From IMG/VR virus record IMGVR_UViG_3300021255_002694: a DNA stretch of 64,000 nt; one strand, given 5' to 3'. The translations under genes and the position numbers were made by a program. The notes beneath the pieces were generated by a model that saw only the letters and a list, made by a program, of their open reading frames with translations, ran no database searches and had not been told where the DNA came from. Below are positions 1 through 64,000 of the stretch, piece by piece; position 1 is the stretch's first letter; every line of letters begins with the position of its first letter. This DNA comes from a virus. Its lineage: Duplodnaviria > Caudoviricetes.

Positions 1-339
1 TATGGTGTATATGAATTATCTCTTATTGATCCATACCCAAATGAAGTTATAATATGTGAATCAATATTAAATTGTCTTACATGTTGGGTATACGGAAAAT
101 ATGCAGTTGCTTTGAATGGAACTGGAACAAAACAGCAGCTAGAACAACTGCGTAGAATGCCATGTAAAAAGTTTATATTAGGTCTTGATCCAGATGATGC
201 CGGAAATAGAGGACGTCAGAAAATAAAAAATTATTTGAAAAATGATAAGTTTCTAAGTGAATACATAATACCAAAAGGAAAAGATATAAACGATCTAACA
301 AAAGAACAGTTTGATTCGTTACAAGAGGTATTTTGTTAA
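1..339 (+). CDS. dnaG: DNA primase, C-terminal TOPRIM part (5' truncated by window edge)
   Basis: Frame 1 is open from base 1: YGVYEL...VIICESILNCLTCWVYGKYAVALNGTG...FILGLDPDDAGNRG...KDINDL. These are the TOPRIM E and DxD motifs of DnaG-type primases. Confidence 0.85.
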   Translation, partial: YGVYELSLIDPYPNEVIICESILNCLTCWVYGKYAVALNGTGTKQQLEQLRRMPCKKFILGLDPDDAGNRGRQKIKNYLKNDKFLSEYIIPKGKDINDLTKEQFDSLQEVFC

Positions 340-364
340 GTGATAATAATAATTCAAAAATACC

Positions 365-393
365 TTGACATTCTTTTCCATTCATGCTATGAT
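365..393 (+). promoter_or_regulatory. SigA/sigma70-type promoter
   Basis: TTGACA-17 nt-TATGAT with an extended TG. Confidence 0.6.
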
Positions 394-659
394 AAGATCA
401 GAAAGATGAAAAACACGTAAAAACATAAGAGTATAAGAGAGCAGGAGGAATCCACATGATACGATTTAACACTTCATGATAAATATATTATGTTTTTTAA
501 CAATATAGTATAACTCAAATAAACATGTTTATTGCTGCAACGTGCGATTTTAGTTATACGTATTGGTAATTGCATTTTATATTATTTTCTACCAGTCAGG
601 ATGGTAGATTCGGTGATACTAGAATGTGTTAAATTGTTGAACGTGGCGCTCTGTTATAC

Positions 660-697
660 AAGTCCGCCAACTGACATTGGTGGACTTTTTTGTTTTT
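660..697 (+). terminator. Rho-independent terminator
   Basis: AAGTCCGCCAA/TTGGTGGACTT stem followed by a T-run. Confidence 0.65.
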
Positions 698-788
698 ACG
701 CTGTTTGACATTTTTCTGTTCAAAACCAGATTTATGCATCTGGTTTAATATTATAAATTTTTTATACATATTGAAAGGAAGTAAGATT

Positions 789-1469
789 ATGAAATTCAAT
801 GCAAATGAGATTGACAACTATGTACAGGAAACAACAGGTTATTTTTCACTAAAGGATGATGGTGATTCCGCACGAGTCAGAGTTCTTTATGAGGGTGTTT
901 CCGATGTTGAGGGATTCTGCGTTCATCAGATTCAGATGAGAGATCGTAGTTTCAGATATGTTGACTGTATCAGAGACTACAATGATCCGATTGATGCTTG
1001 TCCGCTCTGTGCTTGCAAGAATGACGATAACAAGAAACTTCGTACAAAGATTTGGGTTCCACTCTACAATGTAGATACAAATGAGACTGTTATGTGGGAG
1101 CGTGGAAATCAGTTCTGGAAAAAGGTTCTCTATCCCCTGATGGTTGAAAAGGGTGAGCCATTCTGCGGACATATCTTTGAAATTGTCAGACATGGTGCTG
1201 CCGGAGATACAAACACAACATATGAGTTTGTTGATCTTGGTGTTGATGATACCACTCTTGATGATTTTGATGAAATTCCAAATCCACTTGGAACAATGAT
1301 CCTTAATAAGAATTTTGAAGAATTGACAACATTTGTAAAGACTGGTTCATTTGATGCTGATGAAGATGATATTCCGGATGTTCCTGTAAGACGCCGTGGT
1401 GCTTCAGCAGATAATGCTCCGGATGTTACAAGACGTAGAGGTACTACAAGACCTAACACCGATATCTGA
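789..1469 (+). CDS. Single-stranded DNA-binding protein (gp32-like phage SSB)
   Basis: ATG at 789 after GAAAGGA. YFSLKDDGDSARVR...H..C..CPLC Zn motif, acidic tail, and position between primase and polymerase. Confidence 0.7.
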   Translation: MKFNANEIDNYVQETTGYFSLKDDGDSARVRVLYEGVSDVEGFCVHQIQMRDRSFRYVDCIRDYNDPIDACPLCACKNDDNKKLRTKIWVPLYNVDTNETVMWERGNQFWKKVLYPLMVEKGEPFCGHIFEIVRHGAAGDTNTTYEFVDLGVDDTTLDDFDEIPNPLGTMILNKNFEELTTFVKTGSFDADEDDIPDVPVRRRGASADNAPDVTRRRGTTRPNTDI

Positions 1470-1483
1470 GGACGGTGATTTAA

Positions 1484-4400
1484 GTGGCTGGGTTTTTCAA
1501 CTTACCTAGTGCGGAGTGTACAAAGAAGAAAGACCAGCAACTTCTAAAAAAGGCATCTAGTCCTGTTAAGTCAGTATCTACAACTGCCGTTACATTGAAA
1601 GGTTCTACAAAACTAATTGATAGAATCAATGCAATTACAACAGTTGTTAAATCAAAGTTCGCCGGAAAGGAAGATGAACTTGAACTAATTACAACAGAAG
1701 ATCATCTTATTAAATATATTGATAAGTGTATCGAAAATAATGTAATTAGTATTGATACGGAGACTACAGGACTTGATCCTTTTTTAGATAATATTGTTGG
1801 TATTTGTATTTATACACCAGAATTAAAATCAGCTTATATACCAATAAATCATATAAGTTATATTACAGAACAAAAGTGTGCTAACCAGTTACCTATTGAT
1901 TTTTTGCATGATCAGTTTCAGCGATTAGTTGATGCAAATGTAAAAACAATCTGGTTCAATGCACCTTTCGATATTAGATTCTTACAGAATAAAATAAATG
2001 TAAGATTCACTCCATATTTTGATACATCTGTAGCTGCAATGTGTCTAAACAGTGATGAACCAAAAGGTTCAGGAACTTTGAAAGCATTACATAAAAAGTA
2101 TTGTTGGGGAGATCGCGGAGAAGCATTAACATTCGGAAAGTTGTTTGATAATCTTCCGTTTAATCTAATTCCAATAGATGTTGCTTATTTATATGCTGCA
2201 AGTGATGCTATTTATACATATGAATTGTATGAGTTTCAAGCACAATATCTTGAACCAACAGGTCAGTATTATCAGTCACACCATATGGAAGGTGTATCAA
2301 ATGTTTTCTTTAACATTGAAATGAAGTCAATGCCGACATTTATTGATATGGAACAAATAGGTGTTGAAATTGACTATGATCATGCTAAAGAGATTTATGA
2401 TCGCTACCATGAACTTGCAAATAAGATGAAACAAAACCTTGAAGATGTATGCAAACCGTATCAGCAATTATTTGATGATTATAGACGTAAGCATCCGATG
2501 TGCAAGCTAACTGATCCAATTAACTATGATTCTCCAACACAGCTTGCAATCATTATATATGATATTCTAGGTCTAACATCACCGGATAAACGTAAGCCGA
2601 GAGGCACTGGTGCAAATATACTAAAACAGTTAGATCATCCAATCGTTAAAGCTGTTCTTGATAACAGATCGTTTAATAAGGTTTTATCAGCATTCATTGA
2701 TACACTTCCAGAAAAAGCAAAGTTATATCCAGATAAGCGGATTCACTGTAGCTTTAAACAGTACGGTGCAGCTTGTGTTGTAGGAGATACATCAATCTTA
2801 ACACCAAACGGAAGTATGCCAATATCATCTATTTTTAATGGTGATGAAGAATCTGGTATATCCTATGATACAGATTTAACTATTATAAATAGGAATATTG
2901 AACCTGAAAAAGCATCTCACAGAATTGTATACAGAAATGTTGATACGATTAGGATTACTTTGCGCGGTGGGTATAAGATTGAGGGTACTCCGAATCATCC
3001 AGTAGTTTGCTCGATGCTTACAAAAGATGATATTCTTAGGAATAAGAGTTCAAAACAGATTTCAAGGCTTCCTGAAAATGCTGATTTTAGGATGCTTTCA
3101 GACATAAAAATAGGCGACATTGTAGAAATACCGTATGGTTATAATATATTTCCAACAGAGTATGTGAAAGCATGTGAAAATGATTTTAATATTGATTTCA
3201 TTGATGAGGATTTTGCAGAATTCCTTGGGATGTATCATGCAGATGGTTACATTAAAACATCAAGTGGTGGAATGACAATTTGTTTGTGTAATGATGATCA
3301 GGAAGTTATTGAAAGATATTCAGAACTGTGCTTAAAGTTGTTCGGTATTAAGTGCAAAACATATGTTTATAAGAATAATAGTGTTGTTACATATTGCACA
3401 TGTTATAGGTTGAGATCAATTAAAAGGTATTTATCTTTTGGGGCAAGAAATAAAACAATGCCTGTTGAGATAATGAGATCGCCAAAATCAGTAATATGCT
3501 CTTATATAAGAGGTATGACACTTGACAGCGGTTTTGATAGTTCTCGACAGAGATTGTATATGACATGTGTCGATAAATCAACCTATAATTTCATAGAGCA
3601 GTTCTTATTGAATATTGGAATTTTTACATGCACACGGTTTGGAAAGTATCAAAGTAAAAATAATCATAGTGGTGAACTATGTGATGAAAAGGAAACATAC
3701 CGTATTGGTGTTTCAGGAGAAATGTATAAAAGATTTCTTGATGAAATCGGTTTCATAGAATCATGCAAAGTATATAATACTGATTCTTATAATCATAGTT
3801 GGTATTTAACTTGTGATAATAGATACTATGCATATGTTAAGAAAGTTGAGTATAGAAAAGCTGATGTATATGATCTTACAGTTCCAGAAACACATAGTTT
3901 CATCTCTAACGGAATGATAAGCCATAATACAGGTAGAGTTTCGTGCAAATCGCCAAATCTGCAACAAATTCCAAGCCGTCCTTTTGTGCTAAGTGATGGA
4001 ACTGAAATTGATTCCGGTCATGATGTAAGACAGCTATTCATGGCAACGCCAGGATATATGCTATTATCATGTGACTATTCAGGACAGGAAGTAAGAGTTA
4101 CGGCAGATTTGAGTCAAGATGAAAAACTTATTCAAGCATACAGAGAGGGTAAGGACCCTTATTGTGAAATTGCATCTCTTGCATTTGGTGTTCCTTATGA
4201 AGAATGTACTGAGTATAGAGCCGATGGTACATTTAATCCTGACGGAAAGAAACGTCGCGGAGAAGCAAAAAAAATTGTTTTGGGCGTGTTATATGGTAGA
4301 GGAATACCATCTATTGCAGAACAACTTGGTAAGACAGTAAAAGAAGCACAAAATATTTATGACAGCGTTCTTGCAAAGTTTGAGGGACTTGCAAAGTTCC

Positions 4401-4741
4401 TTGAAGCATCAGAAGATATGGCAAGAAAATATGGATATACCATAACGAAGTGGGGTAGACGCAGACAACTAAAGGACATGCAACTGCCATACTATGAGTT
4501 CGGGTATAAAAATGGTTTTACCCCTGACTTTGATCCACTATCAGATGATTCTTCTGATGTTTCAACAGAAGTTCCTATTGAAATAGTTGAAGTATTAACA
4601 AATAAACTATTGAATTGTTGGGGATATAAGAAACGAGAAGAATTAAAGGAACGAATCAGACAAAAGGGATATACAATTAAGGACAACACGACATACATAA
4701 AACGTGCGCAGAGACAATGTGTCAACAGCAGAGTCCAGGGT
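1484..4741 (+). CDS. polA: Family A DNA polymerase, exon 1 (3'-5' exonuclease + polymerase; contains an intein)
   Basis: ExoI IDTETTG, ExoIII YAASDA, TGRVSCKSPNLQQIP, motif A DYSGQEVR, motif B RGEAKKIVLGVLYG. Ends RQCVNSRVQG at the intron 5' splice site. Confidence 0.95.
2774..3928 (+). mobile_element. Intein (385 aa) with LAGLIDADG-type homing endonuclease in DNA polymerase
   Basis: Starts CVVGDTSI, block B GTPNHPV, endonuclease blocks EFLGMYHADG and SYIRGMTLDSG, ends VYDLTVPETHSFISNGMISHN followed by +1 Thr. Removal restores YGAA|TGRVS. Confidence 0.95.
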
Positions 4742-5774
4742 AGACATATAACTGCCCATTTACATTGAACCTTATTACTCAGGGGTGTGTGGTTATTAAA
4801 CCATGCTAACGGTATCAGTTGAATAAGACCGACTATGCAAACCTTACAAGGAGATCATAGTTATATTAAGGACGAAGTAGCTGACTAAGAGAGCCTAATG
4901 TCCAGAAATGGATAGATGGTAATACCGTGCTAACTCACAGCTTGTATATATATATATATGAAAGGTGGTGATTTAATTGAAAGACATATATGTAATAACT
5001 AATAAAGTGAATGGCAAACAGTATGTAGGTCAGACAAAAGTTGGGTATATTAAGAGATTCAGAGGTCATTGTTATTCATATAAGCGTGGAGTTCGGACAC
5101 TTATAAGTTGCGCTATACATGAGTTTGGCAGAGAAAATTTTTCTGTTTCGCTTATAAAATCTGTTCCGGATAAAGATGCAGACTTTTGGGAAATGTTCTA
5201 TATATGGTGTTATAAAACACACATATCTTGTGGTGGTTACAACATCACATATGGCGGAAAATCAAATCCAATGGATATCAAATATGCATGTGATAGACAT
5301 GATAGGGCTTGTCATTCAGATGAATTTATCGAAAAGCAGAGAAAGGCAAATACAGGAAAAAGAATGTCTGACGAGTCAAAAGAAAAGTGCAGACAAGCAA
5401 CGCTGAAAAATCTTGATATTTGCATAGCTGGATTTAGAGAGTATAACGAAAGTAGAAAGATACGAGTTGGAATGATTGACGATAGCGGAAATATTGTCAT
5501 GGAATTTGACAGCCTTTCAGATGCATGTAGATATCTCGGAGTAACAAAAAAATCATATACTGCATCAATAAAAAGATATGCAGATAAGTATAACAAGAAC
5601 GGTAAGCGTTCAAAATTCCTTGGTTATTCTTGGACATTGCTGTGAGAAGTCTATCGACTATCCTATTTAGGAGTAGGGCAGAGGATGAGTTACTGTCCGA
5701 AGTGTATGTAAACTGCATATATATATATGCAGTAAGATATAGTCAGTCCTTGTAGAAATACAAAGGGTACAACG
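4742..5774 (+). mobile_element. Group I intron (1033 nt) in DNA polymerase gene
   Basis: 5' exon ends GGGU and forms P1 (GGGU|AG...CUGCCC, U-G at the splice site). Terminal G at 5774, P10 AACU/AGUU, R-like UCGACUA (~5654) and S-like AAGAUAUAGUC (~5734). Splicing restores VQG|SSADLTKLA. Confidence 0.92.
4977..5645 (+). CDS. Intron-encoded GIY-YIG homing endonuclease with NUMOD3/IENR1-like DNA-binding tail
   Basis: DIYVITNKVNGKQYVGQT...R...E...GYNIT, KANTGKRMSDESKEK, EFDSLSDACRYLG. Confidence 0.9.
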   Translation: MKDIYVITNKVNGKQYVGQTKVGYIKRFRGHCYSYKRGVRTLISCAIHEFGRENFSVSLIKSVPDKDADFWEMFYIWCYKTHISCGGYNITYGGKSNPMDIKYACDRHDRACHSDEFIEKQRKANTGKRMSDESKEKCRQATLKNLDICIAGFREYNESRKIRVGMIDDSGNIVMEFDSLSDACRYLGVTKKSYTASIKRYADKYNKNGKRSKFLGYSWTLL

Positions 5775-6071
5775 AGTTCTGCTGATTTGACAAAACTTGC
5801 GCAAATAGAACTTTACAACAATGAGGAACTTAAAAAATTAGGTTTTAGAATGCTGATTCCGGTGCATGATGAAATTATAGCAGAGTGTCCGGAAGAAAAT
5901 GTAAAGCGTTGTTCTGAACTAATGAGCAAGTGTATGTTAGATGCCGGAAAAGACTTATGTGTTCCACTAAGTTGTGACGTAGCAGTATTTAAGAGTTGGT
6001 ATGGAAAAGAACTTGATCCTGATGCATATGATGATATGGATGAGGACGAGGATGAAGAAGAAAATTATTAA
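5775..6071 (+). CDS. polA: Family A DNA polymerase, exon 2
   Basis: SSADLTKLA, motif C VHDEII, VPLSCD, acidic C-terminal tail. Confidence 0.93.
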   Translation, partial: SSADLTKLAQIELYNNEELKKLGFRMLIPVHDEIIAECPEENVKRCSELMSKCMLDAGKDLCVPLSCDVAVFKSWYGKELDPDAYDDMDEDEDEEENY

Positions 6072-6089
6072 ACAAAGGAGAGTATTATA

Positions 6090-7181
6090 ATGGGTTCATT
6101 TTCTATTGAAACTGGTACATTGAAGTCTATGGTAACAAAGGCTTCAAAGGGTGCATCAAACAATAAGTTTAGTGCAATTACAAGTTTGATGAATGTTGTT
6201 GTTTCTTGCGGAAAGATTCATATTACAACAACTGATTCAAACAACTATCTTACTATTACAGATAGTGTTATGTCTGGTGATGATCTTTCATTTACTGTAA
6301 ATGTCGATATGTTTAGCAAACTTGTTGCTAAAACAAGCGTTGATGTTATTAAGATCACAGCAGATGATGATAAGATTTCATTCTCTGGTAACGGAACATA
6401 CAAGATTCCAATTCAGCTTGATGTTGATGGTTCTCCTATCAGATATCCTAATCATGATATTAACAATCCTGAAACATCTGGAACAGTTAAAGCATCTGTT
6501 ATTAAGAGTGTTATTTTCCATAATAAGCCATCATTGGCTCTTACAATGGAAGCACCGTATCTAACTGGTTATCTTTGTATGCCTGATTGTGTTATCTCTG
6601 CGGATTCATATAACATCTGTCTTAGTGAGTATGACATGTTTGATCGTGGTGTTCTTCTTCCGCCTGTAGTTCTTGAACTTCTTAGCATGTCAGCAGAGGA
6701 AGATATTTCCTACAAGATTTACGGTAACAACATTATGTTTGAAACTAACAGCATGAAATTGTTTGCTGTTATGATGGATGGATTTGACGATTATCCGGAA
6801 CAGACAATCAGAGGTATTTGTAACGCAGAATATCCGTCAAGTTGCACACTGCCAAAGAATGCAATCATTAGTGTAATTGATAGACTTTCTCTGTTCATTA
6901 AGGATAACGATGTTAATGGTGTGTACATGACATTCACAAAGAATGGTGTTACATTTGAATCAATCAATGGAAACGGTATTGAGACAATTCCATATCAGGG
7001 CAGCAATGGATTTACTGATTACACATGCTGTATTGGTGTTGATTCATTTAGAAAGCAGATCGCGGCACATTCAGGTGAATCAATCAATATTTATTACGGA
7101 AATGAAAATTCTGTTTCTATTATTGATGATAACATTACACAGGTTGTATCTCTAATGGATGATCCTAGACAGTCAGAGTAA
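6090..7181 (+). CDS. dnaN: DNA sliding clamp (DNA Pol III beta-like)
   Basis: 363 aa, beta-clamp-sized. N-terminal 'ITTTDSNNYL', 'SADSY' and 'DYP...ISVIDRLSLF' segments fit the three-domain DnaN pattern. Adjacent to the polymerase, with a clamp loader at 24.7-27.5 kb. Confidence 0.8.
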   Translation: MGSFSIETGTLKSMVTKASKGASNNKFSAITSLMNVVVSCGKIHITTTDSNNYLTITDSVMSGDDLSFTVNVDMFSKLVAKTSVDVIKITADDDKISFSGNGTYKIPIQLDVDGSPIRYPNHDINNPETSGTVKASVIKSVIFHNKPSLALTMEAPYLTGYLCMPDCVISADSYNICLSEYDMFDRGVLLPPVVLELLSMSAEEDISYKIYGNNIMFETNSMKLFAVMMDGFDDYPEQTIRGICNAEYPSSCTLPKNAIISVIDRLSLFIKDNDVNGVYMTFTKNGVTFESINGNGIETIPYQGSNGFTDYTCCIGVDSFRKQIAAHSGESINIYYGNENSVSIIDDNITQVVSLMDDPRQSE

Positions 7182-7196
7182 TTTACCGTTTTGTGC

Positions 7197-7229
7197 TATG
7201 CGCCATAGAATCTTTTTCTGTGGCGCATA
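7197..7229 (+). promoter_or_regulatory. Strong intergenic hairpin (processing or translational control?)
   Basis: TATGCGCCATAGAA/TTCTGTGGCGCATA inverted repeat just upstream of the RBS for 7255, with no U-tail. Confidence 0.45.
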
Positions 7230-7254
7230 TGTGCAAAGAGATTGGAGTTTTATA

Positions 7255-8247
7255 ATGTCAAAAGTATTGTTTACTGCTTGTCCAAAGGGAATTGGAAATC
7301 TTCTTGCAGATGATAATGTTGTTTCAGATGAAGTAATGTTCATGCAAGATTTTGATTTCACATCAAGACAGATGAACAAACATGAACCAAGATACTATTT
7401 TAAGGAAGTCACAAAAGAATCGAACCCAGAATATTTTGATTCATCTTCTAATATGATTAACGTGGTTGTATTGGATAACCTTCCAGATGAATGCAAACCA
7501 GAACATGTATATGAGACAAATCATCTTCTGTATCATACAAATGATCAAAAGTATTATATTGGAAAATACTATGACGGTAAGCCATCAAGACGATATAAGC
7601 CGTCAAGCATGAACTGTCTAAGATCAATGTATTATCAAATAATTGGAGCAGATTTGGATAAGCAATCACAGAAATCAAGTGATTTCTACGGAATATGTGA
7701 GAGTGGAACAGATAGACATAAGCGAATACAGTATACAATCACAAAAATGAAAGATTATGGTATTGACTGTGAGTATATGGATGTTGAAACATACATAAAA
7801 GAGAACAATATCGAAAATCTTATTGTAGAGGGCAAGGAAGAATTTGAAACAAAGGTATATGACTCTAAAAGAAATATAGTATTCCTGTGCGACGGTCTTT
7901 TAAGATATAGAGGAAAGTTATATGTTCTTGAAATTAAAACAGAGTCATCATATAAGTGGCTTGATCGAAGTCATGTAGATGATAAGCATTTGTATCAAGC
8001 ATATACATATTCACTTGAACTTGGTGTCGATGATGTTTTATTCTTCTATGAAAATCGTGATGTTTGCACAAAGAAACCTTATATTTTACACGTTACCGAT
8101 GAAAACAGAAGGTTTATTGAAGATCGTGTATCGTCATGTGATTCTTATGTGAAGCAGTCTATTGTTCCGCCTATTGAAGATACAGTATCTAACAGAATTT
8201 GTCAGTATTGTGATTATAGAACAAGGTGTAAGGTGGATAATAAATGA
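7255..8247 (+). CDS. Cas4-like PD-(D/E)XK exonuclease
   Basis: PSSMNCLRSMYY, GTDRH, CDG...EIKT, QAYTY and C-terminal CQYCDYRTRC (Fe-S cysteines). Start at ATG 7255 after GGAG. Confidence 0.8.
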   Translation: MSKVLFTACPKGIGNLLADDNVVSDEVMFMQDFDFTSRQMNKHEPRYYFKEVTKESNPEYFDSSSNMINVVVLDNLPDECKPEHVYETNHLLYHTNDQKYYIGKYYDGKPSRRYKPSSMNCLRSMYYQIIGADLDKQSQKSSDFYGICESGTDRHKRIQYTITKMKDYGIDCEYMDVETYIKENNIENLIVEGKEEFETKVYDSKRNIVFLCDGLLRYRGKLYVLEIKTESSYKWLDRSHVDDKHLYQAYTYSLELGVDDVLFFYENRDVCTKKPYILHVTDENRRFIEDRVSSCDSYVKQSIVPPIEDTVSNRICQYCDYRTRCKVDNK

Positions 8248-8753
8248 GAAAACAGAACAGAGGTAAGGATTTTGAGGAACAGATACGCCTAAGTCTCGAA
8301 TCGTTACCTAACGTATCATTTGACAGACTTCCTGATCCTATGGCTGGATATTCAGGAATACGAAATATATGCGACTTTTCAATGTATCATTATCCAAATA
8401 TGTTTTTCCTTGAATGCAAATCACTCTACGGTAATACGCTTAATTTTAAGTCAGATATTACTGAAAATCAGTGGAACGGGCTTCTTGAAAAGAGTAAGTT
8501 ATATGGATGTATTGCCGGAATATGTGTTTGGTATATTGACTATGATCTAACAGTTTTTGTCAAGATTCAGGATTTGGAAAAACATAAGCAGAGTGGAAAA
8601 AAGTCATTAAATATAAATGAGATAACAGGTGAAAACTCTGTTGATCATTTTATAATTGATGGCGTTAAGAAGCGAGTTAAATTTAGTTATTTTGGTGACA
8701 AATTCTTAAAAAATTTGCACTTATTGGCAGATAAAGAATGGGGTGATGCTTGA
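8244..8753 (+). CDS. recU: Holliday junction resolvase RecU-like
   Basis: NRGKDFEEQI...CDF...FLECKS...ITENQ pattern. Confidence 0.8.
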   Translation: MRKQNRGKDFEEQIRLSLESLPNVSFDRLPDPMAGYSGIRNICDFSMYHYPNMFFLECKSLYGNTLNFKSDITENQWNGLLEKSKLYGCIAGICVWYIDYDLTVFVKIQDLEKHKQSGKKSLNINEITGENSVDHFIIDGVKKRVKFSYFGDKFLKNLHLLADKEWGDA

Positions 8754-9271
8754 TGAAGATGCAAATGGTTGAAGAATTCATGTCAACTGTTGATCAAGAT
8801 TCTGAGTATATTCAATCTTTAGTTGATGATCTTGTTAAATCGTGTTGTGAAACACTAGACGAGTATGTAAAGTGGGTATCATCTTTATTGGCAGATTCGA
8901 GTATTCACGTAACAAATGAGCAACTTGATGATATTATAATGACGATACCAACACTTTTATACTTTGTTGGAACACAGCAAGAAAGATATGGTATTAAAAG
9001 AGATGTTTCCAAAGCATCTAAATCAACACTGTATAATAAGATTTACCGTGAGACTATTGGTATTGCGTCTGTTAAGAAAGCTGCCGCAGAGGACGCAACA
9101 TTTAATGAGAATCTTGTAACAACTGTTTTTTCAAGTGCATATGACACAATTAAAACAAAGATGGAATATGCAACAGAACTTTTGCAGAGTGCGAAAAAGG
9201 TTGTTTCAAGACGTATGACTGAATCAGATTTAACACGCTTTACACCAAATATTGAACGTGAAAAAAGGTGA
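8750..9271 (+). CDS. Hypothetical helical protein (possible recombination mediator)
   Basis: Coupled ORF between recU and recA, predicted alpha-helical. Function inferred from position only. Confidence 0.5.
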   Translation: MMKMQMVEEFMSTVDQDSEYIQSLVDDLVKSCCETLDEYVKWVSSLLADSSIHVTNEQLDDIIMTIPTLLYFVGTQQERYGIKRDVSKASKSTLYNKIYRETIGIASVKKAAAEDATFNENLVTTVFSSAYDTIKTKMEYATELLQSAKKVVSRRMTESDLTRFTPNIEREKR

Positions 9272-9277
9272 TTATTT

Positions 9278-10432
9278 ATGTCAGAGATAGAGTCATTATT
9301 CAAAGAATTTAATAAAAAGTATAAATCAGAACTTTTTACTATTGGAACAGTTGTGCATAACTGTTCAAGAATACCATTTAGTTCACCTAGAGCAAATTAT
9401 ATGCTATACGGCGGCATTCCAAGAGGACGTATTACAGAGTTCGCCGGAGAAGAAGGTTCTGGAAAGACAACAACCGCTCTTGATATTACAGCAAATGCAC
9501 AAAAGCTGTTTAAGGAAGAATGGGAAGATCAGATTCGTGATCTGGAATCACGCGAAAAATTAACTAAGGAACAGACCGCATATCTTGTAAAACTTAGACA
9601 GGACGGACCTAAGAAAGCACTTTGGATTGATTGTGAAAATACGTTTGATGATGAGTGGTCTACAAAACTAGGTGTTGTTGTAGATGAGTTGTGTGTCATG
9701 TCACCTGAATCTCAGAGTGCAGAAGAAATATTTGATATGGTTACACAGATTGTTCAAACAGGTGAAATTGGGCTTGTTGTTATTGATAGTTTAGGTATGA
9801 TGGTTTCTCAGCAAGAAATGGAGAAAGATATTGAGGAATCTACATATGGCGGAATTTCAAGAGCATTGACCAAATTTTCAAAGAAGATTGAACTTGTTTG
9901 TGCAAAAACTAATTGCGCATTGATCGGAATTAACCAAGTTAGAGATAATCTGAATGCCGGATACGGCGGTCCAGCATATACTACTCCTGGTGGTAAGTGT
10001 TGGAAGCATGTATGTTCTGTTCGTCTTATGTTTAGACAGGGTACTCCATTTGATGATAAGTTTAAGGATGTTAAGAAATCGTGTGAGAATCCCTATGGTC
10101 ACAGAGTTCTTATTTCAGTTCAAAAGACAAAGGTTTGTAAGCCTGACAGAAAAACAGGTTTTTATACGCTTACATATGATAATGGAATTGAACCGTTTGT
10201 TGACATTATTGATATTGCTATCAACCGAGATATTATTCATCAAGCCGGAGCATGGTTTACATTCATTGATATTGATAATGATGGTGAAGTTGTATGCCGC
10301 GAAGATGAAGATGGCAATATGTCAGAAGTTAAAGTCCAAGGTCAGGCTAGCCTGATCCCATTTTTACAAGATGAAGCAAATAAGGATATTTGTGACATGG
10401 TTAAGAAATATGTAAATAGATTTGTGTCATGA
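9278..10432 (+). CDS. recA: RecA/UvsX recombinase
   Basis: GGIPRGRITEFAGEEGSGKTT, LVVIDS, INQVR, TPGG, AGAWF. Confidence 0.95.
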   Translation: MSEIESLFKEFNKKYKSELFTIGTVVHNCSRIPFSSPRANYMLYGGIPRGRITEFAGEEGSGKTTTALDITANAQKLFKEEWEDQIRDLESREKLTKEQTAYLVKLRQDGPKKALWIDCENTFDDEWSTKLGVVVDELCVMSPESQSAEEIFDMVTQIVQTGEIGLVVIDSLGMMVSQQEMEKDIEESTYGGISRALTKFSKKIELVCAKTNCALIGINQVRDNLNAGYGGPAYTTPGGKCWKHVCSVRLMFRQGTPFDDKFKDVKKSCENPYGHRVLISVQKTKVCKPDRKTGFYTLTYDNGIEPFVDIIDIAINRDIIHQAGAWFTFIDIDNDGEVVCREDEDGNMSEVKVQGQASLIPFLQDEANKDICDMVKKYVNRFVS

Positions 10433-10442
10433 GGTAATTAAA

Positions 10443-12155
10443 ATGGAACTTAGTAAACAGCAGAGAGAAATTGTTGATTCCAAAAGTAAGAAAATAATTG
10501 TTGATGCTGGTTCTGGTTCTGGTAAAACACGAGTTCTAACAGAGAGAGTTAGAAAGTTACTCAGCAGCGGAGTAAACCCATACTCCGTTGTTGTGATAAC
10601 TTTCACAAACATGGCAGCTAATGAGTTGTATGACAGATTGTCAGATGTTAAAAACTCGGATAAATGCTTTATTGGAACAATACATGCATATGCTCACAAG
10701 CTATTAAAGAAATCAGGATATGATTTTGATATATTTTCTGAATACTATCAGACTTTATACATGACAGAGTTGTTAAAGAAATATGGATACTATGCAACCG
10801 TTGATGACTATAATTTATTCTTAAAATATGATAAAATGATTGCATCAGGAAAAATGCAAAAATCTGATCTAAGAAACAAATTCACTGATTACAAAGTATA
10901 TGATGAACTAATGGCACTTCTCGGCAGAGTAAAGCGATCATCATATAAAGAAACGGTTGTTACAATGTGCAAAGAAAACAATGTAATAACTTTTGATGAA
11001 CTAATTGATTTAGCAACAAAGTATTTTAAGGACAGTAACACGAAATTAGAATATCTTTTTGTTGATGAACTTCAAGATATTGGTTATCTTGAATATAACT
11101 TCTTGCTTAGTTTGAATGCTGAAAACTACTTCTTTATCGGTGACGATTATCAATGTCAACCAGCCGGAACAAAGGTGAATATTGTTTGTCATCCAAATAC
11201 AGACATATCCGAAGTAAAGGTTGGAGATTGGATTCAGTCAGCAGAAAGAACATCTGATGGCAAGTTTTGTCATACAAATCTAATGAAGAGAGTTATCAAT
11301 GTTCAAAAGAGCATTTCACCAGAGATATATACTGTCAAAACTATTGACGGTAGAACATCATCATATACACCAAATCATAGATGTGTTGTTGGTGTATTTG
11401 ATAAAGAAACATGCAATATCCATATTGAAGAAGTGCTTGCAAAGAATCTGAATAAGTATATGTACGCTATTGTTATAAAGAATGATAGGTACATGTTTGA
11501 TCGGATTGTAAGTATAGATCATGTTGAAAAAGATACTGATGTTTACTGCCTAGAGGTTGATGATGGATTATATTTTGCAGACGGTATGCTTACACACAAC
11601 AGCATCTTTTCATTTAAAGGTGGAGATGTAAATATTTTCCTATCTTTAATGCATAATGAAGAGTGGCAACCATATTTTCTTACTGAGAACTACAGAACAG
11701 CAAGATCAATTTTAATGTATGCAAATTCCATTGTTCAGAATGCAGATGATATAATTAAAAAAGATGTTGAGTTCAAGAATGAAAATGTTGGAAGCCTTGA
11801 ATTTAACACAAAGTCACAGCTTGAAAAATTCTTATCTGACCTGAATCCAAATGATGATTGGTTTATTCTAACACGATCAAATAAGGAAATGAGCGCGATT
11901 GATTTAATTTTAAAGAAGTTGAATAAAGAACACTACTGCTTTAAGCAATCTACAACAGCACCTAAAAAGATCAATGAGATATTATCGAAGCCGTGTATAA
12001 AGGTTATGACAATACATGCATCTAAAGGTCTTGAATGTGATAATGTTGCACTGTATGGAAAACTGCCTGTAAAGGGAAAAGGTCAATCGGAAGAACTAAA
12101 AGTTTATTATGTCGGTATAACAAGATCAAAAGATAGATGTGTTATTTTTGTGTGA
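10443..12155 (+). CDS. uvrD: UvrD/Rep-family SF1 helicase, compact, with mini-intein
   Basis: AGSGSGKT, ITFTN, GTIH, VDELQD, GDDYQ|SIFSFKG, NYRT, TIHASKGLE, YVGITR. Confidence 0.9.
   Translation: MELSKQQREIVDSKSKKIIVDAGSGSGKTRVLTERVRKLLSSGVNPYSVVVITFTNMAANELYDRLSDVKNSDKCFIGTIHAYAHKLLKKSGYDFDIFSEYYQTLYMTELLKKYGYYATVDDYNLFLKYDKMIASGKMQKSDLRNKFTDYKVYDELMALLGRVKRSSYKETVVTMCKENNVITFDELIDLATKYFKDSNTKLEYLFVDELQDIGYLEYNFLLSLNAENYFFIGDDYQCQPAGTKVNIVCHPNTDISEVKVGDWIQSAERTSDGKFCHTNLMKRVINVQKSISPEIYTVKTIDGRTSSYTPNHRCVVGVFDKETCNIHIEEVLAKNLNKYMYAIVIKNDRYMFDRIVSIDHVEKDTDVYCLEVDDGLYFADGMLTHNSIFSFKGGDVNIFLSLMHNEEWQPYFLTENYRTARSILMYANSIVQNADDIIKKDVEFKNENVGSLEFNTKSQLEKFLSDLNPNDDWFILTRSNKEMSAIDLILKKLNKEHYCFKQSTTAPKKINEILSKPCIKVMTIHASKGLECDNVALYGKLPVKGKGQSEELKVYYVGITRSKDRCVIFV
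11154..11600 (+). mobile_element. Mini-intein (149 aa) in helicase motif III
   Basis: Starts CQPAGTKV, block B TPNH, ends VYCLEVDDGLYFADGMLTHN followed by +1 Ser. No endonuclease domain. Confidence 0.92.
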
Positions 12156-12165
12156 GGTATTTAAT

Positions 12166-12897
12166 ATGAGTGATTATGAATTTGATTTTGCAGGGTATGC
12201 AAATAGTGGATCAGAACAAACATCTAAAGATTTGGAAGAATTTGCAAAGGATGTTTTCGGAGAAGATGATCCAACAAAATCGCCTAAAGATAGATTTATT
12301 TTAATATACAAAAACAACATTAAACGCGAGGGATCAAGTGATCTTCTAGCATATCTTGAACAAAACGGTTTCTTTCATGCTCCGGCAAGTACAAAATATC
12401 ACGGTGCTTTTAAGGGTGGTTTGTGTCTACATTCTGTGAATGTATACCTCAATCTTCATGATGAATTACGTCAAATTTATGGTTCAGATTATAGAAAAGT
12501 ATACTCAGATGAAACAATCGCTATTGTATCTCTACTTCACGATGTTTGTAAGATTGATAAGTATATTGAAGTTGAGAAAAATGTTAAGAATAATGAAACA
12601 GGTCAATGGGAACTTACAAAGTGTTTTGAATACAATAAAGATCAGCCCAGACTTGGACATGGTTCATCTTCTGTTTACATGATTCTTGATCATATGAAAC
12701 TAACACTTGAAGAAAAACAAGCAATTCACTGGCATATGGGACCATTTGATCTATCTACATATGAATCAACATATGACATGGGTGATACATTCAATAAAAA
12801 TACTCTTGCATTTGCACTTCATATTGCAGACATGACAGCGACATATATTGACGAAAATGAATATTTTAAGCCGATAGAGGATGATTGTGATGGTTGA
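12166..12897 (+). CDS. HD-domain phosphohydrolase
   Basis: APASTKYH...GGLCLHS...LLHDVCK...GHG...HWHMG...HIAD. Confidence 0.85.
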   Translation: MSDYEFDFAGYANSGSEQTSKDLEEFAKDVFGEDDPTKSPKDRFILIYKNNIKREGSSDLLAYLEQNGFFHAPASTKYHGAFKGGLCLHSVNVYLNLHDELRQIYGSDYRKVYSDETIAIVSLLHDVCKIDKYIEVEKNVKNNETGQWELTKCFEYNKDQPRLGHGSSSVYMILDHMKLTLEEKQAIHWHMGPFDLSTYESTYDMGDTFNKNTLAFALHIADMTATYIDENEYFKPIEDDCDG

Positions 12898-13222
12898 TAG
12901 TGATAAATTCAATTTCAGAGAACCTGAAACATTTTCATACGATAATGTGAATATTGGAATTGAACTTGAAGCAACAACATTAAATCCATCAGATGATGAA
13001 GTTATCGTTGTTCAATATCCGGATGTCTGTGTTTCAAGGAATGAAATTATGCATATTGCAGATGCACTCAGAAAATCTTTGAAACAAAGTTTTCCTAATA
13101 ATGACATCATATTCATTCCAAATGATATAAATGTTGATTCTTTTAATAGCAGAGAAGTGATTGATCGTCTTAGATCACTTGCTGATAAACTAGAGAAAGA
13201 ACATAGCGAAAATAATAATTGA
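12881..13222 (+). CDS. Hypothetical protein
   Basis: Coupled ORF, no recognised motif. Confidence 0.5.
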   Translation: MIVMVDSDKFNFREPETFSYDNVNIGIELEATTLNPSDDEVIVVQYPDVCVSRNEIMHIADALRKSLKQSFPNNDIIFIPNDINVDSFNSREVIDRLRSLADKLEKEHSENNN

Positions 13223-13375
13223 TATAATATAAAAATTAAACATTATCATACCATATGAAGTACGCCTTTAATGGTGCTTTGGATAATTGAAATTGTGGCA
13301 GTTGTCTTTGGACTAAGCCTAAGTGCGGATGGATGCGTCTGTCCGCACTTTCAATTCAAAGGAGTGTGACTTTAT

Positions 13376-13618
13376 ATGGTAATGGTTGTCTCCATACTCG
13401 GTGCTTTATGTAGTCTTGGTGGAAATATTTTAATTATGCTGAAAAAGAAATCCGGTTGGATTGTATGGGTTCTCGGCAACTTATTTTGGATCATTTACAA
13501 TTTTATGTCAAAACCTAATTTACCGATGATAGTAATGTACCTAGTCTACATTGTTATAAATATACTCGGATATTGTAAATGGTGTGATAAAGAAGATAAG
13601 ACAAAGATTGAAATGTAA
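13376..13618 (+). CDS. Small PnuC-like membrane protein
   Basis: Three hydrophobic helices, GWIVWVLGN...YLVY...LGY..W pattern, AAGGAG RBS. Confidence 0.55.
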   Translation: MVMVVSILGALCSLGGNILIMLKKKSGWIVWVLGNLFWIIYNFMSKPNLPMIVMYLVYIVINILGYCKWCDKEDKTKIEM

Positions 13619-13670
13619 ATATTGCACAAATTTCTGCATAATATGTGTTCTTATTTTTACTGAAAAATGC

Positions 13671-13699
13671 TTGACAAATCTAAAATAATGTGGTATACT
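13671..13699 (+). promoter_or_regulatory. SigA-type promoter
   Basis: TTGACA-17-TATACT with TG. Confidence 0.75.
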
Positions 13700-13725
13700 A
13701 TATTTGTAAACGAGAGGTGATATAT

Positions 13726-14010
13726 GTGAAAGAAGTAGAGAAAGAAATTGAAACTCTGATCGTAAGTAAATCACAGATCATCGTAACACTTAAAAGTGTT
13801 CTTATCAACGGTGAGTTCGGAACTGTCACATTTCGTAAATATAGCACTGCTTCGTTAGGAATGACATCTTTCGGTCTTTTACCGTTTGAGAGATACTTTA
13901 TAATTGCCGAAACATCAAACGATAAAGTAACTTTTGAATGCACTAAAGAGGAAGGAAATTCTCTTTATAAATATGTAAAGGATAAAAGAGAGTTCAATTT
14001 TGATGAATAA
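13726..14010 (+). CDS. Hypothetical protein
   Basis: GTG start after GAGGTG. Confidence 0.5.
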   Translation: MKEVEKEIETLIVSKSQIIVTLKSVLINGEFGTVTFRKYSTASLGMTSFGLLPFERYFIIAETSNDKVTFECTKEEGNSLYKYVKDKREFNFDE

Positions 14011-14041
14011 TATCTTTGTTGCAAGATAGGTTGATATAACT

Positions 14042-14335
14042 ATGTGGATGGATTTTTGTGATATCATAGAAACTATTATTGATGTAATAAAAGAGCATAT
14101 CAAACTCTTTATATTCATTGTTGTAGTGTTTATATGTCTATTTGTAGTTATTCCGAATCAGCGAATGAATGACATCAAATCTAGTAAATCTATACGTGTT
14201 GATGGAGTTACTTACAGCACATCACAAATAGAGTCTTTTGACATAATTTATCACAGATACGGCAAAGATGAATATGTAATCGTCTTAAAGGATGGAACAA
14301 AAATATATTTCAACGAATACACTTTAATAAACTGA
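14042..14335 (+). CDS. Hypothetical membrane-anchored protein
   Basis: One hydrophobic segment (LFIFIVVVFICLFVVI). Confidence 0.5.
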   Translation: MWMDFCDIIETIIDVIKEHIKLFIFIVVVFICLFVVIPNQRMNDIKSSKSIRVDGVTYSTSQIESFDIIYHRYGKDEYVIVLKDGTKIYFNEYTLIN

Positions 14336-14381
14336 GTGATTACTATATTGATTAGTAAACATAAAACTATGAGGTAAATTT

Positions 14382-14822
14382 ATGAGAAAGAATTGCAAGA
14401 CGTTTGAACAGTGGGCGGATTCACAATATAGTGAATATATAGGAGTTCGGGATAAGGAGTCCAGTCGCCTTAGAGATCATCTTACAGTTTCAGATGATAA
14501 GTTTGTAGAGGTTGCTATTTACAGCACAAGGACAAAGAAAATCGGAATTGCAAGGTGTCATGAGGATACATCTCAGATTTATATTGGCTATGCTGTTGCA
14601 TGGGCAAGATATAAGGGAGAGGCTATTCCTGAAATCCCAAACTACGAAGCTGTAAAGAATCTTGCAAATGGCGATCGGTTTGAATATCTTGGAAAAATGT
14701 ATGTTGCGGATTCTCAGTGTGATTTTAACAGCAACCTTAGATATTGTCTTGCAGTAAGAAAAAGTGATGAGAAACGAAAGATAACCACATTCGACAAAAA
14801 TTTGATTGTTGTGAAGCTGTAA
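14382..14822 (+). CDS. Hypothetical protein
   Basis: GAGGT RBS; GIARCH...IGYAVAWAR motif typical of small phage proteins. Confidence 0.55.
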   Translation: MRKNCKTFEQWADSQYSEYIGVRDKESSRLRDHLTVSDDKFVEVAIYSTRTKKIGIARCHEDTSQIYIGYAVAWARYKGEAIPEIPNYEAVKNLANGDRFEYLGKMYVADSQCDFNSNLRYCLAVRKSDEKRKITTFDKNLIVVKL

Positions 14823-14838
14823 AAATTAAAAAAAAAAT

Positions 14839-14909
14839 AGGAAGTTAGTTAAGTGGTAGAACGGCAGTCTCCAAAACTGCATACAGAGGTTCGATTCCTC
14901 TACTTCCTG
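14839..14909 (+). tRNA. trnW: tRNA-Trp(CCA)
   Basis: Cloverleaf AGGAAGT/ACTTCCT, GCAGT-CTCCAAA-ACTGC, TTCGATT. Confidence 0.92.
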
Positions 14910-14916
14910 TTCATAC

Positions 14917-14989
14917 GTGCCTGTAGCTCAGTTGGTAGAGCAACGCCCTTTTAAGGCGAAGGTCATGGATTCGAGTTCCATCAGGCACA
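14917..14989 (+). tRNA. trnK: tRNA-Lys(TTT)
   Basis: GTGCCTG/CAGGCAC, loop CTTTTAA. Confidence 0.92.
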
Positions 14990-15075
14990 CTCATTGACAT
15001 TTATATAGGTAAGACACTTTAATGAACTGACAAAAGCATTTTAATTATTTGACATTTTCTAACCTCACTTTCTAT

Positions 15076-15136
15076 AAAGAACCAAATCCTGATCAGGTTC
15101 TAGTCGAAATAGTTTTCGATTTGTTTGAGATCAGGA
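15076..15136 (+). ncRNA. Repeated structured RNA motif, copy 1
   Basis: AAAGAACC - stem TCCTGATC/GATCAGGA with internal loop GGTTCT/TGTTTG and an inner hairpin. Confidence 0.55.
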
Positions 15137-15173
15137 ATCATAGATTTTATGAAAAAAAAATTCAAAAAACCAC

Positions 15174-15202
15174 TTGACAAAATTAAAAAATTGTGATATA
15201 CT
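15174..15202 (+). promoter_or_regulatory. SigA-type promoter
   Basis: TTGACA-17-TATACT with TG. Confidence 0.8.
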
Positions 15203-15237
15203 ATATATGTAATTGACATAGAATTACTCCTATTGGC

Positions 15238-15295
15238 AAAAAACCATTACAGCTAGGTTTCAATAAGTGCAAGTTATTGTTTTTGAAGCTGTTAA
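15238..15295 (+). ncRNA. Repeated structured RNA motif, copy 2
   Basis: AAAAAACC - stem ACAGCT/AGCTGT, internal loop GGTTT/TTTTTG, inner CAATAA/TTATTG. Confidence 0.55.
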
Positions 15296-15344
15296 GCATT
15301 TAGTGAATTACACTACCAAAAACGGAAAGTATTGTTAGTGATTC

Positions 15345-15404
15345 AAAAAAAAACCAAAGCAACTAGGTTTCAGATAATTTCACATTCTGTTTTTGAAGTT
15401 GCTT
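15345..15404 (+). ncRNA. Repeated structured RNA motif, copy 3
   Basis: AAAAAACC - stem AAGCAACT/AGTTGCTT, internal loop GGTTT/TTTTTG, inner CAGA/TCTG. Confidence 0.55.
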
Positions 15405-15605
15405 ATATTCGAGTGCTTGAAACAGGAGTGGGGTAATCCATTTAAGGCATATGGCATGTACAGTAACCATTAGAGTTCTAGGAAACTCTTTTGGAGCTGA
15501 TTGCATGTATCGTCACAGGAGATGACTCAGATGTGTTTGATTTCCTAGAATCACACATACCACGATTCAAGTAGTGGCACTCCTGTTTCAAACACTTGAG
15601 TATAT
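15405..15605 (+). ncRNA. Unassigned ~200-nt multibranch RNA with kissing loops
   Basis: ~26-bp terminal stem (15405-15430/15578-15605), with complementary loops CTAGGA (15478) and TCCTAG (15543). Confidence 0.6.
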
Positions 15606-15677
15606 TCCCCTATAGTTCAGTTGGTAGAATGTGGGACTGTTAATCCTAAGACACTGGTTCAAGTCCAGTTGGGGGAG
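15606..15677 (+). tRNA. trnN: tRNA-Asn(GTT)
   Basis: TCCCCTA/TGGGGGA, loop CTGTTAA. Confidence 0.92.
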
Positions 15678-15685
15678 TTCATTAT

Positions 15686-15759
15686 GGTTCGGTAGTTCAG
15701 TTGGTTAGAATGCTTGCCTGTCACGCAAGAGGTCGTGGGTTCGATCCCCATCCGAATCG
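15686..15759 (+). tRNA. trnD: tRNA-Asp(GTC)
   Basis: GGTTCGG/CCGAATC, loop CTGTCAC. Confidence 0.92.
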
Positions 15760-15963
15760 CTCAAATCACATGGCAGCAAAAATCTTGGTTGAAACAAATG
15801 AATGAGTGGCTATAGGTGATAATATGTAGATGAAAATGCTCACACCTTACCATATGCACCATAGAACCGATTGAGAATAGGGTGTAAAAGCCTTGACTAA
15901 AAGTTTAATGCTCATTGTGTGATCGCCTAAATAAAGCTGGGAATAGGGCGAAATTAAAAAAAT

Positions 15964-16110
15964 CACCTAGTTTCGGTGCAACACTTATCACGGTGCATCG
16001 TTGGTAAGTGTCAAGTGGTATCCGAATATACAAACCGGATGATATTACAGAGGAATGCACTTCTTTGTAGTATTTGAAAGTCGTTGAGGGTTCGATTCCC
16101 TCCTAGGTGT
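15964..16110 (+). ncRNA. tRNA-like RNA with expanded arms
   Basis: Acceptor CACCTAG/CTAGGTG and canonical T-arm GAGGG-TTCGATT-CCCTC, with ~115 nt of extra hairpins between. Confidence 0.6.
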
Positions 16111-16207
16111 TTAAAATAAAAGGGAGTTAAGTCGTGGCGGCTTGAGCCTGTTTTAAGGTTCGGGGTGTACCGTACCACGCTAGCCCAAAGTCCATAAACA
16201 CCCATAT

Positions 16208-16294
16208 GCTGGTGTGGTGAAATTGGAAGACACAGCGTGCTTAAACCGCGCTTCCGGATGCGGAGTATGGGTTCAAGTCCCATCACCAGTACCA
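16208..16294 (+). tRNA. trnL: tRNA-Leu(TAA)
   Basis: GCTGGTG/CACCAGT-ACCA, long variable arm, loop CTTAAAC. Confidence 0.9.
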
Positions 16295-16320
16295 ATATAT
16301 TAAAGCAAAATTTATTTAAT

Positions 16321-16410
16321 GGCAGCGTGGCAGAGTCCGGCTTAATGCACCAGTCTTGAAAACTGGCGTTCCGAAAGGGACCGTTGGTCCGAATCCAACC
16401 GCTGTCGCCA
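16321..16410 (+). tRNA. trnS: tRNA-Ser(TGA)
   Basis: GGCAGCG/CGCTGTC-GCCA, long variable arm, loop CTTGAAA. T-loop is TCCGAAT. Confidence 0.9.
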
Positions 16411-16412
16411 AT

Positions 16413-16485
16413 GCTGATATAACTCAACTGGCAGAGTAGTGGTTTTGTAAACCACAAGTTGTGGGTTCAAGTCCCTCTATCAGCT
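16413..16485 (+). tRNA. trnT: tRNA-Thr(TGT)
   Basis: GCTGATA/TATCAGC, loop TTTGTAA. Confidence 0.9.
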
Positions 16486-16506
16486 TCAAAAATTTACAGT
16501 AAAGGC

Positions 16507-16535
16507 TTGACAAAAACAGAATTTTATGCTATAAT
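16507..16535 (+). promoter_or_regulatory. SigA-type promoter
   Basis: TTGACA-17-TATAAT with TG (perfect consensus). Confidence 0.85.
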
Positions 16536-16570
16536 ATTTGTATGACATACTTTATCAACTCTTTTGAATC

Positions 16571-16630
16571 AAAAAACATGCAGTGATGTTTCTATGGATA
16601 TGATTTATGTCTATAGTTTTAGTAACTACA
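16571..16630 (+). ncRNA. Repeated structured RNA motif, copy 4 (divergent)
   Basis: AAAAAACAT...ATGTTT, inner CTATGGATAT/ATGTCTATAG, then TTTTAG. Outer stem imperfect. Confidence 0.4.
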
Positions 16631-16637
16631 AAATTAA

Positions 16638-16711
16638 CGGAGTGTGGCTCAGTTTGGTAGATCGCCTGGTTTGGGACCAGGATGCCGCAGGTTCAAGTCC
16701 TGTCACTCCGA
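16638..16711 (+). tRNA. trnP: tRNA-Pro(TGG)
   Basis: CGGAGTG/CACTCCG, loop TTTGGGA. Confidence 0.92.
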
Positions 16712-16718
16712 TTTAACT

Positions 16719-16794
16719 GGAAGGGTAGCTCAGACGGTTAGCAAGCAGCGGTCTTATAAACCGCAGGTCGTGGGTTCGAGTCCCACCTCTTCCA
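16719..16794 (+). tRNA. trnI: tRNA-Ile(TAT)
   Basis: GGAAGGG/CTCTTCC-A, GCGGT-CTTATAA-ACCGC. Confidence 0.88.
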
Positions 16795-16928
16795 TTCATG
16801 CTCTACGGAGCGTAATTGATCTTCTGCTATACTGATCAAATCTAATACATCATCACGAAGGCAGAGTAGTGGTGATGTAATTATGAATAACATTATACTT
16901 GCTTTAATTGTAAGTAAATCATGTTTTT

Positions 16929-17015
<87 letters not shown>

Positions 17016-17176
17016 GTTTAGTCATAGGACCGTTGGAGGCTACGATTTACCGATGCAGTCCAGTCAAGGTAATCCCCTAAATCTACACAGGGAACAGAGG
17101 GTATGCAAACGGTGTGTTACTCTAGCAGTAGAAAACATAGCACCGTGACTGATAGGAGAGACTATCACTTATATAT

Positions 17177-17314
17177 GCAGGAATCGTCTAAATGTGGTTG
17201 CGACCAAAAAGAAAGAGTTTGCATTATTCCTAGGTAAGTGATGTGAACTTTAGTAATCCGTAGGACACGAACTGATCATTCGGATGTAGGAGTAGCGACC
17301 TGCTTCCTGCACCA
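17177..17314 (+). ncRNA. tRNA-Ile(GAT)-like RNA with ~65-nt D-loop insertion
   Basis: GCAGGAA/TTCCTGC-ACCA, anticodon arm CGAA-CTGATCA-TTCG, non-canonical T-loop, long hairpin inside the D-loop. Confidence 0.6.
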
Positions 17315-17318
17315 ATAT

Positions 17319-17390
17319 GGCTCTTTCGTCAAGTGGTTAAGACCTCTGTCCGCAAAGCAGATGTCGCTGGTTCAAATCCGGCAAGAGCCT
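17319..17390 (+). tRNA. trnC: tRNA-Cys(GCA)
   Basis: GGCTCTT/AAGAGCC-U73, loop CCGCAAA (C33 instead of U33). Confidence 0.85.
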
Positions 17391-17662
17391 TATATGCCCA
17401 AGCACCAGTCCTGAAAAGCACGGTTTGTGTAGCACACAAATGTCAGATGCATAAAGTCAGGTTAAAGTTGAAATTCGCTTGTGCAAAGAATACGGAACTT
17501 CACCGTAGGAGAACAGGTAGACGTACCCAAGAGTAAGTTGCAAGGGCTTAGAACTCTTAGCACGTAGCGTCAACGGAGTCCGGAATCAGGTTAGGATGGT
17601 TTCTTTGAAATATATGCACCGATAAATGTGGTGTCCTGATGAATGACGTAAAAAACCATTTT

Positions 17663-17737
17663 GCAGATGTAGTTTAATGGCTAGAACCTGTGACTTCCAC
17701 TCACAAGACGGGGGTTCGATTCCCCTCATCTGCTCCA
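17663..17737 (+). tRNA. trnG: tRNA-Gly(TCC)
   Basis: GCAGATG/CATCTGC-TCCA, loop CTTCCAC. Confidence 0.92.
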
Positions 17738-17743
17738 TTATTT

Positions 17744-17815
17744 GCCCCATTAGTTCATCGGACAGAATAAATCCCTTCTAAGGATCAGAGCGCGGTTCAA
17801 TTCCGTGATGGGGTG
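17744..17815 (+). tRNA. trnR: tRNA-Arg(TCT)
   Basis: GCCCCAT/ATGGGGT, loop CTTCTAA. Confidence 0.88.
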
Positions 17816-17978
17816 TCAAAACGCATCGAAATATCTGAATACCATAGCAACATGGAAACAGATAGACAAAATTTTATTTTTGTTCGTTCCCCGATTAGAT
17901 GTGTTTCAATTAAATAGGGAAAACTGCACATATAAGTTGCATTATACATGAAAGTGCAGATATATAAAGGAGATAAAC

Positions 17979-18317
17979 ATGAAATCAGTGCTTATTGTGA
18001 TCATAGCAATGTATCTTGTTTTTGCTATAACTGATGTAATTTGTTGTCCGATTCTATATCAGAAAGTGTTTTATAGAGTATGCAAGGATTCATTCAATGA
18101 TGATCAAGATGCATCGGTGGTTTCAAGAAAACTTGCTAGAGAATTTACATTTCGTTTTGCTTTTGTTCCACTTGCAAATATAGCAATTTTCATATTTTCA
18201 TTTTTAGACAATGATATTTTATGTGAACTTGAAATGTTTACATATAATATGTTTATGGAAGATGAAGATGCTAAATATGCACTTGCAGAGGAATTGAAAG
18301 AAATTAAGAAAGATTAA
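17979..18317 (+). CDS. Hypothetical membrane protein
   Basis: AAGGAG RBS, two hydrophobic segments. Confidence 0.55.
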   Translation: MKSVLIVIIAMYLVFAITDVICCPILYQKVFYRVCKDSFNDDQDASVVSRKLAREFTFRFAFVPLANIAIFIFSFLDNDILCELEMFTYNMFMEDEDAKYALAEELKEIKKD

Positions 18318-18321
18318 ATAC

Positions 18322-18403
18322 GGGAGTGTCGCCTAGTGGCAATGGCATCTGACTGTAAATCAGACGGTTTTATCCTTCGTTGGTTCAAGTCCAACCACTC
18401 CCA
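18322..18403 (+). tRNA. trnY: tRNA-Tyr(GTA)
   Basis: GGGAGTG/CACTCCC-A, loop CTGTAAA, long variable arm. Confidence 0.92.
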
Positions 18404-18413
18404 TTATCTATAA

Positions 18414-18497
18414 TGCCGTGTCGCCAAGTGGAAAGGCAGCGGACTTTGACTCCGCCAGCATTTATGCTTTACGTTGGTTCAAATCCAGCCACGGCAA
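18414..18497 (+). tRNA. trnQ: tRNA-Gln(TTG) with atypical long variable arm
   Basis: TGCCGTG/CACGGCA, GCGGA-CTTTGAC-TCCGC, 17-nt variable region. Confidence 0.82.
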
Positions 18498-18504
18498 TTC
18501 AATA

Positions 18505-18579
18505 GGTCCTATCGTCTAGTCTGGTCTAGGACGAGAGATTTTCATTCTCTAAACATCGGTTCAAATCCGGTTAGGATCA
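18505..18579 (+). tRNA. trnE: tRNA-Glu(TTC)
   Basis: GGTCCTA/TAGGATC, loop TTTTCAT. Confidence 0.88.
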
Positions 18580-18857
18580 TCTAAGACCACATGCTAATAT
18601 TCTTTGCGTGTTATACTTATGGCATGTTTCCTTTATTTAGAAATCCTGTGTCTTTTATTCATTTTTGCACAGGTCGGGTTGTCCATATGTCCGTACCTCC
18701 TTTGCGGTTTTTTACTCATACCTAAAGTAAACACGCTGCCGGAACAACACCTATGGTGAATGGTACGAAATGACCAGTCTATCTCTCTGCCATACGGGTA
18801 AAGACAGAGAGATAGATTCCGGAAACAATAAAAAAAAAAGAAATGTGTGGTGATTTC

Positions 18858-19343
18858 ATGAACAATGAGGGACTGATAAAATGTTTAGAGGGACTTCAGC
18901 AAGCACAGGATACAATAGATTCATTAAGCACTGAAATTGAAGAACTGAAAAACTCTAAAAAATGTCAATCATTACTATCATATATTCAGGGAAGTATATA
19001 CAGACCTGTTAAAGTTTTTTCTAAACAACCTAAATGTGGAAAATGTAATTCAAACGGCATGATCCCAGTAAAAGATGAATTCTTTACAAGATACGTTGAT
19101 TGCGATTGTCAAAAATTAAAATTTGAATATCAAGTTCAAAAATTAGATGTTGTATCAACGTCATATATTGATGATACTGATGATATTACATATGATTGTG
19201 TTGTTGGTAATGATCTAATTTCAGTTGCAGAAAAGTATCTGTACGATAGATTTGATAATAAGCATCTTGCATTAGACAGCAAGAATGTTTTTTATAAGAA
19301 TGAAGAAGATTGTAAAAAATTTGTGGAGGAAAAAAACAAATGA
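18858..19343 (+). CDS. Hypothetical coiled-coil/Zn-finger protein (paralog of 57621)
   Basis: CGKC...CDC and C-terminal FYKNEEDCKKF. Confidence 0.55.
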   Translation: MNNEGLIKCLEGLQQAQDTIDSLSTEIEELKNSKKCQSLLSYIQGSIYRPVKVFSKQPKCGKCNSNGMIPVKDEFFTRYVDCDCQKLKFEYQVQKLDVVSTSYIDDTDDITYDCVVGNDLISVAEKYLYDRFDNKHLALDSKNVFYKNEEDCKKFVEEKNK

Positions 19344-19756
19344 AAGTTAAAGGTGTACCGCTATTCGTGACATATAAGCATATTGATTATGTCAACGATA
19401 AAACAGGTGAAGAAGTGCATAGAACAGTTGCGCGATCTATTGTAGATTACTACAATTTGCCTAAAATTATCGCAACTACATTTATGGACATGTTTGCTAA
19501 TACTTCTGATATGTTTGGTGATCGCGCTGTAGAACTTGTTGCAGAAACAGCCTGTAAGGGCGGAGACACATACAATGAAACAACAGGTGAGAAGATCGCT
19601 CGTAAGAAGATCATGAAGAAATATATGTCTCTTGTTTCACAGGCATCTGCAAAGAAGATCGCTGATAATAATAAGGAGATTGAACTTCTTAATGACCTTG
19701 AACACAGTGCAGTACGATGTGAGTCAGATATTATTGATTATCTGAGAAAACAGTAA
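19340..19756 (+). CDS. Hypothetical protein
   Basis: C..GDTYNETTGEKIAR motif common in phage hypotheticals. Confidence 0.55.
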   Translation: MKVKGVPLFVTYKHIDYVNDKTGEEVHRTVARSIVDYYNLPKIIATTFMDMFANTSDMFGDRAVELVAETACKGGDTYNETTGEKIARKKIMKKYMSLVSQASAKKIADNNKEIELLNDLEHSAVRCESDIIDYLRKQ

Positions 19757-19818
19757 TTCTGCAAATACTAAATCGCTTTTTAGTCTATTCCATTCACGCT
19801 CCTTTATAATATATGCTC

Positions 19819-19849
19819 TAGCCTAGTTTTACAACTAGGCTACTTTTTT
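19819..19849 (+). terminator. Rho-independent terminator
   Basis: TAGCCTAGTT/AACTAGGCTA plus T-run. Confidence 0.75.
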
Positions 19850-19941
19850 GTTTCTTTATAGATTATATCACAGAAAAAACTGAATTTACAAGAATATTCA
19901 AACACTATAAGTATGATATTTTGTTGTTTTGGGGTGATAGT

Positions 19942-20934
19942 ATGTCAGTTCCGTACATTATTGATGGTGTTGTTGGTGACGGCACAGAACAAAATCCATA
20001 TCAAGTTACAACAATGGATCAAATGTTCTCATGTTGTGCTGTTGTAGATGCATATGTGTGTCTTATGAATGATATACACTGTGAATTAGATCAGAAATAT
20101 AAAGATTTTGTTACAAATACTCTTGTTATTGATTGTGCAAAACTGTATTCAGAAGGCACACGTAAAATCATATATAACTGGAATTGCAGACCAAAACTGA
20201 TAAATTCATCCATTCCGGATGTAACATTATCTACACGCTGTTGCATAAGAAATGAGTCTGCCGGAACATTGATAGATAATATATCTTTTGAGGGTTGTGT
20301 GTTTAGACAAACATATTATAATCAAAGTACGTTAAGCTGGTCATGCCTACTTTATTTTTCAGATACAACTAAGATAACAAATTCTAATTTCTCTTTCTTT
20401 ATGGATTTCTCTAAATCAATAACAGGTGATAATCAAAGTGGTGACATATATCATTATATACAGGGCGGAAGATTTTATAAAAGTTCCATTCATTTTAGTG
20501 GAAATCAGATTCAGTTCTTATTCAAATCAGGTTATTACCCACATATGGCACTGTTTTCTCCAACTAGATTTGATTGTGGTGAATTGTTTGCAACAAATCT
20601 TTACTTTAATCAATCAGGTTCAATAGCGGTATCAGATTACCCGTATATAAAGAATGTGACAAGGAGTCTTGTTGTAATTGAGAATGGTTATTTTGACAAT
20701 GATCACGGAAATGTGTATACTTACGTACTTACAAACTCATGTAGATATAATATAATATATTTTACTGGAAAACTGCGTAGATCGCCAGGTACTTGGTATC
20801 CATTCACAACAGATTGTGAATATCCTAATCTTATATATAGTGATCTGTTATCTTCAAAGGATGGTGCAGTTGTTGTACGTGATCCTAGCTTATTATCAAA
20901 TATAGATTATATACATTCATTAGGAATATTTTAA
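19942..20934 (+). CDS. Adhesin-like beta-rich protein (GxGTxxxPY N-terminus)
   Basis: MSVPYIIDGVVGDGTEQNPYQV; N-terminus shared with the next gene. Confidence 0.55.
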   Translation: MSVPYIIDGVVGDGTEQNPYQVTTMDQMFSCCAVVDAYVCLMNDIHCELDQKYKDFVTNTLVIDCAKLYSEGTRKIIYNWNCRPKLINSSIPDVTLSTRCCIRNESAGTLIDNISFEGCVFRQTYYNQSTLSWSCLLYFSDTTKITNSNFSFFMDFSKSITGDNQSGDIYHYIQGGRFYKSSIHFSGNQIQFLFKSGYYPHMALFSPTRFDCGELFATNLYFNQSGSIAVSDYPYIKNVTRSLVVIENGYFDNDHGNVYTYVLTNSCRYNIIYFTGKLRRSPGTWYPFTTDCEYPNLIYSDLLSSKDGAVVVRDPSLLSNIDYIHSLGIF

Positions 20935-20951
20935 TGCAGAGGTGATTATAT

Positions 20952-23900
20952 ATGTCAGTACCATATCAAATAGACGGGATTTCCGGTGATGGAACAGAAT
21001 CAAGCCCATACCTAGTTCACAATATAGATGAAATATTGTCATGTATAGCTGTCACTGATGCATATGTCAAGCTAGTATCGGATATTTATTGTAAAAATGA
21101 TAAAAAGTATAAAAATACAGTTGCATTTAAGTTTGATGTTCAATGTAAAAAATTTTATGCTGATGAGGCAAAATACATATATGGTTTGAAAATATCTGGT
21201 GGATCATTGAAGTATGGTGCATTTATGTCGGCGGTAGCTAATAGTGAAATAGAAAACATACATTTTATTGGTACAATATTTTATAGACAGTATATAGATA
21301 CAGAAACACAGGCTGGATACAATGATTATGATTTTATGTTTGATGATACAACTACAGTTAGGAATTGTACGTTTCAACTGAATGTTTTTCCACACGCATA
21401 CTGTAGAGCTACCGGATTGATAAAAGGTGGAATCGTAGAAAGATGTGCCTTTGTATATAAGTATACAGACTATGTTAAAACATATAATTCTTATCGTTCA
21501 AGTGTGCTGAACGTAACAGGTAATGGTATAAATCCTAAAAAGGCTTCCTATTGTTATTTTTATATTGATGGATATACTTTCAGGTGGCGTGAGGGATATT
21601 CAATGTTCAAGCGTGTTGATCATAGTGCAATATATGTAAACAACATGCATATAATAGAACTGCATAATACAACAAGTGAATCAATATATGGTAATGATAC
21701 AAGTGATTCATCGAACCTGATATTTTGGAATATTTCATATTTTGCTCCTATTGGTATGACACAGTACGAAAATGCAACTTTATATTTCGGAGCTTCGTCA
21801 AAATCTCTTGTGGACATATCATTTGATGATTTTGCATACAGAAACAGAATACATGAATCTATAAGCAAACCATGTGTAAGATCAACAATTTCAGATATGA
21901 GAAATCCATCTTATCTATCTACACAAAGCATGATTAGTTCATATACTTTAGTTGAAAATGGATTTGATTCAGATGTATGGTATTTCAGAGATAACTTCAT
22001 AATGCCTATACCAGTTGGTGTATTATATGTTGAACCAACATATGAGTATGCCTATGAAGATTTTACAACTATCGGTAAAGCAACGTGCGGATTCTATGCA
22101 CCGATAGATACAATAAGACCAATGGGAGCATTTGCACAATCACAAGTAGAAAGTATATCAATACCAATATATACAACAGAACTTGGTAGATTTACATTTT
22201 ATGGATCAAGTCTCAACAATGTGAGAATATCTCCTGATTGTTATTGGTATGATCAAACTTTCCCTGATGATGTTGAATTTGATTTCTATTATAGCGTAAT
22301 ACTGTTACCACAGACAACATATGAGTTTAATATTTCTGATAATGCTGTATTACCTGATGCGGATCAGATAGAAATAGAAGTGACTGACGGCAATAGCGTA
22401 ATTAGAAGTCTTAGTAATTTTGAATATCAAAATTTTTACACAGACATACCTGTTAGAAATAGCACAGGAAGTGTCTACTACTATTTCAACAATAGACAAA
22501 ATAGTATACACACAGATTTCATATATACTGTGTATGGTGATAATTTATTTAGTGGTTCATTTCAACAAGGGTTAATTGATCAAAGTGGTAACATTCAAAG
22601 TGACTATAAAACAATAACATCTGATAAATGTCGTGTAGGTTCTGGAAATTATTTTTGTAGTGTACTTCCGAGAACATCTGAACTTCAAGTACATAAGTAT
22701 ATTCCACCGATTACACAAATTGCATCTACAGCATCGGTTGTTCCGTCAAGTATGTCTGTATCAACTGCAACACAGCATGAAACAGGACAATTACCACTAT
22801 CAATTCTAACTGATAATGAAACAATAGATGATTATACTGTGTATGGAAATGTTAATGCTTCAAGTCTTGATGTATCACCTGAATCACCAGCAACACTGTC
22901 ATATCTATCTAGGAATATTGTAAATGTGTTCCCAAGTTCACCAAAGCAGAATACTACATCTAACGGAATAACATTTGAAAGTAATGGTTTTGGTGGATAT
23001 CATATAGTAGGTAAGGCAACATCATCTGTTCAGTTTGTAGCAAATTTATCCGGTTCTGTAACATTTCCAAAATCAATAAATAACGGCGGAACAGGATGTC
23101 TATATTTTGGAAATACAACATCTGTTGGTGGTATAACAGTAAGATTTATGAATGGATCATCATCGCAGGATTATTGGAACTCTGGCTATATAACAGGTAT
23201 TCCGCATGTAACACAAAATTATGGAACACTAGCAAATAAAACAGTAAACAGACTTAGATTTGAAATCAGTTCTGGATCAACATGCGATATTTGGTTCTAT
23301 ATAATGCTTACAACAGACGGTATTGGAACAAGTGCGAAAAGAGATTTTGCAGTATATGGAAGTAAATTTACAATGAATAGAATAACATCATCAGGAGTAA
23401 ATACATATATACCAACAAATGATTGTGAGATGCTAAAAATACCAAATCACAATATTTCAGATAGTTTAACATATACTGAAAATCAGGTGAGATCAAACGT
23501 AGGAAAATTGGTTTTGACAGGTTCAGATAATATAAACTGGACTGCTGATCAAAATTATTTCTACTGTTCAATATCTGATATAGGTGCAAAGAGTAATTCA
23601 TCAATTTTCTGTACACATTTACTCGAAGTTCAATCTATTTCTGATATGCAGTATGGTAAATGTATGTGTACAGATATACTGATGCTAGGTCTTGTATCAC
23701 AAGATATACAAACCGTAGCTGATCTAAATTCATATCTGCAACAACAGTATACAAACGGTACACCAGTTGTTATACTGTATGAAAAATCACAACAAGAGGT
23801 TTATCAGCAGACCTTTCCGGAGTTTGTTATAACAAAAGAGAAATATTTAGGCTCTGTAAACGGAGATTTTGCAAATACTCCAATTCAATTTAATCTTGAT

Positions 23901-23993
23901 TCTGAGTATAATATAAGATTCTGTATACGTGATAAATCCGGCGATGATATTTCTCCACAAGATATAAGTAACTTCGGATACTACAGACTATAA
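20952..23993 (+). CDS. Large adhesin/tail-fibre-like multidomain protein
   Basis: MSVPYQIDGISGDGTESSPYLV N-terminus, short BspA-like LRR (AFAQSQVESISIP..ELGRFTF), carbohydrate-binding-like beta domains. Confidence 0.6.
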   Translation: MSVPYQIDGISGDGTESSPYLVHNIDEILSCIAVTDAYVKLVSDIYCKNDKKYKNTVAFKFDVQCKKFYADEAKYIYGLKISGGSLKYGAFMSAVANSEIENIHFIGTIFYRQYIDTETQAGYNDYDFMFDDTTTVRNCTFQLNVFPHAYCRATGLIKGGIVERCAFVYKYTDYVKTYNSYRSSVLNVTGNGINPKKASYCYFYIDGYTFRWREGYSMFKRVDHSAIYVNNMHIIELHNTTSESIYGNDTSDSSNLIFWNISYFAPIGMTQYENATLYFGASSKSLVDISFDDFAYRNRIHESISKPCVRSTISDMRNPSYLSTQSMISSYTLVENGFDSDVWYFRDNFIMPIPVGVLYVEPTYEYAYEDFTTIGKATCGFYAPIDTIRPMGAFAQSQVESISIPIYTTELGRFTFYGSSLNNVRISPDCYWYDQTFPDDVEFDFYYSVILLPQTTYEFNISDNAVLPDADQIEIEVTDGNSVIRSLSNFEYQNFYTDIPVRNSTGSVYYYFNNRQNSIHTDFIYTVYGDNLFSGSFQQGLIDQSGNIQSDYKTITSDKCRVGSGNYFCSVLPRTSELQVHKYIPPITQIASTASVVPSSMSVSTATQHETGQLPLSILTDNETIDDYTVYGNVNASSLDVSPESPATLSYLSRNIVNVFPSSPKQNTTSNGITFESNGFGGYHIVGKATSSVQFVANLSGSVTFPKSINNGGTGCLYFGNTTSVGGITVRFMNGSSSQDYWNSGYITGIPHVTQNYGTLANKTVNRLRFEISSGSTCDIWFYIMLTTDGIGTSAKRDFAVYGSKFTMNRITSSGVNTYIPTNDCEMLKIPNHNISDSLTYTENQVRSNVGKLVLTGSDNINWTADQNYFYCSISDIGAKSNSSIFCTHLLEVQSISDMQYGKCMCTDILMLGLVSQDIQTVADLNSYLQQQYTNGTPVVILYEKSQQEVYQQTFPEFVITKEKYLGSVNGDFANTPIQFNLDSEYNIRFCIRDKSGDDISPQDISNFGYYRL

Positions 23994-24000
23994 TTTGATA

Positions 24001-24039
24001 ATAGTGCTATAGGTTAATTTTACTATAGCACTATTTTTT
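24001..24039 (+). terminator. Rho-independent terminator
   Basis: ATAGTGCTATAG/CTATAGCACTAT plus T-run. Confidence 0.75.
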
Positions 24040-24072
24040 ATTATCATTTAACATTAAAATTTCAAAAATTAC

Positions 24073-24101
24073 TTGACTTTTCTTGTCAGATGTGATATAC
24101 T
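24073..24101 (+). promoter_or_regulatory. SigA-type promoter
   Basis: TTGACT-17-TATACT with TG. Confidence 0.75.
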
Positions 24102-24155
24102 ATATATGTAAAGTTTTACTTTAATTTTGATATTTTTTGTAATGGAGTTGATATT

Positions 24156-24488
24156 TTGAAAAAACCAACACGTTATTATAGCGATAAACATGAAAAGCGT
24201 ACAGCAAAGAATCTTGGAGCAAAGGTTCAAACAAGTAGTGGATCAAGTTCATTCCTTAAAGGTGATGTAATTTCAAATTCATGTTTGATTGAGTGCAAGA
24301 CTGCTACATCTGAGAAGAAATCGTTTTCAATCAAGAAAGAATGGCTTGATAAGATTGATGAACAATGTTTTGAAATGGGTAAGAAATATCCAATTCTGGC
24401 ATTTGATTTCGGTGATGGTGATAATTACTACATCCTTAATGAACTTGTGATGAAGAAGTTTGTTGAGTTTCTGGACAGTCAGGAGTGA
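24156..24488 (+). CDS. PD-(D/E)XK nuclease (Holliday-junction-resolvase-like)
   Basis: HEKR...SGS...KGDV...LIECKT...SFSIKKEWL. Confidence 0.7.
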   Translation: MKKPTRYYSDKHEKRTAKNLGAKVQTSSGSSSFLKGDVISNSCLIECKTATSEKKSFSIKKEWLDKIDEQCFEMGKKYPILAFDFGDGDNYYILNELVMKKFVEFLDSQE

Positions 24489-24688
24489 TCACATTGAATG
24501 GAGAGTCAAATTCAAGATGGATTCTAAATCAGAATATATGTGATTTACTTGTCAAAATTCAAAAAGATGGGTGTGGATGCATTTTGAAAGCACTTGATAC
24601 AAGAAAACATGCCGCCGAACGGTGTGCTATTTATGACGGCGACTGCGATAAATGCATCAGAACATGGATAAATGAGCCGAGAAAGTGA
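24485..24688 (+). CDS. Small Cys-rich hypothetical protein
   Basis: CDKCIRTWIN ending; coupled ORF. Confidence 0.5.
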   Translation: MITLNGESNSRWILNQNICDLLVKIQKDGCGCILKALDTRKHAAERCAIYDGDCDKCIRTWINEPRK

Positions 24689-24703
24689 GGATTTTATATA
24701 ATC

Positions 24704-25729
24704 ATGTCAACATTAGCTGTTAAATACAGACCTCAAACATTTGATGATGTTGTTGAGCAGAATGTTATTAAAGCTATTTTAACAAATCAGATTTCTAGCG
24801 GAAATGTTAAGAATTGTTATTTATTCTGCGGTCCAGCCGGATGCGGAAAAACGACGTCTGCGAGGTTATTTGCAAAGAAGTTAAATGGTTCTAAGGATAA
24901 TATTATTGAACTTGATGCCGCTTCACACAGCGGAGTTGATAATTTCCGTGAACTACTAGAACAATCAAAACTGAAACCTATTGGAACACCTTATAGAATA
25001 TTTATCATAGATGAGTGTCACTCGTTAAGTTCTGCTGCATGGGAAGCGGCTTTGAAGAATTTTGAAGAACCAACTCCAACAAGTATTTTTATTCTATGTA
25101 CAACTGATCCACAAAAGATCAAAGGAACAATTCTTTCAAGATCACAGCGTTATGATTTTCAAAGAATTTCACATGCTGGTATTGTGAATAGGTTAAAGCA
25201 TATTATCGAATGTGAAAATAGCGAAGGATGTAATTATACATATGATGATGACGGACTTGATTATATTGCAAAACTAGCTGATGGCGGAATGCGAGATGCA
25301 ATAACAAGACTAGAAAAAGTTTTAGGTTTTTCGAGTCATGCTGATATTGAATCTGTATCAAAAGCACTTGGATGTGCTGATTATCAAACAATGTTTGAAT
25401 TGACTGAGGCTGTATGTAAAATGGATAAAAAATCCGTTATTCAGATAATTGAAACAGCATATGGTAATGGAGTTGATCTGAAACAGTTTATCAAGGATTA
25501 CAATAATTTTATTCTTGATTTAACTGTTTATGATATAACAAATACATTTGATTATATAAAAATTCCAAAGACTTATGATAAGGCAGTAAAATCTTTTAGC
25601 CGTCAAGATTTTGATTATTTCACAACACTATTAAACGAGATGATCAATCTTAATTCTGCTATTAAGTGGGAAACAATGCCGAAACCTGTTATCATCTCAA
25701 CATTTATACTTCTATGCACGGAGGCTTAA
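24704..25729 (+). CDS. dnaX: Clamp loader ATPase (DnaX gamma/tau-like)
   Basis: LAVKYRPQTFDDVV, GPAGCGKTT, ELDAAS, IIDECH, TILSRS, GGMRDA. Confidence 0.93.
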   Translation: MSTLAVKYRPQTFDDVVEQNVIKAILTNQISSGNVKNCYLFCGPAGCGKTTSARLFAKKLNGSKDNIIELDAASHSGVDNFRELLEQSKLKPIGTPYRIFIIDECHSLSSAAWEAALKNFEEPTPTSIFILCTTDPQKIKGTILSRSQRYDFQRISHAGIVNRLKHIIECENSEGCNYTYDDDGLDYIAKLADGGMRDAITRLEKVLGFSSHADIESVSKALGCADYQTMFELTEAVCKMDKKSVIQIIETAYGNGVDLKQFIKDYNNFILDLTVYDITNTFDYIKIPKTYDKAVKSFSRQDFDYFTTLLNEMINLNSAIKWETMPKPVIISTFILLCTEA

Positions 25730-25730
25730 A

Positions 25731-26582
25731 ATGTATATCTGTGGTCAGAAAAAATTATTATCAGAGGTAGATAATTTAATTGATAATAAAAAATTTCCAA
25801 GATTTTCAATAATTGTTGGTGGATATGGTTTTGGTAAGAAACTGATCTCTGACTACATTGCTCGTAGAATAGGTGCAAACTTTGTACCATGTGGAACAAA
25901 GGCAGAAGAAGTTAGAGATGTTATATATAATTCGTATACTTCAACAGAAAAGATATTATATGCATTTTTTGACTGTGATGATATATCTGCAACATCTAAA
26001 AACGCTTTGCTGAAAGTAACGGAAGAACCGCCGAACGATGCATACTTTATAATGACAGTTCAAGATACATCAAATGTACTTGGAACTATTATAAGCAGAG
26101 CAAGTGTTTTCTACATGAATCCATACACAGTTGATGATATAGCTGAATACACAAAGCATTCCGGAATTTCATTTGATGATGATGTGTCTAGGGTTGTGAA
26201 TCAAATATGTATCTGTCCTAATGATGTTCGGATTGCAAGTTCATCGGATATTAAAGCCGTTTATGATACAGCGGATAAATTTATTCAATATATCGGTGCT
26301 GTAAATCTTGCAAATGAACTTAAAATACCTCAGTCACTAGACATTAAAATGGATAACAGCGAAAAAATTAACACAGTAATGTTTATGCGTTGTATTCTTT
26401 TATGCTGTGCTGACATGATCTCACAAGAAATATCAAAAGATGATGTTTGCGTGTTCAGCAAGATTATAAGTGAGACAAGTAAAGCACTACATGAATATCA
26501 ATCTAAAGGAAGTAATAAGCAAGCTGTTATTGATAACTGGATTGTCAAAACGCACATGTCTGTATCTGGGGGTGTTTTCTAA
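25731..26582 (+). CDS. holB: Clamp loader delta'-like subunit
   Basis: Degenerate Walker A GGYGFGKK, NALLKVTEEPP, TIISR. Confidence 0.75.
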   Translation: MYICGQKKLLSEVDNLIDNKKFPRFSIIVGGYGFGKKLISDYIARRIGANFVPCGTKAEEVRDVIYNSYTSTEKILYAFFDCDDISATSKNALLKVTEEPPNDAYFIMTVQDTSNVLGTIISRASVFYMNPYTVDDIAEYTKHSGISFDDDVSRVVNQICICPNDVRIASSSDIKAVYDTADKFIQYIGAVNLANELKIPQSLDIKMDNSEKINTVMFMRCILLCCADMISQEISKDDVCVFSKIISETSKALHEYQSKGSNKQAVIDNWIVKTHMSVSGGVF

Positions 26583-27530
26583 TTGAATATTGTTGAATTG
26601 AAAAAATCTCTTGATTCAGGCAAAGTGGAAAATCTCTATATACTGACCGGAGATGAATACACAATATTGAATATTTATATTGATAAGATTTGTAGGTTAT
26701 CCGACGCTGATAGAAAGAAATCAGATAATGTTCTATCTGTATATAAAGGTTTAGGCTCTCGATCACTTCTATCAACGGATAAACAAGTATATGTTGTCCG
26801 TGATGATAAGGAATTTTTGTCAAGTGAGTCATTGTGGTCTGATATTGAAAAGAAACTTGCAGTCAGGGGTGCAATACTTGTACTTAAATACAGTTCTATT
26901 GATACTAGATCAAAATTCTATAAGAAGTTTTCAGATCATATAACTGTGTTTGATAGACTGTCAGACAATGTTCTTCTAAAGTATATCTTCAATGACATAA
27001 ATCTATCTAAAGATAATGCCCAATATTTAATTGATATATGCAATAAGGACTATGGTAGAATATTACTTGAAATTGATAAATTGAATAATTTGTCAAAGCA
27101 TTATAATATATCTCCAAACGATGCTTTTAAGATGTGTTTGAGCGCAAATGCAATATACATTGAACCAGATGGTCAAGTATTTGATCTTGTTGATGCTATA
27201 TTAACAAGAAATTATCGTGCTGTATACCCCAAACTAAGTGAGTCACGTAGGCGCGGCGATAATGAACTTTATATACTCTCTGTTTTACATAATAACGTAA
27301 AAAACATTCTTCAAATTCAGACATTCGGGAACTCAGATAATAAGAAACTAATGCAAGCAACAGGACTAACACAATTTCAGATAAACACATGTTCAAAATA
27401 CTTAAATAGATATACGTGCGAAGAACTTGTAAGATTTATGAAGTATATAAGATATTGCGATAAATCAGTAAAAGATGGAACAATGCAACCGGATTTTGCG
27501 GTTGACTATCTGCTTGTTAATGTTTTGTGA
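26583..27530 (+). CDS. holA: Clamp loader delta-like subunit
   Basis: NLYILTGDE, DTRSKFYK, EIDKL, VFDLVDAIL, DKSVKDG. Confidence 0.75.
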   Translation: MNIVELKKSLDSGKVENLYILTGDEYTILNIYIDKICRLSDADRKKSDNVLSVYKGLGSRSLLSTDKQVYVVRDDKEFLSSESLWSDIEKKLAVRGAILVLKYSSIDTRSKFYKKFSDHITVFDRLSDNVLLKYIFNDINLSKDNAQYLIDICNKDYGRILLEIDKLNNLSKHYNISPNDAFKMCLSANAIYIEPDGQVFDLVDAILTRNYRAVYPKLSESRRRGDNELYILSVLHNNVKNILQIQTFGNSDNKKLMQATGLTQFQINTCSKYLNRYTCEELVRFMKYIRYCDKSVKDGTMQPDFAVDYLLVNVL

Positions 27531-27539
27531 GGTGTTTTT

Positions 27540-27728
27540 ATGAGTAAACCTGAAATACTTGATAACGAGAATGAGCGAATATTTTGCAATAGATGTGGGC
27601 GACCACTGAAAGGCAAGCGTAGCCGTGAACTTGGATATGGACCTAGTTGTTATGTGCTATGGAAAAAAGAACGCTCCCAACAGAAGAACCTATTAGACGG
27701 TGATGGTGATAAGGAGTGTTCAAAATGA
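27540..27728 (+). CDS. Small Zn-finger protein (DUF6011-like)
   Basis: CNRCGRPLK..RSRELGYGPSC. Confidence 0.65.
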   Translation: MSKPEILDNENERIFCNRCGRPLKGKRSRELGYGPSCYVLWKKERSQQKNLLDGDGDKECSK

Positions 27729-28459
27729 CAGGAGAGACAAAATCAACAAGAAATAAGTCAATCCTAGAAATGGAAGATAGACTAAACTATCTTGTGAAGA
27801 ACGATATTCAAAATGAAGAAATATATGTTATACTAAAAAACATGGCAAATATCTACATAAACCAGAATAAGTTTTTCTGTGGATACTACGGAGTAGAGGA
27901 AGTTTGTCATGATGTAGCGGCTGATCTTTGGATTCGTGTTATAAATGGTGCAACTGTAAATTCATGGATGTACTACATCGGAAAGATGATTAAGCTATCC
28001 TATGTTACAAACCAGAAAAATATTGAACACGAAGTAATAGATGTTCAGGATGATCCTGAATTGAGTGAAAGTATAAAACGAATGTGTGCTTCAAGTTCTC
28101 TATCAAATGTGAAAGATTTTGATGATATGGAACGAAACTTAATGCTTGATAATATTCCAAGTATGATCAGAGATGTAATGAATCATACTAAATTCAAGCC
28201 AAAGACAAAAGAGTTTGTAGCTGTATACAATAATGTATGTTTCAATCTGTATAATGACTTAAATAACAAAGACTATAAATACTTTAGAATTCCGGATGTT
28301 TTACATCCATACGTAAGCATTATAATAGAGCAGTTCAAAAAGGAATTTAGAAACTCTGGTTTCACTGATTCTATTTCAGATAATGTTGAAAATGATCTTG
28401 AGATGCAACTTGTAACAAACGAAGTCTTTATGAAAGAGAACAGCAAAAATAAGGCATAA
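27725..28459 (+). CDS. Hypothetical protein, possibly a divergent sigma-factor-like regulator
   Basis: EEVCHDVAADLWIRV...SWMYYI resembles sigma region 2 only weakly. Confidence 0.4.
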   Translation: MTGETKSTRNKSILEMEDRLNYLVKNDIQNEEIYVILKNMANIYINQNKFFCGYYGVEEVCHDVAADLWIRVINGATVNSWMYYIGKMIKLSYVTNQKNIEHEVIDVQDDPELSESIKRMCASSSLSNVKDFDDMERNLMLDNIPSMIRDVMNHTKFKPKTKEFVAVYNNVCFNLYNDLNNKDYKYFRIPDVLHPYVSIIIEQFKKEFRNSGFTDSISDNVENDLEMQLVTNEVFMKENSKNKA

Positions 28460-28474
28460 GCGAGGTAGATTTCT

Positions 28475-28858
28475 GTGGCAGATAATTTTAACGATATAGT
28501 TTCAAATTTGAATAAACAGGATGTTTTTTCAATACTGTGTAGTTTTCTGTATGATCTGAAAGAAGTTCCTGAATACTCAACTCTATCAGAACTTTGTTAT
28601 GTTCTTGATGTTGAATCGTTCATGCACCTTATAAATTACTTTGCCGGAAGAACGATAAAGATTCCGGATAAAAAAGAACTTGCTGATCTAGTTCAGGTAT
28701 TACTTCTTTTCCAGTATTACGAAATCGAAAAAAGACCGTGGAAAGATGCTGTCCTGTTAGCCGGATTTCCACCATCAAAGGGAAAGTTTGCAAAAAATCA
28801 ATTAGGCAGACTGAAAGAGACACTTAAAAAGTATAATTTTGGTAATAGAACATACTAA
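28475..28858 (+). CDS. Mor-like transcription regulator
   Basis: LINYFAGRTIKIP resembles the Mor-family (F/Y)GGxxxYIP motif. Confidence 0.45.
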   Translation: MADNFNDIVSNLNKQDVFSILCSFLYDLKEVPEYSTLSELCYVLDVESFMHLINYFAGRTIKIPDKKELADLVQVLLLFQYYEIEKRPWKDAVLLAGFPPSKGKFAKNQLGRLKETLKKYNFGNRTY

Positions 28859-28872
28859 AGGGGTGTATTCGA

Positions 28873-29142
28873 TTGAGTGCTATTATTGACGGTTGTATTG
28901 ATATATTAAAAGTTGTAAACGATACACGAACACCTGAACAGATATTTGATGATTATGCGAAAGAGAAGATGATGAAAGTTTATTATTCAGAGGATTCTGA
29001 ATATAACTCACTATTATCAAAACTTGAGGCAAATATAAATTCACTTGAATATAATCAAGTAAAGGTATGTATCACAAAGATACTTAGACTACTTAACAGA
29101 AATGGACAAATCCTACTCCATAATTTAGAAAGGTTAGGTTGA
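28873..29142 (+). CDS. Hypothetical protein
   Basis: ORF within a tightly packed operon. Confidence 0.45.
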   Translation: MSAIIDGCIDILKVVNDTRTPEQIFDDYAKEKMMKVYYSEDSEYNSLLSKLEANINSLEYNQVKVCITKILRLLNRNGQILLHNLERLG

Positions 29143-29149
29143 TTGATTT

Positions 29150-29587
29150 ATGGCAAGATCAAAAAGAAGTTTATCTTCATCCGAAGCCAAAGAAATTGCA
29201 AAGGAAATGCAACTACTGTTTGATACAAAGTACAGAGATAACTTAAATTTTATGCGATTGCTTGAAATGTTACTTATTCAGAGAGTTGTTGAACAAACAT
29301 GTGATTTTGATGAGGACACACCGATATACTCAATGGCAACAAGCATTGAAATACCGCTTATTGGTGACTTGAAGATTATTCCAAGTATCTTTCATGAAGT
29401 ACACGGAACAACGAAGAAACCTTCATATCATTTTTCATTTGAGTTCACACCAAGTTCATCATTTAAGACTGATCTAATTCAAGCATATACTACAAAAGAT
29501 TCAGATATTCCAGAATATTTTTCATCTATGTATGGTGAACAACTTAAAAAGATATACAATGATATGAGGGGCGGTGAGGACAGATGA
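29150..29587 (+). CDS. Hypothetical protein
   Basis: ORF within a tightly packed operon. Confidence 0.5.
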   Translation: MARSKRSLSSSEAKEIAKEMQLLFDTKYRDNLNFMRLLEMLLIQRVVEQTCDFDEDTPIYSMATSIEIPLIGDLKIIPSIFHEVHGTTKKPSYHFSFEFTPSSSFKTDLIQAYTTKDSDIPEYFSSMYGEQLKKIYNDMRGGEDR

Positions 29588-30114
29588 GCGAGACTACAGA
29601 TACTAAAAAAGAGTTGAAATTAGGTGATTCTCAATCATCGAACTACGCCTTAATGAAATTGCTTGCAGACAATGACAGTACATCACCAATAGAAGTTGAC
29701 AGCAATGAAATGATGAATAAGACAAAGATGTTTCTCGTTGTATTTGCAAGAAATCAGCTAAATAGAATTATATATTTAACTAATTTTTTAGAGAGACTTG
29801 AATCTAAATTCATAGAGAGTGTTGATGAAGTTCTTGATACTGAACAAGATGCAATTCGTAAGATTGCAATGATCTCACAGGCAATGGAAACATTGTCAAA
29901 ATGTGTTGATAATGCAAATTCAACTGTTTTTCAGGTATTGAAAGATGATAAATTTAACAACATTACAATAAATACAACCAATATTATTACTCCTGATGGA
30001 AATTCTGCAACTATAATTGATGCAGATTCTCGTGATGAGGTTAGAAACCTTGCCGCAAGTCTGCTCGAACAGCTTTCAAAGATGGCTGTTGCAGAAAACG
30101 ATAAACAGGAGTGA
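29584..30114 (+). CDS. Hypothetical helical protein
   Basis: Coupled ORF (ATGA overlap). Confidence 0.5.
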   Translation: MSETTDTKKELKLGDSQSSNYALMKLLADNDSTSPIEVDSNEMMNKTKMFLVVFARNQLNRIIYLTNFLERLESKFIESVDEVLDTEQDAIRKIAMISQAMETLSKCVDNANSTVFQVLKDDKFNNITINTTNIITPDGNSATIIDADSRDEVRNLAASLLEQLSKMAVAENDKQE

Positions 30115-30120
30115 TAATAA

Positions 30121-30645
30121 ATGTTCGATGTATTCAATAAATTACATGATAATCGACAAAGTGACAGCGTACCGTATTTTTCATTCTATGATCTTGATGA
30201 TAACTTATTGCTTGGAAATATAAGTGTATCAATAGATGATAATGGTCAGTTTGATGCAATTACTGTAACTGATCCTGAAAGCGGTGAAGTAACAACATTT
30301 AGTAAAGATCAGTACACATACACAACCGAATGCTTGTATGTTTTAGGAATTGGGTTCTTACTTCCTGGCGACATTGTTAAATTGCATATAACAGATGACA
30401 AGGAATATGAGTTGCATTTTGGATGGCATACAAACATATCATCACAGACAATTTATTCATGGTATCTTGTAAGACATGATATTCAGGATTACTTCTATAA
30501 TGAAAGAAACGGTATTTTTCAATCAGTTGATCTTGTTGAAATGAATATGGAAAATAATGAAATTTTAACATTTTATAAGGAATTTCTTGAAACTATAGAA
30601 GTAGTGCAGTTTAGGAAAGATAGAGTGTCTTTTAACAAGATTTAA
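30121..30645 (+). CDS. Hypothetical protein
   Basis: GGAG RBS. Confidence 0.5.
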   Translation: MFDVFNKLHDNRQSDSVPYFSFYDLDDNLLLGNISVSIDDNGQFDAITVTDPESGEVTTFSKDQYTYTTECLYVLGIGFLLPGDIVKLHITDDKEYELHFGWHTNISSQTIYSWYLVRHDIQDYFYNERNGIFQSVDLVEMNMENNEILTFYKEFLETIEVVQFRKDRVSFNKI

Positions 30646-30650
30646 CGGCG

Positions 30651-32105
30651 GTGATAATATTGGCGAAACAAAGAACAAAGCCCATTGTTATACCTGATAG
30701 CATTCCAGATGATTTGAAAGAAGCAATACTTGGTAGTAAATATCCACATGTTGCTAGAGTTGCTGATCCACTATTGGTTAGAGTTGATCAGTTATCTCTT
30801 ATGGTTGCTGATGTAGTTTATCATGCTAGAATTAAACTAGGTCTTGGCGGCAAGGGCTTTTACATATATGCATCCGGACTTGGTACGGCAATATATGAAA
30901 ACATGTTTATGCATGATAAGAATGACGTAAAATTTAACGCTGAGTTTGGTGTTAGTTCTAATGACACAGATGAAAGTATACTATCAAAGATTGCAGAAAA
31001 AGCAGAAGATTGGTTAGACGCACTAGAAGTTGCAATAGCATCTAAACAGAGTGATAATCCGATAAAGAAAGCAATAGATCGTATGTGTTGGCAACTTCAT
31101 TATGATATAACAGAGTCACATGCTAATTTCCCTGTAATGTTTAAGTCAGACGATTTCTCAGATGTTAAAATTGACAGATATCCATTAGAAACCGAGTGGT
31201 GGGATGGTTGCACTTTAAAATCATCTATAAGCAATATTGCAGGAGTTACGTACAGGGATGATACAGTAACCGATCCTACAACGCATGAAACCATACATAA
31301 AATAGTTGTAGATAATAAAGGATATCTGAATGATTCAGCACAAAACTTGAAAAAATTGGATGATCACCTAAATGCTGGTGCATATAGTGATACAGAAGGT
31401 TCTATAAAGAAACTTGATGATCATTTTAACAACTCACAGACTGGCTCTATTACAAAAATGACATCTGCAATAGGAACATTTGACACTAATGCAACAACTA
31501 AGTTAGGAAGTATTGCAACTAAACTTGTTCCAGACGGTAACGATTATTATTCTATATCAGAATGTCTTAGAGATAAGCAAGCAATTAACGGAAAAACGAC
31601 ATTCTCTATTGCAAGATCACTTAGAGAGGGTAGTGAAGATTCCGTATCACAGGCTACATATGATCAAACACAACTTGAATCTCAGCGGTTCACGAACATT
31701 GATAATACACTTGGAACTCCAAGTGATTCAACAGCAAGTACAATATTTGGCTCTATAAGTTCAAATTCTTCTACTATAAATGGTAATATTTCTGATGCAC
31801 AGACAGCACTATCCGGAGATATTTCCGGTGCTGAAAGCAGTATAAATGGTAATATATCTGGTGTAAACGACACAGTAGGAGACATAAATAGAAACCTAGG
31901 AACAAAAGTTCTTGGTGATATTGGAGGAAATGTAAGCACAAAGACAGCTATGGATGTTTTAGCAGATATGCACTCTGCGCTGTTTGGTCATGAGTGTAAT
32001 ACAAATGATCTTGCATCTCACGATTATCGCGGTTCATACGGTATTGCTTGGGGACCAACATCTGGTTCTAATTCAACACTATATGTAAAATCTGTTGACC
32101 TATAA
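30651..32105 (+). CDS. Probable fibrous virion protein
   Basis: Repeats KKLDDH x2 and INGNIS x2, S/T/G-rich coiled C-terminal half. Confidence 0.5.
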   Translation: MIILAKQRTKPIVIPDSIPDDLKEAILGSKYPHVARVADPLLVRVDQLSLMVADVVYHARIKLGLGGKGFYIYASGLGTAIYENMFMHDKNDVKFNAEFGVSSNDTDESILSKIAEKAEDWLDALEVAIASKQSDNPIKKAIDRMCWQLHYDITESHANFPVMFKSDDFSDVKIDRYPLETEWWDGCTLKSSISNIAGVTYRDDTVTDPTTHETIHKIVVDNKGYLNDSAQNLKKLDDHLNAGAYSDTEGSIKKLDDHFNNSQTGSITKMTSAIGTFDTNATTKLGSIATKLVPDGNDYYSISECLRDKQAINGKTTFSIARSLREGSEDSVSQATYDQTQLESQRFTNIDNTLGTPSDSTASTIFGSISSNSSTINGNISDAQTALSGDISGAESSINGNISGVNDTVGDINRNLGTKVLGDIGGNVSTKTAMDVLADMHSALFGHECNTNDLASHDYRGSYGIAWGPTSGSNSTLYVKSVDL

Positions 32106-32117
32106 GGGTGATATAAA

Positions 32118-32726
32118 ATGTCAAATATATTAGAAATAGGATATATAGAGTATTCAGATCAAGCAAAAAGGGTTAATTGGAATCAACTGCTCCGTGCAAG
32201 GGCAGATAATCCAAATCTCAGAATTTATGTTCAACCTTACAATGATACTGATTCTACTGGCGCACAAGATACATTTATTGCGACAAAGATCATGATTGTT
32301 GACTACAATACAAATGATGTTTATTTTACTGTGTTTGCAGAAATATTGCAAACATCAGAATCAATGATTCCTGTTTCTGCATCTCCGGATGCAGACAGGA
32401 TTATTGATATGATAAATTCATACGGATTTAATGTAAGATTATCTGAGCCTACTCCGATAACAGACAGAGTTCTAACAATCCTAAGAGGTCTATATGCTTC
32501 TGGATATCTTTATGTATATAGAGACTATATTAACACAAGAACAACTAGAACAACATCTGTAATCTATGCATCAGATCAGATAAAATTAAGAAAAACAGGA
32601 TTCAATATAACCAAAACTCCGGATTTTGTTGAAGATGATTGGGATTGGTGTAAACCAAATTATGCTTATCCAATAAAAGACTTGATTGAAAATGGAACTG
32701 TGAATAATGGACAGCCTATTACTTGA
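32118..32726 (+). CDS. Hypothetical protein
   Basis: GGGTGA RBS. Confidence 0.5.
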   Translation: MSNILEIGYIEYSDQAKRVNWNQLLRARADNPNLRIYVQPYNDTDSTGAQDTFIATKIMIVDYNTNDVYFTVFAEILQTSESMIPVSASPDADRIIDMINSYGFNVRLSEPTPITDRVLTILRGLYASGYLYVYRDYINTRTTRTTSVIYASDQIKLRKTGFNITKTPDFVEDDWDWCKPNYAYPIKDLIENGTVNNGQPIT

Positions 32727-33087
32727 TTCAAGTATTTCCGGAATAGAAAATGGTTATTATATATCTTGTTACTATGTAATTGATAATCACTTACGGTACA
32801 TATCTTTATGTGACGCGAATTTATTTTATTTGCACTATGCTGATTCAGACTGTGTTGGAGAGAAGATAAAACAATCTTCAAATGAACACGAATTTGATGC
32901 ATACGTTTATAATCAAAATAAGCCAATATTCAGTATGTGCAGTAACTATGAGAACATTGACAATAAAAATATTCGCATTGTTAGCATAAAGACAAGTACA
33001 GGTAATCCGATTACTAGAAAACCTAAAACACCAGAAAATGTAAACATATTAACAAGGTATTCAAATAATAACAAAAAATTATTTTGA
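32707..33087 (+). CDS. Hypothetical protein with C-terminal KKLF tag
   Basis: Ends NNNKKLF, like the methyltransferases. Confidence 0.5.
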   Translation: MDSLLLDSSISGIENGYYISCYYVIDNHLRYISLCDANLFYLHYADSDCVGEKIKQSSNEHEFDAYVYNQNKPIFSMCSNYENIDNKNIRIVSIKTSTGNPITRKPKTPENVNILTRYSNNNKKLF

Positions 33088-33102
33088 AAGGATTGATGCC
33101 TT

Positions 33103-33843
33103 GTGGCTAGACAATCTAAGAAAGTAGCAGAATCGCAATTCAACACAACTGATGCACCTGAAACACTACATGAACATCCATTTTACGGATTTCAACTTGA
33201 TGCGGATCAACGATACTATGTTGACAGTATTTGGGACAAATCAAAGCTGCTGATATTCAGTAACAGTTGTGCTGGTACTGGAAAAACAACGCTTGCTTTT
33301 GCTACTGCAAACCTACTTTATCAACATGGATTTTATAAGAACATAATATATGTTGTAAGTCCATACGGAGAGAGTAAGCAAGGATTTCTCCCTGGCGACA
33401 TTACAGAGAAATCAGAGGTTTATTTTGAACCGATCTATCAGGCGATAATTAAATGTGGATTGATGCCTGAAAGAGTTATATATAATGAATCACTTACAGC
33501 AAAATCTGATAAAACAGAGGGCTGTGGATATGTTAAATGTTTAACACATACATATCTACGTGGAACTAATTTTGATGAGTCAGTAGTGATACTAGATGAA
33601 AGTCAGAATTATAGTTTTGATGATCTACAGAAAACACTTACAAGAGCAAACGATACATGTAAGATAATTGTCGTAGGTCATACGGGACAGCGTGACACGA
33701 ACGATCAATCTTGTGGATTTGAAAAGTATTTAGAGTATTACAAACAAATGGCAGATGATGGAGAAGAACGTGTTGCAATATGCCCACTTACAAAGAACTA
33801 TCGCGGTTGGATCAGTAGCACCGCAGATAGATTGAAGCCTTAA
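33103..33843 (+). CDS. phoH: PhoH-family ATPase
   Basis: AGTGKT, GFLPGD, YLRGTNF, ILDESQN, LTR, GHTGQRD. Confidence 0.92.
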   Translation: MARQSKKVAESQFNTTDAPETLHEHPFYGFQLDADQRYYVDSIWDKSKLLIFSNSCAGTGKTTLAFATANLLYQHGFYKNIIYVVSPYGESKQGFLPGDITEKSEVYFEPIYQAIIKCGLMPERVIYNESLTAKSDKTEGCGYVKCLTHTYLRGTNFDESVVILDESQNYSFDDLQKTLTRANDTCKIIVVGHTGQRDTNDQSCGFEKYLEYYKQMADDGEERVAICPLTKNYRGWISSTADRLKP

Positions 33844-33850
33844 TGTAATT

Positions 33851-33891
33851 AAAAATGTGTGTCTGCTAAACAATGTAGACACACATTTTTT
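33851..33891 (+). terminator. Rho-independent terminator (possibly bidirectional)
   Basis: AAAAATGTGTGTCTGC/GTAGACACACATTTTT. Confidence 0.7.
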
Positions 33892-33923
33892 ATATTGTTT
33901 AACATAAAAATATTTGAAATCAC

Positions 33924-33952
33924 TTGACATTTTTATCTGATTATGATATAAT
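33924..33952 (+). promoter_or_regulatory. SigA-type promoter
   Basis: TTGACA-17-TATAAT with TG. Confidence 0.8.
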
Positions 33953-33991
33953 AAAATAGAGCGGATTTTTCATAAATGTGTGGTGATTTAA

Positions 33992-36154
33992 TTGGAACAA
34001 AAATATTCAGAATTTTTTGATATTCTTCCGAAACATGCTCTTTTACCTATAATCAGACTTGTTCCATCAAAGTTTACTAAGATTACATCTGATCTACTTG
34101 CGTATGTGTTCATACAGCAAGGTGTCGTAAAAAAGATTGTTCTTGATAATCTAAAAGAATCAGCGAACAGGATAGTCAAACAACAATTAAATCCAGTTGG
34201 TAAATCTGATGATAGTTCAGATATTATGTCAATGGATGTTTCAGATGAATGTAAGATACTGCTTGATAGTTTTCTGTATTTTAAGTCACGCTATGAATCA
34301 ACAATAACATCCGATATACTTACGGCATACGTAACTTATATAATGATTTCAGATCAGAGAATAAGTTGTTCTCGCTTTTTCAAAGACTGTTTATATGTTA
34401 AAGAGTATACAAATGTGATAAACTCTTTATATAGTCAACTATCTGAATTTGTTGGAGTTACGAGATCGGATGTTCTTATTGACTACGGGGAGTATTTAAC
34501 TGATCCACTCATATATAAGCACTATGACTACTACGGCAGAGATAGTATTGTTGAGGAATGTATTGACGTTTTATGTAGGTACAGTAAGGCTAATCTTGCT
34601 CTTGTCGGAAATGCCGGAGTTGGAAAAACAAGTATAGTGTATGAAATTTGTAATGTCATTTCATCTGATGCATGTCCAGATCAACTGAAAGCATATAATG
34701 TATTTGCATTAGATGTTACAAAATTGACAAGTGGAACAACATTTAGGGGCGATCTTGAAAAGAGACTTGATACAGTAATATCTGAACTTAAAGATCATAA
34801 AAACATAATATTGTTTGTCGATGAGATGCAGTATATAGTAGGAAAAGACTCAGACTCTAAAACATTGCAAGGTGCATTGAAACCATATTTATCTGAAAGT
34901 TCAAAAGTAATAGGATGTACAACAGAGGAAGAATATAAATCTATTGAATCAGATCATGCATTTGAACGGAGATTTACAAAAGTAGTTGTTCCGGAAATGA
35001 CAGTAGATGAAACAATAGATGTACTTATGAATAAGTTAAATACTTATATAAAACACCACGATGCATATATAGACGATGAACTTGTAAAATACCTTGTAAT
35101 GAAGTGTGATCTGTGCATAAGAAATAGGTATTTTCCAGATAAGGCGTTTGATATACTTGATAAGGCTCTTGTGATGTGTTCGCATAGAGATAATAGAATT
35201 GTGACAAAAGATGACATTGATCTTACAATAAATCAGTTCTGCAATACGAGAAGCGCGAATGACATTGAGTATGTGAATAATGCAGAAAAAGAGATAAAAT
35301 CTTTATTGTTCGGTCAAGATCATATAATAAAAAGTGTGTGCAACTATCTAAGAAGATATGCTTTACACGTAAATGATCATGAAAAACCTATAGCAAATCT
35401 GTTATTTGTAGGTCCAACTGGAACAGGAAAAACGGAACTATGTATTCAGATCGCAAAGAAGTTTTTTACTGACGAAAGTTTTATACGGTATGATATGTCG
35501 GAGTTTATGGAACCTCATTCTGTTTCAAAGATAGTAGGTTCTCCGCCAGGATATGTTGGATATGATCGCGGCGGATCACTAACTGAAAAGGTAAAACATA
35601 ATCCATATTCGATAGTGTTGTTTGATGAAATTGAAAAGGCGCATAAAGATGTTGTCAATATCTTATTGCAAATTATGGATGATGGCAGACTGACAGATTC
35701 TTTTGGAACAACAGTAGATTTTAGAAATTGCATCATTGTAATGACTTCTAATATTGGATGTAAAGAGTACATGAATAAAAATCCACTTGGATTTTCTGAC
35801 AACGTAAAAACGGATAAATCAATAATCCGCAAATCTTTAATGGATTTTTTCGCACCGGAATTTCTAAATAGATTAGATGATATAATGTACTTTAATCCAA
35901 TAACAAGCGATATATTTGATAGCATATTCAATAAAAATGTAAGATGTTTTATTGATCGCTATAAAAACGAGGGAATAACACTTGATATTGATGAAAACAC
36001 ACTCAGTTCACTGAAAACTTTATGTTTTAATGAGAAGAATGGTGTCAGATATATTAAAAATAAGATCGCACAAAAATTAGAACCGTATATATTTGATTCA
36101 ATAAGTTCTGGCAGTAAGTTCATAAAACTTAATAATCTTGATTTTAAGGAGTAA
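33992..36154 (+). CDS. ClpA/ClpC-type double AAA+ ATPase
   Basis: GNAGVGKT, FVDE, AFERRF, RYFPDKA, GPTGTGKT, DMSEF, PPGYVGY, FDEIEKAH, PLGF loop. Confidence 0.92.
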   Translation: MEQKYSEFFDILPKHALLPIIRLVPSKFTKITSDLLAYVFIQQGVVKKIVLDNLKESANRIVKQQLNPVGKSDDSSDIMSMDVSDECKILLDSFLYFKSRYESTITSDILTAYVTYIMISDQRISCSRFFKDCLYVKEYTNVINSLYSQLSEFVGVTRSDVLIDYGEYLTDPLIYKHYDYYGRDSIVEECIDVLCRYSKANLALVGNAGVGKTSIVYEICNVISSDACPDQLKAYNVFALDVTKLTSGTTFRGDLEKRLDTVISELKDHKNIILFVDEMQYIVGKDSDSKTLQGALKPYLSESSKVIGCTTEEEYKSIESDHAFERRFTKVVVPEMTVDETIDVLMNKLNTYIKHHDAYIDDELVKYLVMKCDLCIRNRYFPDKAFDILDKALVMCSHRDNRIVTKDDIDLTINQFCNTRSANDIEYVNNAEKEIKSLLFGQDHIIKSVCNYLRRYALHVNDHEKPIANLLFVGPTGTGKTELCIQIAKKFFTDESFIRYDMSEFMEPHSVSKIVGSPPGYVGYDRGGSLTEKVKHNPYSIVLFDEIEKAHKDVVNILLQIMDDGRLTDSFGTTVDFRNCIIVMTSNIGCKEYMNKNPLGFSDNVKTDKSIIRKSLMDFFAPEFLNRLDDIMYFNPITSDIFDSIFNKNVRCFIDRYKNEGITLDIDENTLSSLKTLCFNEKNGVRYIKNKIAQKLEPYIFDSISSGSKFIKLNNLDFKE

Positions 36155-36158
36155 TTTT

Positions 36159-36452
36159 ATGAAATCACATGTAAGAGAAAATATTGAAAAAGCAGTGCTT
36201 TCATATCATATGAAAGAAACACCTGTAGACGGAGGAAAGCTAATAGAACCATCACACTATATAACTAATGATATACTTGCAAGAAGAACACCTAATATTG
36301 AATACAGTAATTGGTATATAGATGATAGTGGTGTATGGTTTGTGACAGTTAAACATAAACCGTCAGGAAAGGAACAAATCATTCAAGGTTCAGATATGAA
36401 TGACTGTGTTAAATTTGCTGAAAGTCTTTTTAGAAACGAACAGCCCGTTTAA
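36159..36452 (+). CDS. Hypothetical protein
   Basis: AAGGAG RBS. Confidence 0.5.
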   Translation: MKSHVRENIEKAVLSYHMKETPVDGGKLIEPSHYITNDILARRTPNIEYSNWYIDDSGVWFVTVKHKPSGKEQIIQGSDMNDCVKFAESLFRNEQPV

Positions 36453-36466
36453 GGAGTTGATTAAAA

Positions 36467-36865
36467 ATGACTGTTGATGAGTGTTCAAAAATGTTTAATT
36501 CTATACTTGATAGTAACATATCAACAGTCGGATTGATCTTACCTGTAACAGATGTTTATGGAAAAGATGAATCGGAATGTCTAAATGATCTTGCATACAG
36601 GCTTCAAATAGAATTTGGAAAAACTGTTGTTTTATTATCATATGATCACATTGAATCAGAACTTGATACATATACAAAATCAGATGATCCACATATATTT
36701 GTTCCAAAGTATGCTGATAGTAAATATGTTTTCATCTGTCTGTTCAAGTCTCCTTACTTTAAGCAAGATAATACATGGTATATTGAGACTGTTAATATGT
36801 TGACATACTATAGAAAACAATTTTTCGGATTCTCAACAAATGATACAAGACTATCTGTATTTTAA
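36467..36865 (+). CDS. Hypothetical protein
   Basis: AAGGAG RBS. Confidence 0.5.
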   Translation: MTVDECSKMFNSILDSNISTVGLILPVTDVYGKDESECLNDLAYRLQIEFGKTVVLLSYDHIESELDTYTKSDDPHIFVPKYADSKYVFICLFKSPYFKQDNTWYIETVNMLTYYRKQFFGFSTNDTRLSVF

Positions 36866-36892
36866 CGAAAAATATTCTTAAAAAATAAACAT

Positions 36893-36955
36893 ACTATAAC
36901 TATAATTCGTGTCAAGAGACTGCTTTTGATACGAATTATATTTTTAATTGAAAGG
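36893..36955 (+). promoter_or_regulatory. ACTATA-hairpin-GAAAGG leader (putative phage late promoter/leader)
   Basis: ACTATAATTCGTGT, hairpin 36901-36940, RBS GAAAGG. Recurs at 49139, 49583, 50136 and 52836. Confidence 0.55.
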
Positions 36956-36965
36956 TTGATTATAT

Positions 36966-37898
36966 ATGATAAAATTAAACAGAAAGTTGAAAGAATCTTA
37001 TAATGGTAATGATGTTGTGATATTCTATCGTGGTAAGGAGATTTACAGGGGTTCATTTACAAGAGCATTAACGATCACAGTAAAGGATTACATTATTAGA
37101 GATCGAGCATTTAGATCAGATGTTGTAGATTATTGCAATTCTTTTGGTGATCCACTTGTAGATGAGCGTGATAGTGCTTTTGATATTGCAGATGCTTTCC
37201 ATCAGCTTATTTTTGCAGAGTTAAATGACTATAGTGATGATGGTTGTGTTGGAAACGAGTCAGGAACTATTGAAGTATGTACAGTAGATCAAATTGATGA
37301 AGCAACTCATAGAACACTTAATCCACAATATGATTCAAGAAAATCATTCTATGGAAAGGCTCATGTTGTTGATGATTCTGATGGTTCTCAGATTCTTTAT
37401 TCTTATGATACTCCTGTATGTAAGATAAATGATCGCGGAGAGGTTGAACTTTTAGCACAGTGGGATGCATCACAAACAACTCTAAGACATGTAAAAGAGT
37501 TCTTACAGCAGAACGGTTTTAAAGTTGGTTCTAAATCTCAAATTGCATCTATGTATGGAAAGAAAGTTGAGAGAGTTTCAAGAAAGAATCGTAAACTTGT
37601 GCGTGAAGCTGATTATTCTCCAAGTTATGATGATCTTGCAGATAGACCTTATATGGATTATGATGGACTTGATGATGCTGTGAATAATACGAAGGAACTT
37701 GTTTCTGTTCTTGCAGATTTCAAAGACTATGCAGATTCTATTGTAGCTGTGAAGTTTGAAGATTATAATGATGCAGTAGAAGCATTTAGTGGTCCGTCAG
37801 ATGCAGATGCTTATGCACGTAAGATTTCATCTTTAACAAAATCCGCTCGTAGACTTTCAGATGAATTTGAGGAAATTGTAAATAGATTTGATCTATAA
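36966..37898 (+). CDS. Acidic multidomain protein, putative processed internal head protein
   Basis: MIKLNRKLKES N-terminus, internal RKNRKLVREA linker, SRKSFYGKA...YSY...SQTTLRHVKEF phage domain. Confidence 0.55.
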   Translation: MIKLNRKLKESYNGNDVVIFYRGKEIYRGSFTRALTITVKDYIIRDRAFRSDVVDYCNSFGDPLVDERDSAFDIADAFHQLIFAELNDYSDDGCVGNESGTIEVCTVDQIDEATHRTLNPQYDSRKSFYGKAHVVDDSDGSQILYSYDTPVCKINDRGEVELLAQWDASQTTLRHVKEFLQQNGFKVGSKSQIASMYGKKVERVSRKNRKLVREADYSPSYDDLADRPYMDYDGLDDAVNNTKELVSVLADFKDYADSIVAVKFEDYNDAVEAFSGPSDADAYARKISSLTKSARRLSDEFEEIVNRFDL

Positions 37899-37917
37899 TC
37901 TAATGAGGTGGGTACTT

Positions 37918-38991
37918 ATGAGGTATAAGCCATACAATGTAAAAACATACTATACTGGTGGTAATATTTGGGTATTTACAGGAAATGTTAGTAATGATAA
38001 ATGGTTTTCAACAGCAAATCCAGATTGGTTTATTGACATTTATGATGCTGATCCAGATACATATGATGAAGAGACTGATGATTTTCTAAGCTATGAGTGG
38101 CAAGAGGAACATAGAATTGACAGTCTTGAAGATGATGATTTTTGTATAGACGTTTTAAAACAAGCTATAAAAGTTGATCCTTATAATGATAGAGACTTTG
38201 AGTATTTACTAAGATATGATTTTAATGTTAATGAATCTGTTTCAAAAAACGTCATTAAAAAGAGAGGTAAATCAGATATGAAACTAAAAATTGTAGAGGG
38301 ACAACTTAACGAAGGTCCTGGTGCTGGATATACTATTCATGTTGACGGTCTGTCTAATTTTAATATAACATCTGCTAAAGTTACAGAGTATGTTGAAGAA
38401 TCCGGATGGTTTGTTGACGTTGACGGAACATGTACTATTGATAATCTTAATGCTGATTCATATTATTATGGTACTGGAATTATCCATGATGTAGATGCAA
38501 GAATAAAGAGAATTTGGGTGAATTGGTATTGGGTTGATGATTATGATGATCTTAGTACAATGAACGCTGATGAACTAGCTAGATTTATGACTGACTATGC
38601 TAAATACAGACTTGATGATACAGATTTTGAAACAGTTTATGGCGGAGGTTGGTTACATTCAACATACAACGGAACTATTGATGCTGTTGATGATGAACAC
38701 GGAGATGTTGATTTAGTTATAACAGATAAGCACGTTATTGATTATATTGATCTTGCTGTTCAAGGCGAAAATTGCAATAATGTATACTATGTGACTTCTG
38801 ATGTAGATGGAACACTTGAGGCTCTTGATGATGAAGATAAAGCAATAGAGGTTGCGAAGATGTATTTTGAAACAGGTGATTACGATACAATTACTGTTGA
38901 ACGTGATTTAGAATATTATGATATTGACGGTATGCCTATTGAAACATTTAACGATACTGAAGTAATCTGGAATTCAGATGATGAATATTAA
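37918..38991 (+). CDS. Acidic multidomain protein, putative processed internal head protein
   Basis: FNVNES and MKLKIVEGQLNEG linker; D/E-rich. Confidence 0.55.
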   Translation: MRYKPYNVKTYYTGGNIWVFTGNVSNDKWFSTANPDWFIDIYDADPDTYDEETDDFLSYEWQEEHRIDSLEDDDFCIDVLKQAIKVDPYNDRDFEYLLRYDFNVNESVSKNVIKKRGKSDMKLKIVEGQLNEGPGAGYTIHVDGLSNFNITSAKVTEYVEESGWFVDVDGTCTIDNLNADSYYYGTGIIHDVDARIKRIWVNWYWVDDYDDLSTMNADELARFMTDYAKYRLDDTDFETVYGGGWLHSTYNGTIDAVDDEHGDVDLVITDKHVIDYIDLAVQGENCNNVYYVTSDVDGTLEALDDEDKAIEVAKMYFETGDYDTITVERDLEYYDIDGMPIETFNDTEVIWNSDDEY

Positions 38992-39005
38992 GAGGACTGA
39001 TTTAG

Positions 39006-39311
39006 ATGAAGTTACAAATAAATGAATCGTATGATTATAGATTATACGGAATTCCGTATAAGGATAGAAAGAAACTTGAATCTCTTGGATATGAAATGGA
39101 CGTAACCGCTGTCGCACATGAAGCAGATATTGGAGATACAGTAGAACTATATGATATTGTAACAGATGAAAGAGCAACTTATATAAAGAGAGAAGATATA
39201 AATGGTAAGTGGATTCTTGCTTATAGATCAGGATATATTGATTATCTTGGAAAATCTAATCTGTACGTTTATGGTTCTTTTCCAAATGGAATTGTAGCAA
39301 GAATACTTTAA
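39006..39311 (+). CDS. Small protein with MKLQINES N-terminus
   Basis: GAGG RBS; shared N-terminal motif. Confidence 0.5.
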   Translation: MKLQINESYDYRLYGIPYKDRKKLESLGYEMDVTAVAHEADIGDTVELYDIVTDERATYIKREDINGKWILAYRSGYIDYLGKSNLYVYGSFPNGIVARIL

Positions 39312-39316
39312 TATAG

Positions 39317-39358
39317 AAATCACAATGTACTTGTAGTGTGCATTGTGATTTTTTTTTT
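39317..39358 (+). terminator. Rho-independent terminator
   Basis: AAATCACAATGTAC/GTGCATTGTGATTT plus long T-run. Confidence 0.8.
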
Positions 39359-39369
39359 ACTGTAAATAC

Positions 39370-39398
39370 TTGACAAATTGAGCGATTTGTGATATACT
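39370..39398 (+). promoter_or_regulatory. SigA-type promoter driving the Lar-MTase operon
   Basis: TTGACA-17-TATACT with TG. Confidence 0.8.
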
Positions 39399-39436
39399 AT
39401 ATATGGATATTTATTTTGTATATGGTGGTGAAATAT

Positions 39437-39679
39437 ATGAGACTTGTTGCAAATTGCCCGTTCTGCGGTGGATATTCAAACCTTGTTCGGAAAAGTAAAA
39501 CGATCGTTCATGGTGAAACCAAACAAACAACATATGTGGAATGTAAGGTTTGTCATTGCAGAGGTCAGAGATTTCTGCTTGATGATTTCAAAACTTCAAC
39601 TGAAGCTAGGGATGCTGCCGTTGAATCTTGGAATAGACGTTTCGGTTCAACTATTTATTTAGGTGTTGATGACGTATGA
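39437..39679 (+). CDS. Lar-family restriction alleviation Zn-finger protein
   Basis: CPFCGG...YVECKVC...AAVESWNRR. Confidence 0.75.
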   Translation: MRLVANCPFCGGYSNLVRKSKTIVHGETKQTTYVECKVCHCRGQRFLLDDFKTSTEARDAAVESWNRRFGSTIYLGVDDV

Positions 39680-40461
39680 ATTACATGGGAAGTAAGGCAT
39701 CAATCTCTAATAGCATTGTACCTATTATACAGAAGTGCATTATGTTTAGCGGATATGATCATTATATTGAACCATTTGTAGGCGGAGCAAATATAATCGA
39801 ACATGTTAAATGTAATATAAGAGTTGGTGCTGATATAAACAGATATTTAATCTCTCTGCTTAGATATTCACAACAGCATGAAATTTCAGATTTTCCAGAA
39901 GATATAACATATGAAGAATACTGTTCCGTTCGTGATGCATTTAACATAAAATCTGAAAAATATGAAGATTGGTATGTCGGATGTGTTGGTTTTCTAGCGT
40001 CTTTTAACGGAAGATTCTTCGATGGCGGATTTGCAAAACCACATTATTCTGACGGTCAACATAGAGAACCATATAAAGAACATTTAAGAAATCTCATGAA
40101 ACAAAATCTATCCGGAATTGATTTTATATGTTGTGACTATAAATCATTTAGTAATATATCTAATCATGTTGTATATTGTGATCCGCCTTATGCGAATACA
40201 AAAGATTATAACGGGAACAGGGATTTTTATTCAGATGAATTTTGGGATTTTGCAAGAAAGTTGTCAAGTAGCAATATTGTATTGATTTCAGAGCAAATTG
40301 CCCCGAAAGATTTTATGGAAATATGGTCACAAGATGTAAAGAGACAGATCAACACTTCGGATGATAAATTCACAGTTTCAGAGAAATTATATGTACATGA
40401 GAAATCATTTGATGCCGTGAATGAGTACGTAAATAAGTTTAAGATTAAGAGGTTATTTTAA
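39676..40461 (+). CDS. DNA adenine methyltransferase (Dam/D12, alpha class), MTase 1
   Basis: YMGSK, EPFVGG, YCDPPY; ends KRLF. Confidence 0.9.
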   Translation: MNYMGSKASISNSIVPIIQKCIMFSGYDHYIEPFVGGANIIEHVKCNIRVGADINRYLISLLRYSQQHEISDFPEDITYEEYCSVRDAFNIKSEKYEDWYVGCVGFLASFNGRFFDGGFAKPHYSDGQHREPYKEHLRNLMKQNLSGIDFICCDYKSFSNISNHVVYCDPPYANTKDYNGNRDFYSDEFWDFARKLSSSNIVLISEQIAPKDFMEIWSQDVKRQINTSDDKFTVSEKLYVHEKSFDAVNEYVNKFKIKRLF

Positions 40462-41765
40462 TGAATATTGTATGTGAAACTAAATCAGGTAAAATAGTAC
40501 ACGGAGATAACTTAGATGTATTAAAAGATATTGAAGATTCATCTGTAGATTCATGTATTTCTGATTTCCCATATGCGATTGAATTTATGGGTAAGAATTG
40601 GGATTCTATGAAGTCGTGGCATGACGGAGATGGAAGTCACAGCGAATTCAAAGGAACAGGTTATTCCGGTAAACGCAGACCTAATTTTTATCTAAACAAC
40701 CGTAAGGATATGGAGAATTTCTATGATTGGTGCAAGTTAAGATCAGATGAACTTATGAGAGTTATGAAATCCGGAGCATATGTTGCTATATTTGGTTCAG
40801 TTAAAACTAACCATAGAATGAAGTGTGCATTTGAAGATTCTGGATTTATTATTGTTGAAGAGACAGATTGGATTTACTTATCTGGTATGCCGAAATCACA
40901 AGATATTGGTAAAATGTTTGATGTTTCTGGAAATCCCGATCTTGCAAAAGTATATAAAGATTGGAAAACAGCCGGACTAAAACCAGCACATGAAACAATA
41001 ACAATATTCCAAAAACCTCTTGATGGTACGTATATCCAAAATATTGAAAAATATGGTGTTGGAGCAATGAATATAGGTGCTTGCAGAGTACCGATATCTA
41101 AAGAAGATATTGATATGTTAAATGCAAAAGCATCTAAGAATCCCACAACAAATTATTCTGATAAAGATGATAAAATTTATGGTAAGTATGCTCTTGATAT
41201 GGCAGTTCCGGCAAATCCAGATGGTAGATTTCCACCTAATATCGTAATTGATGAAGAAATTTCAAAAGCCATTGATGCACAGACTGGAATTTCTAAATCT
41301 AGCGGAGGAAGTGGTGTGCTTAGTAGAGTTCATAGATGTAGAAATACATATGGTGCTTTTGATGAGGATACAAATTCTAATTATGTTAATGATTCTCTCG
41401 GCGGATATGGAGATGTTGGTGGTGGATCAAGACTATTTCCAATTTTCCAATACTGCCCGAAAGTAAGTCCATCAGAAAGACTGTTGAAAAATGGAGAAAG
41501 AAATCCGCACGTAACACTAAAACCAGTAGATTTGATTAAATGGCTAATAAAACTTATAACTCCTATAAATGGATTTACTATTGATATAACAGCCGGAAGT
41601 TGTACTCATGCCGTTGCCTGTGAAACACTAAATATTGAAAATGGATATGATCTAAAATATTTAGATATTGAACTTTGTAATGATGAAGAAAATCCATATT
41701 GTGATGTAGGTAAACAAAGAGTTGAAGATGTTGTTAATACTATAAGGAATAAGAAACTGTTTTGA
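40461..41765 (+). CDS. DNA N4/N6 methyltransferase (beta class), MTase 2
   Basis: SDFPY, LKPAHE, GRFPPN, HVTLKP, DITAGS; ends KKLF. Confidence 0.85.
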   Translation: MNIVCETKSGKIVHGDNLDVLKDIEDSSVDSCISDFPYAIEFMGKNWDSMKSWHDGDGSHSEFKGTGYSGKRRPNFYLNNRKDMENFYDWCKLRSDELMRVMKSGAYVAIFGSVKTNHRMKCAFEDSGFIIVEETDWIYLSGMPKSQDIGKMFDVSGNPDLAKVYKDWKTAGLKPAHETITIFQKPLDGTYIQNIEKYGVGAMNIGACRVPISKEDIDMLNAKASKNPTTNYSDKDDKIYGKYALDMAVPANPDGRFPPNIVIDEEISKAIDAQTGISKSSGGSGVLSRVHRCRNTYGAFDEDTNSNYVNDSLGGYGDVGGGSRLFPIFQYCPKVSPSERLLKNGERNPHVTLKPVDLIKWLIKLITPINGFTIDITAGSCTHAVACETLNIENGYDLKYLDIELCNDEENPYCDVGKQRVEDVVNTIRNKKLF

Positions 41766-41776
41766 GGTGAAGTATC

Positions 41777-42649
41777 TTGCTAGAACTCAATAAAATATAT
41801 TGCACAGATTGTGTAAGCGGTATGCGAAAACTTGATAATTGTTGTATTGACCTTATAGTAACATCTCCACCATATGACTCTTTAAGAACATACAATGGGT
41901 TTAATTTTGATGAATCCTATCAAATTCAAGTAATAAACCAAATATTCAGGGTATTAAAAGATGGCGGTGTTGCTGTTTGGGTTGTTGGTGATGGAACTGT
42001 TGATGGTAGCGAAACTGGAACATCGTTCAAGCAAGCGTTAAAATTTATGGACATTGGGTTTAAGTTACATGACACAATGATATATCAAAAACATAATCCA
42101 ACACCGAATACAGGAAACGGTATTAGGTATCAGCAGAGTTTTGAGTACATGTTTGTATTCTCAAAAGGAAAGCCGAAAACAGTTCACTTATTACAGGAGC
42201 CAAGGCGAAATGAATGCGGAGATAGAAGAACCGTTAGAATGATTCGTAGGCAGAGGAATGTTGACGGTGAATTTGAGGAAGAACGTAAGTATGAGATAAA
42301 ACAAGTTGTTCCAAGATCAAATATATGGAATTACAAGGTTGGACTATATAACACAACATGTGATAAAGTTGCATTTAAGCATCCGGCAATATTTCCAGAG
42401 CAACTTGCCATTGATCATATACTATCGTGGTCAGATGAAAATGATATTATTCTTGATCCATTCATGGGTAGTGGGACAGTAGCAAAAGCATGTATGGTAA
42501 CGAATAGAAACTACATTGGATTTGAAGTAAGTTCAGAATATTGTGATATAGCATCCGATAGATTAAAAAATTTTAGTGCAGAATCATATGGTATACATAT
42601 TGATGATAAATCAAACAATAGGTTTGATGGAATGACAAAGCTGTTCTGA
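41777..42649 (+). CDS. DNA N4/N6 methyltransferase (beta class), MTase 3
   Basis: TSPPY, HPAIFP, DPFMGSGT; ends TKLF. Confidence 0.92.
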   Translation: MLELNKIYCTDCVSGMRKLDNCCIDLIVTSPPYDSLRTYNGFNFDESYQIQVINQIFRVLKDGGVAVWVVGDGTVDGSETGTSFKQALKFMDIGFKLHDTMIYQKHNPTPNTGNGIRYQQSFEYMFVFSKGKPKTVHLLQEPRRNECGDRRTVRMIRRQRNVDGEFEEERKYEIKQVVPRSNIWNYKVGLYNTTCDKVAFKHPAIFPEQLAIDHILSWSDENDIILDPFMGSGTVAKACMVTNRNYIGFEVSSEYCDIASDRLKNFSAESYGIHIDDKSNNRFDGMTKLF

Positions 42650-42695
42650 TATGTAATACTTTTGTGGAAAATATGTGAAAAAAGAGGTTGTTCTA

Positions 42696-43442
42696 ATGAA
42701 TATATTGATTGCGTGTGAAGAGTCGCAGAAAGTATGTTCTGAATTCAGAAAACTAGGACATGTAGCATATTCGTGTGATATTCAAGAACCATCGGGAGGA
42801 CATCCAGAGTGGCATATATTGGGAGATGCATTAGAAATTTTGAACACAACAACCGATGGAGTTGTATTTAATACAATGGACGGGAAATCACACCATATTC
42901 CGAAATGGGATTTGTTGATTGCGCATCCACCGTGTACATATCTCTCGAACGCAGGAGCTTGTCGGCTTTATCCACACAAAGGAGAGTTGAATCTGGAGCG
43001 GTATGAAAAGGGACTTAATGCAAAGGAATTCTTTATGAAATTCTACAATGCAGACATTGAACACATTGCGGTTGAGAATCCTATCCCATCAAAAGTGTTT
43101 GAACTGCCAAACTGTACGCAAATTATTCAGCCTTATGAGTACGGTCATCCGTATACAAAGAAAACGTGCTTATGGTTGAAGGGACTTCCGAAACTTAAAC
43201 CGACAGATATTGTGGAGCCAATAGGTCCGTGGGTATGCGGCAATGTACAGATTTGGAAAAAGCAAGCTGCAAAAGGTACAGTAATTGGCAAGGAAAAGGA
43301 TGCAAAACATAGATCAAAGACATTTGATGGGATTGCCAAAGCAATGGCTACTCAATGGTCGAATTTTTGTGAATTATCAAAAGATCAGCAGAAGCAAATT
43401 TTATGTAAAATATATAATAACAATTATAAAAGATTGTTCTGA
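42696..43442 (+). CDS. Phage-type DNA cytosine-C5 methyltransferase, MTase 4
   Basis: LIACEES, AHPPCTYLS (catalytic PC), VENP, RSKTF.GIA.AMA.QW; ends KRLF. Confidence 0.8.
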   Translation: MNILIACEESQKVCSEFRKLGHVAYSCDIQEPSGGHPEWHILGDALEILNTTTDGVVFNTMDGKSHHIPKWDLLIAHPPCTYLSNAGACRLYPHKGELNLERYEKGLNAKEFFMKFYNADIEHIAVENPIPSKVFELPNCTQIIQPYEYGHPYTKKTCLWLKGLPKLKPTDIVEPIGPWVCGNVQIWKKQAAKGTVIGKEKDAKHRSKTFDGIAKAMATQWSNFCELSKDQQKQILCKIYNNNYKRLF

Positions 43443-43452
43443 GGTGTAAAGA

Positions 43453-44211
43453 ATGTCAAATCTATACAATATTGATTGCGTTGATTTCATGTCTGATGCA
43501 TTAGATAGGCATGTGAAATATGATTACTGTATTACATCTCCACCATATAATATGAATTTAAGGGTTCGTGATGGTAAGTATATTTCAAGATCACCTATGC
43601 AAACAAACTATAATGAGTTTTCAAAGAAGTATAATAATTATGGTGATGATTTGACAATGGAAGAATACTTCAACTTCTTGGATTTGGTTATAGAGAAATT
43701 GTTAAAACTGTGTAAAATAACATTTTTCAATATACAGATGATAACAGGTAATAAGATTGCACTTATGCAAATACTCGGAAAATATGCAGATAATATAAAA
43801 GATATTATTATATGGGATAAATGCACCGCGCAACCAGCAATGCATGAAAATATACTGAATAGTCAGTTTGAGTTTATTATCGTATTTGATTCAGAGAAAC
43901 CTTATAACAGAGCATTTGATTACTCAAATTTTGATCGCGGTACAGAAACAAATGTGTGGAGAATACAAAGACAGACGAATAAATATAACAAAGCATCTTT
44001 TCCGGAAGAACTTGTTTTAAGGATAATTAAAGATTTTACCAAAGATGGCGAAACTGTATTTGATCCATTTATGGGTTCAGGAACAACCGGAATTGTTTGT
44101 TCAAAGATGAATAGAAATTTTGTCGGATGCGAACTTGATACAAATATGTTTGAAATTGCAAAGAATAGAATAGAGAATCAAGAAAAAATTAGTAAGTCGA
44201 GGTTATTCTAA
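43453..44211 (+). CDS. DNA N4/N6 methyltransferase (beta class), MTase 5
   Basis: TSPPYN, ASFP, DPFMGSGT; ends SRLF. Confidence 0.92.
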   Translation: MSNLYNIDCVDFMSDALDRHVKYDYCITSPPYNMNLRVRDGKYISRSPMQTNYNEFSKKYNNYGDDLTMEEYFNFLDLVIEKLLKLCKITFFNIQMITGNKIALMQILGKYADNIKDIIIWDKCTAQPAMHENILNSQFEFIIVFDSEKPYNRAFDYSNFDRGTETNVWRIQRQTNKYNKASFPEELVLRIIKDFTKDGETVFDPFMGSGTTGIVCSKMNRNFVGCELDTNMFEIAKNRIENQEKISKSRLF

Positions 44212-44212
44212 A

Positions 44213-45028
44213 ATGAGTGTTCAGCTATACAATGATGATTGTATAAACGTACTTAGAAACATGGATGGCTGTACAGTAGACTTGACAGTTACATCACCAC
44301 CGTATGATAATTTAAGAGAATATAACGGAAACATAAGTAACTGGAATTTTGATAAGTTTAAGTTGGTTGCCAATGAACTTTATAGAGTTACGCGAAATGG
44401 CGGAGTTGTTGTCTGGATAATCTCTGATGCAACTATAGATGGAACAGAAACAGGAACTTCATTTAATCATGCTCTGTATTTTAAGAGTATTGGTTTTAAT
44501 CTACATGATACAATGATCTGGCACAAACCAAATCCAATGCCGAGAGATACAAGAATACCTAGATACTGGCAGTCGTTTGAGTACATGTTTATATTGTCAA
44601 AAGGCAAACCTGATCATTTTACATTTCTAATGGAAGATTCAAAACATGCCGGAAAATCATCTGTATTTCATCAAAGAAATCCAGACGGTAGCATGAGAGA
44701 TGATAGGAAAATAGTTACATCTAATAATGTGTGCAAGGAAAAGAAGCCACTTGGAAATGTTTGGTCTATAAACACAATAGCGTCAAATAGCGAGAAAACA
44801 GGGCATCCTGCACAATTTCCGGTACAACTAGCGCAAGATCATGTTGTATCTTGGTCTTATGAAAATGATGTTGTTTTGGATTGTTTTATGGGTTCTGGAA
44901 CAACAGGTGTTGCTTGTGTAAAAACAAAAAGAAATTTCATTGGAATTGAACTAGATGAATCATATTTTAATATAGCAAAGGATAGAATATGTCAAGAGGA
45001 AAAACAGCTAAAGTCAAAATTATTTTGA
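44213..45028 (+). CDS. DNA N4/N6 methyltransferase (beta class), MTase 6
   Basis: TSPPY, HPAQFP, DCFMGSGT; ends SKLF. Confidence 0.92.
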   Translation: MSVQLYNDDCINVLRNMDGCTVDLTVTSPPYDNLREYNGNISNWNFDKFKLVANELYRVTRNGGVVVWIISDATIDGTETGTSFNHALYFKSIGFNLHDTMIWHKPNPMPRDTRIPRYWQSFEYMFILSKGKPDHFTFLMEDSKHAGKSSVFHQRNPDGSMRDDRKIVTSNNVCKEKKPLGNVWSINTIASNSEKTGHPAQFPVQLAQDHVVSWSYENDVVLDCFMGSGTTGVACVKTKRNFIGIELDESYFNIAKDRICQEEKQLKSKLF

Positions 45029-45042
45029 GGTGAATTATATAA

Positions 45043-46644
45043 ATGTTTAAAATTATAAATGGAAATATGCTAGAAGAATTAGATAAAATGGAAGAAAATA
45101 GCGTTGGTAGTATTGTAACTGATCCACCATATGAAATCAATTTTATGAATAATGGTTGGGATAATGCCGGAGTTGCATTTTCTGCTGAGACATGGAAGAA
45201 GTGTCTAAGAGTTCTAAAGCCTGGTGGTTATCTTTTATCATTTGCCGCAGCAAGAACTCAGCATAGAATCGCATGTGCTATTGAAGATGCTGGATTTGAG
45301 ATAAGAGATACTATTATGTGGCTTTATGGTAGTGGGTTTCCTAAATCAATGGATATATCTAAACAGCTAGATAAGCGTGGAGCAAATAATACAAGCACAA
45401 TATGCGATATTATTCATAACAGACGAGTTGAATTAGGTTTAACTCTAAAAGACATTGACGAGTATGTTGGAACAAATGGTATGGCATTGCATTGGGAAAA
45501 CGGTAGAAGGGGTATAACTCCTGAAAATTTTAATAAGCTAATCAAATTATTGAAAATAGATGCTGATGAAGCATTTAGTGCTTGCAGAGATATAGTAGGA
45601 CAAGTAGAAAAAACTGAGAGTTACCGATACAAAAACAACAATGTGTATCAAACAAACGGTAATGAGGACAAGGTGTTGTTAGATATAACAGTGCCAAAGA
45701 CAGACTTAGCAAAACATTGGGAAGGATATGGAACATCTTTAAAGCCTGCGTATGAACCTATTATAGTAGCAAGAAAACCTCTGTGCGGTACAGTTGCAGA
45801 TAATGTTATGACATACGGTGTTGGTGGAATTAACATTGATGAATGTCGTATCCCGTTTGAAACAACTCCGAATCCGGCAACTAATCCTCTATATCGTTTG
45901 CAGAATGGATACAAGACAACAGCAAATGCGAACACAGGAGATGGTGTTGTGTCTTTTGGAACAAGCCATAATGAAACAAACCCATCTGGAAGATTTCCTG
46001 CAAATGTAATTCTTACCTATGATGATTCTGATTTTGATGAGGTTTGCGGTGGTTTTCCAGACACAAAAAGCGGAAAGGCTGTTCGTCATAATTCTGGTGG
46101 ATGTACTTTCGGCGGAGATAAGAAGAAACCGCCAATGGAAGATTTAGGCTACGATGACGGTGGAGGATCTGCCGCAAGATATTTTTATTGTGCAAAGGCA
46201 TCTAAGCGTGATCGTGATGAGGGGTTAGATGATCTACCTACAAAGCAAGCTGTAGGTGGTGGCGGTGGAATTGGTGATTATGTAGATGATGTAAACAGTT
46301 GTTCTGGAAAATTTGGAAGTGAAAAAGCACCACATAAAAACTTTCATCCAACCGTAAAACCAACGTCTCTTGTTCAGTATTTAGTGCGTCTTGTAACTCC
46401 AAAAGGTGAAACTGTGCTTGATCCTTTTATGGGTAGCGGATCAACTGGAAAAGCTGTTGCGTATGAGAACAATGATCGTAATGCAGATTATAGCTTTATC
46501 GGAATAGAATTGAATCCTGAATACTGTGATATTGCACAAAGACGAATTGAGTTTGCTGAAAAAGATAAGACACATCTAACAGAACCTAAACAAAAGAAAT
46601 CTAAACCTGATGAAACAGTAAAGAAACAGAGCAAGTTATTTTGA
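45043..46644 (+). CDS. DNA N4/N6 methyltransferase (beta class) with inserted XRE-type HTH, MTase 7
   Basis: TDPPY, LKPAYEP, GRFPAN, HPTVKP, DPFMGSGS; ends SKLF. Confidence 0.92.
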   Translation: MFKIINGNMLEELDKMEENSVGSIVTDPPYEINFMNNGWDNAGVAFSAETWKKCLRVLKPGGYLLSFAAARTQHRIACAIEDAGFEIRDTIMWLYGSGFPKSMDISKQLDKRGANNTSTICDIIHNRRVELGLTLKDIDEYVGTNGMALHWENGRRGITPENFNKLIKLLKIDADEAFSACRDIVGQVEKTESYRYKNNNVYQTNGNEDKVLLDITVPKTDLAKHWEGYGTSLKPAYEPIIVARKPLCGTVADNVMTYGVGGINIDECRIPFETTPNPATNPLYRLQNGYKTTANANTGDGVVSFGTSHNETNPSGRFPANVILTYDDSDFDEVCGGFPDTKSGKAVRHNSGGCTFGGDKKKPPMEDLGYDDGGGSAARYFYCAKASKRDRDEGLDDLPTKQAVGGGGGIGDYVDDVNSCSGKFGSEKAPHKNFHPTVKPTSLVQYLVRLVTPKGETVLDPFMGSGSTGKAVAYENNDRNADYSFIGIELNPEYCDIAQRRIEFAEKDKTHLTEPKQKKSKPDETVKKQSKLF

Positions 46645-46655
46645 GGTGATCTGAA

Positions 46656-47549
46656 ATGGACTACATAAGAAGTCCCATGAACTATACCGGAGGTAAGTAT
46701 AAACTGTTAAATACAATTATTCCAGCTTTTCCAGAAAAGATTGATAATTTTGTTGATCTTTTCTGCGGCGGATTAAACGTAGGGATAAATGTAAATGCTA
46801 ATACAATATATGCAAATGATCAAATAAATTATATAATTGATCTATATAAGTATTTTAAACAAACAGATACTAAAGAACTTATTGATCTGATATGTAATAG
46901 AATAAAACAGTTTAACTTGTCACCGGATAATAAAGATGCATATTTGCAGTTAAGAGATCACTACAATAAAGATAAAGATATACTTGATCTTTTTATCTTA
47001 ACATGTTTCTCATATAATCATCAAATAAGGTTTAACAGTAAGCATGAGTTTAATACTTCATTTGGAATGAGAAGCTATAATGACCAGATTGAACAAAATC
47101 TGATTGAATTCTGCAATGCGCTGAGATCGAAAAATTTTGTATTTTCAACAAATGATTTTAGAGACTTTGATTTTTCAGTTTTGCATTCAGGCGATCTTGT
47201 TTACTGTGATCCGCCGTATTCAATATCAACAGCCGCATATAATGATGGTAAACGTGGGTTTAACGGATGGTCTGAAAAAGATGACATTGATTTGTTTGAT
47301 ATTCTTGATTCACTATCTGCAAAAGGAATATTGTTTGCATTATCAGATGTAACAAAGCATAAAGGAATGACAAACGAATCTCTTGTGAAATGGGCGGAAA
47401 AATATAATACGGTTTATATTTATACAGACTACTCAGGAGCAAGTTGTAATCTGAAAGATAGATATTGTGATACACAAGAAGTTCTAATTACAAACTATGC
47501 TGTTTCTGTTTTTAATGATGATACTGTTAGATCAAAGAAATTGTTTTGA
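46656..47549 (+). CDS. dam: DNA adenine methyltransferase (Dam/D12, alpha class), MTase 8
   Basis: SPMNYTGGK, DLFCGG, IRFN...FN, YCDPPY, EVLITNY; ends KKLF. Confidence 0.9.
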   Translation: MDYIRSPMNYTGGKYKLLNTIIPAFPEKIDNFVDLFCGGLNVGINVNANTIYANDQINYIIDLYKYFKQTDTKELIDLICNRIKQFNLSPDNKDAYLQLRDHYNKDKDILDLFILTCFSYNHQIRFNSKHEFNTSFGMRSYNDQIEQNLIEFCNALRSKNFVFSTNDFRDFDFSVLHSGDLVYCDPPYSISTAAYNDGKRGFNGWSEKDDIDLFDILDSLSAKGILFALSDVTKHKGMTNESLVKWAEKYNTVYIYTDYSGASCNLKDRYCDTQEVLITNYAVSVFNDDTVRSKKLF

Positions 47550-47561
47550 GGTGGTAAACAA

Positions 47562-48179
47562 ATGTTGTTTGAATTAAACAATTTATATAATATAGATTGC
47601 ATGGTTGCCTTAAAAGATTTTCCAGATAACTATTTTGATATTGCTATTGTTGATCCGCCTTATGGACTTCCAGAAGAATCTACACATCACAGAGGATTCT
47701 TAAAAGATCGGATATTAAACGCAGATGATATACATGAGTGGGATGTTGCTCCAACAAAAGAATATTTTGATGAATTATTTAGAGTTAGTAAGAATCAGAT
47801 AATTTGGGGCGGTCAGCATTTTGATCTTCCGCCTACAAGATGTGTTGTATGTTGGGATAAATGTCAGCCTTGGGAAAACTTCTCTCAGGTTGAAATTGCA
47901 TGGACTTCATACAATAAACCTGAGAAGTTGTTTCGATTTGATAACAGAACAACGAAGAAAGTTCATCCGACACAGAAGCCTGTTGAATTATATGCATATC
48001 TTCTAAACACATTTGCGAAAAAAGGAATGAAGATACTTGATACACATGTTGGAAGTGGATCAAGTATCATTGCATGTAAGCAATTTGGGTGTGATTTTAT
48101 TGGATTTGAGATCAATAAAAAATACTTCAATATAGCTATGGATAGAATATCTAAATCTATAGAGAAGAAATTGTTTTGA
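47562..48179 (+). CDS. DNA N6-adenine methyltransferase (beta class), MTase 9
   Basis: VDPPY, HPTQKP, DTHVGSGS; ends KKLF. Confidence 0.92.
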   Translation: MLFELNNLYNIDCMVALKDFPDNYFDIAIVDPPYGLPEESTHHRGFLKDRILNADDIHEWDVAPTKEYFDELFRVSKNQIIWGGQHFDLPPTRCVVCWDKCQPWENFSQVEIAWTSYNKPEKLFRFDNRTTKKVHPTQKPVELYAYLLNTFAKKGMKILDTHVGSGSSIIACKQFGCDFIGFEINKKYFNIAMDRISKSIEKKLF

Positions 48180-48189
48180 GGTGTACGGA

Positions 48190-49080
48190 ATGAATAAATG
48201 TCTTGTAAAATGGTCAGGATCAAAAAGAATACAAGCAAGCAGAATAGTTGATCTATTTCCAGATGAAATTGATACATATTACGAACCGTTTATGGGTGGA
48301 GCTTCAGTTCTAATTGAATTACTATTAAGATCAGATAAAGCAGTAAATAATTACATTGCATCTGATTTGAATGCTCATGTTGTTAGTCTGTTCAACCTTA
48401 TTAAATATAATCCGAGCAAATTGATTGAATCATATGAGGAAAATTGGAAGTATATGAACAGTGAACAAGATGGTAAAAATGACAGATACCTTGAAATACG
48501 TGATAGATTCAACGAAAACTTTTCACCAGAAGATTTCTACTTTTTAACAAAAACATGCTATACAGGTCTAATTAGATTTAACAGAAAAGGTCAATTTAAT
48601 GTTGGTTATCATTTCGGGCGAAGCGGCGAAAAACCGGATAGTGTTTCTGAATCAGTGCGTTTTTATTCTGATCTATTAAATAGGAAAAATGTTATTTTTA
48701 AGTGTAAAAGTTACAGTGAGATAAATCCGAATGTTGATGATTTTGTTTATTTCGATCCACCATACGATAATACAAAACAAACAATGTATCTAGGTGGATT
48801 TGAAAAAGATAAGTTCTTTGATTTCTGTAGATCACTTAGCTGTAAGTATGCAATTTCATATGATGGTGGAGTAGTTGGAGAATCAGCAAGTGCATCAATA
48901 CCGAGTGACATATTTAAAGAAGCTGTTGCTATTGATGCAATGAGAAATATGCGTCAAACTTTTAAGAGTGATAAATATAAAACAGAAATAACAAGCAAAA
49001 CTCTACAAAGATTTGAAATGCTTTATCTTAACTATGAACCACATAATACAGCAAAGCTAGTCTCACATAAATTATTTTAA
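48190..49080 (+). CDS. DNA adenine methyltransferase (Dam/D12, alpha class), MTase 10
   Basis: KWSGSK, EPFMGG, IRFNRKGQFN, YFDPPY; ends HKLF. Confidence 0.9.
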   Translation: MNKCLVKWSGSKRIQASRIVDLFPDEIDTYYEPFMGGASVLIELLLRSDKAVNNYIASDLNAHVVSLFNLIKYNPSKLIESYEENWKYMNSEQDGKNDRYLEIRDRFNENFSPEDFYFLTKTCYTGLIRFNRKGQFNVGYHFGRSGEKPDSVSESVRFYSDLLNRKNVIFKCKSYSEINPNVDDFVYFDPPYDNTKQTMYLGGFEKDKFFDFCRSLSCKYAISYDGGVVGESASASIPSDIFKEAVAIDAMRNMRQTFKSDKYKTEITSKTLQRFEMLYLNYEPHNTAKLVSHKLF

Positions 49081-49134
49081 TGTTCTTTACAGATATGGAT
49101 TTTATAAACATATAAACATAAAAAGAATAATAAT

Positions 49135-49203
49135 AAAAACTATAATTCATGTGATCAGCTTATTGCTGAGTTTACGTGAATTATAGTTTTTATATTAGAA
49201 AGG
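49135..49203 (+). promoter_or_regulatory. ACTATA-hairpin-GAAAGG leader
   Basis: AAAAACTATAATTCATGT...ACGTGAATTATAGTTTTT long hairpin, then GAAAGGA. Confidence 0.55.
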
Positions 49204-49215
49204 ACTTGATTGTAT

Positions 49216-49506
49216 ATGGTAAAGAAATTAAATAATATTAGAAGATCAAGCAAGAGATCAATTAAAGAGAATTTGTCTGAGAAAGATCAGTTAGACAATC
49301 TTCAATATGTATTTGATCATCTATTAGAAGCATGGGGTGAGTTTTCTGACGTTGTGTTGAGTGCAGATATTGATAATGATTTGCTTGACGAAATTATAAC
49401 TGAAGATTATCCGTTTGATCGTAGCTTTGAAGAAGTTGATATTGATGTGTATAACTGGCTTGATGATTGCGCAAGTAGAATTCGTAATAAAAAGTGGAAC
49501 CTATAA
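49216..49506 (+). CDS. Acidic protein with basic N-terminal leader
   Basis: MVKKLNNIRRSSKRSIKE, then a D/E-rich body. Confidence 0.55.
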   Translation: MVKKLNNIRRSSKRSIKENLSEKDQLDNLQYVFDHLLEAWGEFSDVVLSADIDNDLLDEIITEDYPFDRSFEEVDIDVYNWLDDCASRIRNKKWNL

Positions 49507-49582
49507 TATGTTAAGTCCAGTATACTGTTAAAAATACAGAAAATAATACTTGATTTATTCAAAAGAAAAACAACACCATTTC

Positions 49583-49646
49583 ACTATATACGTGTAATCA
49601 ACATAACGATTACACGTATATATAATATAGTTTTATTAAGAAAGGA
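49583..49646 (+). promoter_or_regulatory. ACTATA-hairpin-GAAAGG leader
   Basis: ACTATATACGTGTAATC/GATTACACGTATATA, then GAAAGGA. Confidence 0.55.
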
Positions 49647-49657
49647 TGCTATAAATT

Positions 49658-50089
49658 ATGGTTAGAAGATTAAGAGAAAGTCGTGGAGACTTTGAAGATT
49701 ATAAGTTGCTTGTAAACGGAATGGGTTGGGCTACAGTTTATGTTGATGATTATGAGCAAGGCAAAGGTAAATTTGTACATGATTGGGATTTCGATGTAAG
49801 AGGTACATATGATTCCATAGAAAGTCTTATTGCAGAAGTATCATCTACATGTGGATGTGGCTCTACAGATGTTAAAGACTGGGGTTTAATGGTCGATAAT
49901 GGAACAATAACTACTAACTGTTTAGTTGATGAAGATGATCTTGAAGCTGATCAAAGACAAATAGAGAAGTGGAAACGTGGCGAATATACTCTTTATATTT
50001 GTGATATAATGGTTCCAATTCAAATTGTTACCGATCCTAGAGATGTAACAGAAGAAGATGCAAATTTGATTGGCATTCAAGTTTGGTAA
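49658..50089 (+). CDS. Acidic protein with MVRRLRES leader
   Basis: Shared N-terminal motif; acidic body. Confidence 0.55.
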   Translation: MVRRLRESRGDFEDYKLLVNGMGWATVYVDDYEQGKGKFVHDWDFDVRGTYDSIESLIAEVSSTCGCGSTDVKDWGLMVDNGTITTNCLVDEDDLEADQRQIEKWKRGEYTLYICDIMVPIQIVTDPRDVTEEDANLIGIQVW

Positions 50090-50135
50090 TTTACAAATTT
50101 TATTACGCTTTGATATCAAAAAAAAACACAACTTC

Positions 50136-50193
50136 ACTATATTCATGTAATCGTTAGATTGGTTACATGGATATAGTTTTTTTGTAGAAAGGA
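50136..50193 (+). promoter_or_regulatory. ACTATA-hairpin-GAAAGG leader
   Basis: ACTATATTCATGTAATC/GGTTACATGGATATAGT, then GAAAGGA. Confidence 0.55.
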
Positions 50194-50203
50194 TGATATT
50201 ATT

Positions 50204-50638
50204 ATGACTAGAGAAGAAAGATTAGAAGAGTGGCTAAATAATCTATCTGATGGTGATTTAATTGCTATTTGGAATGAATTTATGTATGATGATTCAATAT
50301 GGAGTAATGATGATTACACATTAAATGAATTTTTTAGTGAGTATGAACCATATGAAATTCTATGTAGAACTTTTTATGGAGAGTATAATCTAAGTCATGA
50401 TTGGTTCTATGTAAATGCATACGGAAACCTTGTTAGTTTTAATAATCCAAAGAGCGATATATCTCCAATTTATATACCGGAACTTGCAGAGCAGATTATT
50501 GATAGTGACAACGATAATGGCTATGATGAAATAAGAGATATTCTTGATAGTGAAGATGATTTTGGTGAATCCATAAATAGAAGAAATAGACGCAGATCAA
50601 GAAGATCGGAGTCCATTAGAAGAAATAGAAGAAAGTAA
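50204..50638 (+). CDS. Acidic protein with Arg-rich ES-containing C-terminal tail
   Basis: D/E-rich body; tail FGESINRRNRRRSRRSESIRRNRRK. Confidence 0.6.
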   Translation: MTREERLEEWLNNLSDGDLIAIWNEFMYDDSIWSNDDYTLNEFFSEYEPYEILCRTFYGEYNLSHDWFYVNAYGNLVSFNNPKSDISPIYIPELAEQIIDSDNDNGYDEIRDILDSEDDFGESINRRNRRRSRRSESIRRNRRK

Positions 50639-50660
50639 TCAATCATTGTTAATATTTCAC

Positions 50661-50695
50661 AAAAACCACTCAATATATTTGGGTGGTTTTTGTTT
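50661..50695 (+). terminator. Rho-independent terminator
   Basis: AAAAACCACTCAA/TTGGGTGGTTTTT. Confidence 0.7.
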
Positions 50696-50705
50696 ACCAA
50701 AACAC

Positions 50706-50734
50706 TTGACAAACTAATATAAATATGGTATACT
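50706..50734 (+). promoter_or_regulatory. SigA-type promoter
   Basis: TTGACA-17-TATACT with TG. Confidence 0.8.
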
Positions 50735-50778
50735 ATATTTACAAGATAAGTTATTCGATCCGAAGTGAGGTAATTACT

Positions 50779-51150
50779 ATGACAAAGCCGTTTATTCTTG
50801 AAATCGAATGGAAATCTGGTCATGTAAAGAGAATCAACTATTCTACTGCTGAAAATGCAAAGAAAGCATATCACAAGATTCTCAATAGATATTCCTCTAA
50901 TAAGTCTAATATCAGACGTTATACTATTTATGATAAAGACAACAATGTAGTTGACAGCGGCTTGAATAGAGATTATTTTGAATCTTGTCTGAATATGTAT
51001 CCAAGAAAAATCTTTTACAGATGCACATTCACTGATCCTCTCGGTAGAACACACGAAAGAATGGATGTGTATGTCGCCGGAGATGAAGAAGATTATGAAA
51101 AGGCAATTAAAGCACTTTCTGTTCCGGAAGTTGAAGTTCTGAAAGGATAA
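50779..51150 (+). CDS. Hypothetical protein
   Basis: GAGGT RBS. Confidence 0.5.
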   Translation: MTKPFILEIEWKSGHVKRINYSTAENAKKAYHKILNRYSSNKSNIRRYTIYDKDNNVVDSGLNRDYFESCLNMYPRKIFYRCTFTDPLGRTHERMDVYVAGDEEDYEKAIKALSVPEVEVLKG

Positions 51151-51154
51151 TATT

Positions 51155-51463
51155 ATGAATAACTACTATATCTGGCTTGACGATGATGATACCAGAAAAC
51201 AACCAGAGTTTGATCATATTCATTTCCACAGCGTAAATGAAACAAAAAATTTCATTGAGAACAATAAAGGAATTTATACTCTTGACCTCGATCACGATTT
51301 AGGCGAGTATGCAACTGACGGTGGAGATGCTATTAAGTTGATTTACTGGTTGATTGAGAATGGGTATAATGAGAATACATATTATACTTTTATATTCAAT
51401 CTTCATACGATGAATCCTGTAGGTCGGGAGAATATGAAAGCAATGATCGAAAGATATTTCTGA
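51155..51463 (+). CDS. Cyclic-phosphate-processing receiver-like domain protein
   Basis: IWLDD...LDLDHDLG...HTMNPVGRENM. Confidence 0.75.
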   Translation: MNNYYIWLDDDDTRKQPEFDHIHFHSVNETKNFIENNKGIYTLDLDHDLGEYATDGGDAIKLIYWLIENGYNENTYYTFIFNLHTMNPVGRENMKAMIERYF

Positions 51464-51478
51464 AAGTGAGGTACATAT

Positions 51479-51727
51479 ATGAACGGCAATTTTGAAATTT
51501 CAAAGGATGAGGTTCTTGAAATCCTCACAAAGACTGGTCGGTATGATACAGATGGTGTGAAGCATCTTCTTATCAATAAAGGTCTTGCTAGCACCTTGTC
51601 TGATATTATGGACGATCTTTCCTCTCTGGAAGAGCGTGTAAAGAAGTATGAGGAAGCATATAAGAATGTCGAAGATAGATATTTCGATCTTCTTAGAAGA
51701 ATGTACGATGAAGATGATGATGAGTGA
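51479..51727 (+). CDS. Hypothetical coiled-coil protein
   Basis: GAGGT RBS. Confidence 0.5.
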   Translation: MNGNFEISKDEVLEILTKTGRYDTDGVKHLLINKGLASTLSDIMDDLSSLEERVKKYEEAYKNVEDRYFDLLRRMYDEDDDE

Positions 51728-51738
51728 GGTGATTCTCA

Positions 51739-51990
51739 ATGACAAAACAGAATATTGAAGATTTACTTAGAATTAGAAAAAGTGAAAACTACACTCAATC
51801 TGATATTGAATGCTACTGCGATGATCACGGAATTGACTATGATGCAGCATTTGAGATGCTGTGTATTGCAGAAGTGTTGCCTGAATGCTGTGTTGGGTGC
51901 AAGCATTCTGCATTCTATAGCAAACTCTCTACAATGTATCCTTGCAATCAGTGTGCAAGAATTATGAAGGATATGTATGAAAGTGAGTAA
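51739..51990 (+). CDS. Small Cys-rich hypothetical protein
   Basis: CVGCKH...PCNQC. Confidence 0.5.
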   Translation: MTKQNIEDLLRIRKSENYTQSDIECYCDDHGIDYDAAFEMLCIAEVLPECCVGCKHSAFYSKLSTMYPCNQCARIMKDMYESE

Positions 51991-52042
51991 AATATCAAAA
52001 ATATTTTACTTTATATACAAAATTACTGTTTTGGGTGATTAT

Positions 52043-52816
52043 ATGAAACTGATGATTCTTGAAACATTCGGAGAGTCAAAAGCAAAGACTCCATTTGCCA
52101 ATCCGGAAAAGTCAAAAAAGATTAAGACATTTGCCATATTCACAGCAGAGAATAGAGATAAAAGAACAGATTATGATGCAGATGAAAACAGGGTGCTGAA
52201 TAGAAACCTTAAAATTGATCTTGCATATGATAAAGATGCTCAAAGAGCAAGATATTCAAAAGATAAAACAGATAAAGCTGTATCAAAACTTGCATCTAAT
52301 GGTATTTCGGCTAATGCTTTTGAAAAGAATTTACGTGCAGGACATTACCACTACTATAAAGTAAAAGGCAAATACGGTAACATTGAGCATAGTTTCATTG
52401 TATATAATATTACATTAGATGATGCAAAGAAGTTCTGTGAAAGATATGGGCAACAAGCATTTATCTATGGGTATAGTAATGACGGAAATTTGAAGTTTGA
52501 GATGTGGGCAAATAGAAGTAAAAGTGAATACTCTTTTTACAAGATTGATGAAAAAGATATATTCAATGTTGTAGATTCTGATGCAGAGGATTTCTATACT
52601 CAAATATCTCGTGATTATAAGATCAATATTCCATTTGAGGAATTTGAATTTGCACCTGATGACATGATCGAATCTATTGATCGTGTAAAAGAGGATCGCG
52701 GTTACTCTGATGAATCTGTAATGCACTTTATTGATGAATCTGTTGATGAGTCTATTTCTGGTAAGTATAGATACTTTGCAAGGGCAACACTTAATCATTA
52801 TTTCGATAATGAATAA
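52043..52816 (+). CDS. DUF3293-like protein with ES-type leader
   Basis: FAIFTAEN...GKYG..EHSF...YGQQAFIY; N-terminus MKLMILETFGES. Confidence 0.55.
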   Translation: MKLMILETFGESKAKTPFANPEKSKKIKTFAIFTAENRDKRTDYDADENRVLNRNLKIDLAYDKDAQRARYSKDKTDKAVSKLASNGISANAFEKNLRAGHYHYYKVKGKYGNIEHSFIVYNITLDDAKKFCERYGQQAFIYGYSNDGNLKFEMWANRSKSEYSFYKIDEKDIFNVVDSDAEDFYTQISRDYKINIPFEEFEFAPDDMIESIDRVKEDRGYSDESVMHFIDESVDESISGKYRYFARATLNHYFDNE

Positions 52817-52908
52817 AAAAAATAAACTCTTTTATACTATAATGAATGTGCATATAGCACATAAAGCCGATAAAAAGAATATTTTAATTTGAAAGGAAGT
52901 TTTATATT

Positions 52909-53742
52909 ATGATTACATATGATGAGTTTGTTGATAGACTTCGTGATGAAAATGATGCAACAGATATTGAACTTGCACTCATGCTGTTCTGTATTGAAGA
53001 TGAGTATGGAACTAATGATCTCGGTGAACCTGATTATGTAGCTGCTCTTGAAAACGAGGGTTACGATGAAGATGACGAGGAAGATACTCTTGATGGTGCA
53101 ATCGCAGAGGTTGCAACTGCTTTTCAAGTTGAAGCACAATCTTGGTCAAATAACTATTTTGAATGTAATGACTCAGAGTATTATGTTTTTGATAATTACG
53201 ATGATGCCGAAGAAGAAGCAAAGCAAGATGTTATCAACCTCATTGATGATATCGGATATTCTGGAATCAATGGTTGGGAAGATTATGTTGATGAAGATTG
53301 GTTTGAGGAAGCAATGCGTGAGTCTTATGAAGCCTATGCAGAGGACATTGAGAACGAATCTGATGATACATATGGGAATCGTCTTGTTCAGGAGTGTTAT
53401 GATGCCGATGTAATTGATGATGATGATTTTGAAACTGACGAAGATGGAGAACCAGACTACGAAAAATGTGTTCTTGATACAGATGAACTTATTGACAGAC
53501 TCGCAACCTATATTTGCGATGATAACATGAAGTATTATGGGTGTGCTTCTGCTTGGTATAGATCGGATTTCGGTGATGAGCAGTTTAGTGATGTTGTAAA
53601 GGCATATGATCTTGTAGATGTTGATAAGTATTCTGAATATTGTGTTGATGTTGATGGTGTTGCAAATTCTCTTGCACGATATGATGGAGAAGAGAATACA
53701 TTTGAGTTTGACGGAACTACATATTATATCTACAGAGCATAA
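52909..53742 (+). CDS. Highly acidic protein (possible DNA mimic/anti-restriction)
   Basis: Very D/E-rich; C-terminus DGVANSLARYDGEE...YYIYR. Preceded by an ACTATA leader at 52836. Confidence 0.6.
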   Translation: MITYDEFVDRLRDENDATDIELALMLFCIEDEYGTNDLGEPDYVAALENEGYDEDDEEDTLDGAIAEVATAFQVEAQSWSNNYFECNDSEYYVFDNYDDAEEEAKQDVINLIDDIGYSGINGWEDYVDEDWFEEAMRESYEAYAEDIENESDDTYGNRLVQECYDADVIDDDDFETDEDGEPDYEKCVLDTDELIDRLATYICDDNMKYYGCASAWYRSDFGDEQFSDVVKAYDLVDVDKYSEYCVDVDGVANSLARYDGEENTFEFDGTTYYIYRA

Positions 53743-53748
53743 AAAATT

Positions 53749-53792
53749 ATACACGATTCAGTTCAAGTAACTGGATCGTGTATTTTTTTTTT
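53749..53792 (+). terminator. Rho-independent terminator
   Basis: ATACACGATTCAGTT/AACTGGATCGTGTAT plus T-run. Confidence 0.8.
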
Positions 53793-53803
53793 GCCGTCAA
53801 CAC

Positions 53804-53832
53804 TTGACATTTACATCTGTTTATGCTATACT
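53804..53832 (+). promoter_or_regulatory. SigA-type promoter
   Basis: TTGACA-17-TATACT with TG. Confidence 0.8.
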
Positions 53833-53872
53833 ATATATGAGGTTTTATTTTCAACATGAAAGGAGTATAGTG

Positions 53873-54496
53873 ATGATCATAAACATTGATATTGACAACA
53901 CGGTGAATGACTTTATTGAAAAATTTGTTTTTTATCTTAATGGTGTTCAGTCAAGATTAGAGCCTATAAGTTATACATTCTATAACCCAAGTCCTGAAAT
54001 TAACACAGAAGATATTACAAACTATAGGTTGAAGATTTCGACAGGCGTTAGCGATGAAGTTCTTGAAACATTATTTTTCAGAAATAATGCTTTTTATGAA
54101 ACACTAGAGCCGCTAGAAAATGCTGTTGAAACAATAAAGGAATTAGTTGAGTGTGGTAACACTGTTCGATTTGTAACAGCAATAAGATATGATGTTGTTC
54201 AAGCCAGAATAGACTTCATTAAAAAATACTTCCCGTTTATTGATCCTGATACTCAACTAATTGTAACAAATAACAAAGAAGCTATCTATGCTGATATTGT
54301 AATTGATGACTGTCTTGATAATTTGAAAAATGTAAATAAGGATTGTCGGTATATTGTTTTCAGTCAGCCTTGGAATAAAAATGTACATGAACTTCCGGCT
54401 GTAGGATATCCAATAGCATTAAGGTGTTCAAATTGGTATGAAGTACATTCTACTTTACGACGTTTATATGCTTTTAGAGGTGTTGAAAATGAATGA
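53873..54496 (+). CDS. 5'(3')-deoxyribonucleotidase (HAD, NT5C-like)
   Basis: IDIDNTV, VTA, K...DIVIDD, PWN. Confidence 0.85.
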   Translation: MIINIDIDNTVNDFIEKFVFYLNGVQSRLEPISYTFYNPSPEINTEDITNYRLKISTGVSDEVLETLFFRNNAFYETLEPLENAVETIKELVECGNTVRFVTAIRYDVVQARIDFIKKYFPFIDPDTQLIVTNNKEAIYADIVIDDCLDNLKNVNKDCRYIVFSQPWNKNVHELPAVGYPIALRCSNWYEVHSTLRRLYAFRGVENE

Positions 54497-54791
54497 TTCA
54501 ATATCTAAGAGACTTGTTTTAGATCATTCAAATATGAGACTTCGTGTTGGAGATGTTGTAAAACATTTCAAGCGCGAGAATTTGAATGAATATGATGATC
54601 AGCTAAAATATCTTTACAAGATTCTATACTGCGGATTTGATACAACAAATCATGTAGAGATTGTTGTATATGTTCCTCTGTATGATACCGAGTATGATGT
54701 ATTTGTAAGATCAGCAGATGAATTTTTTGCAAAGGTTGATAAGAAGAAATATCCGGAAATAAAGCAAGAATATGTGTTTGAAAAGGTGTGA
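54489..54791 (+). CDS. DUF1653-family protein
   Basis: KHFK...VVY.PLY...VR...F..KVD..KYP...Q.Y.FE. Confidence 0.75.
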   Translation: MNDSISKRLVLDHSNMRLRVGDVVKHFKRENLNEYDDQLKYLYKILYCGFDTTNHVEIVVYVPLYDTEYDVFVRSADEFFAKVDKKKYPEIKQEYVFEKV

Positions 54792-55021
54792 TCTTAATGT
54801 TAAGCAATCCTAAAGGTGAGAAAGAGAATAGTGCAGATCAAGATGTAAATATATCAAGCGATAAGATATATAATGCAATGCTTGAAAATCTTGATGTAAA
54901 AGAGATATTTAAGCTGTGTAGGCAAGTAACAGAGAAATATCCTGATACAGATAAAGAACTGTATAATTGGTTTCATGACGAATCCAATATAGGTGGTGAA
55001 AAGAACATTGACAAGTTATGA
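54788..55021 (+). CDS. Hypothetical protein
   Basis: Coupled ORF. Confidence 0.4.
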   Translation: MILMLSNPKGEKENSADQDVNISSDKIYNAMLENLDVKEIFKLCRQVTEKYPDTDKELYNWFHDESNIGGEKNIDKL

Positions 55022-55247
55022 TAGTTCTAAACGCATAGAACCTATGATCACAGTAGATGATACACATTATTTTGATATAGATTACATTGTTCGTCTACTG
55101 CGAGATATGCAAAGCGGCAGATATTCTACAGTTGAGTGTGAAAAAGAATATATCTGTATTGAAAATATAATTCAATGCTTGCGTACACAGGAACAATTCT
55201 TATCCAGAAATTATTGGATTGGCGGTGGTGATCATGATGACACTTGA
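54993..55247 (+). CDS. Hypothetical protein
   Basis: Coupled ORF. Confidence 0.4.
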   Translation: MVKRTLTSYDSSKRIEPMITVDDTHYFDIDYIVRLLRDMQSGRYSTVECEKEYICIENIIQCLRTQEQFLSRNYWIGGGDHDDT

Positions 55248-55404
55248 TGAAGCTATTGAGCATCTTGAAGAAACCTTGATGAACAGTGATCATAAATGGT
55301 CATGTGCCGAATGTAAATCGGAACACGAGCAGCTTTTGAAGTGGCTGATTGAATTGAAACAAAGGAGATCGAAAGATGATAAAACCAGCACAGCTATATC
55401 GTGA
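55234..55404 (+). CDS. Small hypothetical protein
   Basis: MTLDEAIEH...C..EHEQL..WL.ELK, a common phage motif. Confidence 0.55.
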   Translation: MMTLDEAIEHLEETLMNSDHKWSCAECKSEHEQLLKWLIELKQRRSKDDKTSTAIS

Positions 55405-55933
55405 TGAAATATCAAGAAAAATGATAGATACGTGGTATGACGAAAAGTACATGTACTATTATGACACATCTGGAAAGCATGAAAATACTATTCCAGATAA
55501 CTGTAACTATCAGAGACATTTTGCATCTATTGATAAGAATGGAAATTTGATAGGATATATCGGCTATTCTTTCGATGATTATAGTGGATATGCTAAATGG
55601 TTTGGAATACTTAGTTTTACAGATGAACCGAACCATGAATTCGGACTTGATGTTCTGCGTGTATTTGATGATATTTTTTACAAATTTAGTATGAATAGAA
55701 TTGAGTTTTCTGCTTTTGCAGATAATCCGGCAATAAAGTCATACAGATCATTTATAAAGAGATATGGCGGTAAAGAGGTTTGTACACTACGGGAGACAAA
55801 CAGACTTATGGATGGACGAATGCATGATTCGGTCATTTTTGAAATACTCTACCAAGACTTAGTATGGCTTGATTCAGAGGGAATTTCTAAAATGCATCAT
55901 GATCGTGAACATTTCGATAACTTAAAGGAGTAA
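55376..55933 (+). CDS. GNAT-family acetyltransferase
   Basis: LIGYI, NRIEF...DNPAIKSY..F...GG, DGRMHD (RimJ/L-like). Confidence 0.7.
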   Translation: MIKPAQLYRDEISRKMIDTWYDEKYMYYYDTSGKHENTIPDNCNYQRHFASIDKNGNLIGYIGYSFDDYSGYAKWFGILSFTDEPNHEFGLDVLRVFDDIFYKFSMNRIEFSAFADNPAIKSYRSFIKRYGGKEVCTLRETNRLMDGRMHDSVIFEILYQDLVWLDSEGISKMHHDREHFDNLKE

Positions 55934-55938
55934 CTTAT

Positions 55939-56592
55939 ATGCTTAGTGTTGGAGATATTAAAGACATTGAAAGAATTGCATCAAACAGAGGTTCTATTCT
56001 ATGCGATAAAACAATTAAAGGGATGATTAGAACTGGTAAACTTGTTAAGACTGATGCTGTTGACATGAAAGAAGTATTCTCTTATTCCGGAATAGAATTA
56101 TCAGATATTCCATGTGAACTGAACGATAGCATTCAGCCAGCAAGTTTTGATATTAAAATCGGAAGATCGTTTACAGTTGTATCAAATGTCACAAACAACG
56201 GAGTTATCGAATTTGATACACCGATTGAATATAAGACTATGGAATGTGATTCTTATTTACTCTTGCCGAAACAGTTTGTTCTTGCTACAACTCAGGAGTA
56301 TTTTATTCTACCTGACAATATTACTGCGTTTGTTGAGGGTAGATCATCAATCGGCAGACTTGGACTATTTATTCAAAACGCCGGATGGGTTGATCCTGGA
56401 TTTGAGGGGCAGATTACACTTGAACTTTTTAATGCAAGTAATTTTGCAATCAATATTAAATCCGGTTCAAGAGTAGGTCAGTTAGTATTTGCAAGAATGG
56501 ATCATGCTGCTGAAAATCCATATAGAGGTAAATATCAAGGTCAGACTGGTGCAACTGGTTCGATGATCTATAAAGATTTTGAGAAAGGTTGA
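55939..56592 (+). CDS. dcd: dCTP deaminase
   Basis: IQPASFD, EGRSSIGRLGL, AGWVDPGFEGQITLE, GQLVF, YRGKYQGQ. Confidence 0.95.
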   Translation: MLSVGDIKDIERIASNRGSILCDKTIKGMIRTGKLVKTDAVDMKEVFSYSGIELSDIPCELNDSIQPASFDIKIGRSFTVVSNVTNNGVIEFDTPIEYKTMECDSYLLLPKQFVLATTQEYFILPDNITAFVEGRSSIGRLGLFIQNAGWVDPGFEGQITLELFNASNFAINIKSGSRVGQLVFARMDHAAENPYRGKYQGQTGATGSMIYKDFEKG

Positions 56593-56599
56593 TTTTTTT

Positions 56600-57610
56600 A
56601 TGAGTAACGATATTAAACATGATGATAAGTGCTGTGAAACATGCCTAAATAGAGCATCTTTTTCTAATGGTAAGCAAATGTGCTGTAAAGATTGCTATGA
56701 AGATTTAAGAACATATGACATTCCAAAAGAACTTCCAGATGAACATGTATGTGATAAGTATTCTCCTGACATTGCAAATAATCCAAATCTTAGAGAACCT
56801 AAACCAGACACAGAGATTTCAGGATTCATGAGTATTTTTCATGAAATAGAAAATACAGATGATATTCCATGTAAAGACGGATGCACTTGTCATGAATGCG
56901 ATTATTTTACTAAAGAAGATAATAGATTTATGATTGACGGAGTGTGCGGTTACTACGGAATTTATCTATATGATTTCGCAAAGAACTCTGCTTGTCAGCA
57001 CTTCAAACAAAATTGTTGTGATGATAACAGTAGTGATGATACAAACAGCACAGCAGAGCCTTATGATTCCTATTTCAAATCATTTGAGGCTATAAATTCT
57101 GATAGAACAGACGAAGAACTTGCAGATCATTATGATAGCATTGATGCAATGTTTAAGAAAGATGTTAAATTAGATAATCCTGATTATAGTGAAGCATGTC
57201 AGCACTATGTTGGGAGAGATAAGGTGCATGAGGAAAAGCATTTTTGTTCTGAGTGTATTTTCTGTGCAGGGATAGAACCTGATGAAAATGATCAAAAAAC
57301 AATGTATTGGGCTTATACGTGGAAGTGTCTTAAAACAAATCTAACACTTCATAGTCCAGACGAATGTGAAGTCTGTGATAAGTTTGTTTCAAAAGAAGAT
57401 GCTGAATACAATAATTACTTGAAAGCAATCGAGAAACCTCCGCTTGGTATTAAGCCACCATATGTTTTTGCATCCGAAAGAATTTCAGATATCTGTGAAG
57501 CAATTTTAAGACTGAATAAAGAGTCAGTTGTTGCTGATACAGATACTATTAGATCATATGCATCTGAACTCTGCGCAATTAGTGATTATCTTGATGCATG
57601 TTTGAGGTGA
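56600..57610 (+). CDS. Cys-rich multi-Zn-finger hypothetical protein
   Basis: Several CxxC clusters; C-terminal KPPLGIKP...ER...AI.R motif. Confidence 0.55.
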   Translation: MSNDIKHDDKCCETCLNRASFSNGKQMCCKDCYEDLRTYDIPKELPDEHVCDKYSPDIANNPNLREPKPDTEISGFMSIFHEIENTDDIPCKDGCTCHECDYFTKEDNRFMIDGVCGYYGIYLYDFAKNSACQHFKQNCCDDNSSDDTNSTAEPYDSYFKSFEAINSDRTDEELADHYDSIDAMFKKDVKLDNPDYSEACQHYVGRDKVHEEKHFCSECIFCAGIEPDENDQKTMYWAYTWKCLKTNLTLHSPDECEVCDKFVSKEDAEYNNYLKAIEKPPLGIKPPYVFASERISDICEAILRLNKESVVADTDTIRSYASELCAISDYLDACLR

Positions 57611-57620
57611 GGTGTTTTAC

Positions 57621-58352
57621 ATGTTATATGATGAAGAAGATTACGGTTTCTTTAATGATGATTCAGAACTTTATGAACTTGATAAGTTAATTTATGATTT
57701 CAAGCAGTCATTAAAGGAATCTGTTAAGGATGAAATTAAAGAAAAAATTAAGTCGCTAGAAAACGAACTTGCTGAATTAAAAGAGTTTAGAGACATGAAA
57801 GATAGTTATGATCGTGATATGCAAGAACTAAAGTTTCAACTTGATCAAACGAAAAAGTCTATCGAAGAACGTGCGGCACGTATGCGTATATCTGATGTGC
57901 TACTAACATTGAAAAAGGAAACATGGGTTCCAGACTGCAAGTGGAAATATATAAAGAAGAAGTGTGATAAGTGTGATGATAGCAGAACGCTTCGATTCAA
58001 GTCTCCACTTGGAAAAGAACTTAGCGAGAGATGTTCGTGTTCTGTTCAGATTCCGGTGCATTTTCCGGCTCAAGCATTTTTAATTGAAATTGACAATGAT
58101 GATTTTTACAAGAATATGCAGTCTGAACTTCCAAGCACAAAACTTAGTTACATCTCTGTTTTTGACATTGATCATGATTCAGATGGAAATTACCGTTTTA
58201 AGCATTGCACTCTGTATAACGGTGAGGATTTTAGTAAGTTGCCATCATCAAGCATATACTTTAGAGATCGTGAAGATTGTGAACGATACTGCAAGTGGCT
58301 TAACGATAAGTACATCAGAGAGAATAAAATTGAGGTTGAGGTGGAATTATGA
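57621..58352 (+). CDS. Coiled-coil/Zn-finger hypothetical protein
   Basis: CDKC...CSC and YFRDREDCERYC, similar to 18858. Confidence 0.55.
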   Translation: MLYDEEDYGFFNDDSELYELDKLIYDFKQSLKESVKDEIKEKIKSLENELAELKEFRDMKDSYDRDMQELKFQLDQTKKSIEERAARMRISDVLLTLKKETWVPDCKWKYIKKKCDKCDDSRTLRFKSPLGKELSERCSCSVQIPVHFPAQAFLIEIDNDDFYKNMQSELPSTKLSYISVFDIDHDSDGNYRFKHCTLYNGEDFSKLPSSSIYFRDREDCERYCKWLNDKYIRENKIEVEVEL

Positions 58353-59557
58353 AAGGAACTATCATATTTGTATCAAATGAAACTAAACTAGAGAATTTGA
58401 ATGATGGTGTGTTGAAAGCTGTTGAAACATATTCTGGTAAGTGTGCCGGAATATGTTACATGAAAGATGAGTATTTTGGCACAAATGTTTCAGACGATAA
58501 AAAGGCATATAACCGATTTGTGTCAGTGTCTCCGACAGGACATCACAGTATTTCAGATCACAGTTTCGTTACAGTTTTATTTGAGAGAATACCAAAAATT
58601 ACCGCAATGCTCTTAAATAGTCTCGGATTTTATAACACATCTGAGAAAAGCGGCAGATATACTGTCATGAAAAGCGAAGGATATGAACGAAATTATATCT
58701 TGTATGGCGCATGGAGAGGTATTTTTTCAAACTTGATTAAAGAGAATTATCCTGATCTTGATGATAAACTCGTTGAAAAACTTTCACTTGAAAATGCAAG
58801 ATATATGCTAAGTGTATTTGCACCGAGTACCACTATGGCATACACAACTTCAATTAGAATGTGGAGTTATATTAGAACTGAGTGTGAAAGATACATTGAG
58901 TTGTGCAGTAATACACTAAATGATACACCATTCAATGAACAGTTGTTAAAGTGCGTTAAAGACCTACATGCAATACTTGATGATATGCATTTGTACTCTG
59001 ATTCCATTATTGAAAATAAGGGTAGAGAGTTTAATTTCCTTGCAAAGCAAACGTCATTTAATATTTGGGAAGCTGATGAATCATATTCAGAAGCATACCT
59101 TATCAGATATAAAGAATCATTTGGCGCACTTGCACAGGAACAGAGACATAGAACAATTCAATATTTCATGTGTTTTGACGGCTCTGGAACAATTAAATAC
59201 TATGTTCCTAAGATTTTGCGTGATACGACATATGAAAAAGAATGGATTTCTGATCTACATAGTGTTGGAGAATCTTTCCCAATCGCAACACTTGTTGATG
59301 TTGTTGAAACAGGTCTTATTACAGATTTCATGTATAAGTGTGATGAAAGACTTTGCGGCAGAGTACAGCTTGAAACAATGGATAATGTCAGAACCAATCT
59401 ATTGAAATTTGCTAGAAGTTGGCATAAGTCTCCGTTCTTCACAAACCAAATTCAGAAACATTTTAGAGATGGAAAAATTGTGATGAAGTGCGGAAATATT
59501 AAATGTCAAGAACCTTGTGTATGGGGCGCAATTAAGGCGCAAGAACGACTTATTTGA
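58349..59557 (+). CDS. thyX: Flavin-dependent thymidylate synthase (tandem ThyX fold)
   Basis: GHHSISDH, SEKSGRY, ENARY, second-half QEQRHR. Confidence 0.8.
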   Translation: MKGTIIFVSNETKLENLNDGVLKAVETYSGKCAGICYMKDEYFGTNVSDDKKAYNRFVSVSPTGHHSISDHSFVTVLFERIPKITAMLLNSLGFYNTSEKSGRYTVMKSEGYERNYILYGAWRGIFSNLIKENYPDLDDKLVEKLSLENARYMLSVFAPSTTMAYTTSIRMWSYIRTECERYIELCSNTLNDTPFNEQLLKCVKDLHAILDDMHLYSDSIIENKGREFNFLAKQTSFNIWEADESYSEAYLIRYKESFGALAQEQRHRTIQYFMCFDGSGTIKYYVPKILRDTTYEKEWISDLHSVGESFPIATLVDVVETGLITDFMYKCDERLCGRVQLETMDNVRTNLLKFARSWHKSPFFTNQIQKHFRDGKIVMKCGNIKCQEPCVWGAIKAQERLI

Positions 59558-59589
59558 TAATAATACACAAAAATATAACATAAAATATG

Positions 59590-59625
59590 TAAGACCTCAC
59601 AAATTAAGCGTGAGGTCTTATTTTT
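59590..59625 (+). terminator. Rho-independent terminator
   Basis: TAAGACCTCAC/GTGAGGTCTTA plus T-run. Confidence 0.8.
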
Positions 59626-59638
59626 ATTCCGAAACATA

Positions 59639-59667
59639 TTGACTTTATAATTTATTTATGATATACT
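59639..59667 (+). promoter_or_regulatory. SigA-type promoter
   Basis: TTGACT-17-TATACT with TG. Confidence 0.7.
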
Positions 59668-59718
59668 ATGAATAGGAACTTTTATTTTCGGCACTTACTA
59701 TTTGAGGTAATTGTTTAT

Positions 59719-60159
59719 ATGAAAGATTTTTTCAAGACTTTGTGGAATACTGATGCTGGTAAAGCATTTCGCAAATATCATGACTATAGATACAAACAGC
59801 CAGATCATTATATAGAATGCCCATATTGCGGAATTAGTCAGGATGTCAGAAGAGTTTTTTCAGAAGATGGATCGACCTTCGATGAGATTGTATTTCCAAC
59901 AATGCTTGTTGGTAATGTAATATTCTACATATCGAATATTGACAAATACGCTATGTGGTGCAAATGCTTAAACAGCGAGTGCAATGCTCATTTTTATATA
60001 GTATATGACAATGGCTGTTTATATCTTGTCGATTCGAGTGATGTTAATTATCATTTTCTGTATACATCTCAAAACGGATTCTTTATAAAAGTAAAGGATA
60101 GGTGTTTGTTAGAGGGCATATCAAATGGACGTAAATATCGAAATGGAGAGATAGAATGA
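59719..60159 (+). CDS. Zn-ribbon hypothetical protein
   Basis: CPYCG...C....C; GAGGT RBS. Confidence 0.5.
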   Translation: MKDFFKTLWNTDAGKAFRKYHDYRYKQPDHYIECPYCGISQDVRRVFSEDGSTFDEIVFPTMLVGNVIFYISNIDKYAMWCKCLNSECNAHFYIVYDNGCLYLVDSSDVNYHFLYTSQNGFFIKVKDRCLLEGISNGRKYRNGEIE

Positions 60160-60254
60160 AATTAGACATTCTAAGCAATCAAAAGTAATATGTTTGTCAT
60201 AGATACAGACTAGATATAATCTAGGAATAAGATTGTTAAGTTTGGGGTTAAATA

Positions 60255-60845
60255 ATGATGAAAGCAAAGGAAAAATTCGTTGAACTAGATTCAATGTATT
60301 TAGGTCTTATTGCATATATTAAAAAAGTATCAAATGCTTATATAAATAGATTTGGCAACAATTCAATAGCTGTTTATTCTGTAAAAGACCTAACCGATAA
60401 TTGCTCTAGTTTCAATATAATGAATTTTTGGAAATACGGAACAAAAATTAAAAAGTGTGATTCTCCGCCGCAGTATTTATTTGATTATATGAAGGAATAT
60501 AATATCCCAGATATAAATGATGTTATTTCATTTCTAAAAGAACATGATCCTAAATCATTATATAATCCATATTGTTTCAGTTGTAAGTATTTTGATATAT
60601 ACCCAAAAGTAAAATATAATAATAAATCGGTTCTATGCTTTTATCCCTCTTTTGTTGACGGAACAAGATTTAGTTGGACACCGCTAGGAAGCATTGTGAA
60701 AGATATGTTCGAGGAAGATAAATTAGACATTCAGTTAGAAGATGCTTATGCATTAAAAAGAGATGGGAAACTTTTACAGATTCAGGATAACATTTCTATG
60801 CTTTATGAAATGGAAAATTTGAGAGAAAGGATAGAGAGTATTTAA
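60255..60845 (+). CDS. Hypothetical protein
   Basis: 196-aa ORF with GGGG RBS. Confidence 0.5.
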   Translation: MMKAKEKFVELDSMYLGLIAYIKKVSNAYINRFGNNSIAVYSVKDLTDNCSSFNIMNFWKYGTKIKKCDSPPQYLFDYMKEYNIPDINDVISFLKEHDPKSLYNPYCFSCKYFDIYPKVKYNNKSVLCFYPSFVDGTRFSWTPLGSIVKDMFEEDKLDIQLEDAYALKRDGKLLQIQDNISMLYEMENLRERIESI

Positions 60846-60978
60846 AAATGATTAAGTTGACATATGAGGGACTATCAATAGAAAATGATAAAGTTGTATA
60901 CAATACAGATGCAGATAGTCCTAATGACGTAATGTGAAATTTATATTTTTACTCTTATTGGTAAGGAGTGAGTTTGAA

Positions 60979-61497
60979 GTGGTAACTCTGTCAGAAGCAT
61001 TTAGAGACTACATGAACAGTGGTAGACAAATTATAGGCGGCGGAGTAAATATGTTTGGAGAAGAATATATAATGAGAAGAGGTACACCAGATACCCACAA
61101 AAGAATCAAAGAATATTTTGATAATAAAACAGGAGATGATAATATGTTTGGAGAAGAGTATGCAAACGGAATCCCGGTTACAGACAACGAAAAATTGAAT
61201 GATTTTCTGAAAGGAAAAGTAAAAGGAATTATCAATGCACCTATTTATGATAGAGAGTATTTCAAAGTAGGCGACGTAGTAAGAGTAACACCATCAGAAA
61301 AACTGCAATATAAAGTCAGCGGTTGGCAGTCAAGACCAGCTACACCATTCAATGCGATCATTATTGATGTTATTCCGGAAAAACTGATGATCGTTTATTA
61401 CTCACCAAGTACAAGAAAACTCTGCGGAAGATATGCGATTCCGGCAGAGTGGGTAAATGATGGTTTCATTAAAATTGATAAGATAATGGAGGCATGA
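60979..61497 (+). CDS. Hypothetical protein
   Basis: GTG after AAGGAG; internal duplicated NMFGEEY. Confidence 0.45.
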   Translation: MVTLSEAFRDYMNSGRQIIGGGVNMFGEEYIMRRGTPDTHKRIKEYFDNKTGDDNMFGEEYANGIPVTDNEKLNDFLKGKVKGIINAPIYDREYFKVGDVVRVTPSEKLQYKVSGWQSRPATPFNAIIIDVIPEKLMIVYYSPSTRKLCGRYAIPAEWVNDGFIKIDKIMEA

Positions 61498-62612
61498 CAA
61501 TGTTTAGATTTCCAAATCTGGAAAATAGTTTTGATAGTCAGCTTGACTTTATGTGTGATTGTGCGAATCGAGATGTGAATATATCAATTCTATCTGAGAT
61601 TTTGTCTGCAAAGACAGGAAATGATTATAGTTTTCTTTCAGAGAATGAACACCTTGGAGACATGATTTGTTTGATCGGTCTTGGTGGTTCTCATGCATAT
61701 GGAACTAATGTACCTGAATCTGATCTTGATATTAGAGGTATTGCTGTAAATCATCCGTATGATCTGCTTACAAATAATAATTTTGAACAAGTGTGTGATT
61801 CAACAACAGATACAACAATTTATTCTTTTAATAAGATGATTTCTTTGCTTTCTCAATGCAATCCAAATACGATTGAGATTCTTGGATTGAAACCAGATCA
61901 TTATTTGTATTTAGATGAGATTGGTCAAAAACTGCTTGATAATAAACACCTGTTTGTATCTAAAAAGTGTATCAATACTTTCGGCGGATATGCTTATGCA
62001 CAGCTTCGCAGACTTGATAATAAAGCAGCAAGAACTGTTGAACAGGATCGACAGGAAAGACATATTCTACATAGTATTGAAACAGCATCTACAACATTTC
62101 CTGAAAAGTATTTTTATTATGACGAAGATCAAATTAAATTGTATGTAGACGATTCAGATAGAGAAGACATGGATTCTGAAATCTATATGGATATCTGTCT
62201 AAAACATTACCCTCTACGCGATTGGAAAGGCATGTGGTCTGAGATGCATAATATTGTCAAAGATTATGCAAAACTTGGGCATCGGAATAAAAATGCGATT
62301 GCAAGAGGCAAACTTAGCAAACATATGATGCATCTAATACGCCTTTATGCAATGTGTATTGATATGCTTGAAACAGGAGAAATTATAACATTCCGCGAAA
62401 AAGATCATGATTTACTTATGAGCATTAGAAACGGAAAGTATCTTGATGAAAATGATCAGCCGACAAAAGAATTTGAAGAACTTGTAACAGAGTATCAGCA
62501 TAAAATGGACGAAGCTGCTGAAAATACAAAACTACCAGATAAACCTGATTACAAAGCTATTGCAAGACTTCAATATGATATCAACAAAGAAATTGTTGAA
62601 AAGTACGGATGA
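61494..62612 (+). CDS. Pol-beta-superfamily nucleotidyltransferase (RlaP-like)
   Basis: GGSHAYGTN..ESDLDIRG, NPNTIE, KHMMHLIRL, IRNGKY, LPDKPD. Confidence 0.85.
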   Translation: MTMFRFPNLENSFDSQLDFMCDCANRDVNISILSEILSAKTGNDYSFLSENEHLGDMICLIGLGGSHAYGTNVPESDLDIRGIAVNHPYDLLTNNNFEQVCDSTTDTTIYSFNKMISLLSQCNPNTIEILGLKPDHYLYLDEIGQKLLDNKHLFVSKKCINTFGGYAYAQLRRLDNKAARTVEQDRQERHILHSIETASTTFPEKYFYYDEDQIKLYVDDSDREDMDSEIYMDICLKHYPLRDWKGMWSEMHNIVKDYAKLGHRNKNAIARGKLSKHMMHLIRLYAMCIDMLETGEIITFREKDHDLLMSIRNGKYLDENDQPTKEFEELVTEYQHKMDEAAENTKLPDKPDYKAIARLQYDINKEIVEKYG

Positions 62613-62630
62613 CATGAGAGGTATTGAAAA

Positions 62631-63686
62631 ATGGATTGCAGTTGGATTGTTCCTGATAAAATAACTATTGTTGAATCACATAACAATAGATTATACATAG
62701 ATGATGAATCAAGTATTCCTAAAGCATATGTTGTTTTTGGTGACAATAAAAAATCACTTGAAAATGCTCATTGGTGGGCTGGTGATGATGCAGTAGATCG
62801 AGAAATATCTGGCGATACAGAATTTACATTTGAGATTTTAGAGTGTGCAGGACATAGTTCGCAAGGCGGAAAACTCTCTTTCTGGAACTGCCGAATCAAA
62901 AATACAGAAGAAAACATTGATGTTTCTATAGGCGTAAACTCTGAAATACTTTGTATGCTTCTAAAGGAAACGACATTTATAGATGGTTTTTGTCGAGGAA
63001 ATGTAATACTTGCGAAATATAACGGTCAGCTTGGCGTTGTTTGTAAGGGAACTGAATCCTATAATGATGCTATTCAATCACAGAGAAACAAAAATGATCT
63101 TAAAATTGGAAAGACAACAAAGTGGGAAAAAGGTTTTGCATACAGAACACAAAATACATCTGATGTGTGGATAGGGGATGCCTATAAACCACTTATAATT
63201 AGTTCAGATTATTTTACTAAAATAACATATGATCTAAGAAATATAGGTAATAAATTTCATGTTATAATGGAATCATCTTGTATAAGCAGTAATCAAGATG
63301 AGGTAGATGTGGATAATTGGGTTTGGCAATGTCGCACAAAGTTTGTAAAATCTTTTCCATCAAGGCAAAAAGATGATACTATTCATTTTTCAGAACCGCA
63401 AACCGATAAACTACTTTGTGACGGTATTAAGTCTGGTGTAGAAAAAGCCCTTCATGACGGTTACTCCGAGTATATTGTGGACTGTTTAATCTCTATTGAC
63501 ATGAAAATAACAGATGAAATGATGTCAAATTTTCATAAAGCATTCAATAAGATGTTAGAGCGATACAATGAACTTTATTTCCGTAAACACATTGTAATCT
63601 GCAATGATGGTGAACATGTTTTTTCTGATCCTAATAGTGCCTATGATTTTATTGAGCAGACACTTAATGAATTTAGAAAAATTTGA
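62631..63686 (+). CDS. Hypothetical protein
   Basis: 351-aa ORF with GAGGT RBS. Confidence 0.55.
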   Translation: MDCSWIVPDKITIVESHNNRLYIDDESSIPKAYVVFGDNKKSLENAHWWAGDDAVDREISGDTEFTFEILECAGHSSQGGKLSFWNCRIKNTEENIDVSIGVNSEILCMLLKETTFIDGFCRGNVILAKYNGQLGVVCKGTESYNDAIQSQRNKNDLKIGKTTKWEKGFAYRTQNTSDVWIGDAYKPLIISSDYFTKITYDLRNIGNKFHVIMESSCISSNQDEVDVDNWVWQCRTKFVKSFPSRQKDDTIHFSEPQTDKLLCDGIKSGVEKALHDGYSEYIVDCLISIDMKITDEMMSNFHKAFNKMLERYNELYFRKHIVICNDGEHVFSDPNSAYDFIEQTLNEFRKI

Positions 63687-63709
63687 ATAACTTGTGATGA
63701 TGTGATAAT

Positions 63710-63889
63710 ATGACAAATGCAGATAGAATAAGATCAATGGATAGTGAGCAACTTGCTGATTTTCTTAAAAATTATCACATGGAAGATATTTGCGTTCTAT
63801 TTTGTGATAAAGCAGATGATTGTACTAACTATAGTGATTCATGTGTAGATGTTGTACTTTCGTGGCTTGAATCCGAATATAAAGGCTAA
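63710..63889 (+). CDS. Small hypothetical protein (59 aa, below ORF-track cutoff)
   Basis: MTNADRIRSMDSEQLADFL...C...WLESE, a common Firmicute phage motif. Confidence 0.6.
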   Translation: MTNADRIRSMDSEQLADFLKNYHMEDICVLFCDKADDCTNYSDSCVDVVLSWLESEYKG

Positions 63890-64000
63890 TGCTTGAACCG
63901 TAATTAGTGTGATGCGATAAATATAATAACATTATACACAAATAAACAACAAGAATATAGTAAATTTATTTTATCTCATATTCAAAAAATAACCAATAAC

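Follow-up and report, generated by a model that had tools for sequence, protein, structure and literature searches.

The DNA analysed here is a stretch of 64,000 nucleotides, hereafter the window, from a large uncultured phage that infects animal-gut Clostridia. Its tRNA operon contains four copies (C1 to C4) of a pseudoknotted RNA module, and the genes and tRNAs around these modules are all encoded on the + strand (Table 1). Promoters on this strand are found directly upstream of modules, and the window contains eight promoters of the TGnTATAMT form, compared with 0.3 expected. Since the promoters before C2 and C4 end at 15202 and 16535, transcript starts are expected near 15209 and 16540-16542, a few nucleotides 5′ of the segments that precede these two scaffolds. 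A previous sequence-only reading had placed two of its segments close to predicted transcription starts; both promoters are real, and this placement is upheld. In a sheep-gut metatranscriptome, Logan contigs at a depth of 2 cover 15021-15283; they carry no strand or end information and possibly reflect DNA carry-over.

Table 1. Coordinates of modules, preceding segments, promoters and tRNA in the tRNA operon of the window
Feature	Position	Strand	Description
C1 anti-TIR segment	15051..15076	+	GACAU 15051-15055, 6-nt spacer, CU-rich box ACCUCACUUUCUAUA 15062-15076
C1 scaffold	15079..15135	+	A-box GAACC 15079-15083 pairs with loop GGUUC 15096-15100
C1 scaffold stems	P1 15088-15094 with 15129-15135; P2 hairpin 15104-15119	+	
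Promoter before C2	15174..15202	+	Strong sigma-A type, extended -10 (TTGACA-17-TGaTATACT); conserved in L004 and L005
C2 leader	15209..15237	+	5′ hairpin GUAAUU/AAUUAC 15209-15227 with GACAU in loop; CU box ACUCCU 15225-15230
C2 scaffold	15238..15292	+	A-box AAACC 15241-15245; P1 15249-15254 with 15287-15292
C2 scaffold loops	AGGUUU 15255-15260; UUUUUGA 15280-15286	+	
C3 scaffold	15348..15404	+	P1 15359-15364 with 15397-15402; no anti-TIR upstream
Promoter before C4	16507..16535	+	Perfect consensus, TTGACA-17-TGcTATAAT
C4 leader	16540..16570	+	Short 5′ hairpin GUAU/AUAC; CAU 16546-16548; weak CU box ACUCUUUU 16558-16565
C4 scaffold (variant type)	16571..16630	+	A-box AAACAU 16574-16579 pairs with AUGUUU 16586-16591
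C4 scaffold stems	P1 16579-16584 with 16625-16630; P2 16592-16616	+	
tRNA-Pro	16638..16711	+	7 nt 3′ of C4 scaffold; arrangement repeated in L005

The scaffold is a real, unclassified and covarying RNA motif of the + strand. A U-rich internal loop sits within a two-stem hairpin (P1 and P2), and the 5′ strand of this loop pairs with an A-rich box, so that the whole adopts an H-type pseudoknot, with two interleaved helices that are each supported by covariation. The pseudoknot helix occurs in three forms (AAACC/GGUUU, GAACC/GGUUC and AAACAU/AUGUUU) and is backed by two compensatory changes. The 15 clear members of the family contain nine distinct covarying outer stems (P1 helices), for which own pairing amounts to 4.9 of 5 and cross pairing to 2.4 of 5, and the sequence of P2 is different in every member. 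Compensatory exchanges are found in P2 of C1 (TCGAAA/TTTCGA to CTGAA/TTCAG in the related phage contig L004) and of C2 (CAATAA/TTATTG to CAAGAA/TTCTTG in the related contig L005); in C4, a C.A mismatch of P1 is mended by 16581 C>T, and a G.U pair of P2 becomes G-C through 16612 T>C. The G-U pairs of the modules and their changes are compatible with the + strand only, as is the change 15287 A>G, which gives a U-G pair in P1 of C2. Judging from the loop lengths, both pseudoknot helices would be formed simultaneously.

The known RNA classes considered do not account for this fold. A search of Rfam over 13000-20000 at E<=1 matched nothing except the tRNAs and, below threshold, a single chance hit antisense to tRNA-Cys; this also disposes of a likeness of AGGUUCUAG to preQ1-I. 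Antitoxin repeats of the type III ToxI kind were rejected on the grounds that C2 and C3 are 110 nt apart, that their stems differ, that no toxin gene is adjacent and that Rfam gives no match. Mimicry of an external guide sequence for RNase P via ACCA was likewise discarded, the CCA being missing in the variant type and the ACC being used in the pseudoknot, and reading the internal loop as a K-turn or loop E fails because of sequence mismatch.

The modules are found in the tRNA regions of a single phage clade only. In seven of 16 (the 15 clear members plus a weaker one at position 11860 of L011), a tRNA begins 5-20 nt after the module; the modules have varied contexts and no protein gene as a constant companion. 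A blastn search of 50,697 phage records gave tRNA matches only and no relative of the window, a protein scan of IMG/VR for relatives found nothing, and pattern scans of IMG/VR gave chance matches or none (of 119 chance matches, none had more than three P1 pairs). The sole relative among JGI metagenomes (L002) contains neither tRNAs nor modules nearby, and the module is absent from 80 MAG loci in which a neighbouring HD-hydrolase is 45-52% identical. With a covariance model, zero copies were detected in 1.1 Mb of more distant relatives and no further ones in the remainder of the window. A search of the literature did not find a description of such modules.

What precedes the scaffold is the main subject of this analysis. 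The sequence-only reading had quoted three strings, located before C1, C2 and C4, whose reverse complements resemble a ribosome-binding site (RBS) followed by ATG. All three are present in the window, the ranges for C1 and C2 ending one base before the final A of ATGTCA. We use the term anti-TIR (antisense translation-initiation region) for a segment whose reverse complement reads Shine-Dalgarno (SD) plus ATG, and RBS quality was expressed as the energy of the duplex with ACCUCCUUU over the 17 nt preceding the ATG. SD-pairing energies of -8.8 kcal/mol for C1 and -6.8 kcal/mol for C2, with a median of -6.9 kcal/mol for real genes, bear out the resemblance for these two copies; at -2.4 kcal/mol, the C4 segment of the window is not RBS-like. 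Minus-strand ATGs at -6 or better are so rare (14 in the entire window, or 0.22 per kb) that C1 and C2 are beyond chance. The L005 orthologue of C4 has a perfect box (-13.2 kcal/mol), situated behind an ORF and not at a transcript start, and across the modules the CU-rich boxes pair with the SD at -6.8 to -13.2 kcal/mol, with the exception of C4 of the window. Folding predictions leave the box unpaired in C1 and in two L005 modules (C0, 7200-7290, and C4, 11225-11357).

Enrichment and conservation of the anti-TIR before scaffolds extend to the contigs of related phages. Among 11 independent modules, five have one that reaches -6 kcal/mol or better at a distance of 20-60 nt from P1 on its 5′ side, and another comes close at -5.9; equally good scores are reached by 1.1% of random positions (binomial P about 7e-8), and the background of minus-sense SD+ATG sites at -6 or better is 0.14-0.63 per kb. 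It is situated about 30-45 nt before the scaffold, with 30-35 nt between CAU and P1 in eight of the ten sites listed. About half of the modules have no anti-TIR, including C3 (best upstream score -3.0), the L135 module at 5377 and L011/L136. Where present, the CAU and the CU-rich box recur from module to module, and the spacers and both stems are unrelated.

Variation between relatives bears on the suggestion, also made in the sequence-only reading, that variable segments are combined with a persistent scaffold. It is right insofar as the segments before the L005 orthologues of C2 and C4 differ from those of the window, and the L005 C4 segment is different again: that of C2 in L005 is the antisense of ...AAAGGAGU-N7-AUGGCU..., that of the window the antisense of ...AGGAGU-N6-AUGUCA. 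It fails for C1, whose box is invariant at three loci, namely in the window, in L004 and at 7218-7232 of L005, the last being a different locus with P1 and P2 entirely different. The C1 segment otherwise varies in its spacer only (15060 T>C in four runs), and its GACAU is retained despite the loss of the TT of the -35-like hexamer (AAGACA in L004; 15049 T>C in run X6). In C2, the stem of the predicted leader hairpin is preserved despite an 8-nt duplication in the loop in run X3.

Could the strings owe their form to something other than antisense pairing? That they are true starts of minus-strand micro-ORFs, with the reverse complement of the scaffold as upstream element, is extremely improbable. 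Their SD quality and spacing are excellent (the L005 site at -13.2 kcal/mol is followed by a 27-aa ORF) and seven of ten predicted peptides begin with Met-Ser, but ORF lengths range from 2 to 110 aa and are unconserved between orthologues, every gene and tRNA is on the opposite strand, the G-U pairs of the scaffold correspond to A.C mismatches when the minus strand is read, and the sole minus-strand promoter, near 16558-16531, starts downstream of the ATG. As had been remarked from the sequence, no substantial minus-strand gene follows: the ORFs of the window comprise 4, 39 and 20 aa, and those of relatives 110 and 17 aa (C1) and 18 aa (C2). We also consider it very unlikely that C1 is a weak promoter (TTGACA-17-TATAAA) and that the C2 and C4 strings are functionless, arising by chance from a -35-like TGACAT beside pyrimidine-rich leaders or persisting as decaying relics. 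The TTGACA does exist, at 15049-15054 and not at 15050 as first reported, L005 has TTGACA-17-TATACA, TTGACA and ATGACA also occur within C2 and C4, and the RBS-likeness of C4 is at background level. However, eight of eight real promoters of the window are of the TGnTATAMT form, whereas in the -10 of C1 neither the TG nor the final T is present, although the 17-nt spacing is right; the -35 has decayed in L004 and X6 (there CTGACA) while GACAU and the 15-nt spacer box are unchanged; and anti-TIRs without any TTGACA are found in L005 and L135. Together with the enrichment, this disfavours the earlier proviso that the site near 15050 might be a mere promoter and the others coincidental.

The strings could instead be the guides of programmable small RNAs, each antisense to a single start region of the host or the phage and attached to a constant, possibly protein-binding handle. 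Segments that differ by locus before a constant scaffold favour this idea, and a CAU at the correct SD-AUG spacing is most easily explained by contiguous pairing with a real start region. Target searches speak against it. Against the 73 start regions of the 64-kb window, the best duplexes of the guides reached -20.2 (C1), -22.4 (C2) and -17.6 (C4), none of them outstanding; since reverse complements of real start regions pair as well in a control (mean -21.5, sd 2.7), no target in the window rises above background. The 15-nt match (with one G-U) of C2 to the start of gene 36159, already suspected of being fortuitous, is present, and its -20.2 kcal/mol is average for reversed start regions. A pattern search (27 nt, up to 3 mismatches) of 401 sampled genomes, from the class of one MAG host, returned zero matches, and eight segments compared with all related loci by short-word BLAST gave no specific partner, the best match (14 nt to the RBS of L005 gene 5592) being generic; the cluster ORF 17979 is not a specific partner either. 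With complementary targets above background thus absent from the window and from the sampled genomes, the strong form of the guide proposal fails on these data. Note also that the C1 segment is invariant and generic, that no protein gene accompanies the modules and that their contexts are varied. A programmable guide is therefore unlikely.

We tentatively propose that the modules are RNAs of leaders or spacers and that their anti-RBS/anti-AUG segment is generic and would pair with mRNA start regions, a reading that we regard as possible but not yet probable. A module usually lies inside a pre-tRNA leader or spacer. After tRNA processing it would therefore form the 3′ terminus of a small RNA some 90-130 nt long, probably serving there as a stability or handling element; RNase P cleavage at the 5′ end of tRNA-Pro, for instance, would free the C4 leader RNA. 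In about half of the modules, the RNA just 5′ of the A-box, predicted to be single-stranded, has a CU-rich box (ACYUCCUUUC-like), antisense to the canonical Firmicute SD, with CAU 5-8 nt further 5′. Selection maintains CAU and box, whereas the intervening spacer and both stems have drifted completely. The anti-TIR would most likely pair with SD and AUG of mRNAs and reduce their translation. Such repression would be generic or class-wise, directed for example at phage genes with a GAAAGUGAGGU RBS or an AUGUCA start and not at a single gene; the C1 box is generic in this sense, and not gene-specific, because it equals the antisense of a common RBS of the phage group. Repression would be exerted in cis by copies that have a gene behind them, and in trans by orphan copies. 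In the minimum-energy fold of L004, two pairings connect the C1 relative with a gene 25 nt downstream, one between box and SD and the other between CAUU and AAUG; the gene after C1 is also present in runs X3 and X6 and has been deleted from this window. Against this predicted cis clamp, the downstream gene of L004 pairs at -8.4, weaker than several others, and is not the best complement. Against generic repression it must be said that no target stands out, that about half of the modules lack the segment, that an anti-RBS RNA would hit the phage's own genes too, and that CAU lies in or beside the 5′ hairpin in C2 and C4.

Somewhat unlikely, in our judgement, is that the CU box, the CAU and the A-run are recognition or processing signals of tRNA-operon leaders (for ribonuclease entry, for binding by S1 or a different protein, or as a decoy of the 16S 3′ tail), with likeness to start regions as a by-product and no mRNA bound. 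Even outside the CCUCC core, the boxes are similar to the 16S tail (ACCUCCUUUC in L005; ACCUC-A-CUUUCUA in C1), they are always single-stranded beside an A-run and stable structure, mostly in pre-tRNA leaders, and the target searches ended without a partner. However, such a signal does not account for the CAU at SD-AUG spacing, which is present in five or six of about seven independent boxes (P roughly 1e-3, a hand estimate made post hoc), and half of the modules presumably function without a box. Quite unlikely is a natural guide-plus-handle system with exchangeable 5′ segments and a bipartite anti-SD/anti-AUG code, in which the pseudoknot would either attract a factor of host or phage or confer resistance to decay, and the translation of mRNA classes would be shut down during infection.

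Generic repression by pairing with start regions has parallels among known RNAs. RsaE and RoxS of Firmicutes pair with SD regions via C-rich seeds (PMC6158497, PMC5419742). The phage modules are similar to these in their single-stranded C/U-rich segment complementary to the SD, in Firmicute-type hosts with strong SDs and in the translational repression to be expected; by prediction, the seeds of C1 and of C0 and C4 of L005 are accessible, and C4 of the window falls short in complementarity. They differ in adding an anti-AUG at SD-AUG spacing, in being phage-encoded inside a tRNA operon and in that a pseudoknot, not a terminator hairpin, follows the segment; similarity in sequence or in Rfam is absent, and not one mRNA target above background was found in the 64 kb of phage and 401 genomes.

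Non-tRNA RNAs are co-transcribed with tRNAs elsewhere. The tRNA cluster of phage T4 encodes the stable species 1 and 2 RNAs, which to our knowledge have no known function, and Lalaouna and colleagues reportedly described in 2015 the 3′ external transcribed spacer of leuZ as an sRNA sponge. The same activity of this spacer is given in a more recent source (10.1101/2021.04.25.441314). Like the phage modules, these RNAs are freed by tRNA processing (as we infer for the modules) and may pair with other RNAs; unlike them, they have neither the pseudoknot module nor the anti-RBS/anti-AUG architecture.

The scaffold itself recalls two kinds of structure. Triple-helix stability elements of the ENE/MALAT1 type combine a U-rich-loop hairpin with a genomically encoded A-rich tract (PMC7583470, PMC8457004). 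Shared with the modules are the U-rich internal loop, the A-rich tract and, close by on the 3′ side, a tRNA or a structure like it, at which RNase P cleavage would set the 3′ end. The A-tract of the modules, however, is 5′ of the hairpin and pairs in Watson-Crick fashion, including two G-C pairs, with the 5′ loop strand, which gives a pseudoknot topology; moreover, the modules are bacterial or phage elements, whose U-rich loop strands and A-run are seen here at the level of sequence. SAM-II/SAM-V and preQ1-II are H-type pseudoknot riboswitches with triplex cores. They resemble the modules in combining A-rich with U-rich strands, and a hairpin embedded in loop 3 is common to the modules and preQ1-II. 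In relatives, one module copy (C1) immediately precedes a gene and has an anti-SD at its disposal. In contrast, the modules have no Rfam match at E<=1, most of them precede tRNAs and not genes, the anti-SD is 5′ of the fold and no ligand is implied.

Annotation of tRNA clusters in phages commonly stops at the tRNAs and treats the remainder as junk; the clusters described here contain a family of structured RNAs with strong covariation, and the selected segment adjoining it mimics what the 30S subunit presents to mRNA, an anti-SD together with CAU. Even if start regions are not bound, the pseudoknot motif qualifies well as a candidate new RNA family, in which A-tract, U-rich loop and downstream tRNA echo the solution of MALAT1 to its 3′ end. 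Should the guide-plus-handle system be true, it would be an RNA counterpart of the start-region inactivation of the T4 RegB type. If start regions are bound, the phage would have acquired, as a by-product of tRNA processing, a tool for translational takeover or temporal shut-off, and the modules would offer compact natural parts for synthetic translational control.

The scaffold proposed from sequence alone is borne out by covariation over 15 clear members across seven related contigs (with one weaker member at L011 11860) and by specificity controls. Its plan, 5' to 3', comprises an A-run ending in ACC, a linker of 1-6 nt, the outer stem P1, an AGGUUU loop, a variable inner hairpin P2, a UUUUUGA loop and the return strand of P1. 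P1 occurs as nine unrelated helices, whose pairing with their own partners (4.9/5) contrasts with cross pairing (2.4/5), and P2 differs in each lineage, orthologues showing direct compensatory changes. A helix between the ACC box and GGU in the 5' strand of the loop takes three forms, AAACC/GGUUU, GAACC/GGUUC (C1) and AAACAU/AUGUUU (C4 type), corresponding to two compensatory events. Since the connecting loops measure 1-6 nt and 1-2 nt, the predicted structure is an H-type pseudoknot whose loop 3 contains a hairpin. G-U pairs and the associated base changes are compatible with the + strand only; examples of the latter are 15287 A>G, 16612 T>C and 16581 C>T, which mends a mismatch. Rfam gave no match to the scaffold, all 119 chance pattern matches in IMG/VR have at most three P1 pairs, and a covariance-model search gave no further copy, whether from the rest of the window or from 1.1 Mb of more distant relatives. 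The next tRNA begins 5-20 nt after the module in 7 of 16 cases, and two further modules precede a structured element of ~200 nt directly next to tRNA-Asn.

The window belongs to a large, uncultured phage. Every long ORF in it is on the + strand, including those for a family A DNA polymerase, a UvrD-type helicase, an HD hydrolase, a Lon-like protease and methyltransferases. No close relatives were found in the phage or IMG/VR collections searched; related contigs were reached through the HD hydrolase and contigs that code for homologues of it, the most useful being L004 (76% identity), L005 (72%) and L011, L012, L135 and L136 (57-62%). Judging by run metadata and MAG titles, the samples are of animal-gut origin and the hosts are Clostridia. 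Relatives carry QueC, PTPS/QueD-like, radical-SAM QueE-like and GTP cyclohydrolase I genes upstream of their replication genes, which suggests 7-deazaguanine DNA modification, and in several members the polymerase and helicase genes are broken by inteins and HNH or GIY-YIG genes.

The three strings reported 5' of C1, C2 and C4 as antisense to a ribosome-binding site (RBS) plus ATG are present in the window with two one-base slips: the ranges given for C1 and C2 end one base before the last A of ATGTCA, and the TTGACA of C1 lies at 15049-15054, not 15050. The score of each minus-strand ATG is the energy of the duplex that the 17 nt before it form with ACCUCCUUU. The median for real genes is -6.9 kcal/mol, and just 14 ATGs on the entire minus strand score -6 or better. 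The likeness to a start region holds for C1 (-8.8) and C2 (-6.8) but not for C4 (-2.4), which is at background level. As had been claimed, no substantial minus-strand gene follows, the ORFs being 4, 39 and 20 aa long and of different length in orthologues. In run X3, the C2 leader has a tandem 8-nt duplication (GACATAGA) in its 5' hairpin loop at window 15214, giving two GACAU with the stem intact.

Strong minus-sense SD+ATG sites lie mostly 30-45 nt 5' of a scaffold in the relatives as well (L004 2/3, L005 3/4, L135 1/2). With each distinct upstream sequence entered once, 5 of 11 modules have an antisense start region (anti-TIR) scoring -6 or better, and a sixth stands at -5.9; at random positions the share is 1.1% (binomial P 7e-8). 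As a feature of the family, the antisense start region is thus real. The CAU and the CU-rich box are kept, as is the distance of both from the scaffold, although the spacers and both stems, P1 and P2, have fully diverged; we read CAU and box as a two-part signal under purifying selection. The top three sites of the window's minus-sense scan are C1 and two further sites resembling an antisense start region, tabulated below by their CAU.

Features of the window and its relatives, with window coordinates unless a contig is named
Feature	Location	Description
HD hydrolase gene	12139-12897	
16 tRNA genes	14838-18579	non-tRNA stretches in between
Strong promoters (eight)	13671, 15174, 16507, 20693, 33924, 39370, 50706, 53804	uniform TTGACA-N14/15-TGnTATA(A/C)T
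Deletion junction	15141-15153	810-816 nt here in L004, X3 and X6
Structured element	15404-15604; L005 about 9000-9190	~200 nt, closed by 27-nt complementary arms
tRNA-like RNA	15960-16110; L005 about 9545-9695	perfect acceptor stem, T-arm (GGTTCGATTCC), long insert
Fragment	16840-16900	resembles D-arm region of nearby tRNA-Thr (21 nt, 90% identical to 16430-16450)
CAU-N8-ACCUCCUUU	18680-18715	+ strand, non-coding RNA, -13.1 kcal/mol; terminator-like hairpin loop after last tRNA
CAU-N5-CUCCUUU	19790-19803 (region 19785-19805)	+ strand, non-coding RNA, -8.0
C1-type anti-TIR		GAAAGUGAGGU-N6-AUGUC
C2 anti-TIR (window)		AGGAGU-N6-AUGUCA
L005 C2 anti-TIR		AAAGGAGU-N7-AUGGCU
L005 C4 anti-TIR		AAAGGAGGU-N5-AUGAUC
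L135 anti-TIR		AAAGGAGUG-N4-AUGAGU
QueC, PTPS/QueD-like, QueE-like and GTP cyclohydrolase I genes	L011 1-3276, L133 148-4092, L134 1-3703	

Three further elements lie between the tRNAs. The structured element, without an Rfam match, is present in L005 and precisely missing in L004 and X3, where ATGTTT stands in place of 202 nt, so that it behaves, on this comparison, as an insertion/deletion unit. The tRNA-like RNA, conserved in L005, is not called by ARAGORN, and the fragment may be a tRNA remnant.

Both promoters named in the sequence-only reading are real, being among eight perfect TTGACA-N16-18-TATAMT sites (0.3 expected) with the extended TG in 8/8; transcription from these two should begin near 15209 and 16540-16542. 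The eight probably make up the early class of promoters, recognised by host sigma-A, and ATAT(A/T)TGTA often trails at the start site. Evidence of expression is confined to depth-2 contigs from a single RNA library, which may be DNA carry-over.

In L004, X3 and X6, C1 lies 25 nt upstream of a SAM-lyase-like gene, encoded in the insert that the window has lost; its 265-aa product gives a weak S-AdoMet-lyase Pfam match. A 151-aa gene, further upstream after tRNA-Lys, is also absent from the window, which leaves C1 there without a downstream gene. In the predicted L004 fold the box pairs with the SD of the SAM-lyase-like gene and CAUU with AAUG; this gene is not the best complement of the C1 segment within the contig.

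The stronger idea, that variable guides on a conserved scaffold silence particular genes, holds insofar as the segments differ between loci while the scaffold persists; the C1 box, however, is invariant across three loci, and no target rises above background. The best duplexes to the window's 73 start regions (C1 -20.2; C2 -22.4, gene 19942; C4 -17.6) do not stand out from those of pseudo-guides, reverse complements of real start regions (mean -21.5, sd 2.7), against which the suggested pairing with gene 36159 (-20.2) is likewise ordinary. Nor did 27-nt patterns with up to three mismatches match in 401 sampled genomes. The C1 box is antisense to an RBS that several genes of the phage group share (24704, 51479 and 50779 of the window, and L005 5592), and 7 of 86 window genes start ATGUCA, so the C1 segment looks generic or class-specific. 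Gene-specific guides appear unlikely, since the data available give none of the targets that the idea itself demands.

That the segments are promoter, chance or relic is improbable, and the plain promoter that the sequence-only reading had allowed for C1 is argued against by two findings: the 15-nt C1 box is identical at three loci, including a paralogous L005 site with different stems, and GACAU is kept in L004 and X6 although the -35 TT is gone there. Minus-strand micro-ORFs are more improbable still, since their lengths are not kept by orthologues. A processing or protein-recognition signal, or a decoy for the 16S tail, is a serious rival that we hold to be possible. Most likely, if still tentatively, the modules are leaders or spacers in the RNA of the tRNA operon: RNase P would cleave immediately 3' of the module, the exposed anti-SD/anti-AUG segment would pair with start regions, and the pseudoknot would serve the stability or handling of the RNA.

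Follow-up and report, generated by a model that had tools for sequence, protein, structure and literature searches.

The window analyzed here is a stretch of DNA from a giant rumen phage (IMGVR_UViG_3300021255_002694) of 64,000 nucleotides, in which ten adjacent plus-strand open reading frames (ORFs) spanning positions 39676-49080 code for DNA methyltransferases (MTases). A predicted promoter, located downstream of a terminator-like hairpin, precedes an operon that begins with a lar gene and continues into the MTase array (Table 1). As an earlier note on this DNA had claimed, each of the ten consecutive MTases terminates with lysine or arginine followed by leucine and phenylalanine (in gene order KRLF, KKLF, TKLF, KRLF, SRLF, SKLF, SKLF, KKLF, KKLF and HKLF). 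The Lar protein is untagged and ends in GVDDV.

Table 1. Features of the window relevant to the tagged MTases and their candidate receptors.
Feature	Position	Strand	Evidence and remarks
Family A DNA polymerase, first part, with intein	1484-4768	+	
Family A DNA polymerase, C-terminal part	5787-6071	+	Motif C, VHDE; added acidic tail ...DEDEDEEENY
Phage beta-type (DnaN-like) sliding clamp, proposed receptor	6090-7181	+	phrog_947; profile matches to PDB beta clamps
Three-gene clamp loader (DnaX-like, delta'-like, delta-like)	24704-27530	+	phrog_5846, phrog_168, phrog_20214
Eleventh tagged protein, conserved, 126 aa	32707-33087	+	C-terminus NNNKKLF
ClpA-like AAA+ unfoldase, rival receptor	33992-36154	+	PLGF (ClpP-docking-type) loop, novel N-domain
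Intrinsic-terminator-like hairpin closing upstream unit	39315-39353	+	16-bp stem, then T run
Predicted sigma-70-type promoter before lar and MTase array	39370-39398	+	TTGACA-17-TG-TATACT, 11/12 consensus matches
Lar-family restriction-alleviation gene, first gene of operon	39389-39679	+	TIGR03655 1.7e-11 (above cut-off), phrog_599
MTase 1, Dam/D12 class	39676-40461	+	PF02086 7e-18; C-terminus KIKRLF
MTase 2, N6_N4 (beta) class	40461-41765	+	PF01555 4e-18; C-terminus RNKKLF
MTase 3, N6_N4 class	41777-42649	+	PF01555 9e-44; C-terminus GMTKLF
MTase 4, phrog_757	42675-43442	+	C5-like PPC/ENP motifs; 24-aa added tail, C-terminus NYKRLF
MTase 5, N6_N4 class	43453-44211	+	PF01555; C-terminus SKSRLF
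MTase 6, N6_N4 class	44213-45028	+	PF01555; C-terminus LKSKLF
MTase 7, N6_N4 class, inserted HTH	45043-46644	+	PF01555; ~30-aa polar linker, C-terminus KQSKLF
MTase 8, Dam/D12 class	46656-47549	+	PF02086; C-terminus RSKKLF
MTase 9, N6_N4 class	47562-48179	+	PF01555; C-terminus IEKKLF
MTase 10, Dam/D12 class	48181-49080	+	PF02086; C-terminus VSHKLF

The earlier note had divided the array into three Dam, six beta and one C5 enzyme. Pfam bears out the Dam and beta assignments, with matches above the gathering threshold for nine of the ten proteins (PF02086 for genes 1, 8 and 10; PF01555 for genes 2, 3, 5, 6, 7 and 9), but not the C5 label for gene 4. A C5 (PF00145) call based on a Pfam or NCBIfam match together with SAM-binding motif I was not obtained for this protein, which has no match in Pfam, NCBIfam or PDB, and its assignment comes only from a match to phrog_757 ('DNA methyltransferase', 7e-57) and from PPC and ENP motifs in its sequence. 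That it is a C5 enzyme is plausible. Every ORF of the array is an MTase, and the claim that no restriction endonuclease resides among them stands, as does the claim that the tail is rare elsewhere in the window. Only one further gene among approximately 81 called genes carries it (10/10 array MTases versus 1/81 window genes; p=1.7e-12, Fisher exact test). This eleventh tagged protein yields nothing in ESM Atlas, Pfam, NCBIfam or PHROGs, and its homologs at 71-97% identity retain the tail. Its AF2 model (pLDDT 48) consists of a small beta domain and a low-confidence C-terminal half (pLDDT <50) that is probably disordered.

Among 33 tagged ORFs from six genomes, the basic residue is encoded by AAA, AAG, AGA, AGG or CGG, leucine by TTA, TTG, CTG or CTA, and phenylalanine by TTT or TTC. 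Because synonymous codons vary to this extent, the tag is conserved at the peptide level, as had been proposed. Homologs of the array MTases stop 8-30 residues before the tagged ends, which places the tail outside the catalytic fold, and the same C-terminal motif, with a net charge of +1 to +3, is found on unrelated proteins of a single phage with variable linkers in between. Where homologs are tagged, their linkers diverge and the last three residues are fixed, in keeping with the variable linker described previously. These alignments lend good support to the view that the tail acts as a short linear motif joined to the enzymes by variable linkers.

Equally well supported by sequence comparison is the proposal that the tail is a lineage-specific addition to MTases acquired horizontally, which the earlier note had put forward. 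A 76%-identical homolog of MTase 4 from an unrelated 41-kb phage is without the tail, as are all of the approximately 80-84 homologs of this enzyme, which end in ...AMAEQWG. The tail is likewise missing from 113 of 115 MTase-like ORFs in unrelated loci. Among the matches listed, alignments stop at residues 259-265 of MTase 6 (271 aa) in most cultured-phage homologs, and at residues 281-288 of MTase 8 (297 aa) in all of them. Homologs of MTase 10 at 44-98% identity retain [KR]LF on a divergent linker, and its distant homologs stop at ESLYLK. A megablast search gave no match in cultured phages.

In four related contigs, 18 of 19 MTase frames are tagged, where tagged means that a basic residue lies no more than three positions before Leu-Phe. 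The Mom enzyme of a fifth, weakly linked contig is tagged too. Mom carries the tail in L112, in which three of five Dam-class genes are untagged, and one MTase of L082 ends in KSLF.

The tail also occurs together with the clamp family, often in genes adjoining the clamp gene. In phages whose clamps are 26-46% identical to that of the window, basic-LF tails are present on N6/N4 and C5 MTases, DpdA (7-deazaguanine DNA transglycosylases), DUF6884 proteins and a ligase-Ia-like protein. Among 46 IMG/VR contigs with clamps in this identity range, LF terminates 37 of the 486 flanking ORFs and almost always follows basic residues, and in 14 loci the tagged gene stops within about 40 nt upstream of the start of the clamp gene. 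Five complete genomes together have 16 basic-LF genes among 451, and control phage loci have 4 among 3103 (p=1e-11), a comparison in which the relatives were chosen by their clamp and the control loci are of unspecified clamp content. The DpdA-like transglycosylases whose genes lie between polA and that of the clamp end in KKLSLF, DUF6884 proteins end in KK[VIL]SLF, and a tagged Nlig-Ia ligase-like gene resides within the clamp-loader operon in G006 and G008. Among cultured phages, the DpdA of Dp-1 (gp7), a phage whose DNA carries dPreQ1, ends in RRLF, and that of Bacillus phage Flasso ends in GKLF. The tail is specific to DNA-modifying enzymes: all tagged proteins with an assignable family belong to DNA- or nucleic-acid-enzyme families (Dam, N6_N4, C5 and phrog_757 MTases, Mom, DpdA and Nlig-Ia), with several others unassigned. 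A clamp and DnaX are present in nine of nine relatives examined, five of them complete genomes. A single-protein clamp scan of IMG/VR returned no matches, and CAjan gp33 (annotated 'DNA polymerase processivity factor' and located two genes from DpdA) reached an hhalign probability of 3% against the clamp profile, which does not establish a relationship.

The clamp gene of the window had been named as such in the earlier note, an identification upheld by the PHROG and PDB profile matches and by an AF2 model (pLDDT 97; TM 0.86 to B. subtilis DnaN) of the three-domain beta/DnaN type. We consider it somewhat probable that the tails are docking motifs for this clamp, which is our best reading of the data. 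First, distantly related phages that share the clamp also tag DNA-modifying enzymes, often beside the clamp gene. Second, some of their tails are the near-canonical KKLSLF, and these relatives are devoid of the rival ClpA-like receptor. Third, a terminal Leu-Phe on a variable linker is the type of motif that binds clamps. Fourth, the positive charge of the tails is opposite to that of the clamp, a strongly acidic protein (pI 4.5). PDB entry 4k3l of the E. coli clamp lists Ac-Leu-Phe by itself as a ligand. The tags of the window match QL[SD]LF at the terminal L-F only, and since the Gln and first Leu are missing, only subsite-1 contacts would be canonical. Co-folding of the clamp with MTase 7 residues 499-533 gave run scores of 0.51, 0.19 and 0.07, which we count neither for nor against docking. 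Three observations weigh against clamp docking: neither PolA nor any other replisome protein of the window bears the KLF tag, Dam-class genes of L112 are untagged, and phiCTP1 has a clamp of the same family but, in the half of the genome examined, showed no protein with an LF tag.

If clamp docking is correct, the [K/S/T/H]-[K/R]-L-F-COOH tail would work as a short linear docking motif at the end of a linker that is flexible and evolves rapidly, and that the lineage of this phage attaches to DNA-modifying enzymes taken up from other sources. Its receptor would be the hydrophobic peptide-binding pocket of the phage clamp, which would be placed on DNA by the phage loader. Clamps remaining on freshly copied DNA would gather all ten MTases on unmodified daughter DNA, and likewise the Mom, DpdA and ligase-like proteins of relatives, such that many restriction-site motifs would be modified directly behind the fork. 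We infer both physical binding to the clamp and modification coupled to replication. A broader proposal falls just short of probable, namely that the portable basic-LF peptide is a universal plug-in adaptor in phages with DnaN-type clamps, by which any acquired DNA-modifying enzyme, be it a Dam, N4/N6 or C5 MTase, Mom, DpdA or a ligase-like factor, rides the clamp behind the fork.

The tag acts like a docking motif, and a hub other than the clamp could serve as its receptor: the family A polymerase, SSB, the helicase-primase, a replication-compartment scaffold or an assembly of MTases with one another. Relatives have the whole replication module in common, of which the clamp is only one part, and the acidic tail of PolA, opposite in charge to the tags, suggests a network of tail-mediated contacts. 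However, ligands of beta clamps are characterized by a terminal Leu-Phe, and the KKLSLF variants fit the clamp motif. Moreover, it is the clamp gene that tagged genes adjoin in the 14 loci described above, and the clamp-loader operon that holds the tagged ligase-like gene in two genomes. On balance we regard a different hub as unlikely.

The argument from motif type applies equally to host DnaN, and phage Mu provides a precedent in MuC, which engages the clamp of its host by means of a clamp-binding motif (bioRxiv 10.1101/2025.01.04.631326). The tails might therefore exploit host clamps on phage DNA, or also compete with the clients of the host clamp. Nevertheless, all tagged genomes examined have clamp and loader genes of their own, and throughout the lineage the motif departs from the canonical consensus of bacteria, in keeping with a diverged phage clamp. 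We give this possibility little credence.

Comparably improbable, in our estimation, is that an AAA+ unfoldase or protease (host ClpXP or ClpCP, or the phage ClpA-like protein) recognizes the tail as a C-terminal signal, by which the activity of potentially harmful DNA-modifying enzymes would be timed or limited. ClpX recognizes C-terminal signals such as the LAA of ssrA and the RRKKAI of MuA, and the latter resembles the tails in placing basic and then hydrophobic residues at the extreme C-terminus. In addition, a ClpA-like ATPase with the PLGF loop is encoded in L082 and in the window, where it lies 3.5 kb upstream of the array. Unlike ClpX signals, however, the tag is restricted to a set of DNA enzymes, and it does not co-occur with the ClpA-like gene in relatives. 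None of the nine clamp-family relatives examined has the gene, yet their enzymes are tagged, and we have rejected the phage ATPase as a general receptor. A degron also leaves unexplained the limitation to DNA-modifying and ligase-like proteins, the adjacency to the clamp gene and the KKLSLF tails. Finally, it is scarcely credible that the shared ending is a nucleotide-level feature, either a ribosome binding site and translational-coupling context or a scar of gene-cassette recombination: TTYTGAGGTG does occur at six of ten junctions, where the stop codon overlaps the Shine-Dalgarno sequence of the next gene, but other window genes with TGAGGTG junctions do not end in KLF, synonymous codons vary freely, linkers have no sequence in common, and the tag also appears on isolated genes and where TAA or non-coding DNA follows, which effectively refutes a by-product of ribosome binding.

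If the tails do dock on the clamp, a fast-replicating phage could complete the modification of many motifs over hundreds of kilobases ahead of host restriction, and a captured modification enzyme would become effective by gaining a few codons. Docking would add orphan MTases, Mom and DpdA as whole enzyme classes to the clamp 'tool-belt'. Under the broader adaptor proposal, a general, modular 'modify as you copy' anti-restriction architecture would span phages from siphophages of 55 kb (Dp-1, Flasso) up to jumbo phages of 320 kb, and would represent the first prokaryotic or viral counterpart of the coupling between DNMT1 and PCNA. Clamp docking would also furnish a sequence rule for spotting uncharacterized replication-coupled DNA-modification genes, such as those for the eleventh tagged protein and DUF6884, and the tag could be a portable handle for directing enzymes to replicating DNA. 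The clamp-docking hypothesis is directly testable in cultured phages by using Dp-1 gp7 and the Flasso DpdA. In the literature, we found no description of basic-Leu-Phe tails on phage DNA-modifying enzymes, no account of DNA MTases, Mom or DpdA as beta-clamp clients, and no clamp-bound phage or bacterial MTase or DpdA; the Dp-1 host-interactome paper mentions neither gp7 and gp10 nor DnaN or the clamp.

Partners of the beta clamp carry QL(S/D)LF at their C-termini (PMC9690074). As in the phages studied here, its clients (Pol II, Pol IV, Pol V, delta, Hda, MutS/L and LigA) are unrelated DNA enzymes that bear a short peptide ending in Leu-Phe, often C-terminal and in a flexible region, and here too a beta-type clamp and its loader are encoded in the same genome. 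The KKLSLF, KK[VI]SLF and KSLF tails of relatives match four of the five positions of Q-L-[S/D]-L-F, whereas the window tags have Lys or Arg in place of Ser or Asp, and the candidate clients are DNA MTases, Mom and DpdA. The T4 proteins gp43, gp55 and gp33 have interchangeable C-terminal clamp-binding motifs in common on divergent linkers (PMC2988020), an arrangement reminiscent of the similar tails and variable linkers on functionally different proteins seen here, and they ride their phage's own clamp, gp45. In contrast to the basic tails and three-domain beta/DnaN clamp of our phage, the T4 motif is hydrophobic-acidic and its clamp is a PCNA-like trimer. Moreover, the T4 clients are a polymerase and late-transcription factors rather than modification enzymes, and the tail was rejected as a rule for T4-like phages: T2 Dam is without it, and the two MTases of Margaery end in NNLESFL and LTLNDLM. 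The proposal resembles the recruitment of DNMT1 by PCNA (PMC9690074) in that DNA methylation would be coupled, in the manner of maintenance methylation, to a clamp left on newly replicated DNA, but DNMT1 is a single eukaryotic enzyme with an internal PIP box (Qxx[IL]xxFF), whereas here an entire battery of orphan anti-restriction MTases is tagged.

Each of the ten adjacent, co-oriented open reading frames in the DNA methyltransferase (MTase) array of the window (39676-49080, + strand) ends in [K/R]-L-F, and the frames are real, as the earlier note had described them. Three are D12/Dam and six are N6_N4 enzymes by Pfam, in agreement with that description; the C5 class that it gave to the remaining gene, MTase 4 (42675-43442), is putative, because the sole match is to phrog_757 'DNA methyltransferase' and searches of Pfam, NCBIfam and PDB returned no relative. 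Among approximately 81 genes called in the window, one more outside the array has this ending (Fisher p=1.7e-12), again as the note had it. Upstream of the array lie a strong terminator and a sigma-70-type promoter close to consensus, and the block, headed by a Lar-family restriction-alleviation gene, thus looks like an early anti-restriction operon. We also observed that the ORF at 39006-39311 begins MKLQINE, and that the interval 15000-18800 holds few ORFs and has a GC content of 0.43 versus 0.33.

Conservation of the tag at the peptide level, likewise claimed earlier, is borne out by synonymous codon variety. Across 33 tagged ORFs from six genomes, Leu is encoded by TTA, TTG, CTG or CTA, Lys/Arg by five codons and Phe by both of its codons. 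At six array junctions the sequence TTYTGAGGTG recurs, with the stop codon overlapping the Shine-Dalgarno sequence of the next gene. An artefact at the nucleotide level is nevertheless effectively excluded, since codons vary, further window genes with TGAGGTG-type junctions have no KLF ending, and the tag is also found before TAA stops, before non-coding DNA and on isolated genes. These patterns indicate a signal carried by the peptide rather than by the nucleotides.

Comparison with homologs marks the tail as an add-on to the MTases. Approximately 80 IMG/VR homologs of MTase 4 stop at ...AMAEQWG, and the window protein runs 24 residues further; one of these untagged proteins, 76% identical, resides in an unrelated 41-kb phage that has no other gene in common with the window. 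The possibility raised in the earlier note, that the nearest homologs in other genomes lack the tag, thus holds for MTase 4. Among the 120 homologs listed for MTase 10 (48181-49080), the [KR]LF ending is present in seven, and P0007, an eighth, has TLW instead; all eight belong to the nearest, and their linkers differ completely from one another. More distant homologs end at ESLYLK. For MTases 6 and 8, alignments to most of the cultured-phage homologs listed end 6-16 residues short of the C-terminus. A survey of 80 unrelated metagenome loci gave 115 MTase-like ORFs, of which 2 bear the tag, both from one contig.

Contigs related to the window follow the same tagging rule for their MTases. Two contigs with approximately 83-86% identity in MTase 10, L081 and L084, carry the tag on 5/5 and 6/6 MTase frames, respectively. 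A more distant one, L082 (47% identity), has the endings KKLF, RRLF, KRLF and KSLF, and L088 has TKLF, NRLF and KKLF, with one Dam ending in KTLW. The tag was found on no non-MTase gene of these four contigs. The 268-kb contig L112, whose kinship is weak because it has nothing but MTase genes in common with the window, has a Dam and an N6_N4 MTase that both end in KKLF and a Mom-family protein (PF25680) that ends in YKLF; three more Dam genes there have no tag. The tag therefore tracks DNA-modifying function rather than SAM chemistry.

Several further observations concern these contigs. The untagged Dam trio of L112 is flanked by IS605-type TnpB genes and a serine recombinase, and one ORF of that locus begins MKLTINE. 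A 477-aa ORF, probably a mobile insertion, splits an N6_N4 MTase at L084:1897-4369 into an N-terminal and a C-terminal fragment, and the latter keeps an LRLF ending. At L088:1752-2213, a 153-aa protein that matches DUF1653 faintly ends in ...PVEDIPF, which resembles DDDIPF, the C-terminal tip of SSB.

A beta clamp is encoded at 6090-7181, as judged from its phrog_947 match, profile matches to PDB beta clamps and an AF2 model (pLDDT 97) with a TM of 0.86 against B. subtilis DnaN. With close relatives of this clamp as the query, we collected 46 IMG/VR contigs with clamps 26-46% identical. Of 486 ORFs within 3-kb flanks of these clamps, 37 have an LF ending, nearly always preceded by basic residues, and in 14 loci a tagged gene ends just upstream of the clamp gene. 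Named tagged proteins include N6_N4 MTases, C5 MTases (PF00145), a class-I SAM MTase and DUF6884 proteins, as well as DpdA-type transglycosylases (phrog_887; homologs of Iggy and CAjan DpdA) in eight genomes; several tagged ORFs of these relatives had no family match. Some DpdA/DUF6884 tails read KKLSLF or KK[VI]SLF, matching 4/5 positions of the canonical beta-clamp motif QL[S/D]LF (PMC9690074). Five complete genomes (55-85 kb) have basic-LF endings on 16/451 genes versus 4/3103 in control phage loci (p=1e-11), a contrast between relatives that were chosen via the clamp and control loci that may or may not encode one. We conclude that the tag is real and that it is general across this clade of clamp-bearing phages.

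Of the cultured phages with a clamp of this family, two, Dp-1 and Flasso, have the tag on DpdA, encoded approximately 600 bp upstream of a DnaN-like gene (gp10 in Dp-1), and Dp-1 DNA carries dPreQ1 (PMC6884629). All five cultured-phage DpdA tails are aromatic (RRLF, GKLF, MELF, QELF and QSLW), and CAjan DpdA lies two genes away from a 'DNA polymerase processivity factor'. The tag also marks a small Nlig-Ia ligase-like protein encoded within the clamp-loader operon of two relatives (G006 and G008); its counterparts in Dp-1 (gp16) and phiCTP1 (gp60) have no LF tag, and the half of the phiCTP1 genome that was examined yielded no protein with such a tag. In G006, both intact MTases are tagged, and a second, frameshifted C5 MTase gene (L226:2760-3700) ends untagged in ...NHIYL.

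Coordinates of proteins with the tag or another aromatic tail, and of replication genes, in the window and in other loci
Feature	Location	Remarks
Dp-1 DpdA (gp7)	L245:3793-4728	ends NRQRRLF
Flasso DpdA	L246:7511-8407	ends SQGKLF
CAjan DpdA	L249:232-1152	ends MELF
EC151 DpdA	L247:214-1137	ends QELF
ZHS DpdA	L248:277-1077	ends QSLW
Stand-alone NAD-ligase Ia-domain protein (PF22745)	G006 26484-26822 (locus L227)	KKGGLF; between clamp-loader subunit genes
Stand-alone NAD-ligase Ia-domain protein (PF22745)	G008 9532-9870 (locus L229)	KKGGLF; between clamp-loader subunit genes
Stand-alone NAD-ligase Ia-domain protein (PF22745)	L220:8645-9106	GNSLF
Mom-family DNA-modification protein, with the untagged Dam genes and their flanking TnpB and recombinase genes	L112:7421-8113 and 11410-16815	YKLF tail on the Mom-family protein, beside tagged MTases
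Eleventh tagged protein	window 32707-33087	conserved, 126 aa
Clamp loader, three genes	window 24704-27530	
Polymerase first part	window 1484-4768	intein with LAGLIDADG domain inside
Homing-endonuclease gene	window 4977-5645	GIY-YIG/phrog_314; splits polymerase
Polymerase C-terminal part	window 5787-6071	94 aa, holds motif C

The family A DNA polymerase of the window (1484-6071), whose gene is interrupted twice, by an intein and by a homing-endonuclease insertion, has no tag. An acidic extension, ...DEDEDEEENY, closes its C-terminal part; this added tail (...DPDAYDDMDEDEDEEENY) is absent from the phiCTP1 polymerase. An intein/Hint module (Pfam Intein_splicing, Hint) is likewise present in a UvrD-like helicase (10422-12155). 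DnaG-type primases of the clade have acidic-hydrophobic C-termini (...SLQEVFC in the window, 1-339; ...NLVEIF and ...NLQELF at L221:5627-6622 and L219:13050-14045), and DnaB-like helicases of the clade end in ...GTDIF or ...GTEVF. These primase and helicase tails may represent further tail-mediated replisome contacts.

Docking of the tail on the clamp is the best-supported mechanism, and we consider it slightly more likely than not. The tail might instead dock on another replisome hub, or it might target the clamp of the host rather than that of the phage. A Clp-type degron would suit the ClpA-like protein of the window (33992-36154), a double-AAA+ unfoldase whose PLGF loop occupies the position used for ClpP docking, but its gene and the tag do not co-occur in the relatives: the ATPase was found in 0/9 examined, and clamp and DnaX in 9/9. 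The 158-aa N-domain of this protein had no family match. Its gene precedes lar and the MTase array by 3.5 kb, the same position as in L082, and may belong to an anti-restriction island, in analogy to E. coli, where restriction alleviation depends on ClpXP.

Our literature search found no paper in which such a tail connects MTases of phages or bacteria, Mom or DpdA with a clamp, and the tag is new to the literature searched. Two adjacent MTases of the T4-like Citrobacter phage Margaery (L089:1477-3164) end in NNLESFL and LTLNDLM, a loose, hydrophobic-acidic likeness to T4 gp45-binding tails that may be chance, because T2 Dam has no tail. The architecture of the tags would work like the tool-belt of bacterial clamp-binding motifs; of the bacterial consensus, the window tags have neither the Gln nor the first Leu. 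It would also work like the common C-terminal clamp epitopes of T4 gp43, gp55 and gp33, which are interchangeable and sit on divergent linkers (PMC2988020). The proposed coupling of tag and clamp would have a functional parallel in DNMT1 and PCNA.
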